Below are positions 1 to 64,000 of a stretch of DNA of 64,000 nucleotides, piece after piece. This DNA is from Longimicrobiales bacterium (GTDB lineage: Bacteria > Gemmatimonadota > Gemmatimonadetes > Longimicrobiales > Gaopeijiaceae). Location: assembly GCA_965116905.1 (NCBI GenBank), contig OZ220732.1, positions 4,000,001-4,064,000 on the forward strand, given 5' to 3'. Position 1 is the stretch's first letter; each line of letters opens with the position of its first letter. The notes under the pieces are model-generated. The model did not search any database. It worked only from the letters and a program-made list of their open reading frames with translations, and was not told the DNA's origin. The position numbers were made by a program, and so were the translations under genes.

Positions 1-503
1 AGGAGGAGCGACTGCATCCTCTCGTCCCAGTCCCCATAGGGCTGATTGTCGTATCGCTGCCTACGCTCGTTCATGACCACGTCGCGCTGGTTCTCCAGCT
101 TCTCCTCGGTCATCGCAGGCAGCATCCACCCCATGCGGTCCGATTCCAGCCACAGCGCAAGGTCGAGGTGGTGGGACGGCACGGTGTCGTAGTAGTTCGT
201 GCGGTCGAACCATGTCGTCGCGTTGGCCACGCCCCCCACCTTCTCGATGTGATGGAAGTGCCCGTTCTTCGGGACGTGCGCCGACCCCTGGAACATCATG
301 TGCTCGAAGAGATGCGCGAACCCGGTATGCCCCGGCGTCTCGTTCCTGGACCCCACGCCGTACCAGAGGTTGACCCCCACGACCGGCGTGGTCCGGTCCG
401 GCGCCAGGACAAGCCTGAGGCCGTTTGCGAGCGTGTGCTGCTCGATTTCGATCATGTCCGCATCGCGCGCTGCGCCGTTCCCCTCCAACACCGGTTGCAC
501 CAT
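1..503 (-). CDS. M16 (pitrilysin/insulinase) family zinc peptidase, N-terminal part; runs off the window start
   Basis: Not in the ORF track. Manual minus-strand translation gives MIEIEQHTLANGLRLVLAPDRTTPVVGVNLWYGVGSRNE...GFAHLFEHMMFQGS...NATTWFDRTNYY...QRDVVMNERRQRYDNQPYG, with the inverted zinc motif HxxEH. Start is ATG at 503 or in-frame ATG at 455. Confidence 0.9.
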   Translation of the reverse strand, partial: MVQPVLEGNGAARDADMIEIEQHTLANGLRLVLAPDRTTPVVGVNLWYGVGSRNETPGHTGFAHLFEHMMFQGSAHVPKNGHFHHIEKVGGVANATTWFDRTNYYDTVPSHHLDLALWLESDRMGWMLPAMTEEKLENQRDVVMNERRQRYDNQPYGDWDERMQSLL

Positions 504-593
504 CTTTCCCTGCGTGCGACAACACTCTAGCAGTTGACGACGCTGCACAAGGCGCCCGGGTTGCAGGCCGGCAAGCCCTGAAGGAGGCATTCC

Positions 594-1715
594 GTGGGAT
601 TCACTCCCTTCGCGATGGAGCGGTGGCAATCCACCTGGGAGCATCGGGTGGAATTCAACCTGTCGGAGAGCGGCGTTCATCCCCTGACGGTCGGGGAACT
701 GCTTTCGATGGCCGGCGGCTCGACGGATCTCGCGCGCGTCCGGCTCGGATACGGGCAGTCGAACGGTTCGGACGAGTTGAGGGCCCTCGTCGCTTCACTG
801 TACCCGGGTGCGTCGGACCGCTCGGTGGTCGTCACCACCGGCGGAGCCGAGGCGAACTTCGTGGGATTCTGGGAGCTCGCGGCGGCCAGCGGGCCGGTGG
901 CGGTCATGCTGCCCAACTACATGCAGGTTCCCGGACTGATCGAAAACTTCGAAGGGGGGTACGCACCCTTCCACCTTCGCGAAGAGGCCGGTTGGCGCCC
1001 CGATCTCGATCAGCTCGAAGCGGCACTGCGGGGCGGAGCGGGATTCATCCTGATCACGAACCCCAACAACCCCACCGGCATCGCCCTGACCGAGGCCGAG
1101 ACCGACGAGATCGTCCGTCTGGCGGATCGGTACGGCGCCTGGATCCTCTCGGACGAGGTGTACCAGGGCGCCGAGGTGGGTGAAGACCCGGTCCCGTCGT
1201 TCTGGGGCCGCTACGACAAGGTGCTGGTGACGAACACGATGTCCAAGGCGTACGCGCTACCCGGACTGCGCCTGGGGTGGGTGGTGGGTCCCGACGACGT
1301 CGTGGAGCGGCTGTGGGCCCGCACCGACTACACCACGATCGCGCCCGCGTCGCTCTCGGACGCGCTCGCCACCGTCGCGCTGTCGCCGGACGTGCGTCCC
1401 CGGATCCTTGAGCGGACCCGCGGCATCATCCGCCACAACCTGCGCGTGATGAGCGACTGGATGGACGGCCACGGAGGCCTGTTCAGCTACACGCCCCCCG
1501 ACGCGGGCGCGATCTGCATGGTGCGGTACCACGCGCCGACCGGGTCGCTGGAGCTCGCCGAGCGGCTACGGGTCGAGCACAGCCTGCTCATCGTTCCCGG
1601 CGCCCATTTCGGCGTCGAGGGGACGATGCGGATCGGGTTCGGACTGCCGGAGGACGAACTCGTGCAGGGGCTGGAGCGCCTGGGGTCCGTCTTCGCCACG
1701 GCAGGCACCGCATAG
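594..1715 (+). CDS. PLP-dependent aminotransferase class I/II
   Basis: Motifs NPNNPTG, SDEVY and MSKAYALPGLRLGW (PLP lysine); AGGAGG RBS before GTG. Confidence 0.92.
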   Translation: MGFTPFAMERWQSTWEHRVEFNLSESGVHPLTVGELLSMAGGSTDLARVRLGYGQSNGSDELRALVASLYPGASDRSVVVTTGGAEANFVGFWELAAASGPVAVMLPNYMQVPGLIENFEGGYAPFHLREEAGWRPDLDQLEAALRGGAGFILITNPNNPTGIALTEAETDEIVRLADRYGAWILSDEVYQGAEVGEDPVPSFWGRYDKVLVTNTMSKAYALPGLRLGWVVGPDDVVERLWARTDYTTIAPASLSDALATVALSPDVRPRILERTRGIIRHNLRVMSDWMDGHGGLFSYTPPDAGAICMVRYHAPTGSLELAERLRVEHSLLIVPGAHFGVEGTMRIGFGLPEDELVQGLERLGSVFATAGTA

Positions 1716-1771
1716 TAGAGTATGCGGAAAGACGCTTTATGTATATCGAAGTTTACATGAACGATCTCGGG

Positions 1772-2461
1772 TCACAGCCCGAGGTCATCCGTTTCCACCG
1801 GCGTCACGCAGTCGGGTTCGTCGTAGCCGGCCCGGTTCACCGCCCTTGAGACGGGGTACAGGTTGAGCTCGGGTGTCTCGGCTCCGCCCAGGATGGCGTT
1901 CAGCGCCGTGGGCGTCGTGCCCCGCGCCAGCCAGTCGTCCCAGCTGTGCGCGGGAAGAATGACCGGGACCCTGTCGTGGAGCCAGCGGATCGCGTCGGGG
2001 GCATCCCGCGTGAGGATCGAGAACGTCAGCAGCCTGGAGCCGGTTCGCGACCGCCAGGTGGACCAGATCCCGGCCATGGCGAAGACCTCCCGCCCGGCCT
2101 GGTGCAGCCAGTACGGCTGCTTTCCCGTCGGGCGCCTCTCCCACTCGTAGAAGCCGTCGGCCGGCACCAGGCAGCGTTGCGCGAGGAAGGACTCCCGGAA
2201 GGCCCTCCGTTCACCGACCGTTTCGGACCGCGCATTGATCATGCGGGGTCCCACGCGCGGGCTGTCCGCCCAGTGCGGGACGAGGCCCCACCGCATGAGA
2301 CCGGCCCGCCTGCCCGTGGGCGCGGCGATCACGATCGGCGCCTCCTCGGTGGGAGCGACGTTGTAGCGGGGGCGGTGGTGCGCCAGGCCCGGCGAAGTCT
2401 CCGCCCTGAACGCGCCGACGACGGCGTCGACCTCGACGGCTAGACTGAAGCGGCCGCACAC
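1772..2461 (-). CDS. SOS response-associated peptidase (SRAP/YedK/HMCES family)
   Basis: N-terminal MCGRF (catalytic Cys2), RYNVAP, INARSET, GFYEW, HDRVPVIL. Confidence 0.95.
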   Translation of the reverse strand: MCGRFSLAVEVDAVVGAFRAETSPGLAHHRPRYNVAPTEEAPIVIAAPTGRRAGLMRWGLVPHWADSPRVGPRMINARSETVGERRAFRESFLAQRCLVPADGFYEWERRPTGKQPYWLHQAGREVFAMAGIWSTWRSRTGSRLLTFSILTRDAPDAIRWLHDRVPVILPAHSWDDWLARGTTPTALNAILGGAETPELNLYPVSRAVNRAGYDEPDCVTPVETDDLGL

Positions 2462-2465
2462 GGAC

Positions 2466-3488
2466 TCAGCCGCCGGACGAAGCAGCCTCCGCCAGCGCGT
2501 CCACCGCCGTTGCGCTCGCGATGCCGGCGGTGTCCCTCACGACGAAGAAGCCGTCCTCTCCCTGCTCCTGATAGAGCGGCATCAGGAGCCGGCCGCTCTT
2601 CGGCACCACCACTTCGCCGTGGCGGTCGTCGCCGACCACGTCTCCCACTCGCACGCGCTGGAAGTTGCGGAAGCCCGGACGGGTCCGGTAGCGGTCAGCC
2701 GGCTCGACCGGGTGGCGATACGTGCTCTCGAGCACCCGGGGCAACCCCCGGTATGCGTGCCTGAGCGCCCGGTACGCGGCTGCGGCCTCGGGCACGTCCC
2801 CCCAGTCGAGCAGGCCCGCCGCGTGGATCGCCAGCCAGACCGCGCTGGCCGCCCTCACCCTCGCGTCCGCTTCCTCGTGCTGTCCGCATTCGAAGACGGC
2901 CGACGTATACCCCAGGTGGTCCATGTAGCTGTTGAAGGTGCCCTCGAGGTGCTGGTCCAGCTTCATGACCAGCGGCGCCGGTATGGCCATCGCGAAACGC
3001 TTGTTGTGGGGCAGGTCGCTCGCGGTCGTAAAGGCCCCGCCGCCGCCCGAGGTCGTGTGGATGTCGAGAACGTACACGGGACCCCGGCGCCGCTCCGCCA
3101 CCTCGTCCAGCACGTCGAGAATCCGGAGCATCTCCAGGTCCTCGTGCTGCAGTGCGCTGCCGTTCGCCGCATCCAGGGACCTCACCGCCGAGACCCTGGC
3201 CGGCGTCCACGCGCGGTTCAGGTCGTACGCGAGGAAGCGGCGCCCGGCCTCGAGTGCCTGCAGGTTGCCCGCCACCGCGATGAACTCGCCCCTGAGAAGC
3301 CGCCTGCGCGCGGCGACCGCCTCGATGATCGCCTCCAGCGCCCGCACCCCGGCCGGCTCGTTGCCGTGCAGCCCTCCGATGCAGAGAAGCAGCGGGCCCG
3401 AGCCGACGCCCGTGACGCGCTCGATGACCCCGCGCCGCGAGAGCCACTCTGCCCGCCCCACCGACGCGCCCGCCACCCGGTCAGCCAC
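2466..3488 (-). CDS. Succinylglutamate desuccinylase/aspartoacylase (M14-like) family hydrolase
   Basis: GGLHGNE, DLNRAW, LDIHTT and FECGQH motifs. Confidence 0.88.
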   Translation of the reverse strand: MADRVAGASVGRAEWLSRRGVIERVTGVGSGPLLLCIGGLHGNEPAGVRALEAIIEAVAARRRLLRGEFIAVAGNLQALEAGRRFLAYDLNRAWTPARVSAVRSLDAANGSALQHEDLEMLRILDVLDEVAERRRGPVYVLDIHTTSGGGGAFTTASDLPHNKRFAMAIPAPLVMKLDQHLEGTFNSYMDHLGYTSAVFECGQHEEADARVRAASAVWLAIHAAGLLDWGDVPEAAAAYRALRHAYRGLPRVLESTYRHPVEPADRYRTRPGFRNFQRVRVGDVVGDDRHGEVVVPKSGRLLMPLYQEQGEDGFFVVRDTAGIASATAVDALAEAASSGG

Positions 3489-3494
3489 TCGTGG

Positions 3495-5405
3495 CTAGTC
3501 CTCCTGGAGCCGTTCTTCGAGGAGATGATAGGCCATCGGCATGAAGTCCGTTTCGCTCACCAGGCCGACCAGCTGACCGTCCTGGACCACCGGCAGCGCC
3601 GAGACCCGGTTGCTTCGCATGCTGCTTATCGCCTCGAGGGTCGTCGTGTCCGGCGACGCCGTCACCGGACTCCGCTCCATGATCTCGCTCACGGGGATGC
3701 TCTCGGCCTCCGCCTGCGTCCGGCCCTCGGCCATCAGGCGCAGGATCGAACGATAGGACACGATGCCGACCAGCCGGTGGTCGTTGTCCTCGATCAGCAC
3801 ATGACGAATCTGGCGTACGTGCATGAGGTAGGCGACCAGCTCCACCAGCTCGTCCTGGTTCACCGTCGTCAGAGACGTCGTCATGTATTGCTCGACGCGC
3901 ATGTAGTTGTGCTTCCAGCCTCCGGCCTCGCTGAGTTCGGCCGGCTCCCAGCGCGCCACCGGAAGCCCCTTCTTCTGCTGGCGCACCGTCGCGGACGTAA
4001 GCGCCGCCAGCTGCTCGCCCTTCGTACCCGCCCCCTTGAGGTTGCTCAGGGACCGGAGCGCCCAGCTGGCCCCCGTCACACCCTTCGACACGCGCTCCTC
4101 GATCACGTCGAGATAGCGGTCCAGCTCCGTCTCGTACACCGGGTAGCGCCTCAGTCCCTCCCGGGCGAACGGCAGCAGCGTGTCCAGGACCAGCCGGTCG
4201 GCCGGGCCGCTCTTCCCGTCGAGCCACGCCATCCCGCCCCGCAGCCCGAGCCGCGAGGCGGCCAGGAAGTTGGCCTTGGCGTCGTCGAATTCCATGCGCT
4301 CCGTGAGGTCGGGGACCGCCTCGGCAACGCCCAGCACGGTCCCGATCCAGAAGACCGTGTTGGCCATCTCGTCCAGCGTGGACGGGCCCGCCGGAAGGGC
4401 GCGGCACTCAATGCGCAGGTGCGGCTGGCCCTTCGAGATGCCGTAGCACGGCCGGTTCCACCGGTAGACGGTGCCGTTGAAGAGCTGAAGGGCCTGCAGC
4501 CTGGGAACGCCTCCGTCCTCCAGCACCTCGAGCGCATCCTCCTCCACGTCCATCGCGAGGAGCACCCGGAAGGTGGCGATGTCCTCCTGGAAGAGCTCGG
4601 TCACCGACTTCTCCAGCCAGCTGCCCCCGAACCGCACGCGCGGACTCATCTCCCGCATGTGAAGGTCGGCCCCGCGGGTATCGAGCGACTGCCGGAAGAG
4701 CGCGATCCGCGTCTCGGCCCACAGCCGGCGACCGAAGAGCAGCGGCGAGTTGACCGACGCGGCGAGTATGGGCCCCGTGACGGCCTGGGCCACGTTGTAG
4801 AAGTGCGCGAACTCGTCCGCGGACACCTGCAGGTGGACCTGCGCACTCGTGTTGCAGGCCTCGAGCATCACGGAATCGTGCTGGATCATCAGCTCGTCCG
4901 TGCCCCTGATCCGCAACCGGAAGCCGCTCCCCGCCTGGTTCATGGCTTCGTTGAGGGCGTAGTAGCGTTCCCGCGGTGTGATGTTGTCGAGCGAGAGGTC
5001 CGACTTGGTCAGGGTGGGCAGGATGCCGGTGAGCACGGCCTCGGAGTTGTGCAGCCGGGCGGCATCGCGCACGCGCGTCACATAGCTGTCGAGTTCCGCG
5101 TGCATGTCGGAAAAACACGACCCCTCGAGAAGCCGCGGCGACAGGTTGGCCTCCAGGTTGAAGCGCGCCAGCTCGGTCGTGAACGGCTCGTCGTCGAGTT
5201 CGTCCAGGACCTGGACCGCCACCGGCGCCGGCCGCCAGGCCTCGTCTACGAGAAAGAATTCCTGCTCGGCGCCGAACCGGCGGATCCCGGATTCGATTCG
5301 GCCGTCCTCGAGGAGGCGCTCCAGCGCCTGGAGGTCCCTGAGGAGCGCGCGAGTAAAGACCCGGATGGCCTCCGGGGATGTCTGGGGCTTGAGATCGACG
5401 CCCAT
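3495..5405 (-). CDS. Glutamate-cysteine ligase family 2 (GCS2) protein with a C-terminal CBS pair
   Basis: GAEQEFFL, TELARFNLE, QVHLQV, NSPLLFG, LRIECR (GCS2/GS-like fold); C-terminal CBS repeats RVEQYMTT...LVGIVS and PVSEIM...LVGLVSETD. Confidence 0.88.
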   Translation of the reverse strand: MGVDLKPQTSPEAIRVFTRALLRDLQALERLLEDGRIESGIRRFGAEQEFFLVDEAWRPAPVAVQVLDELDDEPFTTELARFNLEANLSPRLLEGSCFSDMHAELDSYVTRVRDAARLHNSEAVLTGILPTLTKSDLSLDNITPRERYYALNEAMNQAGSGFRLRIRGTDELMIQHDSVMLEACNTSAQVHLQVSADEFAHFYNVAQAVTGPILAASVNSPLLFGRRLWAETRIALFRQSLDTRGADLHMREMSPRVRFGGSWLEKSVTELFQEDIATFRVLLAMDVEEDALEVLEDGGVPRLQALQLFNGTVYRWNRPCYGISKGQPHLRIECRALPAGPSTLDEMANTVFWIGTVLGVAEAVPDLTERMEFDDAKANFLAASRLGLRGGMAWLDGKSGPADRLVLDTLLPFAREGLRRYPVYETELDRYLDVIEERVSKGVTGASWALRSLSNLKGAGTKGEQLAALTSATVRQQKKGLPVARWEPAELSEAGGWKHNYMRVEQYMTTSLTTVNQDELVELVAYLMHVRQIRHVLIEDNDHRLVGIVSYRSILRLMAEGRTQAEAESIPVSEIMERSPVTASPDTTTLEAISSMRSNRVSALPVVQDGQLVGLVSETDFMPMAYHLLEERLQED

Positions 5406-5480
5406 TAGCGTTCCTGGATTCTTCCGGTCCGATGTCCTTGTGTGTACGCCTCGCGACGGATTCTATCTGAAAGGGCCGCC

Positions 5481-6149
5481 CTAGCGAAAGGTCGCGATGG
5501 CCGCGAGGGCCTTCTTCGTGATCGCCGGCACCCGGACCCGGTCCGCGGGATACCCCGCTACGAGCAGCAGGAAGGGACGCTCGTTCGGCGGCCTGTCCAG
5601 GATCTCGTTGAGGAAGTTCATCGGCGACGGGGTGTGGGTCAGCGTCGCCAGCCCCGCATGGTGGAGCGCCGTGATCAGGATACCCGTCGCGATCCCCACG
5701 CTCTCCTGCACGTAGTAGTTCTTGAGCTTCCGCCCATCCCGGCCGACCATGTACCGCTCGGCGAAGATCGCGATCAGGTACGGGGCGGTCTCCAGGAATG
5801 GCTTGTGCTCGTCCGTGCCGAGCGCGGCCAGGGCATCGAGCCACTCCTTCGGGGCGCCGCCGCGATAGAACGCCCGCTCCTCGGCCTCGGCCGCGACCCT
5901 GATGCGGGCCTTGATCTCCGGGTCGGAAACGGCCACGAAGTGCCACGGCTGATGGTTCGCCCCGCTCGGCGCGGTCCCCGCCGCTCGAATGCACTCCTCG
6001 ATCACGCCGCGGGGCACCGGCCGGTCGCTGTATTCCCTGACCGTGCGGCGGCGCTGTGCCTCGGCCCGGAACTCCGACGCGCGCGCCGTCATCTCGGCGG
6101 GCGGGCGCTCGATCCAGGATTCGAGCGGAACGAAGCGGGGGTCGGTCAA
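5481..6149 (-). CDS. Nitroreductase superfamily, iodotyrosine deiodinase (IYD)-like flavoprotein
   Basis: [47 protein letters not shown] and LTHTP match the IYD subgroup. TTG start at 6149 inferred; the ORF track extends to 6272. Confidence 0.85.
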
Positions 6150-6163
6150 CGGAAAGGGCTTTC

Positions 6164-6217
6164 CGGCCGTGCGGGCGCGCTCATTCGCGGCCGTGAGGGT
6201 GCGCTCATTCGCGGCCG
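6164..6217. repeat. 24-bp tandem duplication spanning the stop codon of the upstream gene
   Basis: cggccgtgcgggcgcgctcattcg / cggccgtgagggtgcgctcattcg / cggccg. Confidence 0.8.
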
Positions 6218-6744
6218 CGCAGGCGCGTGTAGGCGGCAACGACATCGCCCCCGCTCCACTCGCGCACCACACTGGAGGCCGGCACGCCCAGGGAGCGCGA
6301 CAGGAAGCGTACGTTCACCAGTCCCACCAGTTCCTCGTCCGAGAGCGAGACATTGCGCCATTCGGAGGCGACACGGGCCTCGAAGCGCTCGTACGCGCCG
6401 GCCAGGAATCCCGGGGAACCGTCGATGGGCACGTGAAAGTCACCCGCGTGCACCGAGTAGCCCCCGGCGATCTCCAACCAGCTGGCACCGCGCCGCCGCT
6501 GGGCCACGACGACGTCGGGGGGAACACCCGCGCGTGTCGCCAGTCGCAGGACGACCGGTATCTCGGCGGTGGAAAGGTCCCAACGGGCCAGAACCATGAC
6601 CTCGCCCGCGGGCGTGCCGAAATACTCGCCCACGGCGCGGAGAAACGCCGCGTCTTCGGGGTTTCCCTGCTGTGCCTCAAGTACTCCAGGTGCAAGTACG
6701 AAAAGCAGCGCCGCCGCGGCCTTCGATCTTCCCGGGTTCCACAT
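6205..6744 (-). CDS. Hypothetical exported protein
   Basis: ATG at 6744 after a CAGGAG RBS; signal-peptide-like N-terminus [25 protein letters not shown]. Confidence 0.65.
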
Positions 6745-6856
6745 TCTTGCCGTCTCCTGTCGCTTCCGAAATGTCACCGCGCCGGCGCCTGCCCGCCAGC
6801 CCCGCCCCGCGCCCCGCCGGCCCGGCGCCTCACCGCTCCGGGTGCATTTTGCGGCG

Positions 6857-7975
6857 TTATCCGCGGACTGCGAGCGCCCGCAGCGCCCGTTCGCGGGCCG
6901 CAACCACGGGCGAGCACCCCGCGTCGTCGGCCTCGCGGAAGATCGCCGCCAGCGAACCACCGATGGAGCGGACGCGCGACTCCAGGTCGCCGGGATCGAG
7001 TATCCCCCGCTCCATGAGCCCGAACGACATCGCGCCGCCGCCGTTGATCACGTAGTCGGGCGCGTACAGGATCCCGCGTGCCCTCAGCCGGTCCGCGTCC
7101 TCCGGCACCTCGAGCTGGTTGTTGGCGGCGCCGGCGACGATGCGGCAGCGCAGGCGCGGAATCGAGCGCTGGTTGAGGGTCGCACCGACCGCGCTGGGGG
7201 CGTACACGTCGCACTCGGTGTCGTACACCGCGCCGGGGTCGACCGCAGTCCCGCCGCACCGCGCGGCGACGGCACTCGCACGCTCCGCGTCGATTTCGGA
7301 CACGAGCACGCGCGCACCCGAGTCGCGCAGAAGGCCCGCCAGCGCGCCACCCACGTCTCCCGCGCCCTGGACCAGCACCGACTTCCCGGTGAGATCCGGG
7401 CTGCCGTCGAGGTGGTTCACCGCCGCCACGATGCCCGCGTGAACTCCCACGGCCGTGTAGGGACTCGGATTCGGCGGCGGGTTGCCGTCGTGGCTGCCCG
7501 CCACCGCGTTCGTGAGCGCTGCGAGAAAGGTCATGTCCTCGCGGGTCGTCCCGAGGTCCTCGCCGACGCTGTAGCCCCCGTCCAGGGCGTTCAGCACGCG
7601 GGCGAAGCGCCGGAACAGGCTGCGGCGCCGCTCCCCCGCGACAGGCCCGGGAACGGATAGCACGGACTTCCCGCCCCCGTACGGCAGGTCGATCGCCGCC
7701 CACTTGCTGGTCATGCCCTCGGCCAGCCTCATCGCGTCGTGCAGCGCCTCGGCGGGCGACGGATAGCTCTTGAGGCGGCAGCCGCCCGTCGGGCGGCCAA
7801 GGGTGTTGTCGTGGAGCGCCACGAAGATCCAGCTCCGCGTCTCCTCGTGAAAGGACGAGACGACGCCCAGGCCATCCCATCCCTCGATCAGCGTTTCCAG
7901 CCCGATCTGCGTGCCGCCGGCGCCGTTGTCGGCGCCCGCCGGACCACGCCGCCCCTCCGTGTTGGAATTCCTCAC
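6857..7975 (-). CDS. Glu/Leu/Phe/Val dehydrogenase (leucine-dehydrogenase-like)
   Basis: GGCR, GMTSK, GGGKSV, GEDLGT, VQGAGDVG (Rossmann), AGAANNQL, PDYVINGGG; GTG start overlaps the upstream TGA after AAGGAGG. Confidence 0.92.
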   Translation of the reverse strand: MRNSNTEGRRGPAGADNGAGGTQIGLETLIEGWDGLGVVSSFHEETRSWIFVALHDNTLGRPTGGCRLKSYPSPAEALHDAMRLAEGMTSKWAAIDLPYGGGKSVLSVPGPVAGERRRSLFRRFARVLNALDGGYSVGEDLGTTREDMTFLAALTNAVAGSHDGNPPPNPSPYTAVGVHAGIVAAVNHLDGSPDLTGKSVLVQGAGDVGGALAGLLRDSGARVLVSEIDAERASAVAARCGGTAVDPGAVYDTECDVYAPSAVGATLNQRSIPRLRCRIVAGAANNQLEVPEDADRLRARGILYAPDYVINGGGAMSFGLMERGILDPGDLESRVRSIGGSLAAIFREADDAGCSPVVAARERALRALAVRG

Positions 7976-8385
7976 CTGGGTCGAGCCTCCTTTCGGTACA
8001 CGAAGCGCAATCCCGACCAGTCCCGGTCGATCGCGCATATCTTGTTGTCCACCATGCCGCCCGCGAGACCCGCACGCCGGACATCCGACTCGCGGATGTC
8101 GCTCGCCAATCTGCCGGCCAGCTTCGGCCAGGCAAGCCAGAGCCCGCCATTCCAGTTCAACTGGGGACTGAAGCGGTCGACGGTTCCCGGGAGCGCCGCC
8201 AGCGCGGGCAGAAAGACCACGATCACGTCGTAGCGACGCGGCCCGGAAAAACCGTGGTCGACAATCACCGAGGCCGGGAGGTCGAGCGCCGCTGCAAAGT
8301 CATCCGGGCCGCCCGCCCATCCGACGCGGTGCCCTTCGCCGATTCCCAGCTTTCGCGCGAGCGGGGTTCCCGAGTAGCCCGCCAT
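7972..8385 (-). CDS. DUF3052-like protein
   Basis: MAGYSGTPLARKLGI...LWLAWPK...GMVDNKICAIDRDWSGLRF pattern. Confidence 0.8.
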   Translation of the reverse strand: MAGYSGTPLARKLGIGEGHRVGWAGGPDDFAAALDLPASVIVDHGFSGPRRYDVIVVFLPALAALPGTVDRFSPQLNWNGGLWLAWPKLAGRLASDIRESDVRRAGLAGGMVDNKICAIDRDWSGLRFVYRKEARPR

Positions 8386-8458
8386 GCAGTCCTCCATGAA
8401 GTTTGGTGGAAACGATGGAGTAAGTTAGAACACCACCCACCACCGAGAGGCCCCGCCA

Positions 8459-9247
8459 ATGGAATGGATTGCGAATCCGGAAGCCTGGGTTGCCCTGGCC
8501 ACCCTCGCAGTGTTGGAGATCGTTCTGGGGATCGACAACATCATCTTCATATCGATTCTGGCCGACAAGCTGCCGAAGGAGCGTCAGGCGAGCGCGCGGC
8601 GTCTCGGCCTGCTGCTGGCGATGATCAGCCGCCTGGCCCTGTTGGGGACCATCAACATGATCATGCGGCTCACGGCGCCCCTCTTCAGCTTCGTGGGACA
8701 CGCCTTTTCGGGACGCGATCTGATCCTGATCGTCGGAGGGCTCTTTCTGCTGACCAAGGCCACCCGCGAGATCCACCATCGACTCGAGGGGGACGAAGAG
8801 CACGGCGGAAAGGCACGCGCCGCGAGCTACGGGGCCATCCTTGTCCAGATCGCCATCATGGACATGGTCTTCTCGCTCGACTCGGTGATCACCGCCGTGG
8901 GACTCGCGGAGGACTTCGCGGTGATGGCCATCGCCATCGTCCTCGCCGTCACCGTGATGCTGCTCGCCGCCAACGCGGTGTCGCGATTCGTCAATAATCA
9001 CCCGACGGTGAAGATGCTGGCCCTGAGCTTCCTTCTCCTGCTCGGCATGACGCTGGTGGCCGAGGGCTTCGGACAGCACATCCCGAAGGGGTACATCTAC
9101 TTCGCGATGGGCTTCTCGATCTTCGTGGAGGGCCTGAACCTCAGGGCCAGGGCGGGCCGGCCGGTCGAACTGCGGCCGGTCGAACTGCGGCGGCCCCCGC
9201 GGAAGCCGGCGCCGCAGACCGATCCGCCCGCGACCGGGGCCGGCTGA
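8459..9247 (+). CDS. TerC family membrane protein
   Basis: LEIVLGIDNIIFI and DMVFSLDSVITAVG motifs; multiple TM segments. Confidence 0.93.
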   Translation: MEWIANPEAWVALATLAVLEIVLGIDNIIFISILADKLPKERQASARRLGLLLAMISRLALLGTINMIMRLTAPLFSFVGHAFSGRDLILIVGGLFLLTKATREIHHRLEGDEEHGGKARAASYGAILVQIAIMDMVFSLDSVITAVGLAEDFAVMAIAIVLAVTVMLLAANAVSRFVNNHPTVKMLALSFLLLLGMTLVAEGFGQHIPKGYIYFAMGFSIFVEGLNLRARAGRPVELRPVELRRPPRKPAPQTDPPATGAG

Positions 9248-9248
9248 G

Positions 9249-9322
<74 letters not shown>

Positions 9323-9371
9323 AAGGAGCAGTAATGATCCAAGACGGCCGATCCGGGGTCAAGGGGAATGA

Positions 9372-9761
<390 letters not shown>

Positions 9762-9959
9762 CCTGAATGATGATAGCGAACGCGCGGCGCTGGCCATACC
9801 GGGCGGCCGGCAAGACATCGGAGCGTCGGCGTGAGCTGTCTCGTAACTCAAGTCACTGCAACGGAACAAATGTCTTGCGGGATTGTGGAAAACATGCGAT
9901 AATGCGTCCGTGACGTTTCCCGAGTCCCTGCCCTTCCAACCTGGAAACCCCAGCCAGGA

Positions 9960-10610
9960 ATGACCCGGAACCGCTTCGCGAAAACTTCGAGAGCCTGGTT
10001 CGGGCTCCTCGCGACAGCTGCCCTCGGATCGTCCCCATACGCCGCGTTCGCGGCATCTCCCGCCTCGTCGCAGGCGACCCAGACCACCCCCGGCGACAAC
10101 GACGAAGCGGTGGTCGTGTACCTGGTGCGTCACGCGGAACGCGCCGAGAACGGGACCGACGATCCGCCGCTGGCGCTTGCCGGCCAGATCCGCGTGCAGC
10201 AGCTCCTGGGAATGCTCGCGGACGTGGACCTGACCCACGTGCACACGACCGACTTCAAGCGCACGCGGGACACCGCCCGCCCCTTTGCCGAAAAAGCCGG
10301 CGTCGAGTCCGCGATCTACGATCCACGCGACCTGGAAGCCCTGGCCACGGAGATCGCGGGGACGCCGGGGCGCCATCTGGTCGCCGGTCACAGCAACACC
10401 ACGCCGCAGCTGGTGGCGGCCCTGGGTGGCGACCCGTCGGATCCGATCGACGAATTCGAATACGACCGGCTCTACATTGTGGTCATTCAGCCGGGCAAGC
10501 CGGCCATGACGACCCTCCTGCGCTTCGGAGAGCCGTACGTCGAGGGTCTGGACTTCGGCCTGCGCGCGGGATCGACCGCCCTCAGAAGCTCACAACCAGG
10601 GCCACGGTAA
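9960..10610 (+). CDS. Histidine phosphatase (phosphoglycerate mutase/SixA-like), exported
   Basis: YLVRHAE, RTRDTA and VAGHSNT motifs; N-terminal signal peptide. Confidence 0.85.
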   Translation: MTRNRFAKTSRAWFGLLATAALGSSPYAAFAASPASSQATQTTPGDNDEAVVVYLVRHAERAENGTDDPPLALAGQIRVQQLLGMLADVDLTHVHTTDFKRTRDTARPFAEKAGVESAIYDPRDLEALATEIAGTPGRHLVAGHSNTTPQLVAALGGDPSDPIDEFEYDRLYIVVIQPGKPAMTTLLRFGEPYVEGLDFGLRAGSTALRSSQPGPR

Positions 10611-11466
10611 CGACCTGGTCCAGCTTCTTGCGGGGCACGAGCACCTCGCCTGCGGATTCGCCCAGTGCCGTCGACAACGGGACGCTGGCGAGCGCGGGAC
10701 GGTTGTCGAAGGTCGCACGGAAGGACGTCTTCAGGCCCAAGTGCTCGTTCATCGCGACGCTCAGCGAGTTCGTCCAGTCGGCGCGCACGTCACGGGTATC
10801 GTCGCCGTTCCCGTCGAGCACGAGGTCGCTTCGCCAGTCCGAGTTGTCCGTCAGCTGAAGCCGGAACTCGCACGACACCCTCGCTCCCAGGAAGCGGTCG
10901 CTCCACTCCGGATCCGGGACCACGTCCTGCTGGAGCGTGTGGGTGAGGCCGTAGGCGGTGCGCAAGCTCCGTCCCTCCGACTCGGTCCAGCGGGTGGAGA
11001 CGCCCAGGACATTGACGAGCCGGTTCTGAACGCCGGCGAAGGTGTTGCGGGTCCAGCCCGACTGTACAAAGAACGCGGTCCTCTCGGAGACCCTGCGGTC
11101 GAACCGCATCCTGGTGTAGTAGTTCTCCACCGACGTCAGCGTGGTGGACTGCTCGTCGATGCGGTAGTCGGTCGGCGTGCCCACGGCCGCGCGCGTCAGC
11201 CGCGTGGTGCGGGTTCGGATTCCTCCGGCTTCGATCTTGACGTCGCTGCGTTCCCATGAACGGGTCAGCGTGGTTGCGATTCCGAGCGTCGACGACACCG
11301 CGTTGCCGCCGGTGCGCACGAAGCTGAGTTCGCTCGAATTCATCCAGCGGCCCTGGTCCTGGAGCGCGCCGGCCGCCGAGGACGGCACAAGCAGGAGACA
11401 CAAGGCCGCTGCCGAAGCCAGGGCGTGACTCGGGGCCGCCGGCCACAATATCGTTGCTGTCTTCAC
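10582..11466 (-). CDS. DUF481-family outer-membrane beta-barrel protein
   Basis: Signal peptide, ELSFVRTGGN, amphipathic beta strands, C-terminal Phe; GTG start at 11466 inferred. Confidence 0.75.
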   Translation of the reverse strand: MKTATILWPAAPSHALASAAALCLLLVPSSAAGALQDQGRWMNSSELSFVRTGGNAVSSTLGIATTLTRSWERSDVKIEAGGIRTRTTRLTRAAVGTPTDYRIDEQSTTLTSVENYYTRMRFDRRVSERTAFFVQSGWTRNTFAGVQNRLVNVLGVSTRWTESEGRSLRTAYGLTHTLQQDVVPDPEWSDRFLGARVSCEFRLQLTDNSDWRSDLVLDGNGDDTRDVRADWTNSLSVAMNEHLGLKTSFRATFDNRPALASVPLSTALGESAGEVLVPRKKLDQVVTVALVVSF

Positions 11467-11504
11467 GTTCCGTCCCTTCCCTTCCCTTGGAGTTGTTCCC
11501 AACG

Positions 11505-12155
11505 ATGGCACGTTACGCTACGGAGTTCACCGGCGCGTTCTTCCTTGTGCTCACGATCGGTCTGGTCACCGTTCAGGGCGTCGTGCCCGCGCCCGTCGCC
11601 ATCGGTGCGGCCCTGATGGTGCTGGTCTACATGGGCGGACACATCTCGGGCGCGCACTACAACCCGGCGATCAGCATCGCGATCATGGTGCGGGGCAAGC
11701 TCGACCGCCGTGAACTGGTCCCCTATGCGATGGCCCAGGTTGCGGGCGCCGCCCTCGCCGCGCTGGTCGTCGCCGGTCTGACTGGCAGGTTCCTTGTTGT
11801 GGCCCCGGCCTCCGGCACTTCCGCCATCGTCGCGCTGCTCGCCGAACTGCTGTATACCTTCGCGCTGGCGCTGGTGATCCTGAACGTAGCAACCTCGCCG
11901 CGCACCGAAGGCAACTCCTACTACGGACTGGCCATCGGATTCACGGTGATGGCCGGCGCCTTTGCGGTCGGCGGGATCTCCGGCGGAGTCTTCAACCCGG
12001 CGGTGGGAACCGGTCCGATCCTGGTGGCGCTGGCGGATGGTGGTTCCCTCGGTGCGCTGTGGATCTACTGGGCGGGACCACTTGCTGGAGCGCTCCTCGC
12101 GGTACCGGTTTACCGACTTCAGCACCCGACTACCGGCGAGAGTGAGCGAGGGTAG
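11505..12155 (+). CDS. MIP family aquaporin
   Basis: SGAHYNPA and SGGVFNPA dual NPA motifs; WIYWAGP. Confidence 0.93.
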   Translation: MARYATEFTGAFFLVLTIGLVTVQGVVPAPVAIGAALMVLVYMGGHISGAHYNPAISIAIMVRGKLDRRELVPYAMAQVAGAALAALVVAGLTGRFLVVAPASGTSAIVALLAELLYTFALALVILNVATSPRTEGNSYYGLAIGFTVMAGAFAVGGISGGVFNPAVGTGPILVALADGGSLGALWIYWAGPLAGALLAVPVYRLQHPTTGESERG

Positions 12156-12198
12156 CACCGCACCGCGGAAGCCGCCCGCAGCGTTTTCGGCAAGTCCG

Positions 12199-12786
12199 CT
12201 ACCAGACGGTCACGTATCCGTCAGCTGCGAGGTCCCAGCGCCGACCGTAGACGTGGAGTCGCCTGGTCGGCACGCCGCCGTCCGTGAGCATTCCCCCGGC
12301 GTGCGTCCATCCGAGGACACTGCCTTCCAGGTTCATCATGTCGACACCGCGCTCGCGCATGCTGCGGGCGTAGGCCGAACTGCGGGCGCCGATCGTGCAG
12401 TACGCGACCAGGGTGCGGCCGCTTCGCCCGAGTTCGTCCAGGCGGTCCTCGAAGTCTTCGGCCGTGATCGCCCTGGGCAGCGTCGACACGGCCCGCTCCG
12501 CGTCGGTCCGCACGTCCACCAGCACGATGTCGGCCGATGGCAGCGCGCGCCTGAGCGACTCCGGAGAGATCGTCGGGACATCGGGATAGTCGGCCTTCAG
12601 TGCCTCCACCAGCCGGAGCACAGCCGCGTGCCGGGCCTCCTCGGTTCCGCGGGCCTGGGCGTGGGCCGGGGCGGGGGGCGCCACGCATGCCGCCAGAGCG
12701 AGCAGCACGACGCACCTCCGCATGAGTTTCGGGGTCCGCATGAGTTTCAGGGTCCGCATGAGTTTCGGGGCGGGGGCGTCACGCAT
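12199..12786 (-). CDS. Exported single-domain rhodanese-like protein
   Basis: LVDVRT, YCTIGARS active-site loop, NLEGS; signal peptide after MRRCVV. The start is ambiguous because the ATG region is triplicated. Confidence 0.82.
   Translation of the reverse strand: MRDAPAPKLMRTLKLMRTPKLMRRCVVLLALAACVAPPAPAHAQARGTEEARHAAVLRLVEALKADYPDVPTISPESLRRALPSADIVLVDVRTDAERAVSTLPRAITAEDFEDRLDELGRSGRTLVAYCTIGARSSAYARSMRERGVDMMNLEGSVLGWTHAGGMLTDGGVPTRRLHVYGRRWDLAADGYVTVW
12718..12771. repeat. 18-bp x3 tandem repeat, each unit containing an in-frame ATG
   Basis: ccgcatgagtttcggggt / ccgcatgagtttcagggt / ccgcatgagtttcggggc. Confidence 0.9.
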
Positions 12787-14194
12787 GCCGGTATGCCGGG
12801 GTGAAGATGTCGTTCACGGCCGCGACCCGGAAGCCCTCTCGCTCGAGCAACGACGCGGCGGCGGATGCGCGCGCACCGCTGAGGCAGTGGACGAGCAGTT
12901 CCCCGTCGCGCGGGAGCTCCTCGAGTCGCGCGGCGAGCCGCGTGTGGGCGATGTTCGTCGCACCGTCGATGCACGACCGTTCGAACTCGGTGGCGCGCCG
13001 CACGTCCAGCACGTGCACGCCGGCGGCGGCGCGGCGGCGCTCCAGTTCGGCGAAGTCGATGGCCTCGATGCTTGCGAGGCGGGTGCCGTTGGTGCGGCAC
13101 GCTTCCAGTTCCGCGGGCGTCGTCCAGGCCGTGACCCGGTCGAGGCCGATCCTGACCAGGTCGCGCACCGCTTCGTCGACCTGTGCCTCTTCGCAGACCA
13201 GCGCGATCCGCGCCGCCGGGTCGATGTAGCAACCCGCGATCGTGGGGAAGGACTTGTTGAGCGGCGCGTAGATGGAACCCGGGACGTGGGCTTCATAGTA
13301 GCCCAGCCGATCGGCGCGGGTATCGAGGACGATCGACCCGGGGTCGGCGGCCAGGGACAGGAGTTCGGCGCCCGTCAGCCGCCTGGGCCGGGGCAAGGGG
13401 CCGAGCAGCGCGGGGCCGCGCCGGTTCTCGACCTTCATGCGACCGAAGTAGAGGGGGGGCTCGGGCTGGCCGTCGAGGATGTACGAGACGAAGGCCTCCT
13501 CGCCGCTCCGAACGGCCGCCAGCGCGGGACTGAACCGCTTCTCGTAGCCGGCGGTGGTGTCGGGGACCGCGCCGAGAGCCTTGCCGCAGGCGCTGCCGGC
13601 GCCGTGGCCGGGCCAGATACGCAGGTAGTCCGGCAGTTCGAAGATCCCGACCGCGGAGCCGTAGAGACGGCGCGCCGAGGGTTCCATCTCGCCCGCGAGA
13701 CCCGCGGCCGACTCGAGGAGGTCGGGGCGGCCGAGATCGCCGACGAAGATGAAGTCGCCCGAAACCATGCCCATGGGCTCGGAGGCGCCGCTTCCCCGGT
13801 CGGTGATCATGAAGCTCAGGTGCTCGGGCGTGTGGCCGGGGGTGTGCACGGCCCGGATATCGATTCCCCCTACGCTGAAACCGTCTCCGTCGCGCAGCAG
13901 GGTGACCCGGTCGCGGCCCTCGGCCCATTCGTACTCCCAGTCCGGTCCGCCCTCTGCCGAAAGGTAGGCGCGGCACCCGAGGCGATCCGTGAACTCCAGG
14001 CACCCCGAGAGGAAATCGGCGTGAATGTGGGTCTCCGTCACGGCCGTGATCCGCAGTCCCTCCCGCCGCGCGAGCGCCACGTAGCGGTCGATGTCGCGCT
14101 GCGGGTCGATCACGACGGCCTCGCGCGAACGCTGGCACCCCACGAGGTACGCGTGCTGAGCCAGCTTGTCGTCGACGATCTGTCTGAAGAACAT
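12779..14194 (-). CDS. MBL-fold persulfide dioxygenase fused to rhodanese domains (CstB/Blh-like)
   Basis: ETHIHADF, HTPGHTPEH, GDFIFVGDLGRPDL, PGHGAGSACG; C-terminal LDVRR...HCLSGARA. Confidence 0.88.
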   Translation of the reverse strand: MFFRQIVDDKLAQHAYLVGCQRSREAVVIDPQRDIDRYVALARREGLRITAVTETHIHADFLSGCLEFTDRLGCRAYLSAEGGPDWEYEWAEGRDRVTLLRDGDGFSVGGIDIRAVHTPGHTPEHLSFMITDRGSGASEPMGMVSGDFIFVGDLGRPDLLESAAGLAGEMEPSARRLYGSAVGIFELPDYLRIWPGHGAGSACGKALGAVPDTTAGYEKRFSPALAAVRSGEEAFVSYILDGQPEPPLYFGRMKVENRRGPALLGPLPRPRRLTGAELLSLAADPGSIVLDTRADRLGYYEAHVPGSIYAPLNKSFPTIAGCYIDPAARIALVCEEAQVDEAVRDLVRIGLDRVTAWTTPAELEACRTNGTRLASIEAIDFAELERRRAAAGVHVLDVRRATEFERSCIDGATNIAHTRLAARLEELPRDGELLVHCLSGARASAAASLLEREGFRVAAVNDIFTPAYRHA

Positions 14195-14305
14195 GTGTTT
14201 CCTAACGGACCCGCGGCCCTGCCTGTCGTAGACGCGGAACGTGCAAGCTAAGGCGCGTTCCCGGAGAATGCAGTATCGAGCCTTTCAACATAGGAAGAAA
14301 TCACG

Positions 14306-14866
14306 ATGAATACGGCAAACGGGAACATCCGGACGACGACCGCCGCGGCTCTCTTGCTTGTTGCGGCAGCGGCAGTGGCCGCGGAGCACGCCGAGGGTCA
14401 GCGGCGGGGGAATATGGGGATGCGTGCCCGGGGTGCGGGCGCGTCGACGGTCGAGTACGCGCTGAGGCGCGCCGAAGCGCTCGAGCTGACCGAGGACCAG
14501 GTGACCCGCCTGGAAGCGCTTCGGGTCGGTGTGGTGGCGGAGAGAAGCGCTAACGCCGCCAGGCTCATGGAACTGTCCTCGGAAGTCCGCGCCGGGATCA
14601 CGGAGCGCGGCGCCATTCGGGAGGAACTGGCAGCGCTGCGGGAGGCGGGCGCGACCAACCGCGGGAACCTCCGCGACCAGCTCGGCGACATCCTCACCAG
14701 CGACCAGCAGGAGGAGCTCCGTAGGGCGCTCAGGCGCGCGGTGTGGCAGAACCGGCGCGGAACGATTCCGCGTGTCGACCGGCAGCGCGGTCCGTGGCGC
14801 GGGCGGGGCCTCGACCGCAACCGGAGGGGACCTCGGGCCCCGAGGCGCGATCGCCCGGGACGCTGA
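14306..14866 (+). CDS. Spy/CpxP-like periplasmic helical protein
   Basis: Signal peptide; LELTEDQ and ILTSDQQ (LTxxQ) motifs; Arg/Gly-rich tail. Confidence 0.65.
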   Translation: MNTANGNIRTTTAAALLLVAAAAVAAEHAEGQRRGNMGMRARGAGASTVEYALRRAEALELTEDQVTRLEALRVGVVAERSANAARLMELSSEVRAGITERGAIREELAALREAGATNRGNLRDQLGDILTSDQQEELRRALRRAVWQNRRGTIPRVDRQRGPWRGRGLDRNRRGPRAPRRDRPGR

Positions 14867-14919
14867 CCCCGGAACGGGACACGAACCCGGAGTTATGATA
14901 TATTGGGCACGCTTCCCGC

Positions 14920-14992
14920 GCCCTGCTAGCTCAACTGGTAGAGCATCCGACTCTTAATCGGCAGGTTCGGGGTTCGAGTCCCTGGCGGGGCA
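14920..14992 (+). tRNA. tRNA-Lys (anticodon CTT)
   Basis: GCCCTGCTAGCTCAACTGGTAGAGCATCCGACTCTTAATCGGCAGGTTCGGGGTTCGAGTCCCTGGCGGGGCA cloverleaf; CCA not encoded. Confidence 0.95.
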
Positions 14993-14997
14993 CTGGC

Positions 14998-15033
14998 ATG
15001 GGGTGGCTTCGGCGATGGCCGGGGCCACCCCAT
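14998..15033. terminator. Strong hairpin between convergent tRNA-Lys and manA
   Basis: ATGGGGTGGCTTCGGC-GATG-GCCGGGGCCACCCCAT, a 16-bp stem with two G-U pairs; no clear U-tract. Confidence 0.6.
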
Positions 15034-15036
15034 CGT

Positions 15037-16050
15037 TCATGGCAGGTATGCGCGCAGGGCGACCACGGCCTGGTCGGCACGGACCCGGAACCGGCCGATG
15101 GCGGCGGGCAGCAGCGCGAATCCGACCGATCCCAACCGGAGCGCGTCGTTCCGCCCGGCTTCCAGAGTCGCCGAACCCGACAGGACGCCCCATACCTCAC
15201 ACGTCTCGCCGTCGCGGAGGGCCTCGAAGTCGCACCCGGCGTCCAGGCCCACCCGTTCGACCACGAATTCGGCGCATTCGGCCAGCACCTCGCGCTTCAC
15301 CCCATCGCCGTCGTGGACCAGCCGCGGGCCAGCGGGCGCGGCAGCGGTGCCCGAGAAGTCGATCACGTCCAGCGCGCGCTCGACGTGCAGTTGCCGCGGC
15401 TTTCCGTCGGGACCCGGGCGGTCCCAGTCGTGGACCCGGTAGGTCGTGTCCGAACACTGCTGGATCTCGACCAGGACGATCCCCGACAGGATGCCGTGCA
15501 CCGTACCCGCCGGGACGAGGATCGCGTCCCCGGGCTCGACCGGCACCCGGTTGAGGCAGTCCGGCACGGTGCCGCGCGAGACCGCGCGGCGGAGCGCGGC
15601 CCGGTCGGTGCCCGCCCGGAGCCCGTGTATGACGCAGGCCCCCTCCTCGGCGTGGAGGACGTACCACATCTCGGTCTTGCCGGATTCGCCCAGTTCGTGG
15701 GCGGCGGCGTACTCGTTGTCCGGGTGCACCTGAACCGACAGCGCATGGGTTGCGTCGAGCAGCTTGACGAGGAGCGGGAACACGCCCCGCTCGGCGGCCT
15801 CCCGCCCGCGCGTGCCCACGAGCGCAACCCCGTACTCGGCTACGAGGCCGGGCAGGTCACGCCCCGAAAGCGGTCCCCGGTCCACCACGGACGGCTCGCT
15901 CGCGTGCCCCGACACCTCCCAGCTCTCGGCGACGACGCCGTCCGGGAGGTCGCGGCCGAGGAGGTCCGCCAGGCGCCGCCCGCCCCACATGTAGTGTTTG
16001 AGTCGCGGCGCGAAGGTCAGGGGGGCCGAAAGGGCGTGCGGTGTGGCCAT
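15037..16050 (-). CDS. manA: Mannose-6-phosphate isomerase, class I
   Basis: WGGRRL, ESWEVSGH, FPLLVKLLDA..LSVQVHP, GKTEMWY, AGTVH, EIQQCSDTTYRVHDW. Confidence 0.9.
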   Translation of the reverse strand: MATPHALSAPLTFAPRLKHYMWGGRRLADLLGRDLPDGVVAESWEVSGHASEPSVVDRGPLSGRDLPGLVAEYGVALVGTRGREAAERGVFPLLVKLLDATHALSVQVHPDNEYAAAHELGESGKTEMWYVLHAEEGACVIHGLRAGTDRAALRRAVSRGTVPDCLNRVPVEPGDAILVPAGTVHGILSGIVLVEIQQCSDTTYRVHDWDRPGPDGKPRQLHVERALDVIDFSGTAAAPAGPRLVHDGDGVKREVLAECAEFVVERVGLDAGCDFEALRDGETCEVWGVLSGSATLEAGRNDALRLGSVGFALLPAAIGRFRVRADQAVVALRAYLP

Positions 16051-16123
16051 GCAGGTAAGATATGGCCGCGCGCCTCCACGGACCGCCAGGCACCGGACAC
16101 TTCGCCCGGTGCCCGGCTCACGG

Positions 16124-17797
16124 TCACCTCGTCGTGAACGTGATCGGCAGCTGGACCCAGACCGGCACAGCCTGGTCCCGATTGAGCGCCGGGGTGAACC
16201 GGAAAACGGGCGCGACCCGCAACGCGGCCTCGTCCAGCGCCTCGTTGCCGGAGCTCGTCGCGACCTCCTGGCCCTGCACCACTCCCGTCTCGTCGATGAA
16301 GAACCACACGACTGTCGTGCCACCGATTCCGGCATCGCGGAGCAGCGGCGGATACTCGCGCTCCAGTGCCCTCATGACTTCGGCACCGTTGACGTAGTCG
16401 GGCTTGACGGTGAACGGCGTCAAGACCGGCCCGGCCGAAATGTCCGCCGCGGCGCCGTCGGCTTCGGCGCGCGCACGCTCGGCCTCCGCCCTTAGCTCGG
16501 CCACCATGGCCGCGCGCTCGGCCGCCGCTCGCTGCTCAGCCTCCGCCTCGGCCTCCTGAGCCCCCGAATCCATCGTGAACGTGACCGGCAAGCTGACCCA
16601 GACCGGCACGGCCCGATCACGATTCATCGCCGGGGTGAACCTGAACACACGCGCGACCCGCAGGGCGGCCTCATCGAGGGCGGTGTGCCCACTGGTCTCG
16701 TTAATGATCTGGTTCTGCACCGTCCCGGTCTCGTCGATGAAGAACCACACGATCGCGGTGCCTCCGATGCCGGCATCCCGCAGCAACGGCGGGTACTCGC
16801 TCTGGAGCGCCGCCATGATCTCTGCCCGGTTGACGTAGTCGGGCTTCACCGTATAGGGCGTGAAGACCGGCTCGGCGGAGACGTCCATCCCGGCTCCGGG
16901 CTCCATCCTGGCGCCCTCGCCCGTGATGCCCGGAATCACCACCGCAAGCCCGACGACCAGGATCGCGCCGAAGAGCAGCATCGCGCCCTGGGCCAGCCTG
17001 ATCTGGGGCGCCTTGCCCAGCAGCGCGCGTATGCGTCGTTCCAGCAGTGAGGGCTGTTCCGCAAGCGCCGCCACCGCCACGCCCGGCAGGAGCCCGCGCG
17101 CTGTCCCGACGCGAAGCAGCAGGTCTCCGTACAGCGCCCGTCTGTCGGGCCACCGGCGCATCACGCGGCTGTCGCAATCGAGTTCGAGCGCAAGGCCGAG
17201 ACGATGGTACTGGATCCACAGCGCGGGATTCCAGGGGAACGCGACAAGCAGCGCCGCAGCCAGAAAGCGAAGCTGTGCGTCGCGCGCCCTCTGGTGCTCC
17301 TCCTCGTGCGCCAGAACCAGTTCCTGCCGCTCCCGGCCCGCACCCCGCACCCACTCGGGAAGCACGATTCGCGAGGCGAAAAGCCCCACGACGGCCGGGC
17401 CGGAGTCGCGCGACCACAGCACCCGGCGCCCGAGCAGCGTGCCCTCTCGCCAGGACGCGCGGCGACGGACGAACCGCGAGGCGCCGATCAGCGCCGTGAT
17501 CAGCAGCACCGCCGAAAGGCCGGCCCAGCCCAGCTGCAGCACTCCGTCCAGGGAGTGGAGCGCCGAGTCGCCCGTGACGGTCAGGGGCTCCAGCATGATC
17601 GGGGCCGACGGGGGTGGGCCGGATGCCTCGCCGACGCCACTCGTGAACAGACGCACCGCCGGGAGAATCACCGTTCCGGCCCCGGCAGCCATCCACACCC
17701 AGCGCCGCCGACCGTCCAGCAGCCGTTCCAGGGCAAGTCCCGCGACGAGGAAAAGGAGCCCTGCTCCAATCGACCATAGCATCCACGCGGCAATCAT
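16124..17797 (-). CDS. M56 (BlaR1-type) membrane metallopeptidase with two C-terminal TonB_C domains
   Basis: GPAVVG, LAHEEEH (HExxH), WNPALW, ELDCD, LERRI; two near-identical EYPPLLRDAGIGGT..VWFFIDETG...LDEAALRVA..FRFTPA domains. Confidence 0.9.
   Translation of the reverse strand: MIAAWMLWSIGAGLLFLVAGLALERLLDGRRRWVWMAAGAGTVILPAVRLFTSGVGEASGPPPSAPIMLEPLTVTGDSALHSLDGVLQLGWAGLSAVLLITALIGASRFVRRRASWREGTLLGRRVLWSRDSGPAVVGLFASRIVLPEWVRGAGRERQELVLAHEEEHQRARDAQLRFLAAALLVAFPWNPALWIQYHRLGLALELDCDSRVMRRWPDRRALYGDLLLRVGTARGLLPGVAVAALAEQPSLLERRIRALLGKAPQIRLAQGAMLLFGAILVVGLAVVIPGITGEGARMEPGAGMDVSAEPVFTPYTVKPDYVNRAEIMAALQSEYPPLLRDAGIGGTAIVWFFIDETGTVQNQIINETSGHTALDEAALRVARVFRFTPAMNRDRAVPVWVSLPVTFTMDSGAQEAEAEAEQRAAAERAAMVAELRAEAERARAEADGAAADISAGPVLTPFTVKPDYVNGAEVMRALEREYPPLLRDAGIGGTTVVWFFIDETGVVQGQEVATSSGNEALDEAALRVAPVFRFTPALNRDQAVPVWVQLPITFTTR
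16127..16870. repeat. Intragenic duplication of the TonB_C-coding segment (about 16127-16420 and 16577-16870)
   Basis: Both copies share long runs such as tcgtcgatgaagaaccacacga and gttgacgtagtcgggctt. Confidence 0.85.
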
Positions 17798-18189
17798 TCG
17801 TCTTCTCCTTCTTCGGGGCGGCCCGCCGCCGCCAGGCGCTGGTCAAGCAACTCGCGGAGCCGCTTCACGGCTTCCGGCGACAGCTGTTCGTCCGATACCA
17901 GCTGGGTCATGAGGAGCTCCGCCGAACCTGAAAAGACCTTGTCCTTCAGTCGGCCGAGCACGGAACGTCCGGCCTCCACCCTGCCCAGCAGCGGCTGGTA
18001 CCGGTGGGCCCGCCCTTCCTTCACGTGGTTCACCATGCCCTTGGCCTCCAGAATGCGCAGCATGGTGAGGACGGTGTTGTAGGCCAGATCGTCGTCAAGG
18101 CGCTCGCGGACCTCGGCGACGGTCGCCGATCCCTGGTCCCACAAGACAGCCATGATGTCCATCTCTCGAGTGGTGAGCGTTCGGCTCAT
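17794..18189 (-). CDS. BlaI/MecI/CopY family transcriptional repressor
   Basis: LTTREMDIMAVLW...LAYNTVLTMLRILEAKG; AAGGAG RBS; ATGA overlap with the M56 gene. Confidence 0.93.
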   Translation of the reverse strand: MSRTLTTREMDIMAVLWDQGSATVAEVRERLDDDLAYNTVLTMLRILEAKGMVNHVKEGRAHRYQPLLGRVEAGRSVLGRLKDKVFSGSAELLMTQLVSDEQLSPEAVKRLRELLDQRLAAAGRPEEGEDE

Positions 18190-18275
18190 GCCATCTCCTT
18201 CTGCGGGCATCCACCCGCGCCTGGCGGTGAACGGCGCGTGCTCCGGACTTTCGGGCCGGGGGGCGTCGAAACACC

Positions 18276-18324
18276 AACTCCTATGTTATTAGTAGATGTT
18301 GGGACGATTTGTTCCCCATGTCAA
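18276..18324 (-). promoter_or_regulatory. sigma70-like promoter with an overlapping imperfect palindrome (candidate BlaI operator)
   Basis: Minus strand TTGACA (18324-18319), N17, CAACAT (18301-18296); AT-rich dyad AAC-TC-CTA-N9-TAG-AT-GTT at 18276-18300. Confidence 0.55.
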
Positions 18325-18342
18325 TTCAGGGGCGCTCGCGCT

Positions 18343-20745
18343 TCAGTTCGCGGGCCGCGTGATCTCGTACTCCTTCGGCGGCTCCGCACCCAGCAGGTGC
18401 TCCACGAAGTAGTCCCAACGCCGGCGGATGAAGTACGGCTCGTTCAATCCGTGGGCCCGGTCGGGCGCCCAGATCAGATCGTAGTCCTTGTTGGCCTTGG
18501 TCAGTTCGTCGATCAGCTGGACCGTCATCGAGGGGTGCACGTTGTCGTCCATGTCGCCGTGCATGAGCAGCAGCTTGCCCTTCAGGTTCGCGGCGTGGGT
18601 CTTGTTGGCCTCGTCGGTGAAGTTGGTGGTGCCGCTGGCGGAGTCGGCCACGAGGAGCCCCTGGTACTTCTCGGCCCAGTAGATGTTGTAGCTGGCGTTG
18701 TCGTGGTTCCCCGCCCCGGACACCGCGACCTTGAAGAAGTCGGGGAACCGCACCATGGCGTCCGTCGACGCGAATCCGCCCCCGGAGTGGCCGTAGATCC
18801 CCACGCGGTCGAGGTCCATGAAGGGGTACCGCGCGGCCAGCTGCTTGATCGCGGTGACGTGGTCGGGCAGGCCGTTGTCGTTGAAGTCCCCGTAGTAGAT
18901 GTCGTGGAACGCCTTCGAGCGGTGGGGCGTGCCCATGTGATCGAGCTGGATGACCACGAAGCCGAGCTTGGCCAGCGAGAAGTCCTCACCGCCGGACTTG
19001 AAGGTCCACGAGCCCACGCTGCCCACCTGCGGACCGGGGTAGATGTGGTCGATGACGGGGTACAGCGCCGACTCGTCGAGGTCGTCCGGGAAGTAGATGA
19101 GGCCGTAGATGTCGGTGACGCCGTCCCGCGCCTTCACCGAGAAGACCTCCGGGGCGCGCCAGCCCACTTCCTCCAGCCTGGAGATGTCGGCGGTCTCCAG
19201 GGTGCGGATCACGTCGCCGGTCGCCAGCCGCCTTAGCACTGAGACCGGCGGATCGCCGATGGTGGAATACGTGTCGACGAAGAAGCGGCCGGACGGCGAC
19301 ACGGAGATGGCGTGGTTGCCCACCTCGCCCGCGATGGTGGTGAGGCCGCTGCCGTCGTAGCCGACGCGGTAGAGGCGCCCGTAGTAGGGGACTCCCTGCT
19401 CGCGTCCGTAGGCCGTGAAGTAGATGCGCCGGTTCGCCTCGTCGACGTGCCAGATTGCGCCCACGGCCCACGGGCCCGAGGTCACCTGGTTCTTGACCGT
19501 CCCGTCCTTCGAGAAACGCCAGATGTGCGCCCAGCCGTCGCGCTCCGACCACCAGAAGGCGTCGTCCGTGCTCTCGGACACGAACCAGGATGTCGGGTTG
19601 CGTTGTGCGGTCTCCACCCATGTGCGCGCGCTGTCCCCGGCAACGAGCCTGAAATCGCCCGTGGAAGCGTCGACCTCCGCGAGGTGATTGCTCTTCGACG
19701 CACGCGTCTCCCAGTGCATGTAGGCGAAGCGCGAGTCCGCGGACCACAGCGAATCGACCTGCGAGCCGCCCAGGTAGAGGCGGTTGGGACGCGGTTCGAG
19801 TTCGACGCGGATGTTGCCGACTTCGGGGAGCGCGCTCCCGGGGCCACCGGATCCCGCGCCCGTGTCACCGTCGGATCCGCCCGCGTCACCGTCGGATCCG
19901 CCCGCCGCGACCGCGCCCAGCGTCTCGCCGACATCGAGGATGTGGAAGGCCGGAAGCGGCACGATCGAGTCGCCCGGCAGTGCGTACGGCTGCGAATAGT
20001 GCACCGTGCGCTGGGGCGTGTAGGAGACGTAGTGGTGATGCTCGACGCCCCGCTGGTCCATCCGCTGCACGAGCAGCTTGCGGGAGTCGGGAGACCAGTA
20101 GACGTCCGGCCGACGCACCCGCTCGTTGCGGATGTCGTTCGGGCGCGGGTAGGCGAGGCCGTAGCCGTTGAACTCCACGCCGTCGGTGGTCAGCTGGATG
20201 GTGTCGCCTCCGCCGACGGGGCGCACGAAGAGGTTGTGATCGGTGACGAAGGCTTCCCAGCGCTCGTCGGGGGACTCGACGAAGGGCGTGTCGTCGGGCA
20301 GCGTATCCCCGACCTGGCACATGTACTCGCCGAGGTCGCACTCGAAGCGCTTCGCCCTGGCCGCGAATTCGATACGGGTCTCGTCGCCGTCCACGAACTC
20401 GAAGTCCTCGAAGGGCAACTTTTCGGGCACGTAGCTGGTGTCGGCGGCCAGGGAGAGCGCCGCCGCGAGGCGGTAGTGGTCGAAGAGCGGCCGCTTCACG
20501 TTCGCCGCCGGATCGACGAAGGTGAATTCGTGTCCGGCGCCGGTGTTGTTGCGGTACCAGAAGCGGTCCGTGTCGTGGATCCAGTTGGGCGTGACGGGAC
20601 CGCCGGCGATCAGGGGCGACGTATGCCAGTTGAGCAGCAGTTCGGCGCGGTGGTAGTCGACGTCCTGGCCGGCGGCGGGGGCCGGCAAGGCAGCGGCGAT
20701 GACGGTGCAGAGGGCGAACGGGAAAGCGGATGGGATCGGGCGCAT
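18343..20745 (-). CDS. S9B dipeptidyl peptidase IV family, exported
   Basis: DPP IV N-terminal propeller, YPGPQ, GHSGGG nucleophile, HGDMDDNVH, AHG; signal peptide. Confidence 0.92.
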   Translation of the reverse strand: MRPIPSAFPFALCTVIAAALPAPAAGQDVDYHRAELLLNWHTSPLIAGGPVTPNWIHDTDRFWYRNNTGAGHEFTFVDPAANVKRPLFDHYRLAAALSLAADTSYVPEKLPFEDFEFVDGDETRIEFAARAKRFECDLGEYMCQVGDTLPDDTPFVESPDERWEAFVTDHNLFVRPVGGGDTIQLTTDGVEFNGYGLAYPRPNDIRNERVRRPDVYWSPDSRKLLVQRMDQRGVEHHHYVSYTPQRTVHYSQPYALPGDSIVPLPAFHILDVGETLGAVAAGGSDGDAGGSDGDTGAGSGGPGSALPEVGNIRVELEPRPNRLYLGGSQVDSLWSADSRFAYMHWETRASKSNHLAEVDASTGDFRLVAGDSARTWVETAQRNPTSWFVSESTDDAFWWSERDGWAHIWRFSKDGTVKNQVTSGPWAVGAIWHVDEANRRIYFTAYGREQGVPYYGRLYRVGYDGSGLTTIAGEVGNHAISVSPSGRFFVDTYSTIGDPPVSVLRRLATGDVIRTLETADISRLEEVGWRAPEVFSVKARDGVTDIYGLIYFPDDLDESALYPVIDHIYPGPQVGSVGSWTFKSGGEDFSLAKLGFVVIQLDHMGTPHRSKAFHDIYYGDFNDNGLPDHVTAIKQLAARYPFMDLDRVGIYGHSGGGFASTDAMVRFPDFFKVAVSGAGNHDNASYNIYWAEKYQGLLVADSASGTTNFTDEANKTHAANLKGKLLLMHGDMDDNVHPSMTVQLIDELTKANKDYDLIWAPDRAHGLNEPYFIRRRWDYFVEHLLGAEPPKEYEITRPAN

Positions 20746-20882
20746 GCTTCTCACTCCGAGTTTCGTTGGGGACGACACGGTTTCATCTTGCGGGCGGGCC
20801 GCGACACAGGCAAATCGGATGTTCCCCTGTTGGCCCGGGGGCTCCCGATCGCGGGCTGCCAGAACTTCAGCCGGAGACCACC

Positions 20883-23369
20883 ATGCGCCGAACGCCGTTC
20901 ATCCTCTGCGTGGCCGCAGCCGCTTCCTGCGCCGGACTCCACGCGCAGGACCGCGCCTCGGTCCTTCGCTACGCGAGCCTGCTGGGCAACATACGCGGCG
21001 AACTCCACATGCTGCCGCCCGTGAGCACGGGGCCGATGAGCCCTTCGTGGTCGCCCGACGGCACCTGGATCGCCTTCGCGATGGCGGGTGACATCTGGCG
21101 CATCCCCGCCCAGGGCGGCACGGCGGAGCAGCTGACGCGGGGACCCTGGTACCACTTCGAGCCGAGCTGGAGCCCGGACGGGTCGCGCATTGCGATGACG
21201 GTGGAGACAGGAAGGGGTCTCGACATCGCGCTCCTGGATGTGGACGGGGGCGACGTCACCCTGCTGGTGGAGGGCGGCGGCGTGGACGTGCAGCCGGCGT
21301 GGAGCCCGGACGGTCGGTACGTGTACTTCGCCACGGCGGGACGGGGCATGGACGTGCACCGGATCGAGGTGGCGACGGGCGAGCGCGAGGCGGTGGCGGA
21401 CGGACCGGGCAGCCAGTATCAGCCGAGGGTGTCGCCGCAGGGCGTGCTGGCCTACATGGCTCCGGCGCCCGAGGTGACCGGGAGCGGGGGGATCTGGACG
21501 AGGGCGCCGGCGGATGGCGCGGCGCCGGCTGCGGCGGTGGGCCAGCCCACCCTTGTGCGGGCCGAAGAGACCGCGTACCGGGCACGGCCCGACTGGCTTC
21601 CCGACGGGAGCGCGATGGTCTACGTCTCGGACGACGCCGGCTCGAACGACCTTGTGCTGATCTCTGCGGACGGGGGGAACCCGCTGCGTCTGACGGGCGG
21701 GACCAGTCACGAACTCACACCGCGGGTCAGTCCGAGCGGCGAGGAGATCGCCTTCGTGTCGAACGAGCGGGGGCCCACCGAGCTGCACGTCATGAGTGTC
21801 GCGGGCGGGGCGCGCGAAGCCTGGCGCACGCTCGACCTGAGCGATCGCAGTCACCTGGCGCCGACCGGCCGGGTGTACGGACGGGTCGTGGGCACGAGCG
21901 GGCCGCACACCCCTGCACGCGTCTCGGTCACGGCCTCCGACGGTCGCGGCTACGCTCCCCGGGACGGCTTTCACAGGGTCCTCACCCCCACCGAGACCCA
22001 CTACTTCCGCACGGCCGGCACCTTCGAGGTGGAGGTGCCGGCGGGACCCGTGACCATCGAGGCCCGCAAGGGACTGGAGTTCCGCCCGGTCGCGCAGACG
22101 GTCGAGGTGCCGGCGGGTGGCCGCGTCGAGGCCGTGTTGCAGCTGGAACCGCTCGTCGACGCCCGGGAGGCGGACTGGTACTCCGGAGACACGCACGTCC
22201 ACGACCTGCACCAGGGACGCCAGGGCCTCACCCACGCCGACTTCTTCAACGACCTGGTCAGTGAGGACCTCAACGTCTCGTTCGCCCTGATCCACATGGA
22301 CGGCACGCGGCTCATGGGCCGGTGGGACGACCTTACGGGGCAGCCTCACCCCCTCTCCACCGGCGAGCATATCCTGCAGTACGCGCAGGAGTTCCGCGGT
22401 TCGTTCGGCCACGTCGGCCTGGCTGGGGTCAGGGAGTTCATCATGCCCCTGGTGGGCGGTGCGGGAAACACGCCGTTCGCCGCGGACGTGCTCAACGCCG
22501 ATTACCTCCTGGCCGCTCGGGAACAGGGCGCCACGGGCGGCTTCATGCACCCCTTCAGCGGGCTGGTGGCCATGCCCGACTATGTCGGCGTCTCGGAGAT
22601 CCCCGTGGATGTCGCGCTGGGCGCGGGCGACTTCTACGACGTGATCTGCTTCTGGTACGACGAGCTGAACAACGCCGAGGTGTACTACCGGCTGCTGAAC
22701 GCGGGCTTCCGTCTCGCCGCGACCGGGGGCACGGACAACTTCTCGGACGTGTGGCGCGATCCGGGGCCTGGAGCGAGCCGCACCTACGCCCGCGTCGAGG
22801 GCGAGCTCTCGGTGGACTCCTGGCTGGAGGCGGTCCGGGAGCGGCACACCTTCGCGACGAACGGCCCGCTGCTATTCCTGACGGTCGACGGCGTGGAGCC
22901 CGGTGGCGAGATCCGCGTACCGGGAGGGGGTGGGGGGGAACGCACCCACGTGGTCGAGATCGACGTGGCCAGCAACAGCCCCCTGGACCGGGTCGAGATC
23001 GTGGTCAACGGCGCTGTCGAGGCGACCCACGAAGCGGCCGGGATGGGCGAGCGCTTCCGGGTCGAGAGCCGCATTTCCCTGGACGGCAGCGGCTGGATCG
23101 CGGCGCGGGCGCTGGGGCCGCCGTCACCGCTCGTCGCCGACAGCTACGCCTTCGCGCAGACGAGCCCCGTGTGGGTGGTCGCGGGGGACAGCGAATACCG
23201 GTCCGCCGACGACATCCGTTTCCTGCTGGAGGCCGTGCAGGCGTTCCGCGACCGGGTGGTGACGCGCGACCGCTGGGTGACCGCGGCGGATCGCGAACGA
23301 TTCCTGGCGCGGGTCGACGAGGCCGCGGCGGTGTACGAGGGGCTGTTGCGGGACCTGGAGGCACGCTGA
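20883..23369 (+). CDS. TolB-like (PD40) propeller fused to a CehA/McbA-family PHP-like metallohydrolase
   Basis: Repeated PSWSPDG units, then WYSGDTHVH, QEFR..FGH, FMHP, GGTDNF and TFATNGP. Confidence 0.8.
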   Translation: MRRTPFILCVAAAASCAGLHAQDRASVLRYASLLGNIRGELHMLPPVSTGPMSPSWSPDGTWIAFAMAGDIWRIPAQGGTAEQLTRGPWYHFEPSWSPDGSRIAMTVETGRGLDIALLDVDGGDVTLLVEGGGVDVQPAWSPDGRYVYFATAGRGMDVHRIEVATGEREAVADGPGSQYQPRVSPQGVLAYMAPAPEVTGSGGIWTRAPADGAAPAAAVGQPTLVRAEETAYRARPDWLPDGSAMVYVSDDAGSNDLVLISADGGNPLRLTGGTSHELTPRVSPSGEEIAFVSNERGPTELHVMSVAGGAREAWRTLDLSDRSHLAPTGRVYGRVVGTSGPHTPARVSVTASDGRGYAPRDGFHRVLTPTETHYFRTAGTFEVEVPAGPVTIEARKGLEFRPVAQTVEVPAGGRVEAVLQLEPLVDAREADWYSGDTHVHDLHQGRQGLTHADFFNDLVSEDLNVSFALIHMDGTRLMGRWDDLTGQPHPLSTGEHILQYAQEFRGSFGHVGLAGVREFIMPLVGGAGNTPFAADVLNADYLLAAREQGATGGFMHPFSGLVAMPDYVGVSEIPVDVALGAGDFYDVICFWYDELNNAEVYYRLLNAGFRLAATGGTDNFSDVWRDPGPGASRTYARVEGELSVDSWLEAVRERHTFATNGPLLFLTVDGVEPGGEIRVPGGGGGERTHVVEIDVASNSPLDRVEIVVNGAVEATHEAAGMGERFRVESRISLDGSGWIAARALGPPSPLVADSYAFAQTSPVWVVAGDSEYRSADDIRFLLEAVQAFRDRVVTRDRWVTAADRERFLARVDEAAAVYEGLLRDLEAR

Positions 23370-23426
23370 GTCCGGGCAGGGTGAGTCCGCACAGGTGAGT
23401 ATATGAGTATATGAGTATATGAGTAT
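23367..23426. repeat. TGAGT-anchored repeat with a (TGAGTATA)x4 microsatellite between convergent genes
   Basis: tgagtccgggcaggg tgagtccgcacagg tgagtata tgagtata tgagtata tgagtat. Confidence 0.85.
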
Positions 23427-23445
23427 GCCTCGGCGCCCGGGGCCC

Positions 23446-25737
23446 CTACCTGTCGGCCAGCGGCACCTTCGACAACAACGACTTGTCCGGCAGCACCGAC
23501 GCGCTCCGCCGGTGACTGATCATCACGAGCGGACAGCTGGTCGCACGCGCAATCCTGAGCATCAGGCTGCTGAACACGGCGCGTCTGCGGCCCCGCCGGT
23601 GGAATCCCAGGATGAGGAGGTCGGTCTCCGCCGCGCGGCTCGCCACCTGGGCGACCACATCGTCGCCGACCACCACTTCGGCGTGCGCCGACTCTCCCAC
23701 CTCGTCCCACGCGAGCCGCTCGAGATCGCGCATAGCCCGCTTGCGCACGCCGGCGCCGACGTTGGCCGACACGACCCCCATGTACGCGACGTCCCGGCGC
23801 CCAGTCCGCAACAGACTGCCCAGCAGGCGTGCGCGCACCGGACTCTGATCACGGCCGCCCCGGGATGGCGCGAGGATCCGATGCGCCTGTTCCGGCTTCC
23901 AGTCCTGCGGAGCCCGCATGATCACCACGTCCGCATCGACGGCACCGATGAGGCGCGCCAGCGGACCCGTCATGAGGGAATCGTCGAGGTGCCCGACTCC
24001 GAGCAGGAGACTCTCGCAACGGGTCGCTTCGGCGACGCGGGCGATCTCGCTCCAGGGATCCTTGTGCAGCGTGATGAGCGCCTCGGGCCGCAACTTTACA
24101 TCGATCGCCGTCCGGAGGGCCCCTCCCAGCACCGCCTGCGCATCGCGGATTCCCCTGCGCAGCCCGTCGCCCGACGCGTCCTCGAGCGAGCCGACGACGG
24201 AGAGCAGCTGGACGCGCGACACGTCCGGCGGAGCGAGCGCCTTCGCCATCGTCACGAGCATTTCGGCACTGGCGGGGTTGGCGATCGGTGCGAGCACCAC
24301 CGGACGGCGCCCGCGCAGCCTCATCATCTGGGGATCGCGTCCCTCCGATGAAGCGTCCACGACGCGTGCCCGCGGTGCCAGGTGCAGGGCATAGAAGATG
24401 GCGCCGGCGCTGAGCCAGAGCGCCGCGAGCACGCCCGCCTGCGGTACCGCAACGGCCTGGTACAGGGCGATCGCCATGCACGCAGCCCCGCCAACGGCCG
24501 GAATGGAAGGAAACCACGGCGTCCGGAACGCAAACGGCCGCCCGGCGCGCTTGCGGGCCAGGTATCCGATCAGGTGCGTCAGCGAAAAACAGGTCAGGAA
24601 GATCAGGCTCGCGACGGCACCGGCCACCGCCACGTTGGGCACGGCGATCAGGAGAAAGGCGACCACCGCGGCGGACAGCCAGATCGCAGCCGTGGGAGTC
24701 CCGGTGCCGGGTGCGAGCCGCGCGTAGCGCTGCGGCAGCGTCCGGTCCGATCCCATCGTGCGGGCAAACCGCGAAGCCGCCAGCAGGTTCGCCTGCAGCG
24801 CCGAGAGCATGGACAGGATACCCGCCGCCACGACCAGCCAGTAGCCCGCCGAGCCCATGAAGTTGCGGGCCGCCACGGCCACGATGATCTCCGGATTCTC
24901 CGCGGCCACCGCGGCCACGGGCCGGCCCGGCGAACCGACCGCCACGATGAGGAAGAGAAGCGGGAGGTAGATGACGAGCGCCGTCCCCAGCGACAGGAAC
25001 ATCGCGCGGGGCACGTTGCGCCTGGGCCGCTTCACCTCCCCGCCCACCGCCGCGATCAGGTCGAAGCCCTGCAGAGCGATGAAGGTGTAGCCCATGGCCT
25101 GGGCCAGCCCACCGAAGCCTTCCAGGAAGAACGGGCGAAAGCGCGCGGCCAGCTCGCCGGGCGCAGGCGCCTCGGTGGCGAGCGCGAGGAAACCCGCCAG
25201 GACGATCACGGCGAAGACGATGACCTTCCCGACCGTCTCCCATTGGCCGCCACCCGCGGCCGACCGCGTCAGGCGCCAGACGTAGAAGCCGACGGCGGCC
25301 AGCGCGTAGAAAACCAGCGCTCCCCGGCCCCCGAGCCACGGTGGCGCCTCGCCGTTGACCAGGATCAGGAACTGCTCCAGAAGCGGAACGAAAAAGACCG
25401 CGAACCCCATCGCGTACAGCACCGCCGCGACCACCGAGGCGAACCAGACGATCCACCCCACCGCGAACGCCGCTTCGACGGTCAGTACCTTGCGCGCATA
25501 CGTGTACGTGCCGCCCGACTGGGGGAACCGCGCGGCCAGCTCCGCAAAGGAGAACACCGTGATGAAGGCGATCACCCCGTTCAGCGCAAAGGCCACGATC
25601 GCACTGGGACCGGTGGTCTGGAACGCGACGCCCGCCAGGGCCAGGATGCCGCCGCCTACGATCGCGCCGACGCCGATGCCCGTCGCGCCGAGAAGGCCGA
25701 GGTGGCGGTGGGAGTGGGGGTGGGGGGACCCGGTCAT
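23446..25737 (-). CDS. APC-family amino acid permease with C-terminal universal stress protein domains
   Basis: GAIVGGGI, AELAARFPQSGGTY, GFDLIAAVGGEVKRP; C-terminal VLAPIANP and RILAPSRGG USP-like repeats. Confidence 0.88.
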   Translation of the reverse strand: MTGSPHPHSHRHLGLLGATGIGVGAIVGGGILALAGVAFQTTGPSAIVAFALNGVIAFITVFSFAELAARFPQSGGTYTYARKVLTVEAAFAVGWIVWFASVVAAVLYAMGFAVFFVPLLEQFLILVNGEAPPWLGGRGALVFYALAAVGFYVWRLTRSAAGGGQWETVGKVIVFAVIVLAGFLALATEAPAPGELAARFRPFFLEGFGGLAQAMGYTFIALQGFDLIAAVGGEVKRPRRNVPRAMFLSLGTALVIYLPLLFLIVAVGSPGRPVAAVAAENPEIIVAVAARNFMGSAGYWLVVAAGILSMLSALQANLLAASRFARTMGSDRTLPQRYARLAPGTGTPTAAIWLSAAVVAFLLIAVPNVAVAGAVASLIFLTCFSLTHLIGYLARKRAGRPFAFRTPWFPSIPAVGGAACMAIALYQAVAVPQAGVLAALWLSAGAIFYALHLAPRARVVDASSEGRDPQMMRLRGRRPVVLAPIANPASAEMLVTMAKALAPPDVSRVQLLSVVGSLEDASGDGLRRGIRDAQAVLGGALRTAIDVKLRPEALITLHKDPWSEIARVAEATRCESLLLGVGHLDDSLMTGPLARLIGAVDADVVIMRAPQDWKPEQAHRILAPSRGGRDQSPVRARLLGSLLRTGRRDVAYMGVVSANVGAGVRKRAMRDLERLAWDEVGESAHAEVVVGDDVVAQVASRAAETDLLILGFHRRGRRRAVFSSLMLRIARATSCPLVMISHRRSASVLPDKSLLSKVPLADR

Positions 25738-25806
25738 TGGGATATGATACCGCCTGCGCGCTTCCGCGGAAAAGCGGGCTTGCGCAGAACACCGCCCGCC
25801 AGCCGG

Positions 25807-28800
25807 CTATTCCCGCATCGAGTACGGCCTCGGCGCCGGGCTCGGGTTGGGCCACACGCGCGCGGCATCCGTCCCGCCGAACAGCACGCCGCCCTTCATC
25901 ACATACCGAATCTCGGCGACGTTGCGAATGTCCTGCAACGGGTTGCCGTCGAGGACGACCAGGTCCGCCAGCTTGCCGACCTCCACCGACCCGATCTGAG
26001 CATCCAGGCCGTGGTGTTCCGCCCCGCGGATGGTGGCGATCTCGAGGATCTGCGAGGGCGGGAAGTCGCCGCCGGCGAAAAGCTCCAGCTCCCAGTGCGT
26101 GCCCAGCCCCATCATCTGGCCGTGCGCGCCCAGCTGCAGCGAGGTGCCCGCGTTGTACAGCTTGCGCAGCTCGCGGGCCATCTCCCACGCGTACATGTCG
26201 TCGGGCCAGAGGTGCGTGCTACGGCGCACGCGCATGAGGGACATGGGATCGATGAAGTTGGTCAGCTTCGGATCCTCCCACAGCTTGCCGGCCTGGTGGA
26301 ACCAGCCTTCGCCCATGGGACCGTTGTACACGACGGACAGCGTCGGGGTCATACCCGCGTCGGTGCCCGCCCAGAACCGGACCACGTCGTCGTGGAAGGG
26401 AGCCAGGCCCATCGAGTGCTCCAGGCCCGTCACCCCGTCCAGGATCTGGGTCAGGTTCATCTGCGGCTCGGCGGCGGACTCCGAAAGCACGTTCAGGCCG
26501 AGCTCGCGCGCCGCGGTCGCGACCAGGTGCCGACGCTTGCGGGTCGGCTGCGAATAGTCCTTGACCGCGATGGCGCCGTGGTCGCGGTTCCAGCGCAGCT
26601 GTTCGCGTGCATCGACGAGCGTCTCGATCGGGCGGAACATGCGGAGCCGGCCGCTCTGTCTCCTGCCGTAGATGACGGAACCGGTCGTCAGGAAGCGGGG
26701 CCCCGTCATCTTTCCGGCGCGGATCATGTCCGTCAGCCAGCCGTCCCGGTACTCGTTCCCGTAGACCTCGATCATGGTGGTCACGCCGTACGCGACCGGA
26801 CCGCGCAGATACGCGGGCGCCTGTTCAATCACGTGCAGCGAGGAATGGTCGATGTGCGGATGCGCGTGCGCGTCGATCAGACCGGGGATGATCGTGCTGC
26901 CGCGCACGTCGAAGACGCGGGCGCCCTGGGGGACCTCGACGTCCGGGCCGACCTCCGCGATCCGCCCGCCGTCGACCACGACCGTGGCGCTGTCCATGAC
27001 CGTGCGGGCCACATCCATGGTGATCACGCGCGCGTTCGTCAGTGCCACCACGCCCGACAGCCGGTCGACCTCGTACTCGATGGCCAGCTCCGTGCGGCGG
27101 GCGGTGGACCCCGGTATCCGCTCGCCCGCCCACTCGGCCGCACCCGCGCCGGCCACGCCGCCGCCGGCCACGCCGCCCGCGACGCCCCAGTCGCTCCCCT
27201 CCCCCGCCACAATCTCTTCCACGGTCTTCTCGTAGAAGCCGGTGCCGCGCGTCCATCCCAGCGTCTCGCCATCCCCTGACCAGACCATGTAGCCACCGTC
27301 CTCCGGGTCCACGCGGTACGCGCGTCCCATCCCGTCGTACGGCGACACGGTCACCGGTTCCGCCCCGGCTCGAAGGGCACGATGAAGCTGCGGTGGTATT
27401 CCCGGACCGCCATCCACTCCAGGTCGGGCGAGGGCACCGCGTCCACCGCGTGCGGGAACACGTAAAGCGTCCGCTGGCCGGCCCCGTCGGTGCCGATCCG
27501 CTTGAGGACCAGCACCCCGTCCTCGAACTCGGTGAAGTACACCACGTCTCCACCCGGTCCGAACACCACCGCCGGCGGGATCTTGCCCGCGATGTTGGCG
27601 TACTCGAGCGGCTGCCCCTCCACCCCGGTGAGACGCCGTTCACCGTCCGGGCCACGCACGACCAGCTCGAACTGCGACTGGTTGGACAGCCAGCGCCCCT
27701 GGTGCAGCCCTCCGGTCCCGCGAACGAACGCGAGCTCCGTGCCGTCAGGGGAAAGCGCGAGGCTCCCGTACTGGGACGCGACCGCCGTCAGTTGCGCCGC
27801 GTCGTCAGCCGATCCCGCGTCGCCCGATCCCGCGTCAGCCGATCCCGCGTCAGCCGACCCCACGTCGCCCGATTCCCCCGCCGCCGGGTCCATCCGCCGC
27901 ACCGAACCCAGCTCGTCGTCCGTCCACGACGCGAAATAGAGGGCGCCGCTGGACGGATCCACCACGGGGCTCGTCTCGTGCGCGTCGGAGCGCGTCAGGT
28001 TGCTGGCCCCCGACTCGTCGTGCAGCCAGAGGTCGCCGAGCGCCTCGGAGATGACCCCGCCTGCCACGCGCCGGCCCCAGCGATGCGTCCGCGTCCGCGC
28101 CCGCTCCTCGGGCAACCGGGTCGCGAAGCGGATCGTCTCGGACATCTCCCGCCGCACCGGGGCGCTGAACGGAATCCGCCACACCGTCCCGGTGACCACG
28201 TCCACCGAAGCAAGACCGCCCTCGTAGCCCAGAACCACGCCGCTCCCGTCTTCGTACCACGCCAGGTTCGGGTAGGGACCATAGGCCTGACGCGTGTCCT
28301 GGCGATCCCGGTCGAGGCCCGTCAGCAGGACGCGCTCCTCTCGCGTCTCGAGGTTGAGGAGCATCAGCACCGTGCCGTCCAGGCCCCTGTGCACGTAGGC
28401 CACCGCATTGCCGCTCGGCGAAAGCGTCGGCTGAAACGCGCCGCCCGGCCGCTCCACGACGATCTCGCTCGTCCCGGCCGCCTCGTCGAACCACTCGATC
28501 CGGGCACCCCCCGGCGGAATCACGTACGGATTGAAGCCGAAGGGGTATGTGGCCTCCGCGTGGTGCTCGAACAGGAAGCCCCGGCCTCCGGGCAGCGGCT
28601 GGGCCCCATTGACCGGTCCCCGCCCGGTGATCAGCGACTCCGGCCCCCCGCCGTCAACGTCGAAGGCCACCAGCTGGCTCGCGATCCCGTCACCCGAGAC
28701 ACCCGCGTAGATCCGCCCGCCGTCGCCGGACCAGGCGGGCCGGTAGATGTTGGCGTCCGGCCAGTCCGAGACCTGCCGCACCGCTCCCGACTCCCGGTCG

Positions 28801-29219
28801 AGCACCCAGACCTGGTGGCTCCCGGTCCGGTCGGAGGAGAACGCGATCTGCCGCCCGTCCGGGCTGTAGCGGGGGGACAGGTTCCATGAGCGTCCGGATG
28901 TCAGCGCGACGGCATCCCCGCCGAGGATCGGGACTTCGTATATCGTGCCGAGCAGGTCGAAGACGATGTGTTCGTCGTCGGGAGAGACGTCCACGCTCAT
29001 CCACGTGCCTTCGGTGGCCTCGAATGCCAGTTCGCGGACGGGACCGGTGTGGGCCTCGACGGTCCAGGAGGGCTGCTGGGCGTGAGCGGGGGCGGGCGCT
29101 GCAGCTTTGGCCGGGGCGGGCGCTGCAGCGTGGACGAAGGCGACCAACAGTGCCCCGACAGCCGCCGCCGGCGCAGAATCCGAACGGTGAGATACCGAGA
29201 AGCACGCGGTGGAATCCAT
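25807..29219 (-). pseudogene. TolB/PD40-amidohydrolase fusion split by a single-base frameshift (pseudogene or sequencing error)
   Basis: ORF 27351-29219 (EGTWMSVDVSPD, PD40 repeats) and ORF 25807-27417 (PGLIDAHAH, GAHGQ, GKLADLVVL) join into one 1137-aa frame if one G is added to the G4 run at 27363-27366. Confidence 0.75.
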
Positions 29220-29307
29220 CGGGGTCTCCTTGGTAGACGTGCGATGCCAGTTCAGCTACGCAACGTAGGTCCAACCGGTTCGTTGCGCCCGCCTTTCGGG
29301 AAGTCCC

Positions 29308-30771
29308 CTACTCGAAGAACACCTCCCGCACCTCCCGCGGCGCCGGCGCGGTCACCAAGCTCACCGTCACCAGCAGCACCAGGGACACCGCCGGGCCGAT
29401 CAGCGCCGGCCACAGTCCGGCGATCCAGTTGTCGAAGGTGCCGTGCTCCAGGTAGCCGAGCACGTACCACAGCACGCACGTCGCTGCCCCGCCGATCATC
29501 GCGACGAGGCCGCCGGTGCGGGTCGCCCGCGGCCACCACATCCCGAGCAGCAGCGGGAATGTGAACGCCGATGCCAGCAGGCTGAAGGACATCGTGACGA
29601 TGAATAGAATCGTTGCGGGCGGGTCGATCGCGACCCCCATCGCCAGCGCCCCGATCCCCAGCGTCGTCCAGCGCGCGAGACGCACGCCCCGCTCCTGGGA
29701 AACTTCGCTCTTTGCCAACGGCACATACAGGTTTTCCACCACCAGCGAACTCGCGAGCAGCAGCACCGAATCGATCGTGGACATCGTCGCGCCGAGCACC
29801 GCCGCGACCAGGACCCCGCCGAAGAGCGGGTGCAGGAGCAGCTGCACCAGCGTGGGCAGAGCGAGGTCGGTCTGTTCCAGGTCGGGTAGCAGCACGCCGG
29901 ACGCAATGGCGATAAGCGTCGAGCCGATGAAGATGAACGACGAAAAGCCGATCGAGTAGACGAGGGCGCGCCGCAGCGTCCCGCGGTCCTCGGGGATCAG
30001 GAAGCGGGTGACGGCCGCCGGGGCCCCGCCGATCTGGAAGAACCCCCAGACGAGGAACGACGACACCACCCACATCGCCGGCATTCCGCCGAGGAACGAG
30101 ATCCCGTCCGGGTTGAACTCCGCGTAGCGCAGGTGCATGTCGCCGAACCCGCCCGCCGCGTGGACGGCCACGGGCGCCAGGACCGCGAAGCCGACGATCA
30201 TGATCGAGCCCTGGATCAGGTCGGTCCACGCCACCGCGTGCATGCCGCCGATCACCGTGTACAGGATGACGATGCCCCCGAAGACGAACAGCGCCGGCAG
30301 ATACGGCATCCCCAGCAGCACCTCGAAGAGGTTGCCCGCCGCCTTCAGCTGCGCCGCGATCAGCGGGATGAACGCCACCAGCATGAGTCCGGTCGCGGTC
30401 ATCGCCACCGCGCGCCCCGGATAGCGCGCCTGGAAGACGTCGACGATCGTCGTGCACCGGATCCGCGACGCCAGCCGCCGCAGCCGCTCGCCCAGCAGGA
30501 TGTACGTGAACCACGCCGCCGCCGCCGAGGACACGCCCGCGGGCGCAAAATTGTACCCCAGTTCGCGCTCCGTGCCCACCGCGCCCATGTACGAGCTGCC
30601 GCTCATCTGCGTGGCCGAGTACGAGAACCCGAGCGTCGCCGGCCCCAGGTCGCCCCGCGCCAGAAAGAACTCCTGCCGTGAGCGGTTGCGTCGGTTGAAC
30701 CAGAAACCGAGGCCCATGAGGGCAGAGAAGTAGAGGATGAGAATGACGGTGTACAGGGTCGCCGTGGACAT
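29308..30771 (-). CDS. Sodium:solute symporter (PutP/PanF-like)
   Basis: EFFLA, SATQMSGSSYMG, YTVIGGMHAVAWTDLIQ, ATMSTIDS; about 13 TM segments. Confidence 0.92.
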   Translation of the reverse strand: MSTATLYTVILILYFSALMGLGFWFNRRNRSRQEFFLARGDLGPATLGFSYSATQMSGSSYMGAVGTERELGYNFAPAGVSSAAAAWFTYILLGERLRRLASRIRCTTIVDVFQARYPGRAVAMTATGLMLVAFIPLIAAQLKAAGNLFEVLLGMPYLPALFVFGGIVILYTVIGGMHAVAWTDLIQGSIMIVGFAVLAPVAVHAAGGFGDMHLRYAEFNPDGISFLGGMPAMWVVSSFLVWGFFQIGGAPAAVTRFLIPEDRGTLRRALVYSIGFSSFIFIGSTLIAIASGVLLPDLEQTDLALPTLVQLLLHPLFGGVLVAAVLGATMSTIDSVLLLASSLVVENLYVPLAKSEVSQERGVRLARWTTLGIGALAMGVAIDPPATILFIVTMSFSLLASAFTFPLLLGMWWPRATRTGGLVAMIGGAATCVLWYVLGYLEHGTFDNWIAGLWPALIGPAVSLVLLVTVSLVTAPAPREVREVFFE

Positions 30772-30811
30772 CGCCGCGCTCAGGAGGGGCCTTCTGCCAT
30801 GGGCTCCATGC

Positions 30812-31087
30812 TCAGCGCCCGGTGCGGGCGTGAAGGATGGCCGCCGCGATCACGAACCCATATCCCCCATATAGTACGACCCATACTCCCCAGTCGAGAT
30901 TGTATGGGCCCGCTGGCCAGTCCACCAGCAGCCCGATGCTCCCGCCGACCAGGAAGATCGCCATCAGGATCATCGAGACGACCGGGACGCGGGTCGGCGC
31001 CTCGGGGGTGCCGCCCGCCACGCCCTTGCCGCTCGCCTCGGCGCCGCCTCCGTGCGCCGCGCTCGCCCCCTGCGCCCGCGCGCTCAC
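30812..31087 (-). CDS. Small two-TM membrane protein, probable SSS partner
   Basis: Two hydrophobic segments; GTGA overlap with the dipeptidase stop; directly upstream of the symporter. Confidence 0.6.
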   Translation of the reverse strand: MSARAQGASAAHGGGAEASGKGVAGGTPEAPTRVPVVSMILMAIFLVGGSIGLLVDWPAGPYNLDWGVWVVLYGGYGFVIAAAILHARTGR

Positions 31088-32337
31088 TGCCACGCCTCCT
31101 TCAGCACGCGAATGATGTTCTCGCCCATCACCTTCGCGATGTCCTCGTCGCTGTAGTCCTCCTTCACCAGCCAGCGCAGGATGTTCTTCGAGCCCTCGGT
31201 CGGGTTCTCGATGCCCCGCACGTAGTCCACCGGGATGTGCTGGGGGGTGGAGCTTGCGGCGGCAGCAGCGGCAGCCGCCCCGGCGTCGCCCGCCCCCCCG
31301 GTCTGCGTCTCCTCGATCGACAGCGCCGCGGCGTACACCTTGTGCAGCCCGACGTGGTCTCCGTACAGGGTGTCCGGCCCGAACGCCACGTGGTCGATGC
31401 CGACGAGGTCTTTCACGTACTCGAAGTGGTCCATGAAGGACTCGATCCCGTGGCGCAGGTGCCGCGGCGAGACCGTGGTGTGTGGCGCCGCCTCGATCCC
31501 GATCACGCCGCCCTTGTCGGCCACCGCGCGGATCACGTTGTCGGGCGCGAGGCGCTTGATGTTCCAGAGCCCGCGGGCTCCGGTGTGGGTGAGGAAGATC
31601 GGGTGCCGGCTGACTTCGACGGTGTCGAGGGTGGTCTGGTCGCTCGCGTGCGCACAGTCGATGGCGAGGCCGACCTCGTTCATCCGGCGGACCGCCTTGC
31701 GCCCGAACGACGTCAGTCCCCCGTCACGCGTCTCCTTGAGGCCAGTGCCGAGGGCGTTGGACTCGCTGTAGGTGATCCCCAGCACCCGCAGGCCGATCCC
31801 GTAGAGGATCTCGATCCGGTCGAGCTCGTTCTCGATCATCGCCGCGCCCTCCTGGGCCGCCACCAGCGCAATCCGGCCCTCGTTGTGCGCCCGGTAAATG
31901 TCGTCCACGCGCTCGCACTTGATGATGAAGTCCTGGTGCGCGAGATCGCAGAAGCGCATCCCCATGTCGTAGATGATGTCGTCCCACTTCCACCCGTTCT
32001 TCGACGTGATGCACGCCGCGCCGTCGAGGAAGTTGTCGAAGACGCAGTCCCACCAGGAGTCGGCCAACGCTTCGTAGGCGGTGTGCACGCGCCCCTCGGA
32101 GTCGTAGGCGCGGATCTGGTCGGCGCGCGCGGGAAAGAGGTGCGGGTGCTCGTGGAGCGAGATCATCAGCGTGCGCTCGACGAGGTCCAGGACGCGGGCC
32201 TCCTGGGCGGGCGTGAGCGGCACGAGGTACGGCTCGAAGATCGACTCGCCCTCGATCAGGTCGTATTCGGTGAAATCGCGGTGGCTCCGGACGTACTCGT
32301 AGGACTTGTAGCCCGAGTAGTTGTGGGTCAGTGGCAA
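31084..32337 (-). CDS. Membrane/renal dipeptidase family (M19)
   Basis: SLHEH, AQEG, GITYSESN, DGGLT.FG..AVRRMN, DCAHAS, THTGAR, HVAFGPD; TTG start at 32337 after GGAG. Confidence 0.88.
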   Translation of the reverse strand: MPLTHNYSGYKSYEYVRSHRDFTEYDLIEGESIFEPYLVPLTPAQEARVLDLVERTLMISLHEHPHLFPARADQIRAYDSEGRVHTAYEALADSWWDCVFDNFLDGAACITSKNGWKWDDIIYDMGMRFCDLAHQDFIIKCERVDDIYRAHNEGRIALVAAQEGAAMIENELDRIEILYGIGLRVLGITYSESNALGTGLKETRDGGLTSFGRKAVRRMNEVGLAIDCAHASDQTTLDTVEVSRHPIFLTHTGARGLWNIKRLAPDNVIRAVADKGGVIGIEAAPHTTVSPRHLRHGIESFMDHFEYVKDLVGIDHVAFGPDTLYGDHVGLHKVYAAALSIEETQTGGAGDAGAAAAAAAASSTPQHIPVDYVRGIENPTEGSKNILRWLVKEDYSDEDIAKVMGENIIRVLKEAWQ

Positions 32338-32517
32338 GGGGGTGCTCCGGCTGGCGTGGAACCGGGTGTTGGCCGCTCGGCCAATCGACCCGCCCAATAG
32401 ACGGCGCGGGGGCGCGGGCCACAACCGGGGGCGGGGCGGACCGTGCTGCAATCCTTCCGGGCGCTGACCCGAGTAGCTAATGTTACCCGGAGCGTAGCGA
32501 GTCGAGAGGAGGTTAGC

Positions 32518-32670
32518 GTGGAGACTCCGGTCACGGATGGCCTGATCGCCGGCATGGTGCAGGCGCTCGTGAGCGCGGCCGATCCCGAACAGGTCATTCT
32601 TTTCGGATCTCGCGGGCGCGGAGACCAGCGCGAACGATCCGATGTGGACTTGATCGTCGAGGCCCGATGA
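32518..32670 (+). pseudogene. Truncated minimal nucleotidyltransferase (MNT antitoxin-like) remnant
   Basis: GAGGAGG RBS and GTG; METPVTDG...PEQVILFGSRGRGDQRERSDVDLIVEAR* has the hGS..DxD motif but stops at 50 aa; no HEPN partner nearby. Confidence 0.7.
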
Positions 32671-32722
32671 GCGACGCCGCGCCATGCGGTGGTCTGCGTC
32701 CGCGTTACCCAGCCCACTCCCC

Positions 32723-33622
32723 ATGACCGAGTCCCTCTTCGCCTACAAGCCCATCCTGGCCGCCGCCGCCCTGGGCGCGATGTGGCTCATCGAGGGACTC
32801 ATCCCCATGTTCGAGGGCCGCAGGGAGCGGGTTCGGCACGACGCCTCGAATGTCGCTCTGGGCATCTTCAATGCGGTCGTCGCTTCGTTGATCTTCGCCG
32901 GCGCCACCCTGGTCGCGACCGAGTGGGCACGCGCCAACTCCTTCGGCCTCCTGCACTGGCTCGGGCTCGATGGCGCGTGGGCTTTCGCGCTCGGCTTCGT
33001 CCTCTTCGACATGTGGCAGTACTTCTGGCACCGCCTGAACCACCGGATTCCGTTCCTGTGGCGCTTCCACGCGGTGCATCACGCCGACCGCGAGCTCAGC
33101 GCCAGCTCGGGGCTGCGATTCCACACGGGCGAGATCGTGCTCTCCTCGGTAGCGCGGCTCGCAGTCCTGCCTCTGCTCGGCATGACGGTGGGCCAGGTGC
33201 TGCTGTACGAGGTCGTGCTCCTCCCGATCATCCTCTTCCACCACGGCAACGTAGGCGTGCCCGCGGGTGCGGACCGGTGGCTGCGCTGGCTGATCGTCAC
33301 CCCCTGGATGCACTGGGTGCACCACTCCGACTACCAGCCCGAGACCGACTCCAACTACTCCAGCGTCTTCTCCTTCTGGGACCGGATCTTCGGCAGCTTC
33401 CGCCTGGTCGCGGACCCGCGCGCGCTGACGCTGGGGCTGGAGGACGTCGAGCGGCGGGACTGGGCCACGCTGCCGGGCATGGCGGCGATGCCGTTCAGGA
33501 GGCGGCGGGGACGGCGGCGGGGACAGCGGCGGGGACGGCGGCGGGCCGGGCGGGACGCCGATCGCAGCGCCGTTGACCATCCGGAGGTCCGACCGGACCG
33601 CGCACACCGGCCCGGGCGCTGA
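32723..33622 (+). CDS. Sterol desaturase/fatty acid hydroxylase family protein
   Basis: His boxes YFWHRLNH, FHAVHH, FHH, HWVHH; NY...FSFWDRIFGS. Confidence 0.88.
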   Translation: MTESLFAYKPILAAAALGAMWLIEGLIPMFEGRRERVRHDASNVALGIFNAVVASLIFAGATLVATEWARANSFGLLHWLGLDGAWAFALGFVLFDMWQYFWHRLNHRIPFLWRFHAVHHADRELSASSGLRFHTGEIVLSSVARLAVLPLLGMTVGQVLLYEVVLLPIILFHHGNVGVPAGADRWLRWLIVTPWMHWVHHSDYQPETDSNYSSVFSFWDRIFGSFRLVADPRALTLGLEDVERRDWATLPGMAAMPFRRRRGRRRGQRRGRRRAGRDADRSAVDHPEVRPDRAHRPGR

Positions 33623-33623
33623 C

Positions 33624-34583
33624 ATGTCCGAACGCGCTCATCTCCCGCGTGCAGTCCGCGTCTTCGCCCCCGCGTCGGTGTCCAACCTCGGGTGCGGCTT
33701 CGACATCTTCGGCATGGCGCTGGAGCGTCCCGGTGACGAGGTCGTGGTGCGCGCCGCGAAGGGCAGCGGCATCGTCTCGGTGTCGGTGACCGGTGACGGC
33801 GGACGCGTCCCGACGGATCCCGTGCGCAACGCCGCCGCGCTTGCCGTCGACGGCGTGCTCGACCGGCTGGGGTCCACGGCGGGCGTCGCGATCGAGGTCC
33901 GCAAGGGGATCCCCATGGCGTCGGGACTGGGTGGGAGCGCGGCCAGCGCGGTGGCGGGCGCGGTGGCGGCCGACGCGCTTCTGGGCGGCGAACTCGACCG
34001 GACCGCGTTGCTCGAGTGCGCCATGATCGGCGAGCGCAAGGGCTCGGGCGCCGACCACGCGGACAACGCGGCGCCCTCGCTGATCGGGGGGTTCGTGCTC
34101 GTGCTGCCTGGCCGTCCCCCGAAGATGGTACAGCTGCCGACCCCGGACGATCTCACGGTGGCCGTGGCGCACCCGGCCATGGAGGTGGAGACGCGCCGCG
34201 CGAGGATGATCCTGGGCGACACGATTCCGCTGTCCGCGGGCGTGCAGCAATGGGGGAACGCGGCGGGAATGGTGGCCGGGCTGTTCAGCGGCGACTGGGA
34301 ACTGGTAGCACGGTGCATGCGCGATGCGGTGGCCGAGCCGGTGCGCGCGCAACTCGTCCCCGGGTTTGAAGCCGTGAAGGCGAGCGCCATCGAGGCAGGC
34401 GCAGTCGCGGCCGGGCTCTCGGGCTCCGGCCCGTCGGTCCTGGCGCTTTGCCGGGGACGGACAGCGGCAGAGAGGGCCGCGGCGGCAATGGCGGACGCCT
34501 TCCGCGAGGCGGCGAGTGTCTCGTCGGACCTCGTGGTTTCGAGCGCGAACGCCGAGGGGGCGCGGATCCTGGAGTCAGCGTGA
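33624..34583 (+). CDS. thrB: Homoserine kinase
   Basis: APASVSNLGCGFD, KGIPMASGLGGSAAS (GHMP), HADN, LSGSGPS. Confidence 0.94.
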   Translation: MSERAHLPRAVRVFAPASVSNLGCGFDIFGMALERPGDEVVVRAAKGSGIVSVSVTGDGGRVPTDPVRNAAALAVDGVLDRLGSTAGVAIEVRKGIPMASGLGGSAASAVAGAVAADALLGGELDRTALLECAMIGERKGSGADHADNAAPSLIGGFVLVLPGRPPKMVQLPTPDDLTVAVAHPAMEVETRRARMILGDTIPLSAGVQQWGNAAGMVAGLFSGDWELVARCMRDAVAEPVRAQLVPGFEAVKASAIEAGAVAAGLSGSGPSVLALCRGRTAAERAAAAMADAFREAASVSSDLVVSSANAEGARILESA

Positions 34584-34636
34584 CCCCCCCTTGTGGTCAG
34601 GTGCGCACGCCCCGTTGATCAGCGGGCGGACTCCCG

Positions 34637-36325
34637 CTAACGCTTCAACTCCAGCGACACCGCGACCACCGGCTTCTCCTCCGAGAGGATCAGATCCTCC
34701 GACACACGCGACATCCCGGACCCGGCGGTGACCGTGACCGCCCGGTAGTCGGCCGGCACGCCACACAGCTGGAATTCGCCGGCCGGGCCGGTTTCCGTCT
34801 GCTCCGAGCGGTACCGGACCCGCAGACGCGGAGGGACATCGAGCCCCGCCGTCCACTGCGCCACGACGGGTATCCCGGGAGCGACCCGCGAATCCGCATC
34901 GGCCACGCGCCCGAGAATCACCCCGCTGTCGGGATCCCACGTCTCCAGGTCCGCTCCACACGCCGTCGCCATGACCTCGCGAGGATCCGGGGCCCGTAGG
35001 CGGACCGCCGTCGTGTCACCGCCCGTGACTCGCACGTGCGTCAGCGCGTAGTCCCGATCCAGACCCATCAATGCGGGGCGCAGATAGGCCAACTGGTATG
35101 AGCCCTCCGGCAGTCCGCGAATCGTGAAACGTCCACGTGTGTCCACGCCTGCCTCCACACCCGTGCCCACCACTGCGACCCGCCCCTCCGGCCGGTCGAT
35201 CTCCCCGGAGACCACGCCCTCCGCCGGTGTGTAGGCCACACGGCGCGTCCGAGCGCCGAACGCCTCCACGACCCGTCCCCCCTCTTCGGCTATCCCGATC
35301 AGTCTCGTCCTCTGCATTCCGAAGACGCCGTCGCGTTCCAGGACCATCAGCGGCATGCGAATGTGCCAGTTCGACACGATCCAGCTTCCGTCCGGCAGTC
35401 CGCGGAAGTCGACGCGGCCGCCGATCTCGTCGCTCCCGTGCTCGTCCAGCAGCCCAGGGAGATCGAGATACCTGAAGTCGAGCCATTCGATCCCGCCCGT
35501 TTCACGGGACAGCCACAGGACCCCCTCGATGTCCGGTCCGCCCGATCCGTCGCGAACGGGGCGGAACTCCAGGCCCAGCAAATCGGGACGCGATGCGTCG
35601 GCGGCGCGCAGCTGCAGGCAGTGCGTGGCGAGGAAGTCGTCGGACAGCAGTACGTCGGCGTCGGGCGCGAAGTAGCGGTTGCCCGCAGGTTCCTCCAGGA
35701 CCCATCCACCGTCCACGAGCAGCTCCACCGGCCGGCTCTCGAAGGGCTGCCGGGTCGTGGTCCGCTTGTGCGCGCGGGTCTCGTTGCGGACCCGGAGCGA
35801 ACCGGGGTCCAGCTCCCGCATGTGTTTTTCCAGATCGTAGACGTACAGGCCCTCCGAGTCCGTGAAGCTCGCCGCGTTCAGCACCTTGCGGGCCTCCTCC
35901 CACGCGCGGTGCGTCGCCGCGCCGAGGTCGGAGCTCAACTCGCAGCGCCGATCCCCTGTCGCACGAATGCCCTCGATTGCAATCGCCCGGTGCGCCACGG
36001 GAATCCTGACCGCCACGGTCTCCTCGGGTCCGACGTCGAGGCCGGCCAGCGTCCGCGTCGCCAGCCCGAGCCGCTCCGCGCGCAACGAGTAGCGCCCGGG
36101 TCGGGGAACAACGAATCGGAAATACCCGTCCGAATCCACCAGGAACCGCTGGAGCCTCCGGTTGTCGGCATCCGAGAGCGAAACCAGCACCGCTGTGACC
36201 GGCGCCTGTGTGGCGGAATCCACCACGACGCCTTCGAGCACCTGCGCGCGGGCGGGCGCAGCAGTTGCCGAGACCGTTGCGGCCGCAGCAAGGACAGCAG
36301 GAATCCACGGAATCCTCGGGGTCAT
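34637..36325 (-). CDS. Exported protein with multiple carboxypeptidase-regulatory-like domains
   Basis: Signal peptide; GVVVDSAT...DSDGYFRF..PGRYSLRAER, APDADVLLSD.F..HC, GEFQLCGVP. Confidence 0.75.
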   Translation of the reverse strand: MTPRIPWIPAVLAAAATVSATAAPARAQVLEGVVVDSATQAPVTAVLVSLSDADNRRLQRFLVDSDGYFRFVVPRPGRYSLRAERLGLATRTLAGLDVGPEETVAVRIPVAHRAIAIEGIRATGDRRCELSSDLGAATHRAWEEARKVLNAASFTDSEGLYVYDLEKHMRELDPGSLRVRNETRAHKRTTTRQPFESRPVELLVDGGWVLEEPAGNRYFAPDADVLLSDDFLATHCLQLRAADASRPDLLGLEFRPVRDGSGGPDIEGVLWLSRETGGIEWLDFRYLDLPGLLDEHGSDEIGGRVDFRGLPDGSWIVSNWHIRMPLMVLERDGVFGMQRTRLIGIAEEGGRVVEAFGARTRRVAYTPAEGVVSGEIDRPEGRVAVVGTGVEAGVDTRGRFTIRGLPEGSYQLAYLRPALMGLDRDYALTHVRVTGGDTTAVRLRAPDPREVMATACGADLETWDPDSGVILGRVADADSRVAPGIPVVAQWTAGLDVPPRLRVRYRSEQTETGPAGEFQLCGVPADYRAVTVTAGSGMSRVSEDLILSEEKPVVAVSLELKR

Positions 36326-36414
36326 TGGGGGGTCTCCTTTGGTTGACGGCCCTCCGTATGTTTCACCCTACCGTGCCCCATGTTCCCCGACGCGCCCGCA
36401 AGCCCTGCCATGCC

Positions 36415-37746
36415 ATGCACCTGATCAGCACCCGCGGCGGCCCCGCCGGCCACACCTGGACCTTCCAGGAAGCCCTCTTCCTCGGCCAGGCCCCGGACGG
36501 CGGACTCTTCGTCCCGGCCTCCGTCCCGCGTCTGCCGGACGACGACCGCGCGGCCCTGGCCGACCTCTCGTTCCCCGAGCGGGCCTTCGTGGTCGCCCGC
36601 CACCTGCTGGGCCGCGAGATCCCGGACGACACCCTCCGCGAGGCCGTGCACGCCGCGCTCGACTTCCCCGTCCGCCTGCGCGAAATCGAGCCCGGCATCC
36701 ACATGCTCGAGCTCTTCCACGGCCCCACGCACGCCTTCAAGGACATCGGTGCGCGCTTCATGGCCCACATGATGTCGGCGCTTCGCCACACGGACGCGCC
36801 CCCACTCACCATCCTCGCTGCGACCTCCGGCGACACCGGCGGCGCCGTGGCGCACGCGTTCCACGACCTCCCCGGCATCCGCGTCGTGATCCTCTACCCG
36901 CTCGGCAAGGTCAGCCCCCGGCAGGAAGCCCAGTTCACCACGCTTGGCGGCAACATCACTGCTGTCGCGGTCCGGGGCGCCTTCGACGACTGCCAACGCC
37001 TCGCCCGCCAGGCCTTCGCGCACCCCGAACTCCGCGCCCGCGCCCGCCTCACCTCCGCCAACTCGATCAACATCGGCCGCCTCCTGCCCCAGACCTTCTA
37101 CTACGTGCACGCGTGGGCGGAGCTCGCGCGGTCGGAACCGGCGGGGTCGGCCCCGGCGCGGTCGGCCCCGGACTCGGAACTGGTTTTTTCGGTGCCTTCG
37201 GGGAACTTCGGCAATCTCACGGCGGGGCTGATTGCGCGTCGCGCGCTCGGAATGTCCCTCGCGCGCTTCGTCGCCGCGACGAACGAGAACTCCGTTGTGC
37301 CCGACTACCTTGCCGGAGGCGGCTTCCACCCCCGTCCCTCCCTCGCCACAATCTCCAGCGCCATGGACGTGGGCGATCCCAGCAACTTCCGGCGGATCCT
37401 GCACATGTTCGGCGAAGCCCCTCCGCTCACCGGCTCCTCCTGGACGGACCGTGAGACCCGCGACTGTATCCGCAACCTGTGGCGGCGGCGCGGCATCGCG
37501 ATCGATCCGCACACGGCGGTGGGGCTGCTCGGCCTGCGGCATGAACTGGGCCGGTGGCCGCGTGCACGCGGTGTGGTCCTCTCGACCGCGCATCCGGCCA
37601 AGTTCGCGGAAACCGTCGAGCCGTTGATCGGGCAGCCCATCCCGGTTCCGCCAGGGATCGCCCACGTACTGGACAGACCGCGCCGCTTCGTTGAGATCGC
37701 GCCGGAGCTCGGCGCGCTGGGCCGAGTGCTGGCTGCCGATCGTTGA
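36415..37746 (+). CDS. thrC: Threonine synthase
   Basis: APDGGLFVP, ELFHGPTHAFKD (PLP Lys), ATSGDTG, SANSINIGR, PSGNFGN, DPHTAVG, TAHPAKF. Confidence 0.95.
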   Translation: MHLISTRGGPAGHTWTFQEALFLGQAPDGGLFVPASVPRLPDDDRAALADLSFPERAFVVARHLLGREIPDDTLREAVHAALDFPVRLREIEPGIHMLELFHGPTHAFKDIGARFMAHMMSALRHTDAPPLTILAATSGDTGGAVAHAFHDLPGIRVVILYPLGKVSPRQEAQFTTLGGNITAVAVRGAFDDCQRLARQAFAHPELRARARLTSANSINIGRLLPQTFYYVHAWAELARSEPAGSAPARSAPDSELVFSVPSGNFGNLTAGLIARRALGMSLARFVAATNENSVVPDYLAGGGFHPRPSLATISSAMDVGDPSNFRRILHMFGEAPPLTGSSWTDRETRDCIRNLWRRRGIAIDPHTAVGLLGLRHELGRWPRARGVVLSTAHPAKFAETVEPLIGQPIPVPPGIAHVLDRPRRFVEIAPELGALGRVLAADR

Positions 37747-37983
37747 CGGCGCGCGTCCCGGCATCTGGCCGCGTCCGGACATGAGCTGTGTCCCACCATC
37801 TGCAGTGCGACGGTTAGTATAGTTTACGCCACAAACTGCACCAACAGCACGACGGGGGCTGCAGGGGCACATCGAGTGCCCGGTGGAGCCTGACCGTTGT
37901 TCTTGCGGCCCGCGACCACGCAGTCCCACGTTGCGGCACACGCCCAGAAGCGACGCGGCCACCACGCCGAGCTGGAGCCAGCC

Positions 37984-40164
37984 ATGCCGTACCGATTCTT
38001 TCGCATCGCCCCCCGTCTCCGCGCGGCCCGCGACCGCGCGGTTCGCGACGGCGGGGGCGCCGCCCAAGCCGTTCTCGTTGCCGTCCTCACCGTCCTGGCC
38101 GGGGCAGCCTGCTCCCCCTACCCGTCCCCACCGGACACCGCCCGCGACCCGGTCGTGGACACGCTCCATGGCGTCGCCATCACCGACGACTATCGCTGGC
38201 TGGAGGACCAGGACAGCCCGGAAACACGAGCCTGGATCGCCGAGCAGAACGCCTACGCCGAGCAGATCGTGGGCGATACGCCGCTGCGGCGCGGACTGGA
38301 GACCCGTTTGCGGGAGCTGATGAACGCCCCCGGGGCGCTCTTCCCCCGCCGGGCCGGCAACTACGAGTACTTCGCCTTCCGCGCGCCGGACCGCGAGGTG
38401 GGCGCGATCTATCGCCGTCCGGCGCCTGAAGAGCCCCAGCGCGATCCCGTAGAGCCGGGCGACGACTTCGAGCTCGTCCTGGATCCGCTCGACATTCATC
38501 CCGACGGCACCACGAGCGTCAGCATCCGCGACTTCTCGCCGGACGGCAACCTCATGATGTACGCGATCCGGGACGGCGGACAGGACGAGGTCATGATCCG
38601 TATCCGCGACGTCGCGACCGGCGAGGATCTGCCCGACCGGCTGCCCAACTTCCTGTACGGGTCCACCTTCTTCGACCCCGACGGCACAGGCTTCTACTAC
38701 ACGTGGCGGTCGCGCGAAGTCGGCCCCCGGGTCCGCCATCACACCCTCGGCACCGATATCGCCGACGACGCCGAACTGTTCGGCGAGGGACACGGACCCG
38801 AAACGTTCATCAACGCCGTGCAGGGCGGCGACGGCCGCTACATGATCTACACGGTGCAGCACGGGTGGGCCCGGAGCGACGTCTACCTGCACGACCTGGA
38901 GGCCGGGACGGAACCGCGGCCGATCAGCGCGGGCGCGCCCGCGCGCTTCCGCGCCCGCTTCATGGACGACGAGATCTTCCTGCTTACGAACCTGGACGCG
39001 CCGAGGAACCGGGTCGTGGCGGTGAATCTGCGCGATCCGGACCCCGATCCCGCCAACTGGCGCGACGTGATCGCCGAGGCCGACGACCTGCTGACCGGCT
39101 ATCAGATCATCGACGGCGCGATCTACGCGGACTATCTACACAACGTGAGCAGCAGGATCGTGCGCTACGGCATGGACGGGACGCGGACGGGGGAAATCCC
39201 TCTTCCCGAACACCACGTGGCGACGCTGCGCCCGTGGGGTGAAGGCGCGGGGCTGCTCACTCTTCAATCCCTCGTCACACCCACCCATATCGTCCGGCTC
39301 GATCTGGAGACGCACGAGACCGCGCCGTGGCTGCCGTCGGCGGTGCCCTTCGACGGCGAGAACTACGAGGTCAGCCAGGTCTGGTACATGTCGGCGGACG
39401 GGACCGAGGCACCGATGTACGTGGCGCATCGGCGGGGGTACGAGCCCGACGGCGACACTCCGACGCTGCTGTACGGGTACGGCGGCTTCAACAGCAACAA
39501 CATGCCGCGCTTCAACAACGGCGCGGCGGCGTGGATGGAACGGGGCGGCGTCTATGCGCTGGCGACGCTCCGGGGCGGCGGCGAGTTCGGCGAGGAGTGG
39601 CACCGGGCGGGGATGCTCGAGAACAAGCCGAACGTGTTCGACGACTTCATCGCGGCAGCCGAGTGGCTCATCGCGAACGGCTACACGAATCCGGACCGGC
39701 TGGCGATCCGCGGTGTCAGCAACGGCGGGCTGCTCGTAGGCTCGGCGCTGACGAAGCGGCCCGACCTCTATCGGGCGGTCTTTTGCGGCCTGCCCGACCT
39801 GGACATGGTGCGGTTCTACCAGTTCACCGACAGCAACAACATGCCCGCGCTGCTGGAGTACGGGAACGCGGCCGTCAAGGAGGAGTTCGAGGTGCTGCGG
39901 ACGTTTTCGCCGTACCAGAACGTGAGCGATGGGGTGGCGTATCCGGCGGTCCTGCTGACCCAGGGCGACCTGGACACGCGCGTGCCCCCGCTCCAGGCGC
40001 GGAAGATGGCGGCGCGGCTGCAGGCGGCGACCAGTTCGGGGCTGCCGGTGATCCTGGACTACGATCCGCGGGCCGGGCACGCGGGCGGGCGGACGTTCAG
40101 CCGCGGCGTGCGGAACTCGGCAATGGAACTGGCGTTTCTGCTGGGGCAGCTGGGAGTGGAGTGA
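37984..40164 (+). CDS. Prolyl oligopeptidase (S9A), probable lipoprotein
   Basis: DDYRWLED, YGYGGF, RGGGEFG..WH, GVSNGG nucleophile, DTRVPP, AGH; lipobox-like LAGAAC. Confidence 0.93.
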   Translation: MPYRFFRIAPRLRAARDRAVRDGGGAAQAVLVAVLTVLAGAACSPYPSPPDTARDPVVDTLHGVAITDDYRWLEDQDSPETRAWIAEQNAYAEQIVGDTPLRRGLETRLRELMNAPGALFPRRAGNYEYFAFRAPDREVGAIYRRPAPEEPQRDPVEPGDDFELVLDPLDIHPDGTTSVSIRDFSPDGNLMMYAIRDGGQDEVMIRIRDVATGEDLPDRLPNFLYGSTFFDPDGTGFYYTWRSREVGPRVRHHTLGTDIADDAELFGEGHGPETFINAVQGGDGRYMIYTVQHGWARSDVYLHDLEAGTEPRPISAGAPARFRARFMDDEIFLLTNLDAPRNRVVAVNLRDPDPDPANWRDVIAEADDLLTGYQIIDGAIYADYLHNVSSRIVRYGMDGTRTGEIPLPEHHVATLRPWGEGAGLLTLQSLVTPTHIVRLDLETHETAPWLPSAVPFDGENYEVSQVWYMSADGTEAPMYVAHRRGYEPDGDTPTLLYGYGGFNSNNMPRFNNGAAAWMERGGVYALATLRGGGEFGEEWHRAGMLENKPNVFDDFIAAAEWLIANGYTNPDRLAIRGVSNGGLLVGSALTKRPDLYRAVFCGLPDLDMVRFYQFTDSNNMPALLEYGNAAVKEEFEVLRTFSPYQNVSDGVAYPAVLLTQGDLDTRVPPLQARKMAARLQAATSSGLPVILDYDPRAGHAGGRTFSRGVRNSAMELAFLLGQLGVE

Positions 40165-40195
40165 ATGCCGACGCGACACGCCCGGAACATATGTG

Positions 40196-40224
40196 TTGCC
40201 TACCAGCAAGCGGACGTGTATGAT
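40196..40224 (+). promoter_or_regulatory. sigma70-like promoter of the RiPP precursor gene
   Basis: TTGCCT (40196-40201), N17, TATGAT (40219-40224), 50 bp upstream of the ATG; RBS AAGGGAGG. Confidence 0.65.
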
Positions 40225-40274
40225 TGTCTGAGAGTGTTGTCCTGTGTCGAAGTTCAGAACTAAGGGAGGAAGCT

Positions 40275-40526
40275 ATGAGAAGCGGCGACGAAATGTTGCA
40301 GCAAATCGTGGAGAAGTCCGCGCTGGACACGGAGTTTCGGCAACGGCTTCTTACAGATCCAAAGACCGCGATCAGTGGCGAGCTGGGCATTACGATCCCC
40401 GATTCGATGAACATCAGGGTCCATGAGAGCGACATGCAGACGGTGCATCTTGCGCTGCCGCCGGATCCGAACATCACCGAGGAGCAGCTCGAAGCCATCT
40501 CGGCCGGCCTCTGCTGCTGCTGGTAG
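40275..40526 (+). CDS. srpE: NHLP (nitrile-hydratase-like leader) proteusin precursor, core LCCCW
   Basis: Leader IVEKSALDTEFRQRLLTDPK...IRVHE...VHLALPP and double-Gly-type motif ITEEQLEAISAG, then core LCCCW. The symbol is the name recalled for the sponge srp homolog. Confidence 0.93.
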   Translation: MRSGDEMLQQIVEKSALDTEFRQRLLTDPKTAISGELGITIPDSMNIRVHESDMQTVHLALPPDPNITEEQLEAISAGLCCCW

Positions 40527-40667
40527 AGCCCCGTAGTCGGCGAGTAGTCGACTAACAACGCATTCGAGATCGCTCCCATCCGGCGGACATGTTGCCGCCG
40601 TGCTGGTGGATCGTACAATCAATCCGTCTTCTCACTCTGGACCCTGCGGCGCGGGAGGTAGCGACGC

Positions 40668-41924
40668 GTGACGGGCCGGTTATGGCGAATCGGGTGGCGC
40701 AACCTCGGCCGTAACCGGAAGCGAACAGTTCTCACCGCGCTCGGCCTCGCGGTCGGCTACTTTTCCGTGGTGTTCATGGTCGGCTGGGCCGAGGGGGTCT
40801 CGACGGGACTCGTCGAGAACGCCACGTCGCTGGTCAGTGGGCAGATCGAGATCCACGACGCCGACTACCGGCCCGAGCGCAGCCTTTACGAGACCATCGG
40901 CGGACGCGAGGGTGCCGACGTGGCGGACCTCCTGCGCACCATCGAGGCCGATCCCTCGGTCGTGGCCGCCGCCCCGCGCGTGTACGCGAGCGGGCTCGTG
41001 AGTTCCGGCGAGGCGACATCGGCCGGCACTCTGCTCGGCGTCGACCCCGAGCGCGAGCTGGCGCTGACACGTTTTCTGGATCCCCTGGCAGCGGGCCGCC
41101 TGCCTGCCACCGGCCAACACGAAGCCGTTGTGGGAGACGAGATGGCGCGGCAGCTCGAGCTGAGCATCGGGGACGAACTCGTCGTCGTCGCCTCGGCGGC
41201 GGACGGCTCGATGGGCAACGACCTGTACACGGTCACCGGCATCTTCCGGACCGGCCTGCTCGAGTTCGATGCCGGCACCATGGTCATTCCGGTCGCAGAC
41301 CTGCAGACGCTCGTGGTCCTCGATCCGGATCGGGTCCACGAAATCGCAGTCAGCACCGACGATCCGTCGCAAGCCGACCTGACCGCGACCCGCCTCGCAT
41401 CCACCCTTGGAGCCCCCGAGCGGGCGATGTCGGTCGCGCCGTGGACCGAGCTCAATCCGGTGCTTGCCCAGTATGTCGCGCTCGCGGATGCGATGTACTG
41501 GATCTTCATCGTCCTCATCTTTTCAGTCGCCAGCTTCGGCATCGCCAACACGACGCTGATGGCCACCTTCGAACGCCGCCGCGAGTTCGCCGTCATGCTG
41601 GCGATGGGTGCATCGCCGCGGTCCGTGGTGGGCACGGTGCTGTCCGAGGCGGTCGCGACCGGCGTCATCGGGCTGGGCCTCGGGACCGCCGTCACGGCGC
41701 CGCTGTTGATCTGGTTCTCCACGGCGCCGCCCGACATCGGATGGCTCTTCGCAAACCTCACCGTAGAGGGCGTCCTGCTGACGCCGAGTCTCCGGGTGGG
41801 GGCCAACGTACCGGCATGGACCTGGGCGACAATCGGCCTCATCGTCACGGCACTCGTCTCCGCCCTCTACCCGGCAATCCGTGCCGCGCGGGTGCCGCCT
41901 GCCGACACTCTCTCGGGCCTGTAG
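40668..41924 (+). CDS. ABC transporter permease, FtsX/MacB/LolE-like
   Basis: WRNLGRNRKRT, periplasmic domain, NT.LMA.FERRREF..M.A.G, LYPAIRAA. Confidence 0.9.
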   Translation: MTGRLWRIGWRNLGRNRKRTVLTALGLAVGYFSVVFMVGWAEGVSTGLVENATSLVSGQIEIHDADYRPERSLYETIGGREGADVADLLRTIEADPSVVAAAPRVYASGLVSSGEATSAGTLLGVDPERELALTRFLDPLAAGRLPATGQHEAVVGDEMARQLELSIGDELVVVASAADGSMGNDLYTVTGIFRTGLLEFDAGTMVIPVADLQTLVVLDPDRVHEIAVSTDDPSQADLTATRLASTLGAPERAMSVAPWTELNPVLAQYVALADAMYWIFIVLIFSVASFGIANTTLMATFERRREFAVMLAMGASPRSVVGTVLSEAVATGVIGLGLGTAVTAPLLIWFSTAPPDIGWLFANLTVEGVLLTPSLRVGANVPAWTWATIGLIVTALVSALYPAIRAARVPPADTLSGL

Positions 41925-41926
41925 CC

Positions 41927-43204
41927 GTGCTCCTGCGCGTCCTGGTCCGGCTCGCCCTCAGGAACCTGCGCCGTCATCTGCGTCGCACGGTGCTGACTGC
42001 CTCGGCGATGATGGTCGGCGGCGCATTCCTGGTCTGGTCGATGACGATCGATGACGGCAGCCACGAACAGTGGGTCGATTCCGGTGTGCGCATGGGGAGC
42101 GGACACGTGACCATCGAGCGGCCCGAGTACCGGCTGCGCCGCCAGATCGACGACCGGCTGCCGACGGACGTCAGCCGCGCCGCGGAGCAGGCACTGGCCT
42201 CTCCCGAGGTCGCGCGGCACGTCGTGACCGTGTCCGCCAAACTCGGTATCAACGGCCTGGCGAGTTCGGCGGCCGGTGCCCGCCCGGCGGAGATCGTGGG
42301 GGTCGATCCCGTCGCCGAAGCGGCCTTCGGCACAATCGACGATGCGGTGATCGAAGGGCGCTACCTCGAGCCCGATGATCGGCTGGCGGCCTATGTCGGC
42401 GCCGATCTGGCCCGCAGCCTTGGACTCGAGATCGGATCGCGCTTCGTCGTGCAGGCGCAGGGCACCGATGGCGAGATTGCGGGGCAGCTGCTCTACGTCA
42501 TAGGGATCTTCCGCAGTCGCGTGCCCGCCATCGACCAGGCGACGATTCACGTCACGCTCGCGACAGCCGGCGAGTGGCTCGGTTCCGGTAGCGACGTGAC
42601 CAACGTCGCGGTCGTGCTGCAAGGCAGCGGCAGGACCCGGTGGGTCTCCGACCGCCTGGCGCGGGCGCTGGCGGAGCCGGTGGAACGCGGCGAGGCACGC
42701 GTCGTAGAGTGGCGCGAGGCGAACCCTGTCCTGGCGGCAGGGGTCGCGATCGACGAATTCGGCAACTACGTGATTCAGGGGTTCCTGTTCGTCATCATCG
42801 CGTTCGCGATCGTCAACACGGTGCTGATGTCGGTGATGCATCGCCAGCGCGAGTTCGGCGTGCTTCAGGCGCAGGGGCTGACGCCGGGTCAGACGGGCAC
42901 CGTCGTGCTCATCGAAGGCCTCACGCTATCCGCGGTCAGCGGGCTCGTCGGCGTCGGCCTGGGACTCCTGGGCACCTGGTATTTCTTCGGCGACGGTTTC
43001 GACTCGTCGGTCTTCATGCGGGGTATCGACGAGTTGACATTCTCGGGTGCCGCCGTTGATCCCATCATCGTGCCAATCTTCGGGGTACGACGCATTGTCC
43101 AGGTTGTCGCGTTCATTCTCGGCATTGGCATTCTCGCCTCGGTCTATCCCGCGCTGCGCGCCGCCCGGGTCGACGTTACCGAGGCGATGAAGTTCGATCG
43201 GTAG
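41927..43204 (+). CDS. ABC transporter permease, FtsX/MacB/LolE-like (second paralog)
   Basis: ALRNLRRHLRRT, NTVLMSVMHRQREFG, YPALRAA; GTG 2 nt after the previous stop. Confidence 0.9.
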   Translation: MLLRVLVRLALRNLRRHLRRTVLTASAMMVGGAFLVWSMTIDDGSHEQWVDSGVRMGSGHVTIERPEYRLRRQIDDRLPTDVSRAAEQALASPEVARHVVTVSAKLGINGLASSAAGARPAEIVGVDPVAEAAFGTIDDAVIEGRYLEPDDRLAAYVGADLARSLGLEIGSRFVVQAQGTDGEIAGQLLYVIGIFRSRVPAIDQATIHVTLATAGEWLGSGSDVTNVAVVLQGSGRTRWVSDRLARALAEPVERGEARVVEWREANPVLAAGVAIDEFGNYVIQGFLFVIIAFAIVNTVLMSVMHRQREFGVLQAQGLTPGQTGTVVLIEGLTLSAVSGLVGVGLGLLGTWYFFGDGFDSSVFMRGIDELTFSGAAVDPIIVPIFGVRRIVQVVAFILGIGILASVYPALRAARVDVTEAMKFDR

Positions 43205-43210
43205 GAGGTC

Positions 43211-43912
43211 ATGGCAATGAGTAAAACGGCAGCCGCCCGGACCGACGGCGTCTGGAAGGTCTTCCAGCAGGAAGCTGAATCCGTCGAGGCGGTCCGCGAC
43301 GTCAGCCTGACCATAGAGCGTGGCGAGTTCACCGCGCTTGCGGGACCGTCGGGCTCCGGCAAGACGACGCTGCTGAATCTGATCGGTGGCCTGACCAGCC
43401 CCACAAAGGGACGGGTCTGGGTGGCCGGGCACGAGGTGAGCCGCATGTCGACCCGGGATTTGGCGCGGCTACGGCTCGAGGAGGTTGGCTTCGTCTTTCA
43501 GGCCTATAACCTGCTCCCCGTGCTCACGGCATTGGAGAACGCGGAATTCCCGATGCTCCTCCAGGGCGTGCCCGTGAAGGAGCGTCAGGCGCGGGTCCGC
43601 GAACTCTTTGCGCGAACGGGCATGGAAGGGCTCGAAGACCGGCGCCCGGGCAAGCTGTCAGGCGGCCAGCAGCAGCGCGTCGCCGTCGTCCGTGCGGTGG
43701 CTGGCCGTCCGGCCCTCGTGCTTGCGGACGAGCCGACGGCGAACCTCGACTCGGTCACCAGCGAAGCGCTCCTCGATGTCATGGGCGAGCTGAATCGCGA
43801 CCTCGGAGTGACCTTCGTCTTCGCCACCCACGACAGCCGCGTCATGGAGCGGTGCCGGCGTCTGGTCCGCATGGTCGACGGCGCTGTGCGTGACGACGAG
43901 CCCGGATCCTAG
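43211..43912 (+). CDS. ABC ATP-binding protein, LolD/MacB-like
   Basis: GPSGSGKT, GFVFQAYNL, LSGGQQQR, LADEPTANLD, ATHD. Confidence 0.95.
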   Translation: MAMSKTAAARTDGVWKVFQQEAESVEAVRDVSLTIERGEFTALAGPSGSGKTTLLNLIGGLTSPTKGRVWVAGHEVSRMSTRDLARLRLEEVGFVFQAYNLLPVLTALENAEFPMLLQGVPVKERQARVRELFARTGMEGLEDRRPGKLSGGQQQRVAVVRAVAGRPALVLADEPTANLDSVTSEALLDVMGELNRDLGVTFVFATHDSRVMERCRRLVRMVDGAVRDDEPGS

Positions 43913-43933
43913 CAGCCAGCCTGGGTGGCGAGA

Positions 43934-45226
43934 CTAGCAGCCTAGACCCTGGGACACCTGGGCATAGCTGGTAAGCGGGACCGCGCACATCCGATGCCAG
44001 TCCTCCTGGTCGATGACGGGTTGGTTCAACAGTTCAATCATCTCGTCGAAGTCATGGAGCGCGGAGCACCCCACCACCGCCGGGTCCGCTGCCTGCCGGT
44101 GTCGTGGCCAGGCGCGGTCACGAGCATGGCGCCAGAAGCCGCTGTTGTACCTGGAGCCGCACGAGTAGTGCCAGCCGACGAACAGGCCGTAGCGGATCAT
44201 GTTGTTGATGAGGAACCGATTGACCACGGGCGCGTCGCGCTCGAGATGCTCCGGCGGACGGCTGAGGCGCGTCCGGAGCACCATCCCGATCTGCAATTGG
44301 GCGGATACGATCGCCGTTGCCTCGAGCGGCTCCATGAAGGCCGCTGCGTTGCCGATGCGGGCCACGGCACCGTCGTAGATCCGACGGTGGACGAAGTTGG
44401 GAAACCCGATGACGGCGCGCTGCTCAAACTCGGACACGCCGTCGGCCTCGAGGAGCCTGTCAAAATCCGATTCGACGTCGACCAGGCTCGACAGGTTGCC
44501 GTTGAAGACGTACCCGTAGGATGTGTGGGCAGTGAGCGGAATCACGAATACCCAGCCGTGTCGACGCGCAACCGCGCGCGTGTACGTGTGCTGGAGCACC
44601 GGTCCATCCCGCTCTTCGCTGAAGACCGGCGGACAGCGGCGTATGACGGCCGTATCGGTGGGGATGAAGGGAAGGTCGATGTGCTGGTCGGGACGGAGCT
44701 CCCTGGGGAACCCGCGCGCATCGAACACGAGGTCGTACCGTTCCGGCGGCCGGCCCTCGAATTCCACGCGAGCGCCGCCACTCACCCTGGTGATATCGAG
44801 TACCCTCGCATCGATGTGCCGCGCGCGCGTGCCTTCGTGGAGCAGGTCCGCCATCAGGTCGGCGGACAGGTGGTAGGCGTAGGACACCTGCTGCGGCGTG
44901 AAGTAGTGGGTGAAGTCCCGATCGCGTCGGCCCCATCCCTCGAACGCGACACCGTACTTGCGAGTCCCACTCAGGCGCTGCTGTACGGTGTCGTGCGGCA
45001 GACTCGTCAGCTGTTGCAGCTCCCGAACCAGGCTCGGCCAGCTGCCTTCACCGACTCCGATCACCGGGATCCGCGAGTCGTATATGTGGTGCAGCTCGTG
45101 ATCGCTGTCGGGATGAAGACGCGTCACGCTGGCGGCCGCCAGGCACCCTGCGGTCCCTCGCCCCACAACCGCGATCTTCCGTAGGGATTCGCTCTTCCGT
45201 AAGGACTCGGTGCCTGGGTGTATCAC
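43934..45226 (-). CDS. srpI: Flavin-dependent tryptophan halogenase family (putative peptidyl-Trp brominase)
   Basis: VVGRGTAG (GxGxxG), IGVGEGS, TRKYGV (catalytic Lys position), FDARGF, GWVFVIP (WxWxIP variant), IGNAAAFMEPLEAT; GTG start after GGAGG. The symbol is recalled from the srp cluster. Confidence 0.88.
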   Translation of the reverse strand: MIHPGTESLRKSESLRKIAVVGRGTAGCLAAASVTRLHPDSDHELHHIYDSRIPVIGVGEGSWPSLVRELQQLTSLPHDTVQQRLSGTRKYGVAFEGWGRRDRDFTHYFTPQQVSYAYHLSADLMADLLHEGTRARHIDARVLDITRVSGGARVEFEGRPPERYDLVFDARGFPRELRPDQHIDLPFIPTDTAVIRRCPPVFSEERDGPVLQHTYTRAVARRHGWVFVIPLTAHTSYGYVFNGNLSSLVDVESDFDRLLEADGVSEFEQRAVIGFPNFVHRRIYDGAVARIGNAAAFMEPLEATAIVSAQLQIGMVLRTRLSRPPEHLERDAPVVNRFLINNMIRYGLFVGWHYSCGSRYNSGFWRHARDRAWPRHRQAADPAVVGCSALHDFDEMIELLNQPVIDQEDWHRMCAVPLTSYAQVSQGLGC

Positions 45227-45367
45227 CCCAAATGCCCTCCACGACCGTCGACTGCGGGACTCTTCGATGTGCCGCGGACAGCAAGCTAACACGATCTTCG
45301 CATCATCGCCGTCGGCGCGGCTCTCGTCGTTTCCTTGGGGGACGAGGTCTGCACCGTTCACCCGAGG

Positions 45368-45376
45368 TGTTATACT
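45368..45376 (+). promoter_or_regulatory. Extended -10 promoter (TGnTATACT) for the NHLM export/maturation operon
   Basis: TG-T-TATACT in the divergent intergenic region, 57 bp before the GTG at 45433. Confidence 0.5.
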
Positions 45377-45432
45377 ACCCGGCGAGACCGGTCCGTCCCT
45401 GCTTGATCGTGATGAGGAGTCTGTGTGGAGCC

Positions 45433-45984
45433 GTGTTCAATAACCCGCTTGGTTCGTTTCACAATACCGTTGCCGAAGCAAAGGAAGAACGCGAGCAACT
45501 CGACCGTCTGCTGACGGTTTCCACACCGCGAGAGCGCCTGCTTGTCACAGTCATCGCTCTTGTGTTGGTCATCTTCATCACCTGGCTCTTTTTCGGCAGC
45601 GTAGCCCGTAGCCTTGCGATCGACGGCGTACTCGAGGAGTCCGGCCAAAACCTGTCCGAAGCCGCCCAGTCAGTGCAGGCGCTGGTCTGGATCGAGAACG
45701 ACGTTCTGCCCGAGGTCAGGGCCGGGATGCCGGCGTCGATCGAACTGGGCGGGGCGGATGGAGACGCGGGCACGATTGGCGGAGAGATTACGATGATTTC
45801 CGCTGTCCGCCTGCCCGAGCTTCCAGCGGCCTTCGAGTCCGCAGTGCCGGCCTCCGTCCATCGCGTCCAGATCGCGCTCGACGAAAGCCCCGACTCTTCC
45901 TTCGTTGCGGGCCGGGAATGCCGGATCGTCATCGAAATCGGCACCCAGGCTCCGATCGCACTCCTGCGACTGGGGCAACCATAG
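45433..45984 (+). CDS. Short NHLM-system secretion (HlyD-like) accessory protein
   Basis: EQLDRLLTVSTPRERL, one TM ending WLFFGSV...DGVL, and a C-terminal beta domain ending QAPIALL. At 183 aa it lacks the long coiled coil. Confidence 0.72.
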   Translation: MFNNPLGSFHNTVAEAKEEREQLDRLLTVSTPRERLLVTVIALVLVIFITWLFFGSVARSLAIDGVLEESGQNLSEAAQSVQALVWIENDVLPEVRAGMPASIELGGADGDAGTIGGEITMISAVRLPELPAAFESAVPASVHRVQIALDESPDSSFVAGRECRIVIEIGTQAPIALLRLGQP

Positions 45985-45985
45985 C

Positions 45986-48199
45986 ATGCCGTCGATCGCC
46001 TTCAGAGGAGTTGGCGACAAGAAAGCCGCCGGGTTCAAGGCAAAGCACAGGATCACCACGCCCATTGTGCTGCAGGTGCATGCGTCGGAGTGCGGTGCCG
46101 CCTGCCTCGGCAGCATCCTCGGCTACTTCGGACGCTGGGTTCCGCTGACCGAGCTGCGGGAAAGATGCGAAGTGAGTCGAGACGGAAGCAGTGCGGCGAG
46201 CATCGTGCGCGCCGCCAGACATTATGGTCTCGAATCCAGCGGACTCAGTTTGCGCGCCGATCAACTGAAAAAGCTGCCGTTGCCGCTGATCGTGTTCTGG
46301 CAATTCAGTCATTTCCTCATCGTCGAGGGGTTCGACGGCCGCAACTTCTATCTCAATGATCCGTCCACGGGACGGCGCAAGCTTTCCGCCGAGGAGTTCA
46401 CCCGGGGCTACAGTGGCATTGCGCTCCGATTCAAGCCGGGCCCCGACTTCAAACCCGGCGGTGAACGGCCCGGACTGGTCAGACAACTGCACGCCCTGCT
46501 CGCCGGATCATGGGGCGTGCTCACCTGGGTGATCGCGTGCGGCCTCATGTTGACGCTGCTGGCCCTCATTGTCCCCGCATCTCTGGGCGCATTCGTGGAC
46601 GATGTGCTGGAAGACCGGGGGCCCTGGGGCGGCATCGTGACGGCACTGCTCGGCGGCGGCGTCCTCGTCTATATCCTGTCCCTGCTCAAGCACCGGTTCC
46701 TGAAGCGACTCGCAGTCCGGATTTCGGTGACCGGCTACAGTCGTGGCTTGTCGCGGCTGCTGCGGTTGCCGGTGGAGTTCTTCGAACACCGGCTCGTGGG
46801 CGATCTGACGGATCGAGTCTCGTCCATCGACAGGATCGCGAGGAATCTGACGGAGCAGTTTCTTGTGCTCGTTATCGACATGGGAATGAGCGCCGTGCTG
46901 CTTGCTGCCATGTTGGTCTACGACGTCCGGCTCACACTGGTCGTGCTCGTTCTGGCCGTTATGCATGGCGTGCTGGCGCACTTTCTGAACGGCGTCAGAG
47001 CCGTTCGAAGCCAGGCGATGAGACGCGAACAGGGACTGCTGATCGGCATCGGCATGCAGATGCTGAGCCATGCCGACAACCTGCGCATGACGGGATCGGA
47101 CGACCATTTCTTTTCGCGGTGGACCGGTCATCAGGCGCGCGAACTGCATGCGCGCCAGCGCTACTCGGAGCTGGGCTCCGTCAATGCCGCGCTTCCGGGT
47201 CTGATCGTCGCCCTTCGAGGCGCGGCGATCCTGGGCATCGGCGGAAGTCTGGTCCTGGCCGGGGAAATGACCCTGGGGGCGCTGGTCGCGTTCTACATCC
47301 TGAGCGAAATGTTCCTGGCGCCGGTCGGGCGATTCCTGGAGTTCGCCGAGAAGCGCCAGGCCCTCGAAACCGATCTGCAGCGACTCGAAGACATCTCCAG
47401 GACCGCCGAGGACCCCGCCCTCATCCGCCAAAGTCAGCACTCCGAGTCGATTCCGACTTTCAAGGGCCAGCTTCAGCTCGCCGGCCGGCTTGAGCTGCGA
47501 GACGTCACCTTCGGGTTCAACAAGAGCCGGCCGGCTCTCATCAAGGACTTCAACCTCCTGATCAGGCCGGGGCAGCGGGTTGCCGTGGTCGGTCCGAGCG
47601 GTTCCGGCAAGTCGACCCTCGCGCGTCTGATTGCCGGTGTCTACCAGCCCTGGTCGGGCGACATCCTGTTCGATGGCTATCCGCGGGATGAGATTCCCGA
47701 TGGGGTGCTGCGGCAGTCCATCTCCATGGTGGATCAGGAGGTGGTGCTCTTTTCCGCGTCCGTGCGCGACAACATCACCCTGTGGAACCCCGCCGTTCCG
47801 GACGAGGCCATCTTCGCGGCGGCGCGCGACGCCCGGATCCATGACGAAATCCTGCTTCGGCCGGATGGGTACGCCACGCGGGTCGATGAGGGCGGCGTGA
47901 ATTTCAGCGGCGGCCAGCGGCAGCGGCTGGAGATCGCCCGCGGGCTGGTGGGCGATCCCACGCTCCTCATTCTGGATGAGGCGACCAGCGCCCTCGATGC
48001 CGCGACGGAGGAATACGTCGATGATGCCCTGCGCCGTCGGGGTGTCACCTGCCTGATCGTGGCGCACCGGCTGAGCACCGTGCGGGACAGCGACGAGATC
48101 ATCGTGCTCGACAAGGGCGTCGAAGTGCAGCGCGGGACGCACGACGAGCTGATGGGGGATCGGGACGGCACCTACTACAAGCTGGTCAGATCCGGCTGA
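45986..48199 (+). CDS. NHLM-type peptidase-containing ABC transporter (C39 + TMD + NBD)
   Basis: LQVHASECGAACL (Cys), WQFSHF (His), LNDP (Asp); GPSGSGKST, FSGGQRQR, ILDEATS. Confidence 0.95.
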   Translation: MPSIAFRGVGDKKAAGFKAKHRITTPIVLQVHASECGAACLGSILGYFGRWVPLTELRERCEVSRDGSSAASIVRAARHYGLESSGLSLRADQLKKLPLPLIVFWQFSHFLIVEGFDGRNFYLNDPSTGRRKLSAEEFTRGYSGIALRFKPGPDFKPGGERPGLVRQLHALLAGSWGVLTWVIACGLMLTLLALIVPASLGAFVDDVLEDRGPWGGIVTALLGGGVLVYILSLLKHRFLKRLAVRISVTGYSRGLSRLLRLPVEFFEHRLVGDLTDRVSSIDRIARNLTEQFLVLVIDMGMSAVLLAAMLVYDVRLTLVVLVLAVMHGVLAHFLNGVRAVRSQAMRREQGLLIGIGMQMLSHADNLRMTGSDDHFFSRWTGHQARELHARQRYSELGSVNAALPGLIVALRGAAILGIGGSLVLAGEMTLGALVAFYILSEMFLAPVGRFLEFAEKRQALETDLQRLEDISRTAEDPALIRQSQHSESIPTFKGQLQLAGRLELRDVTFGFNKSRPALIKDFNLLIRPGQRVAVVGPSGSGKSTLARLIAGVYQPWSGDILFDGYPRDEIPDGVLRQSISMVDQEVVLFSASVRDNITLWNPAVPDEAIFAAARDARIHDEILLRPDGYATRVDEGGVNFSGGQRQRLEIARGLVGDPTLLILDEATSALDAATEEYVDDALRRRGVTCLIVAHRLSTVRDSDEIIVLDKGVEVQRGTHDELMGDRDGTYYKLVRSG

Positions 48200-51138
48200 T
48201 GCGGGACACGAGGCCGGAGCACACGTCCATTGCGGAACTCGCCACCAGCGCGGGCGAGTCCGTGCCCTGCGCCGGCAACCTGCCCGTGAAGCTCGACGAC
48301 CCGGACTCCGTCTGGTTCATCGACGAGGGCGCCGTCAATCTGTTCCTGGTCGAATTCAGGGACGGGTTGGATCATGCGGCACCCCAGCACCTGCTCCGCC
48401 GCGAAGCGGGCTGGCTGCTGCCGGGCGTCGCACCCAACGAACCGCACGGGGCGGAAGATACCACGCTCAGCCTGGTCGCCAAGGGATCGCCGGGCACCAT
48501 TCTGAAGCGCCTGCCGGCATCCCTGCTCTCCGAGGTCGATCCGGCGGAGCTGGCGGAACAGACGGAAACCTGGCTGGCCGCGATCACGGACACCCTCTCG
48601 CGCTTTGCGAGTCACCGTCCACGGCCGACGGCGCTGGCCGAGCCCGGTCTGACACGGAGCCTCGCCCCCTGTACGCTCTCCGTACGACGAGGCGTCGTAT
48701 GGGTATCCGAACCCCCACGCGGCGCCAGCCTCTTCATGGACCTGGTCGACCAGGCGGCACTTACCGGAGGGAGCGGCCCGCACGAAGCGCTGATACCGCT
48801 GACGCGGGCAAGCTGGCTCACGCTCTCGGACGAGGTAACGCTCTCGGCCAGTTCGACCGAGACACTGGCACGGCAGGGCACCCTGCTCTCGGCGCTCGCA
48901 TCCTTTCACGCGGTCGCCTTCGCCGTGGAGCGCCTGAACCGCGTACTGGCCGTAGTCGACCACGCGAATCTCGAACGCGCGCGGACCACGAGCCGCTACG
49001 CGGCCGAGAGAACTGCGCGGCAGCGGCTTTTCAACATCTATGACCTGCCGATCGACCGGGACGCGAGTGTCGAGGACACGTCGCTGGCGGACGCGCTGCA
49101 GCCGATCGGACGCCGTGAAGGGATTGATTTCAAGATCCCCGTGCGCCCGGGATCCTCCGGTGCCCCGGTCAGCCTCGTCGACGTCCTCGTCGCTTCAGGC
49201 GTGCGCGCCCGGCGCGTGCGGTTCACGAACGAGGGCGCCTGGTGGCGGGGCGACAGCAACGCGATGCTGGCGTTCCGCGCCGAAGGCGGCCAGCCTGTGG
49301 CGCTCCTGCCGGGATGGTTCGGGCGCTACCGGGAATTCGACCCGGTCAGCAAGCGTAGTGTCCGGATGACGGCGGATCGTGCCGCCGCGCTGGCGGACGA
49401 GGCCTGGGTGTTCTACCGGCCGCTGCCCGAGGGGAACGTGAGGCCGGCGGACCTGCTGAGATTCGCGCTGCGTGGATCGGCCGCGGATCTGGCGCGGCTG
49501 GTGATGGCCGGCCTTCCGGGCGGCCTGATCAAGCTGGTGCCCGCACTCGCGCTCGGGTTCGTCGCAAACCAGACGGCGGGCGGCGGAACCGCCGGAGCGG
49601 TCTATGCCGCGGCCGTGGCGGTGGCGGGCTTCGGCGTGCTCGGCGCCCTGCTGCACCTGCTTCAATCCACGGCGATGACGCGGCTCGAGGGGCGCTCGGC
49701 TTCGCGCGTCGAAGCGGCGTTCTGGGACCGCCTCATGCGCCTTCCGCCAAGCATTCTGCACCGCCATCCGTCGGGCGATCTGGCCATGTCGGGGATGACG
49801 TTCCAGAATCTCCGCGACGGGTTGCAAGGCGTCGTTGCCGACGGCCTGCTATCGATCCTCTTTCTGCTTCCGGTTCTTGGTGTCATCTTCCTCTACGATG
49901 CCACCCTCGGGGCCATCGCCCTCGCCTTCAGCCTGGTTTCGCTCCTGATCACGGTTGTCCTCGGACTGCGCCAGGTTCCCCCCTGCGGGCGGATGATCCG
50001 CGCGGCGCGGCGCGTCTCCGGCCGGTTGTTCCAGATCGTGGGCGGCATAAGCAGACTGCGTGTGGAAAACGCGGAAGCGTCCGCTTTCGCCATGTGGGCG
50101 CGGGACTACCGGGAGCAGAAACGCGCCGAGCTCGAAATGGCCGGGCTCGAGGGACATTCGCGCGCATTCGGCGCCGCGCTCCCCTTTCTTGCCGCCGGGG
50201 TCCTGCTGGCGGTCGTGGCCGTGGGCGACAGGGACCTTCCGGTGGGCGATTTTCTCGTCGTCTACCTCGTCCTCATCGCCTTCCAGTACGCCATCGCCCG
50301 ACTCGGCGAATCCCTTGGCACGGTCGCCGCCATGCTCCCGGGGTTCGACCAGATGCGCCCGCTCCTCGCCGCGGCTCCCGAGACCGAGGCCGAAGGAGCG
50401 CCGGTCGAGTATCTGGGCGGCGACATTCTCTTCGACCGCATTTCCTTCCGGTACGATCCCGACGGGCCGCTGATCCTGGACGATGTCACGATCCGCGCCC
50501 GCCCCGGAGAATTCATCGCGATCGCGGGTGAGTCCGGCGCCGGCAAGAGCACCCTCTTCCGGCTGGCGCTCGGATTCGACCGGCCCACCGCCGGCGCGGT
50601 CTATTACGATGGACGCGACCTGAGGCACCTGAACCTGAAGCAGGTGCGCCGCAGAATCGGCGCGGTGCCGCAATCCGTCGGCCTGCATCCCCTCGATATC
50701 TGGGACAATCTCGTCGGTCACCACGATAAGGTGGCGAGTGACGAGGTATGGGCGGCGGCGCGAGTCGCCAACGTCGAAGAAGAGATCAAGAGCATGCCGA
50801 TGGGCATGATGACCATGGTCGGCACGAGCGGAAGCGTCCTGTCGGGCGGCGAGAGTCAACGTGTCACTATTGCCCGGTCGGTGATCGGCAGCCCGCAGAT
50901 CATGCTCTTCGACGAGGCCACCAACTGGCTGGACAACGAGAGCCAGGCCAATGTCATGCGGAATCTCAACGCCCTGACCTCGACCCGGGTTGTTATCGCG
51001 CACCGCTTGTCCACCCTGGAACAGGCCGATCGCATCTACGTGCTGCAGGCCGGAAAAGTCGTACAGAGCGGCTCCTTCGACGAACTCTTGGAGGGCGACG
51101 GGGTGTTCAGGGAGTTGGTGAAAAGGCAGATCGCCTAG
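48199..51138 (+). CDS. NHLM-type second ABC transporter subunit (no peptidase)
   Basis: N-terminal cNMP-binding-like segment (VWFIDEGAVNLF), SGVRARRV...WW, FYRPLP, TMD, GESGAGKST, LSGGESQR, FDEAT; coupled to the previous gene. Confidence 0.92.
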   Translation: MRDTRPEHTSIAELATSAGESVPCAGNLPVKLDDPDSVWFIDEGAVNLFLVEFRDGLDHAAPQHLLRREAGWLLPGVAPNEPHGAEDTTLSLVAKGSPGTILKRLPASLLSEVDPAELAEQTETWLAAITDTLSRFASHRPRPTALAEPGLTRSLAPCTLSVRRGVVWVSEPPRGASLFMDLVDQAALTGGSGPHEALIPLTRASWLTLSDEVTLSASSTETLARQGTLLSALASFHAVAFAVERLNRVLAVVDHANLERARTTSRYAAERTARQRLFNIYDLPIDRDASVEDTSLADALQPIGRREGIDFKIPVRPGSSGAPVSLVDVLVASGVRARRVRFTNEGAWWRGDSNAMLAFRAEGGQPVALLPGWFGRYREFDPVSKRSVRMTADRAAALADEAWVFYRPLPEGNVRPADLLRFALRGSAADLARLVMAGLPGGLIKLVPALALGFVANQTAGGGTAGAVYAAAVAVAGFGVLGALLHLLQSTAMTRLEGRSASRVEAAFWDRLMRLPPSILHRHPSGDLAMSGMTFQNLRDGLQGVVADGLLSILFLLPVLGVIFLYDATLGAIALAFSLVSLLITVVLGLRQVPPCGRMIRAARRVSGRLFQIVGGISRLRVENAEASAFAMWARDYREQKRAELEMAGLEGHSRAFGAALPFLAAGVLLAVVAVGDRDLPVGDFLVVYLVLIAFQYAIARLGESLGTVAAMLPGFDQMRPLLAAAPETEAEGAPVEYLGGDILFDRISFRYDPDGPLILDDVTIRARPGEFIAIAGESGAGKSTLFRLALGFDRPTAGAVYYDGRDLRHLNLKQVRRRIGAVPQSVGLHPLDIWDNLVGHHDKVASDEVWAAARVANVEEEIKSMPMGMMTMVGTSGSVLSGGESQRVTIARSVIGSPQIMLFDEATNWLDNESQANVMRNLNALTSTRVVIAHRLSTLEQADRIYVLQAGKVVQSGSFDELLEGDGVFRELVKRQIA

Positions 51139-51236
51139 CAGTCCGTGGATAAACCCACGCGAGCACCGAGAGCGGCGAGGCGCCGGGCCGGATGCATTCG
51201 CCGCTCGAATGCCGCGGGGGTTTGTTCACGGGCTGC
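51138..51236. repeat. ~100-bp long-hairpin / MITE-like element
   Basis: Terminal inverted repeats GCAGTCCGTGGATAAACCCACGCG and CGCGGGGGTTTGTTCACGGGCTGC (20/24 matches; three mismatches are G-U compatible); inner stem GAGCGGCGA/TCGCCGCTC. Confidence 0.7.
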
Positions 51237-51265
51237 CTGATCCGAATCCCTCTCCGGAGACATCG

Positions 51266-52564
51266 ATGAACGGATCGATTGACGCGCACACCCTCGTATC
51301 GAGAGCCGACAAGGACAGCGACTTTCGCGAACGTCTTCTCCGGCACCCCAGGGAAACCGTCGAGAAGGAATTCGGCGTGACGCTGCCGGAAGACCATGAG
51401 ATTCACGTACACGAGGAGACCTATGGCGCGACACATGTGGTGCTTCCGCCGCGGAACAGGTTCAGCGAGGCCGAGCGGGAGGCGGCCAGGACCGGCAGGG
51501 CATCGCTCGAGTATCTTCGGAGTACTCTCCACGATCCCGCACCGCCCCTTCGTTCTCCGGCACCGAAACGAGGCGAAGTCCGAAGCGGCGGGGCCGGCTC
51601 CGAGGCGCTTGCAGAGGCGGCGAGGGAAGGGATCCGCCGAGGGCTTGCCTTCCTGGAATCCACAATCGACGAGAATGGGGCTTGGCACTGCATCCGGTTC
51701 AACGTTGCCGACCCGGACATTCCCAGGCACTTCGAGAGGCCTCCTTTCGTGTCGGCTCTCTGCGCGCTCGCCCTTGAGAGATCCGATGAGCCGCGGGCCA
51801 GGGCGATATGCACGGCGACGAAGGCGTATCTCATCGACACCATCGAGTATCCCGGACTGTGGCGATACTACCGTCACCTGCCCCCGGATCTCGACAGTAC
51901 CTCGCTCTGTGCGATGGTTATCGGGACGCACCCCTGGATCTGGCTCGGACGGAATGTTCCCGGGATACTGGCGAATCGCGACGAGGAGGGCCGCTTCATG
52001 ACCTGGGTGCTGGCGGAAGACGAACCCGATGTCGTGTCGCCGTTTCGCATCGAGGCCGACCCCGTCGTCAATGCGAACGTCATCGCCTGGCTGGGCGACC
52101 GTCCGGAAACCAGGGATGCCCAGCGATGGTTGGAACACCTGGTGACCGATGGGAGCCTGGAGGGCTCGTCGAAATGGTATCCCGACACGATCTCGATCCA
52201 CTATGCGATCGCCCGCGCGACGGTTCGCGCAAAGCCCGCCCTCGAGGCGTTGCGCCCGATGCTCGCAGATCGTATCCTCGGCCTCCGTGACCGGAAGGGA
52301 GGATTCGGCAACGTTCTTCAGACCGCTCAGGCGGTGTCGGCGCTCTACAGTGTCGGAAGCCTCGGGCGCATCGACGTGAAGCGGGAGGTGGAGGGGCTGA
52401 TGAACTCGCAGCGCGGGGACGGCAGCTGGCCGGAGCTGCTCGCGTTCGGCGACCAATCGTTGAAGTGGGGTTTGGTGGGGCAGATCGGGCATGGCTCCGA
52501 GGCCGTGACCTCCGCGTTCTGTATCGAGGCCCTGGAGTGTCTCGTCGAAGGGCTTGGGGCCTGA
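51266..52564 (+). CDS. NHLP-leader domain fused to a prenyltransferase/squalene-cyclase-repeat (class II terpene cyclase-like) domain
   Basis: Residues 1-77 align with the precursor leader (DSDFRERLLRHP...EFGVTLP...IHVHEE...HVVLPP). The rest has QW-like repeats (FLESTIDENGAW, LRDRKGGFG, MNSQRGDGSW), PPDLDSTS at the DxDD position, VVNANV and GSEAVTSAFCIEAL. Confidence 0.8.
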   Translation: MNGSIDAHTLVSRADKDSDFRERLLRHPRETVEKEFGVTLPEDHEIHVHEETYGATHVVLPPRNRFSEAEREAARTGRASLEYLRSTLHDPAPPLRSPAPKRGEVRSGGAGSEALAEAAREGIRRGLAFLESTIDENGAWHCIRFNVADPDIPRHFERPPFVSALCALALERSDEPRARAICTATKAYLIDTIEYPGLWRYYRHLPPDLDSTSLCAMVIGTHPWIWLGRNVPGILANRDEEGRFMTWVLAEDEPDVVSPFRIEADPVVNANVIAWLGDRPETRDAQRWLEHLVTDGSLEGSSKWYPDTISIHYAIARATVRAKPALEALRPMLADRILGLRDRKGGFGNVLQTAQAVSALYSVGSLGRIDVKREVEGLMNSQRGDGSWPELLAFGDQSLKWGLVGQIGHGSEAVTSAFCIEALECLVEGLGA

Positions 52565-52566
52565 GC

Positions 52567-54888
52567 GTGCCCACCGATACGGCGCGCGCGGGCCCACGGC
52601 CCGGGATCCTGGCCCGGACGACTCTCGCGGACCGGGGCATCGTCAAGCTTCCCGCGCTCACCCCGCACCTTCGATTCCACGATATCGGCGAGGGGCGGGT
52701 GCTCCTCGTCTCCGAGTCGTTCAATACGCTGCTGCACGGCAAGCTGTACGGCGACTTGCTGCCGCTGCTCGACGGCCGGCACGCCGGGGACGAGATCGTC
52801 GCGGCCCTCGAGGGCGCCCACGCGCCCACCAACGTCCTGGCGGCCCTGGCCGCGTTCGCCGCCAAGGGGTACCTGGTCTCCGCCGATCACGGGATGGACC
52901 TGTGCCAGGCAGCCTACTGGTCGTCGCTCGGGGCGTCGCCACGCTGGGCCGAGGAGCGGCTGGCGCAGGCGCGCGTCACGGTCGAGGGTGACGACGGCCG
53001 GCTCGCCCGGCATCTGGAGGAGGCCGGCGCCAGCGTGGGAGGCACCGGTCCGGCGCTGACCGTCGTCGTCTGCGCCGACTATCTCGATGCGCATCTCGCC
53101 GAGGTGAATCGGCGCCAGCTCAAGGCGAGAGCGCCGTGGACCCTGGCGCGGCCGAGCGGGATGGAGCCGCTGTTCGGCCCCATCTTCCGCGCTGACGGGC
53201 GGGGGCCTTGCTGGGACTGCCTCGCATGCCGCCTGCGCAGCCACGGGGAAGTCCACGCTTTCCTGCGCAACGTCGCCGGCGAGGAAGCCGCCTTCAGGCC
53301 GTTCGCGGCCCAGCCGGCCGCGCTGGGAGCAGTGTACGGGCTGATCGCGGCGGAGATCGTCAAATGGCTGGTGCTGGATCAGGCGGCCCCGATTCACGAA
53401 CAGGCGATCGCGATGGACATCGCCACATTCACGAGTTCGCAGCACCGGGTCGTGCGCAGGCCGCAGTGTCCGGAGTGCGGCGACGAGGCCCTGCGCCGGC
53501 CGGATCGACCGCCCCTTCCGGTGTCTCTGAAGGCGAGCCCCAAGGCCCATCGCAACAGCGGCGGCGCGCGCGCCGTGCCGCCGGGAGCCACCCTGGCGAA
53601 GTACCGGCATCTGGTGAGCCCGGTCAGCGGCGTCGTCACCTGGCTGTCGCGCACCACCGATGAGACCGACTCCTGGCTGCACGTCTACTGGGCCGGGAGC
53701 AATTCCGGGATGAGAAGCCGAAGCCTGAGTTCGCTGAGGCGCAGCCTGCGCAGCAAGAGCGCCGGCAAGGGCAGCACCCGGCAGCAGTCCAGGGTCAGCG
53801 CGCTTTGCGAGGCGATCGAGCGGCATTCGGGCGCCCGCCATGGGGACGAGATCCGTGTTGCCAGGCGATTCATCGAGTTCGCCGGGCGAGAAGAGGCGAT
53901 CCACCCCAACGATGTGCAGCTGTTCAGCGAGAGTCAGCTCGACGACGCGGAGAGCATCAACGCGAAGGGCCACCCCTACAACATCGTCCCGCCACGTCTC
54001 GATCCCGACGCCGAGATCGATTGGACCCCGGTCTGGTCATTGACGCAGCGGCGGCACCGGTACCTGCCCACGTCCATCCTGTACAGCATGCTGGCCGAGG
54101 AGCGCGGCCCTGCGGACCTGATTGCCGATTCGAACGGATGCGCCGCGGGCAACACCCTTGAAGAGGCGATCCTGCAGGGTTTCTACGAACTGGCCGAGCG
54201 CGATGCGTTCGCCGTCTGGTGGTACAACCGGCTGCAAGTGCCGGCGGTCGATCTTTCCAGCTTCGACGACGAGTACCTCGAATCGGCCGCGGACTACTAC
54301 GGCCGCCATGAGCGGGACCTGTGGATGCTCGACGTCACCTCCGATATCGGCATTCCCACCTTCGTCGCGCTCTCGCGTCGGCCGAACGCCGAAACCGAGG
54401 ACATCATCTACGGCGCCGGCACCCACGCCGACCCGCGGATCGCCGCCCTGCGCGCGCTCTGTGAACTGAACCAGTGCCTCACCTGGCTGCCGCGTCCCGG
54501 GGCGGCGGACGGCCGGCCCAGGATCGACGATCCGCTGGCGCTCCGGTGGTGGAAGACCGCCCGCCTCGCCGAATGTTCCTGGCTGGCGCCGGCGCCGGAC
54601 GAGCCGCTCCGCAGGGCTTCGCAGTATCCGGTGACCGAAGCGGCGGACACGCGCGAAGATGTGGAATACTGCCGCTCGCTTGTCGAAGCCAGGGGCATGG
54701 AGTTCCTGGTGCTCGATCAGACGCGGCCGGATATCGGCATGCCCGTGGCCCGGGTCATCGTGCCGGGCATGCGCCATTTCTGGGCAAGGTTCGCGCCCGG
54801 GCGCCTGTACGACGTGCCCGTCCATCTGGGGTACCGCGAGCACCCGCTCTCCGAAACCGGCCTGAATCCCGCACCTGTGATTGCGTGA
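52567..54888 (+). CDS. srpC: Fused E1-like/YcaO cyclodehydratase (TOMM C-D fusion)
   Basis: N-terminal RRE-like region, GPCWDCL and PQCPECG zinc sites, SAGKG, CEAIER, SNGCAAGNTLEEAILQGFYELAERDA, C-terminal LNPAPVIA. The symbol is recalled from the srp cluster. Confidence 0.94.
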   Translation: MPTDTARAGPRPGILARTTLADRGIVKLPALTPHLRFHDIGEGRVLLVSESFNTLLHGKLYGDLLPLLDGRHAGDEIVAALEGAHAPTNVLAALAAFAAKGYLVSADHGMDLCQAAYWSSLGASPRWAEERLAQARVTVEGDDGRLARHLEEAGASVGGTGPALTVVVCADYLDAHLAEVNRRQLKARAPWTLARPSGMEPLFGPIFRADGRGPCWDCLACRLRSHGEVHAFLRNVAGEEAAFRPFAAQPAALGAVYGLIAAEIVKWLVLDQAAPIHEQAIAMDIATFTSSQHRVVRRPQCPECGDEALRRPDRPPLPVSLKASPKAHRNSGGARAVPPGATLAKYRHLVSPVSGVVTWLSRTTDETDSWLHVYWAGSNSGMRSRSLSSLRRSLRSKSAGKGSTRQQSRVSALCEAIERHSGARHGDEIRVARRFIEFAGREEAIHPNDVQLFSESQLDDAESINAKGHPYNIVPPRLDPDAEIDWTPVWSLTQRRHRYLPTSILYSMLAEERGPADLIADSNGCAAGNTLEEAILQGFYELAERDAFAVWWYNRLQVPAVDLSSFDDEYLESAADYYGRHERDLWMLDVTSDIGIPTFVALSRRPNAETEDIIYGAGTHADPRIAALRALCELNQCLTWLPRPGAADGRPRIDDPLALRWWKTARLAECSWLAPAPDEPLRRASQYPVTEAADTREDVEYCRSLVEARGMEFLVLDQTRPDIGMPVARVIVPGMRHFWARFAPGRLYDVPVHLGYREHPLSETGLNPAPVIA

Positions 54889-54895
54889 GGAGAAC

Positions 54896-56008
54896 ATGGA
54901 TACCGACGCGGCCGTCGCACTGACCCAGGACCGTCTCGCCGAGGAGGGCGACACGATGGGTGAGCTGCTCGGGCACTTCCGAAATCGAATCTCGCCGGTC
55001 CTGATCGGAGATCCGCAGTGGGAGCGCATACTCGAGCGCGCCGGAAAGCTCCCCATCACAATGGGCGCGCTGCCATTCGGTTTCGAACTGCCGCTGCATG
55101 CAAGCGAGCCCAGGGCGGACTTCGGCGTCTCCCTCGCGAGCGGAACGAGAACGGCGGCCTTTTTCCAAGCGCGCGCACGCACCGACGCGACGGATGAGAC
55201 CGCGAGGGTGATCACGCGGCTCTTCGGCCGGATGGAGACGGAAGACTCGCCCCTGCGTGGGATTGTCGGCCGCAAACTGATGCTGGAATACGATATCGGC
55301 TCGGCAGGAGACGGTGAGCGTTCACTTCCGGGAATGTTCCTCCGGCCCGGTGAACGCCCGATTCTCGGCGCCCGCGGCCAGGTGGATGATGTCCGTGCGG
55401 TCGCGGACGCGCTGTTCTCCTGCGCAGGCTGGGAGATGAGCGGCCCCGAGCGCGAGAACATCGAACGGGTCTACCTGGCACAGCCGGGAGACACGCGCAT
55501 GGATTCGTTCGGTGTGTTCCCGTCGCGCTCGCGGTTCATCCGCCTGGCGATCATGGGCTTCAGATCGCGGCACGCGACGTGGTGCTATCTCGAAGACGCC
55601 GGCTGGCCGGGTCATATCCCGGCTGTCGACTCCCTGATCGCGCGCTTCGACGAGCGCGCGAGCATTCGCAGGACCGGGGTGAACATCGATGTGCGGGAGG
55701 AGGGCGTCGGACCGACGCTCGGCCTCACGCTCATCGTCAAGCAACGTTATACGAAGGACTCGCGCTATTGGCTCGACGGCCTGACCGATTGGCAGCCGTT
55801 CCTGGAGGCCCTGGGCCATGAGGACCTTGTCGTTCCGGAGAAGCTCGGGGCGCTTGCCGGCTGGGTCTCGAAGCCGACAACGCTCTTTGGGAAGTCCGGG
55901 CGGTTCGTGCTGCTGCGTGGCATTCACCATATCAAGCTGGTCGTATCCGGAGACCGGCTTCGACAAGCCAAGGCCTACGTGTTCATGGTGCTTTCCGGGG
56001 CGGTGTAG
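54896..56008 (+). CDS. Hypothetical protein; candidate ABBA (PT-barrel) peptide prenyltransferase
   Basis: GAGGAG RBS directly after YcaO; five apparent beta-hairpins separated by helical segments. The CDS is secure; the function is inference. Confidence 0.6.
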   Translation: MDTDAAVALTQDRLAEEGDTMGELLGHFRNRISPVLIGDPQWERILERAGKLPITMGALPFGFELPLHASEPRADFGVSLASGTRTAAFFQARARTDATDETARVITRLFGRMETEDSPLRGIVGRKLMLEYDIGSAGDGERSLPGMFLRPGERPILGARGQVDDVRAVADALFSCAGWEMSGPERENIERVYLAQPGDTRMDSFGVFPSRSRFIRLAIMGFRSRHATWCYLEDAGWPGHIPAVDSLIARFDERASIRRTGVNIDVREEGVGPTLGLTLIVKQRYTKDSRYWLDGLTDWQPFLEALGHEDLVVPEKLGALAGWVSKPTTLFGKSGRFVLLRGIHHIKLVVSGDRLRQAKAYVFMVLSGAV

Positions 56009-56031
56009 CCCGCCGGCAGCCCGTGGGCGGG
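56009..56031. terminator. Small hairpin between convergent genes at the end of the RiPP operon
   Basis: CCCGCC-N11-GGCGGG; no U-tract. Confidence 0.3.
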
Positions 56032-56032
56032 A

Positions 56033-58465
56033 TTAGCGTCCCGTCCCGAAGTTCGGCGCGAGCGTCTCGATCCCCGCGGCGGCGCCCGATGCGGTTTCCT
56101 CGATCACCGCGGCGAGCGCATCGAAATCGTCCACCCCGCAGAGGCCGGCGATCGTGGCCCTGGCTCCGGTGGCCGCCGATTCGACCTCGAACCCCTCGTC
56201 CGCGACAAGCCGCAGCGCGCCGCGGAGATTCCGCCACAGCGCCGCCGCCGCCGCGAGCCGCTCGGCGGCATCCTCAGTGATCAACCCACGATCGCCCGCC
56301 GCCCGGAAAGTGTGCTCCGCGTCGCCCGCCGGACGTGCCGCCGCATCGCCGCCGGGCGCCATGCGCAGGAACAGCGCGGCGCGTTCGATGTCTCGAAGAC
56401 CTCCCCGCATCGTGGCGATCGACTCCAGGTCCGGTACGCCGGTTTCGGCGGCATGCTCTCCGGGCTTGCGCAATTCAGCCAGCAGCATCTCGCGAACCGA
56501 AGGTCCGCCCAGCGCCTCGCGCAGCCCTACGGACACCCGTTCCGCAACGTCCTCGTCGCCCGATCCCCACACGCACCGGGCCCGCGCCAGACCCACCGGA
56601 TCCCATCCCGAACCGGGGTTGCGGAGTTGTTCGGCGAATGCGTCAAGCGGCTGGATCTCGCCCGCCCCGCCACGCGTGAACGATTGGGGCGACAGCAGCA
56701 GGTTGTTGCGGGTCAGCGCGCGCAGCGCCTTCCGGAAGCGGCCGCACAGTTTCCGATAGTGCCTGGCCGGGGTTCCCTCGTACACGAACCGGATGTCGAG
56801 CGTCTCGCCCGGCATCGCTTCTCCGCTCGCCAGGGGTCCCTCCACGACGACCGCCACGCCGCCGCTGCCCTGCGGCACACCGCGATCGGCAAAGTCCTCC
56901 TCTACCGCGGACAGCACGGTGGCGATGGAGGCCTCCCCGACGCGTGACAACGCCGTCACCGCCTCGGCGATCGACAAGCTCCCGCGCATCGTGTGCACCG
57001 CGATCTGGAAGACCTTGCCGTTCGACCACTCGCGCGCCGCATCCACCGCCTCGCTGGCGTCCTGCACGTGAGTGTCGGCAAGCTGGGCCTTCATCTCGGC
57101 CACGCCGAGTTCGTGGGTCCAGTACAGGCGTGCCAGTCCGCACCGGGCAATCGCCTCGGATTCCGGGTCCGACAGGAAGCCCTCCGGGAGCTCCAGATCC
57201 GTGAACTCCCGCTCCCTGAGCATGTCGAGCAACACCGGGGCACGGTTGATCCATCCGGCAATGCGAGGAGCGGCGGCGTGAATCTCGGCGATCGCGTCGA
57301 ATGCGTCGGGGCGTGCCGCGAACGCCCGGCTGTCATAGGCGCTCCAGTCCTTGATGTCGGGATAGAACTGCGCCCGCTGAAGATCGAGCAGGGGGTCGAT
57401 GGTCTGGAACCACCGCTTGGGGAAGAGGGCCAGGCCGTTCATCTGAATGTAGCTGCCCGGCAGCTGCGGCGAGGCGGCCTCGTTGTGATGCTGAAGCAGC
57501 GGATAGCGCCGGTTCGACGTGTGGTGGTCGGCGTGGCGCTGCATGTTGTAGTACAGCCAGTTGGTGAACTTGTAGGCCGCGCTCCAGGCGTGCCGCGGCT
57601 TGACGGGCTCGAACCGGCCGGCCGGCGTGAGGACCCGTCGCAACCCGTAGTGCTGCACATAGTTGCTGATCTTCATCGAGAATACGACGTTGCCGCACAG
57701 AACCACGTAGACCAGGGCTGCCCACGGACCGCCCATCCAGAGTATGATCCCGTACCAGAAGATGAGCTGCACGGCGTAGCGCCAGAACGCGTTCGTATGG
57801 TGCCATGCCGGCAACTGGCGACGCGTCAGGCGGCGGCGTTCGAACCGCCAGGCCCCCAACAGGTTGTTCGCCACCTCCGCGGGCAGGTATCGCCAGAAGC
57901 TCAGACCCTTCGGAGAGGACCCCGGGTCCCGGGGCGTGCACACCCACGGATGATGAATGTAGACGTGCTCGGTTGCATAGTGCGGGTAGGAGACGGAAGC
58001 CAGCAGGAACTCGCCGAGGCGACGCTCCCAGAGAGCGCGGCGGTGGACCAGCTCGTGGCCGACGATGAAGACGGTCTGTCCCACCATCGTGAGAATCACG
58101 GCCACGCACCAGACTTCCCACAGCGCCAGATGATCGGAAACCAGTGCCTGCCAGAGCGCGAAGATGAACGTGGCCGGCCAGAGCACCGCCCAGAGCCAGA
58201 GCGAGAGCTTGTACAGAAACAGCTGGCTCTCGCTGGTGGTGGCCGGATCCATGTTCCGCTCCTCCAGGCCGAATATCCTGTCGAAGCGGTCCGCGAGCGC
58301 GTAGAAGACCAGCGGCACCGCGATCCACCAGCCACCGAACACCGCGGCGCACGCGACGAGCGGAAAGATCGCAAGGGGCGCGAAGTGTGGGAGCGCATTC
58401 GCAACGGAAGCCTCGACGATTCTCCGTTCCATGGCCACGGGGGGACTCGTACTGTGTGCTTCCAT
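56033..58465 (-). CDS. AlkB-type membrane di-iron monooxygenase fused to a degenerate GlnE-like adenylyltransferase domain
   Basis: AlkB boxes GHELVH, EHVYIHH, NYVQHYGL, NMQRHADHH, PQLP.SY. C-terminal ~420 aa resembles GlnE AT (P.LLDML, ALSRVGEA.I..VL..VEEDF, VAVVVEGPLA..E, LDIRFVY, ARAR, RGGLRDIE). ATG at 58465 inferred. Confidence 0.78.
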   Translation of the reverse strand: MEAHSTSPPVAMERRIVEASVANALPHFAPLAIFPLVACAAVFGGWWIAVPLVFYALADRFDRIFGLEERNMDPATTSESQLFLYKLSLWLWAVLWPATFIFALWQALVSDHLALWEVWCVAVILTMVGQTVFIVGHELVHRRALWERRLGEFLLASVSYPHYATEHVYIHHPWVCTPRDPGSSPKGLSFWRYLPAEVANNLLGAWRFERRRLTRRQLPAWHHTNAFWRYAVQLIFWYGIILWMGGPWAALVYVVLCGNVVFSMKISNYVQHYGLRRVLTPAGRFEPVKPRHAWSAAYKFTNWLYYNMQRHADHHTSNRRYPLLQHHNEAASPQLPGSYIQMNGLALFPKRWFQTIDPLLDLQRAQFYPDIKDWSAYDSRAFAARPDAFDAIAEIHAAAPRIAGWINRAPVLLDMLREREFTDLELPEGFLSDPESEAIARCGLARLYWTHELGVAEMKAQLADTHVQDASEAVDAAREWSNGKVFQIAVHTMRGSLSIAEAVTALSRVGEASIATVLSAVEEDFADRGVPQGSGGVAVVVEGPLASGEAMPGETLDIRFVYEGTPARHYRKLCGRFRKALRALTRNNLLLSPQSFTRGGAGEIQPLDAFAEQLRNPGSGWDPVGLARARCVWGSGDEDVAERVSVGLREALGGPSVREMLLAELRKPGEHAAETGVPDLESIATMRGGLRDIERAALFLRMAPGGDAAARPAGDAEHTFRAAGDRGLITEDAAERLAAAAALWRNLRGALRLVADEGFEVESAATGARATIAGLCGVDDFDALAAVIEETASGAAAGIETLAPNFGTGR

Positions 58466-58572
58466 CGTCGAAACCCTCGGCTTATTGCAATCGCTCCCCC
58501 GCACGTCCGATCCCAACGTATTCTTGCCTGCCGCGCCCCGTCGGTCAACTGTCGTCCTGCGCCCCGCGCCTC

Positions 58573-59811
58573 CTACCCCGGCATCCTCCGGAACAGCCGC
58601 AGCAGCGAAGCGAACGCCAGCGCATACATCACCGCCCCGAGCAGGAACGGCGCCCCCGCCAGCTCCATCGGCGCATCCGGCGAAGTGAAGTAGCTGAACA
58701 GGCCCGCGGTGAAGATCAGCGGCGCCAGGATGCTCGTCAGGCTCATCAGCGACGTGATGCCCCCCTGCACCTTCCCCTGGTCCTCGGGCGGCACCGAACC
58801 GGCGACCAGGCTCTGGATCGCGGGGCCCGCCACACCCCCGATGGAGCCGAAGACGATGAACGCGAACAGCATCCACCCGGCGGTCGCCAGCCCGTATCCG
58901 AGGTAGGTGATGACCGCGACGACGAGGCCGTACAGGATCGCTCGGCGTTCACCGAGCCTGCCTACAATCGGCCGCACCAGTCCCCCCTGGACGATCGCCG
59001 CCATCACCCCGACCAGCATGAGCGAGAAGCCGTTCATCTGCTCGTCCCAACCGAACTTGTGGCCGGTGTAGAGGACCCAGACCGTCTCGAGACCGCGCTG
59101 CGCAAGCACGACGAAGACGAATGCGCCGGTGAGGCCCGCCACCAGCGGATACGACCCGAGCACGTAGAGGCTGCCAACCGGATTCGCCTTCCTCCAACTG
59201 AACGCGTCCCGCTTTTCCGGCGGCAGCGACTCGGGCAGAACGAAGAAGCCGTAGAGCCAGTTCACCAGCGCGAGACCCGCCGAGACAAAGAAGGGGAGCC
59301 GCAGGTCGATCCCTCCGAGGATTCCCCCCAGGCCCGGGCCGAAGATGAAGCCAAGCCCGAACGCCACGCCGATCAGACCGAAGTTGCGCGCCCGGTCCTC
59401 CGGCTTCGACACGTCCGCGATATAGGCGTTGGCGGTGGTGATGCTCGCCCCCATCACGCCGGCGATCAGCCGGCCCACGAAGAGCCAGACCAGGGACGGC
59501 GCGAATCCCATGATGATGTAGTCCACACCGAGCCCGAACAGCGAAATCAGGATCACGGGCCTGCGCCCCACGCGGTCGGACAACGCTCCGAGCACCGGTG
59601 CGAAGATGAACTGGGTGAGCGCGTAGGTGGAGGCCAGGACGCCGAACCAGCGCCCGGCAAGGGTGGTGCTGCCCCCGGCGAAGTCCTTGATCAGTTCCGG
59701 GAGAATGGGGATGATGACCCCAATCCCCAACACGTCGATGAAGACCGTGATGAGGATGAAGATCATGGCGGCCTGACGGCCGCGTCCCGGTACCGGCAAG
59801 AGCACCTCCAC
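58573..59811 (-). CDS. TCR/Tet-family MFS transporter
   Basis: FIDVLGIG..IP.LP, motif A GALSDRVGRRPV, AYIADVS, FG.GFIFGP; 12 TM segments. Confidence 0.92.
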   Translation of the reverse strand: MEVLLPVPGRGRQAAMIFILITVFIDVLGIGVIIPILPELIKDFAGGSTTLAGRWFGVLASTYALTQFIFAPVLGALSDRVGRRPVILISLFGLGVDYIIMGFAPSLVWLFVGRLIAGVMGASITTANAYIADVSKPEDRARNFGLIGVAFGLGFIFGPGLGGILGGIDLRLPFFVSAGLALVNWLYGFFVLPESLPPEKRDAFSWRKANPVGSLYVLGSYPLVAGLTGAFVFVVLAQRGLETVWVLYTGHKFGWDEQMNGFSLMLVGVMAAIVQGGLVRPIVGRLGERRAILYGLVVAVITYLGYGLATAGWMLFAFIVFGSIGGVAGPAIQSLVAGSVPPEDQGKVQGGITSLMSLTSILAPLIFTAGLFSYFTSPDAPMELAGAPFLLGAVMYALAFASLLRLFRRMPG

Positions 59812-59908
59812 GCGATAGTTCAGGAAGGAGCATAGCGGACCCCGGCTGCCCGCGCGCCCTCCGTCTCCACCGAGTTGGCCGAATCGATCCCCCTGGACGC
59901 CCTCCCAT

Positions 59909-60628
59909 ATGGACTTCGAGACCTTCGAGAAGCAGTCGCGCCGTATCTACGAGAGCATTCCGGCGGCCTACCGGGAGGGTGTCGACGGGATGACGGTGCA
60001 TCGGGACGCACTCCCCCATCCGCGGTTTCCGGGCGTGTACACGCTTGGCGAGTGTCTGACGGAGTCCTATCCGTCGAGCTGGGACGGGCCCGACACGCTG
60101 CGGTCCCAGGTCCTCCTCCACTGGGGTTCCTTCCGGGCGCTCGCGGCCGTGGATCCGACATTCGACTGGCAGGAACAGATCTGGGAGACGCTGACGCACG
60201 AGTTGCGCCACCATCTCGAATCGCTCGCCGACAGCGAAGACCTGCTCGGAGTGGACTACGCGATGGAACAAACGTTCCAGCGCCATCAGGGACTGGACTT
60301 CGACCCTGGCTACTATCGGCACGGCGACCGCCTCGCCCCCGGCATCTACGCCGTCGAGGACGAGGTGTATATCGAGCAGTTCTGGAAACGCGGCGATTTC
60401 GAGCGCGCGCCGGAGATTCGCTTCTCGTGGGCGGGGTGCAGCTACGGCATCGGCCATCCCGGCGAACTCGGCGACGTTCACTTCGTTCGAATCGTGGACG
60501 GGATTCCGGCCCCTCCCTACCTTGAACTGGTACTGGTGCGAAGGTCCTCCTGGCTGAACCGGACCCGGGCCGCACTGAGGCGGGAAGACATCGAAGTCTT
60601 CGAGTCCGCGGCGCAGGCGAGGGAGTGA
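59909..60628 (+). CDS. Zincin-like (Zincin_1) metallopeptidase family protein
   Basis: MDFETFE...YESIP, YTLGEC, TLTHELRHH (HExxH). Confidence 0.75.
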   Translation: MDFETFEKQSRRIYESIPAAYREGVDGMTVHRDALPHPRFPGVYTLGECLTESYPSSWDGPDTLRSQVLLHWGSFRALAAVDPTFDWQEQIWETLTHELRHHLESLADSEDLLGVDYAMEQTFQRHQGLDFDPGYYRHGDRLAPGIYAVEDEVYIEQFWKRGDFERAPEIRFSWAGCSYGIGHPGELGDVHFVRIVDGIPAPPYLELVLVRRSSWLNRTRAALRREDIEVFESAAQARE

Positions 60629-60696
60629 AGAGAACCTCGGTGCCGCCTGTGGTGTAGACGACGCAGGCCCATGCACCCCAACACCCGAAAGGACCG

Positions 60697-61329
60697 ATGA
60701 TGACGCGGACACGTTCACGGCGACGCGAAGGCTTCCACTCGCACCTTCGGCTTCGTGCCCTGGCGACCGTCGCGGCCATGGCGGTCGCGGTCGTGACCAC
60801 CGGCTGCGCCTCGGGCTCATCCGGTTCGGCGAACGCCGAGAATGACCGGCCCGTGGTGCCCGGCGAACGCCGCACCATCCTCCGCGTCGGCAACTACGAG
60901 CGCCTGGAGATCTTCAACGAGCCGGGGGTGGGCGTACGGACGATCGGCGTGGCGGCCGAATTGGCGTGGCGCGCACTCGGAGGCGTCTACGGCGAGTTGG
61001 GCATCCCCGTGACGTCCTCCAACCCGAACACCATGGAGCTGGGGAATCCCGGCTACTCGGCCCGCCGGGTCGGCGGCGACCGCATGAACACGTTTGTCGA
61101 CTGCGGCAGCGGCCTTTCAGGACCGCTGGCCAACCTGTACGAAGTCACCCTGTCCGTATCCACCAGGCTCACCGCCAAGGGGCCTCAGAGCACCGAGGTG
61201 TTGACCGTGGTCGATGCCTTCGGGGAGCCTCGCGCCGTGAGCGGCAACATGATCCACTGCCAGTCGCGCGGGGTGCTCGAATTGCGGGTCGCGCAGGAGG
61301 TTGCGGAAGCGTTGGGCGTTACGCCCTGA
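60697..61329 (+). CDS. Hypothetical lipoprotein
   Basis: Lipobox-like VTTG-C; conserved-looking FVDCG and HCQSRGVLE. Confidence 0.7.
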   Translation: MMTRTRSRRREGFHSHLRLRALATVAAMAVAVVTTGCASGSSGSANAENDRPVVPGERRTILRVGNYERLEIFNEPGVGVRTIGVAAELAWRALGGVYGELGIPVTSSNPNTMELGNPGYSARRVGGDRMNTFVDCGSGLSGPLANLYEVTLSVSTRLTAKGPQSTEVLTVVDAFGEPRAVSGNMIHCQSRGVLELRVAQEVAEALGVTP

Positions 61330-61359
61330 AGGATCGCTCGGCAGGACCGTGGCGGCGCC

Positions 61360-63666
61360 TCAGCAGGACAGGCACTTGTGGTTGTTCTTCGACCCCAGTT
61401 CCTCCAGGAGCGCGACGGTCGCCGGGAAGGGCTGAAGGCGCTGGATCGGGCCGTTGGCCATGTCAGCCGTGGTCTGACCCCTGCGGCTTATCACGGTGAC
61501 GTCCGCGCCGTGCTCGACCAGGTAGAGAACCAGTTCGTTGTCGCCCCGTGAGGCGGCGTGATGCAGCGCGGTGTAGGCGTTCGCGTCGCGCGCGTTGACG
61601 TCGGCGCCACACTCCTCGACAAGGAATCTCACCGCCGCGAGCCAGTTGTCCGGTACGTGGCGGTGCGCATTGCCCGCGAAGGACTGACCGTACCCGACGC
61701 CCGACGCCGCGTGAATCGGGAACATGTGCGGCCCCCCGACGGGAACGGGCGGCACGCCCGATGAATCCTCCTCCGCGCCATTGGCGCCCGGCCGGGGTGC
61801 CTCACCTTCTTCAGCGGCTGACTCACCTTCAGCGTTGCCTGCGGTAGGCGCGGGCTCGCTTTCAGCCACCTCCGCGCCTTCGGTCACCTCCGCGCCCTCG
61901 GTCGCCTCCGAGGCCTCGCCGGCCTCCTTGTCCGCGGGTGCATCCGCCCCCTCCTTCGCCCCCTCCTTCGCCTCCCCTTCCGCCTTTTCCTCTTCCTCCT
62001 CGGAAGGGGGCGGGCGGCGGCGGCGCTGCGGAGGCTTCATGGTGGCGATGGCCGGATCCGCTCCATGCTCCTTGAGCAGCCGCATGGCGTCCACGTCGAG
62101 CGCATAGGCGGCGCGCCAGAATGGTGTCGCTCCCTGCAGGTTGATCCCGCTCCCGCGGAGAACGCCGAACGTGTATTCCATGTACCACAGGTGACTCTTG
62201 AGGCGCGGGTTCGGGTCCGCTCCGGCCTGGAGCAGAGCCTCCAGCACTTCGAGGTGGGTCGTTGCCTGCTGCTCATGCTCGGTGGGGTGGGCGTACGACG
62301 CCCGCGGCGCCCACTGCCGCTCGAGGACCGCGAACAGCGGCGTGGCGCCGGCCGTACTGGCCGCATTGGGGTCGGCACCCCGATCGATCAGCCACAGCGC
62401 CAGGTCGAACTGACCGTTCACCGCCGCCATCAGCAGGGGGGTGGTCGCGTCGCCTTCCGACGGCTGGTCGATGTCGGCTCCGCCCGCGAGCAGCGCCTCG
62501 GCAGCCGCCCGGTGTCCCTGCCGGACCGCGTGGAGCAGCGGCGTGAGCCCACCCCACGAGCCCACCATCTGGGCGTAGGACATCGGGCGCGGCTCCTCGT
62601 CGCCTTCGCCCTCCCCGTCGGCGGGGGACTCTTCGCCGGCGGCGGCGGTCGTGTCCGTGGCCATCGCGGCGGTGGCGGCGGTCGAGGCGGCACTGTCGGC
62701 CGCCTGGCCGTCGTCGCCTGCGCCCTCGCCCTCGCCCTCCTCATCGCCTTCGCCCTCCTCATCCTCTTCGCCGTCGTCCGCCGGATCGGGGACATCCGGC
62801 CACTTGCGCTGGATCTCCCGTGACGCCTCGATCGCGGCCTGCACCTGGCGCGGGGTCGGCTGCCAGTCCGTGCCACCCCCCTCCTTCTCCTTGAACGCCG
62901 CCAGGAACTCGTCGAGTCGCCGCTCCGCGGCCTGATCCGCGTCCGCGCGCTCCTCGACGTCGACCGAATGCGCCGCCAGAGACGGGTCCGCCCCGTGATC
63001 CAGCAACACGCGGATGGCATCGGCCCGGTTGTTGGCCGCGGCAAAGACCAGCGGCGTCTGACCCCACGCGGCCTCGCGCGCGTTCACGTCGGCTCCCGCC
63101 TTCACAAGGGCATCGATCACCGCCGGGTCCCCCGCGCCGGCGGCCAGGTGCAGCGCCGCGGCACCCGAATTGGTGGTGCGCGCGTCCGGGTCGCTGCCCG
63201 CGTCGAGCAGGAGCGCCACGACCTGCCCGTGCGCGGCGCGGGCCGCCAGGTGAAGCGGCGTGTAGTGGCCGATCCGCGTCCCGGCGTCGACCCTCGCCCC
63301 CGCGTACAGGAGGATCTCGGCCAGTTCGCCGTGTCCGTGTTCGGCCGCCCAGTGCAACGCGGTCATTCCGTCTCCCTGGGCGGCGTTCACGTCCGCCCCC
63401 TCGCGCAGCAGACGCCGCACGGCCGTCAGGTCGCCGCGCTGGGCGGCATCGGCCACCGGCGAGTCGAGCGTGGCGTGCGTAGCGCGCATCGTCGATTCCG
63501 CGGCCACCCACACGGCGGCGACCGACTCGGCCGTCGCCCACTCGGCCACCCGCTCGGACGCCGCGGAACTTCCGGGCGCCAGGATCGGAACTGCCAGGCA
63601 AGCCGCAAATCGACACAGGCGACCGGCCCGTCTCAACCCGCCGATCACACCACCGGCCCGCCTCAT
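61360..63666 (-). CDS. Exported ankyrin-repeat protein with acidic insertions
   Basis: Repeats GADVNA..DG.TALH.AA, GQTPL..AA, TPLL.A; signal peptide; C-terminal KCLSC; ATGA overlap with the upstream gene. Confidence 0.9.
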   Translation of the reverse strand: MRRAGGVIGGLRRAGRLCRFAACLAVPILAPGSSAASERVAEWATAESVAAVWVAAESTMRATHATLDSPVADAAQRGDLTAVRRLLREGADVNAAQGDGMTALHWAAEHGHGELAEILLYAGARVDAGTRIGHYTPLHLAARAAHGQVVALLLDAGSDPDARTTNSGAAALHLAAGAGDPAVIDALVKAGADVNAREAAWGQTPLVFAAANNRADAIRVLLDHGADPSLAAHSVDVEERADADQAAERRLDEFLAAFKEKEGGGTDWQPTPRQVQAAIEASREIQRKWPDVPDPADDGEEDEEGEGDEEGEGEGAGDDGQAADSAASTAATAAMATDTTAAAGEESPADGEGEGDEEPRPMSYAQMVGSWGGLTPLLHAVRQGHRAAAEALLAGGADIDQPSEGDATTPLLMAAVNGQFDLALWLIDRGADPNAASTAGATPLFAVLERQWAPRASYAHPTEHEQQATTHLEVLEALLQAGADPNPRLKSHLWYMEYTFGVLRGSGINLQGATPFWRAAYALDVDAMRLLKEHGADPAIATMKPPQRRRRPPPSEEEEEKAEGEAKEGAKEGADAPADKEAGEASEATEGAEVTEGAEVAESEPAPTAGNAEGESAAEEGEAPRPGANGAEEDSSGVPPVPVGGPHMFPIHAASGVGYGQSFAGNAHRHVPDNWLAAVRFLVEECGADVNARDANAYTALHHAASRGDNELVLYLVEHGADVTVISRRGQTTADMANGPIQRLQPFPATVALLEELGSKNNHKCLSC

Positions 63667-64000
63667 CGCCCTGTCGCGGCCTCCGCGGGCATCGCCAGCG
63701 AGAACTCGCCCGTCGCGTCACCGAACCGCTCCAGCCCGTCATGACCCAGCCGGTGCAGCAGCGTGGTGAAGACATTGGCCATCGGCGTCCCCGCATCGGC
63801 CTTCAGGTGCACGCCGCCTTCCAGCAGGCCGTTGGCACCGCCCATCAACACGAGCGGACAGCGGCGGTGGTTGTGCAGGTTGGCATCGCCCATCGGAGAA
63901 CCCCAGATGATCATGGACTGGTCCAGCAGGCTCGAGTCCCCGTCCATGGTCTCCTGCATCCGCTCGAGGAAATACGTCAGCTGCCCCGTCCGGTACTGAC
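63663..64000 (-). CDS. DUF1552-family protein, C-terminal part; runs off the window end
   Basis: DGDSSLLDQSMIIWGSPMGDANLHNH..CPLVLMGGANG...TPMANV..TLL..LG...FGDATG; the typical upstream neighbour of this ankyrin gene. Confidence 0.82.
   Translation of the reverse strand, partial: QYRTGQLTYFLERMQETMDGDSSLLDQSMIIWGSPMGDANLHNHRRCPLVLMGGANGLLEGGVHLKADAGTPMANVFTTLLHRLGHDGLERFGDATGEFSLAMPAEAATGR

Follow-up and report, generated by a model that had tools for sequence, protein, structure and literature searches.

The 64,000-nucleotide stretch of a Longimicrobiales genome analysed here (the window) encodes an 810-residue protein, P0001, that joins an AlkB-fold membrane oxygenase to a decayed module derived from the GlnE adenylyltransferase, and we find that its gene belongs to the core of the srp (LCCCW proteusin) cluster. 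As judged from aligned sequences, the GlnE-derived half has lost its catalytic residues and is dead as a nucleotidyltransferase. We tentatively hypothesize that the fusion hydroxylates or desaturates an isoprenoid tail set on the srp peptide by a predicted ABBA prenyltransferase, the GlnE half providing a rigid scaffold or a docking surface in the cytoplasm. The gene and its parts are:

56033..58465, minus strand: fusion gene, 810 aa, AlkB-fold oxygenase plus decayed GlnE module
57311..58465, minus strand: AlkB-type membrane diiron domain, residues 1-385, with a remodelled channel and nine invariant His
57644..57664, minus strand: NYVQHYG, aa 268-274; Gln at the iron-proximal Glu of AlkB (E281 of 8sbb in the alignment)
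57101..57310, minus strand: tail of the GlnE central region plus a clade-specific insert of ~28 aa, aa 386-455; most conserved part of the module
56795..56839, minus strand: decayed nucleotidyltransferase motif, G543-X11-T555-L-D557
56033..56545, minus strand: C-terminal helical bundle, aa 641-810, GlnD_UR_UTase-like; weakly constrained, absent in many members

Translation of 56033-58465 on the minus strand revealed zero internal stops, in agreement with the uninterrupted frame of a preliminary description made from the sequence. Upstream of the ATG at 58465 the frame stays open as far as a GTG at 58876 and overlaps an MFS gene; this longer start (947 aa) was ruled out, as homologues begin at ATG 58465 (P0002, also 810 aa, is 91% identical). 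A chimera or misassembly, which the preliminary description had proposed to check by searching for the same fusion and for read support near 57.3 kb, was likewise ruled out: the best 120 of 789 homologues are fusions (608-830 aa, 58-91% identical), 116 of these best 120 with both Pfam domains, the domain junction (57011-57401) is covered by one public-run contig with 0 differences, and an RNA-library contig from a relative covers 57014-57553. Pfam placed FA_desaturase at residues 115-342 (E 2e-22), GlnE at 458-639 (E 1.5e-10, over the cut-off) and GlnD_UR_UTase at 687-778. An AF2 model of the whole protein (pLDDT 93, pTM 0.92) matched 8f6t, 8sbb, 1v4a and 3k7d in Foldseek, and its pTM suggests that the two halves pack as one unit.

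The N-terminal half matched AlkB in the PDB (8f6t, E 8e-52; 8sbb, E 2e-36), and Foldseek recovered the AlkB membrane fold (E 4e-16, TM to target 0.72-0.78). With the alkane 1-monooxygenase of Fontimonas thermophila (FtAlkB and AlkB-AlkG; 8SBB, 8F6T) it shares this fold, ~30% identity, an aromatic residue at the W62 position of AlkB (F54 in the fusion) and the nine His ligands; the His boxes, rightly described before as complete (H137/141, H167/171/172, H272, H311/314/315), are invariant across 69 close, 13 deep and 25 standalone rows. The dN/dS of the domain is 0.12-0.19. Unlike these enzymes, the fusion carries a 425-aa GlnE-derived module instead of rubredoxin, is located in a RiPP cluster and has Gln at Glu271/281. 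The reading NYVQHYG for NYxEHYG at residues 268-274 was confirmed, and Gln at this position is found in 121/121 close homologues and 9/13 deep rows but also in 6/25 standalone AlkB-like proteins, which rules it out as a signature unique to the fusions and leaves it little weight as a special feature. In FtAlkB the alkane is held in place by L274 and L318, according to the available text of PMC10110569; sequence alignment places M264, Y305 and M308 at the alkane-channel residues L274, L315 and L318 of 8SBB. Besides these three Leu substitutions the alignment shows G to Q130 and E to K265, so that the remodelled channel residues (Q130, F133, M264, K265, Y305 and M308) include a conserved Lys/Arg and a Gln gained relative to FtAlkB. 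With its substrate channel altered in this way, the enzyme is unlikely to act on alkanes; F54, at the W62 position, still points to a short hydrophobic tunnel.

The C-terminal half was recognized as GlnE by Pfam, by a family profile that matches the AT domain of E. coli GlnE (3k7d, E 5e-17) and by Foldseek (1v4a, 3k7d). It resembles E. coli GlnE (3K7D/1V4A) in the tail of the central region, the AT-domain fold and remnants of RAR..G and GGL.D.E, whereas it lacks the N-terminal domain, DxD, Lys, the third Asp, RxRP and W.WE, can dispense with the last bundle and is fused to a membrane protein. The architecture of two domains plus a central regulatory region is absent, only the C-terminal part being present (PRK14108, 78 bits versus a cut-off of 724). 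The GlnE-like AT domain of the preliminary description thus stands, but the module begins earlier than it had claimed, at about residue 386, with the tail of the GlnE central region. The GlnE motif G-X11-D-X-D, as given in the available part of PMC12409994, has decayed to G543-PLASGEAMPGE-T555-L-D557, as had been noted. An intact DxD is present in 0/20 AlkB-fused and 0/6 RND-fused modules versus 30/30 GlnEs, which argues, as the preliminary description had surmised, that the nucleotidyltransferase is inactive. In GlnE the third Asp, within D-x-R-x-R-P, is catalytic; D-x-R-x-R-P occurs in 0/121 close homologues, and Lys, third Asp and RxRP arginines are absent in 121/121. An intact DxD remains in 3/121, the first Asp position being Glu in 89/121, Thr in P0001 and A, K, P or R in some other members, and the second Asp is kept in 109/121.

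Constraint on the module is uneven. dN/dS is 0.07-0.18 over residues 386-455, 0.07-0.23 over residues 386-530 and 0.32-0.77 in the C-terminal bundle; purifying selection on residues 386-530 matches that on the oxygenase, and the nucleotidyltransferase core is under weaker constraint than the preceding helices. Homologues of 600-720 aa make up 26/121, and frames of 668-699 aa occur in the near-complete genomes G016, G044, G108 and G109. The region of residues 386-455 is common to the RND fusions and to insert-bearing intact GlnEs; the nearest GlnEs (P0145, P0150, P0161 and P0176) belong to the latter and have the ~28-aa insert in common with the module. A quick tree nests the module in this insert-bearing clade with an SH-aLRT of 100, a nesting that is possibly inflated as the tree retains insert columns and long branches. 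A recent duplication of the host GlnE was rejected as the origin of the module: the two give no tblastn match at E 0.01, and the host GlnE lies outside the clade and has no insert. Because the trees of the AlkB half and of the module separate the same deep group, these data fit one old fusion event; the deepest AlkB fusions are 28-52% identical. RND pumps carry this dead module as well, and the only such locus seen (L086) lies outside srp clusters; because the copy there sits away from srp genes, the module is not peptide-specific.

The remaining cluster genes of the window are:

40275..40526, plus strand: srpE-type NHLP precursor, 83 aa, core LCCCW
40668..43912, plus strand: two LolE/FtsX-type permeases and a LolD-type ATPase
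43934..45361, minus strand: Trp-halogenase-family gene, srpI-like (PF04820, E 1e-41; named by likeness to the published genes)
45232..51138, plus strand: HlyD-like gene plus two NHLP ABC exporters, of which the first includes a C39 peptidase
51209..52564, plus strand: NHLP leader domain (TIGR03793, E 5e-13) fused to a squalene-hopene-cyclase-like domain (PF13243, weak, E 2e-5, under the cut-off)
52465..54888, plus strand: YcaO cyclodehydratase, srpC-like (PF02624, TIGR03604)
54896..56008, plus strand: predicted ABBA prenyltransferase fold, no family match (model pLDDT 86)

The precursor (83 aa, NHLP, with ITEEQL and an LCCCW core), the YcaO and the flavin halogenase are those of srp proteusin clusters, as are sponge-symbiont hosts from several phyla. 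According to the available part of 10.1101/2023.06.09.544420, such clusters are reported to occur widely in sponge microbiomes and to be highly transcribed there, their ecological role being unknown. The published accounts, as far as their available text goes, describe SrpE, SrpC and SrpI only, with the fusion and the prenyltransferase-fold gene unmentioned. The preliminary description had the fusion gene converge on the operon end, and indeed it lies 24 bp from the stop at 56008 of the prenyltransferase-fold gene. In a structure search, the best 19 matches of the model of the 54896-56008 product were all prenyltransferases, MpnD among them (4yla, Z 16.9, rmsd 4.8, 300 aligned), and the next match had Z 5.6; at 6-12% identity and an rmsd over 4 A to these enzymes, it is a predicted ABBA prenyltransferase. 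Prenylated RiPP pathways (cyanobactin PagF, lanthipeptide MppC; PMC12715784, available part) similarly have a soluble ABBA-fold enzyme near the precursor, whereas no downstream membrane diiron oxygenase was found for them in the literature searched. Literature searches returned nothing relevant on an AlkB-GlnE fusion, on membrane diiron enzymes in RiPPs or on prenylation in srp clusters.

The suggested link to LCCCW clusters was borne out by matching presence: among 301 genomes of the class, all of them kin and their counts hence not independent events, the fusion is present in 30 and the precursor in the same 30, of which 29 have a close YcaO and 28 the prenyltransferase-fold gene (plus one weak match outside). 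Within the genus, 11/25 relatives have fusion, precursor, YcaO and prenyltransferase-fold gene and 14/25 have none. Precursor or YcaO lies within ~15 kb on the fusion contig in 27/30, and srp genes flank the fusion in 25/30 GTDB loci in varied gene order; at some loci the prenyltransferase gene seemed missing, a flank-length artefact as it is present in 5/5 such genomes. In two acidobacterial loci (L132, L133) the fusion is part of the operon itself, where it is flanked by the NHLP-fused gene and YcaO and shares their strand, so the position at the cluster edge described earlier is true for the lineage of the window only. Three loci with 'Gammaproteobacteria' titles (L021, L022, L033) were not taken as a phylum of their own, and the family sample of G304 (L021) overlaps that of the window (same contigs) and adds little. 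In a Vicinamibacteria family sample, 3/10 fusion carriers had no precursor match (G660, G629 and the frameshifted G618); in G639 and G654 fusion and cluster are on different contigs, the fusion adjoining the two permeases. An Acidimicrobiia order sample, with fusion and close YcaO in the centre genome only (1/201), is consistent but weak. The fusion is retained with the Trp-less cores LCCCG, LSCCA/T/L and LSCSG, at fetched loci without the halogenase, and srp variants with non-Trp cores and an RND pump retain both fusion and prenyltransferase-fold gene. Dependence on bromination is thereby ruled out and bromo-Trp is not the substrate of the fusion; conservation of the fusion and of the prenyltransferase-fold gene is no looser than that of the halogenase.

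Although 7/14 control genomes gave a match to rubredoxin (PF00301), the one-contig genome, 97% complete, gave none; the electron donor is therefore not rubredoxin and is probably a general ferredoxin. A PII gene was also not found in this genome (13/14 control genomes have one), which disfavours a PII-sensor role of the module. Because no PII was found, and given the eroded ATP/Mg site and the frequent loss of the last bundle, of the two roles proposed earlier for the module, scaffold and ligand sensing, we favour the former.

We envisage that the core Cys is cyclised by YcaO, a reaction shown in print for SrpC/SrpE, and that, in LCCCW-type clusters only, the halogenase would brominate Trp, as also published for clusters of that type. 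The 54896-56008 product, going by its fold, would then prenylate the core, and the greasy product would enter the membrane channel of the fusion, where the chain would be oxidised with O2 while the polar and basic channel replacements hold the peptide end. Leader removal and export of the product would fall to the C39-ABC pair, as is usual for the family. The prenyltransferase-fold gene lends indirect, model-based support to the terpenoid appendage on the RiPP that the preliminary description had raised. At L134 a geranylgeranyl-reductase-family gene (TIGR02032, 165.7 bits versus a cut-off of 158.8) lies between YcaO and fusion, where L135 and L136 have a gap of the same size; we count against our reading that TIGR02032 is a broad family and that just a single locus gave the reductase.

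That the enzyme acts instead on the peptide core, turning thiazolines into thiazoles in place of a flavin dehydrogenase or hydroxylating a methyl of the invariant N-terminal Leu, strikes us as unlikely, though several points favour it: the SagB-type azoline dehydrogenase TIGR03605 was not found in the genome, no azoline dehydrogenase was recognisable by eye among the recurrent neighbour clusters, 21/21 short precursors open the core with Leu followed by Cys/Ser, the channel is polar and basic, and AlkB-superfamily enzymes can bifurcate to desaturation (PMC10110569, available text). On the other hand, the srp product is described with thiazolines in the available text of PMC10286304 and PMC10858898, a membrane tunnel would be hard to enter for a leader-bearing peptide, F54 still suggests a short hydrophobic tunnel, and the prenyltransferase-fold gene and the fusion occur together almost without exception. 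Less probable still is that the cluster enzyme works on a separate lipid or terpenoid (the NHLP-cyclase-like product, or a host or membrane lipid), with the GlnE module coupling it to a partner or small-molecule signal. The fusion can relocate with two LolE-like permeases (L127, L128, L130, L131), the module rides on RND pumps too, and the C-terminal domain of intact GlnE binds ATP and glutamine cooperatively; yet the same source (10.64898/2026.09.02.748916, available part) makes glutamine binding require MgATP, the module has lost its metal/ATP residues, the genome yielded no PII gene, and the fetched type-B loci keep the fusion without the cyclase-like gene.

An ordinary alkane or fatty-chain hydroxylase hitch-hiking on a mobile island with a GlnE relic would account for the annotation of the nearest standalone relatives as alkane 1-monooxygenase (30-44% identity) and for the drift of the C-terminal bundle (dN/dS up to 0.77). 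We consider it very improbable, as presence and absence match the srp genes across many rearrangements, L132 and L133 hold the gene in-operon, rubredoxin was not found in the genome, the channel is remodelled and residues 386-530 are under the constraint given above. An active nucleotidyltransferase with a shifted E-x-D site, adenylylating peptide or partner, is scarcely credible: Glu in 89/121 and the second Asp in 109/121 close homologues would suit it, as would the precedent of SelO, a pseudo-enzyme with hidden AMPylase activity (PMC12409994, available part), but P0001 has Thr and others A, K, P or R at the first Asp, the Lys, third Asp and RxRP arginines are gone throughout, and constraint on the core is weaker than on the helices that precede it.

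It is possible, though we hold it with some reserve, that an AlkB-fold diiron enzyme was recruited for RiPP tailoring, be it prenyl-tail oxidation or flavin-free conversion of thiazoline to thiazole, that the dead GlnE fragment is a portable cytoplasmic docking module on two unrelated kinds of membrane machine of sponge symbionts, the oxygenase and RND pumps, and that the srp product is prenylated and oxidised. If so, the RiPP toolbox would gain a membrane diiron enzyme, GlnE would clearly exemplify how an enzyme domain can become a non-catalytic module open to reuse, and the real srp product would differ from the structure deduced so far. Published srp chemistry, in the available text, comprises cyclodehydration and bromination only; the further steps predicted by the oxygenase and the prenyltransferase-fold gene tell chemists which masses sponge extracts might contain and which genes should be expressed together. 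A metagenome scan with P0160 gave no match, and a scan with the alignment recovered one locus.

The fusion frame is stop-free over 810 residues in translation, and the AlkB and GlnE-like motifs noted in it by the preliminary description had been read correctly. Pfam divides the protein as follows:

window 56033-58465, minus strand: AlkB-GlnE fusion gene
fusion residues 115-342: FA_desaturase
fusion residues 458-639: GlnE
fusion residues 687-778: GlnD_UR_UTase

The N-terminal half matches solved AlkB structures (8f6t and 8sbb) in sequence. A profile from 62 family members recovers the E. coli GlnE adenylylation domain (3k7d, E 5e-17), and Foldseek searches with an AlphaFold2 model (128 sequences; high confidence over the full length, pLDDT 93, pTM 0.92) returned 8f6t, 8sbb, 1v4a and 3k7d as best matches, in agreement with the proposed GlnE-type C-terminus. 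Homology searches found 789 proteins; the best 120 of these are fusions (58-91% identity), with Palauibacter, other Gemmatimonadota and Acidobacteria as named sources, and a GTDB scan yielded 30 loci whose titles add Chloroflexota, Vicinamibacteria and Acidimicrobiia. These homologues and loci, together with a contig from public run X2 that spans the domain junction with 0 differences, rule out an artefact or chimera. Two genomes carry two fusion copies each (G024, L073-L075; G302, L028 and L132), and a 332-aa protein (P0307), which matches a stretch of the AlkB domain at 79% identity and has an NHase_alpha (NHLP-like) Pfam match, is possibly a frameshift joining neighbouring genes. The AlkB-fold half, the GlnE half and the srp cluster are each of known kinds; their combination was not found in the literature searched, and the supplement of the founding srp paper may already include the gene.

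The window gene set corresponds to the srp (sponge-derived RiPP proteusin) cluster as given in passages of PMC10286304, PMC10858898 and 10.1101/2023.06.09.544420, comprising an 83-aa NHLP-type precursor with a C-terminal LCCCW, a Trp-type halogenase, two NHLP ABC exporters and a YcaO. Other genes of the window and of an Acidobacteria cluster with two insertions (L134) are:

window 51209-52564, plus strand: fusion of an NHLP leader domain and a squalene-hopene-cyclase-like domain
window 54896-56008, plus strand: 370-aa gene without Pfam or NCBIfam match, predicted ABBA prenyltransferase fold
window 58573-59811, minus strand: MFS transporter, Tet(A/B/C)-like, under every Tet cut-off
window 61360-63666, minus strand: ankyrin-repeat protein, 768 aa, with acidic low-complexity stretches
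L134:5715-6581, plus strand: SAM methyltransferase
L134:10037-11398, minus strand: geranylgeranyl-reductase-family flavoprotein, beside the fusion

The MFS gene adjoins the fusion in close relatives only and therefore probably belongs to the chromosomal context. Among the fetched loci we distinguish LCCCW clusters, with halogenase and cyclase-like gene (the latter confined to this type among loci seen), from variant srp clusters with non-Trp cores that lack both (L024, L029, L031, L032, L035, L071, L072, L075-L077, L134-L136; cores LCCCG, LSCCA, LSCCT, LSCCL, LSCCGL and LSCSG; no halogenase in the fetched stretches), several of these having an RND pump. YcaO, exporters, the 370-aa gene and the fusion are common to both types.

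The fusion query matched 35 of 301 genomes in a class sample, or 30 once 5 standalone AlkB/GlnE matches were removed, and the precursor is present in exactly these 30. A close YcaO occurs in 29/30 (distant YcaOs in 6 other genomes), the 370-aa gene in 28/30 plus one weak match outside, and YcaO or precursor lies within ~15 kb on the fusion contig in 27/30, as counted from search results; srp genes flank 25 of the 30 GTDB loci, which overlap this sample. In a Vicinamibacteria family sample (fusion in 10/91 genomes) the 7 best precursor scores all came from carriers, 3/10 carriers, one with a frameshifted fusion, gave no precursor match, and weaker NHLP matches occurred without the fusion in 16 other genomes. 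The frameshifted carrier, the one-contig genome G618, holds an apparent relic of a lost cluster:

L129:8800-10600, plus strand: frameshifted fusion, beside an integrase-like gene

At L132 and L133 the fusion gene sits in the operon, between an NHLP-fused gene and YcaO, and at L127, L128, L130 and L131 it has relocated together with two permeases. The suspected link to the peptide cluster is thus borne out by the shared 30/301 genomes and the in-operon position, and it persists through many rearrangements and several phyla, the compared kin not being independent.

All nine iron-binding histidines are invariant in the alignment of fusions and standalone relatives, and a single branch (SH-aLRT 89) separates the fused AlkB domains from 33 standalone proteins. 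At the position of the iron-proximal Glu (Glu271/E281 in passages of PMC10113152 and PMC10110569), 121/121 close homologues have Gln; this change alone is only weakly informative because 4/13 deep fusions have Glu and 6/25 standalone relatives Gln. Channel replacements in the close family relative to standalone relatives, placed by sequence alignment, are more telling: G to Q130, I to F133, L to M264, E to K265 (Arg in 12/13 deep fusions), L to Y305 and L to M308. In FtAlkB, L274 and L318 hold the alkane in position, according to a passage of PMC10110569. The genome has a second, unrelated FA_desaturase gene (L004, G000:C1:406230-406976).

The GlnE-derived module starts at about residue 386, within the tail of the GlnE central region. 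A cluster-representative search revealed four intact, apparently active GlnEs (P0145, P0150, P0161 and P0176) that have in common with the fusion a ~28-residue insert at the central/AT domain junction, and this clade is the likely donor: a quick tree with insert columns retained and long branches places 20 AlkB-fused modules, together with 6 RND-fused ones, on a single branch (SH-aLRT 100) within the insert-bearing GlnEs. The RND-fused modules include those at the C-termini of ~1520-aa AcrB-family proteins named from Gammaproteobacteria MAGs (P0160, P0175, P0153, P0169 and P0181), equally dead, and one such locus was obtained, with a HlyD-type gene upstream and no srp genes within 10 kb:

L086:10001-14575, plus strand: RND-module fusion

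Since it also occurs on an RND pump without srp genes nearby, the module is not confined to peptide biosynthesis.

An intact DxD pair is present in 30/30 GlnEs, 0/26 fused modules and 3/121 close homologues, and the D-x-R-x-R-P motif in 30/30, 0/26 and 0/121, as expected if the nucleotidyltransferase is inactive, as had been proposed; a cryptic nucleotidyltransferase is the least probable reading we considered. Nevertheless the module is still under selection. Pairwise dN/dS within four groups of related loci, whose pairs are not independent, was 0.12-0.19 for the AlkB domain, 0.07-0.18 for residues 386-455, 0.14-0.23 for residues 456-530, 0.29-0.45 for the nucleotidyltransferase core and 0.32-0.77 for the last helical bundle. 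Moreover, 26/121 close homologues are only 600-720 aa long, and shortened frames are present in near-complete genomes. Gradient and short homologues together argue that the helical junction is conserved and the nucleotide site is not. Of the two roles first suggested, ligand sensing and scaffold, we consider a scaffold more likely than a nitrogen sensor, because no PII gene was found in this genome and the C-terminal part of intact GlnE binds glutamine in a MgATP-dependent manner (in a passage of 10.64898/2026.09.02.748916).

The model of the 370-aa product (pLDDT 86) has ABBA prenyltransferases as its top 19 structure matches (best Z 16.9, rmsd 4.8, 300 aligned), the next match falling to Z 5.6, and passages of PMC12715784 describe other RiPPs prenylated by ABBA enzymes. 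In the simplest pathway, which we put forward tentatively, this predicted prenyltransferase would prenylate a thiazoline peptide, and the AlkB-fold fusion, as a membrane enzyme, would then oxidise the tail; the literature searched described no RiPP pathway that makes use of an AlkB-fold enzyme. Direct oxidation of the peptide core by the fusion is rather unlikely, although two observations speak for it: the genome search gave no SagB-type dehydrogenase, and Leu is the first residue of every core. Other readings rank lower than oxidation of tail or core: action on a separate lipid substrate is improbable, and a plain alkane hydroxylase very improbable, the 97%-complete genome having yielded no rubredoxin.

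The host also encodes a full-length GlnE of its own:

L070:9323-12226 (G000 ~2.727-2.730 Mb), minus strand: host GlnE

It adjoins an anti-sigma/STAS pair, an ammonium transporter and a circularly permuted ATP-grasp/alpha-E pair. The sole Gln-synt_C match in the genome covers just positions 8-168 of the 344-position profile, and with motifs decayed in both domains the host GlnE may be a second pseudo-GlnE.
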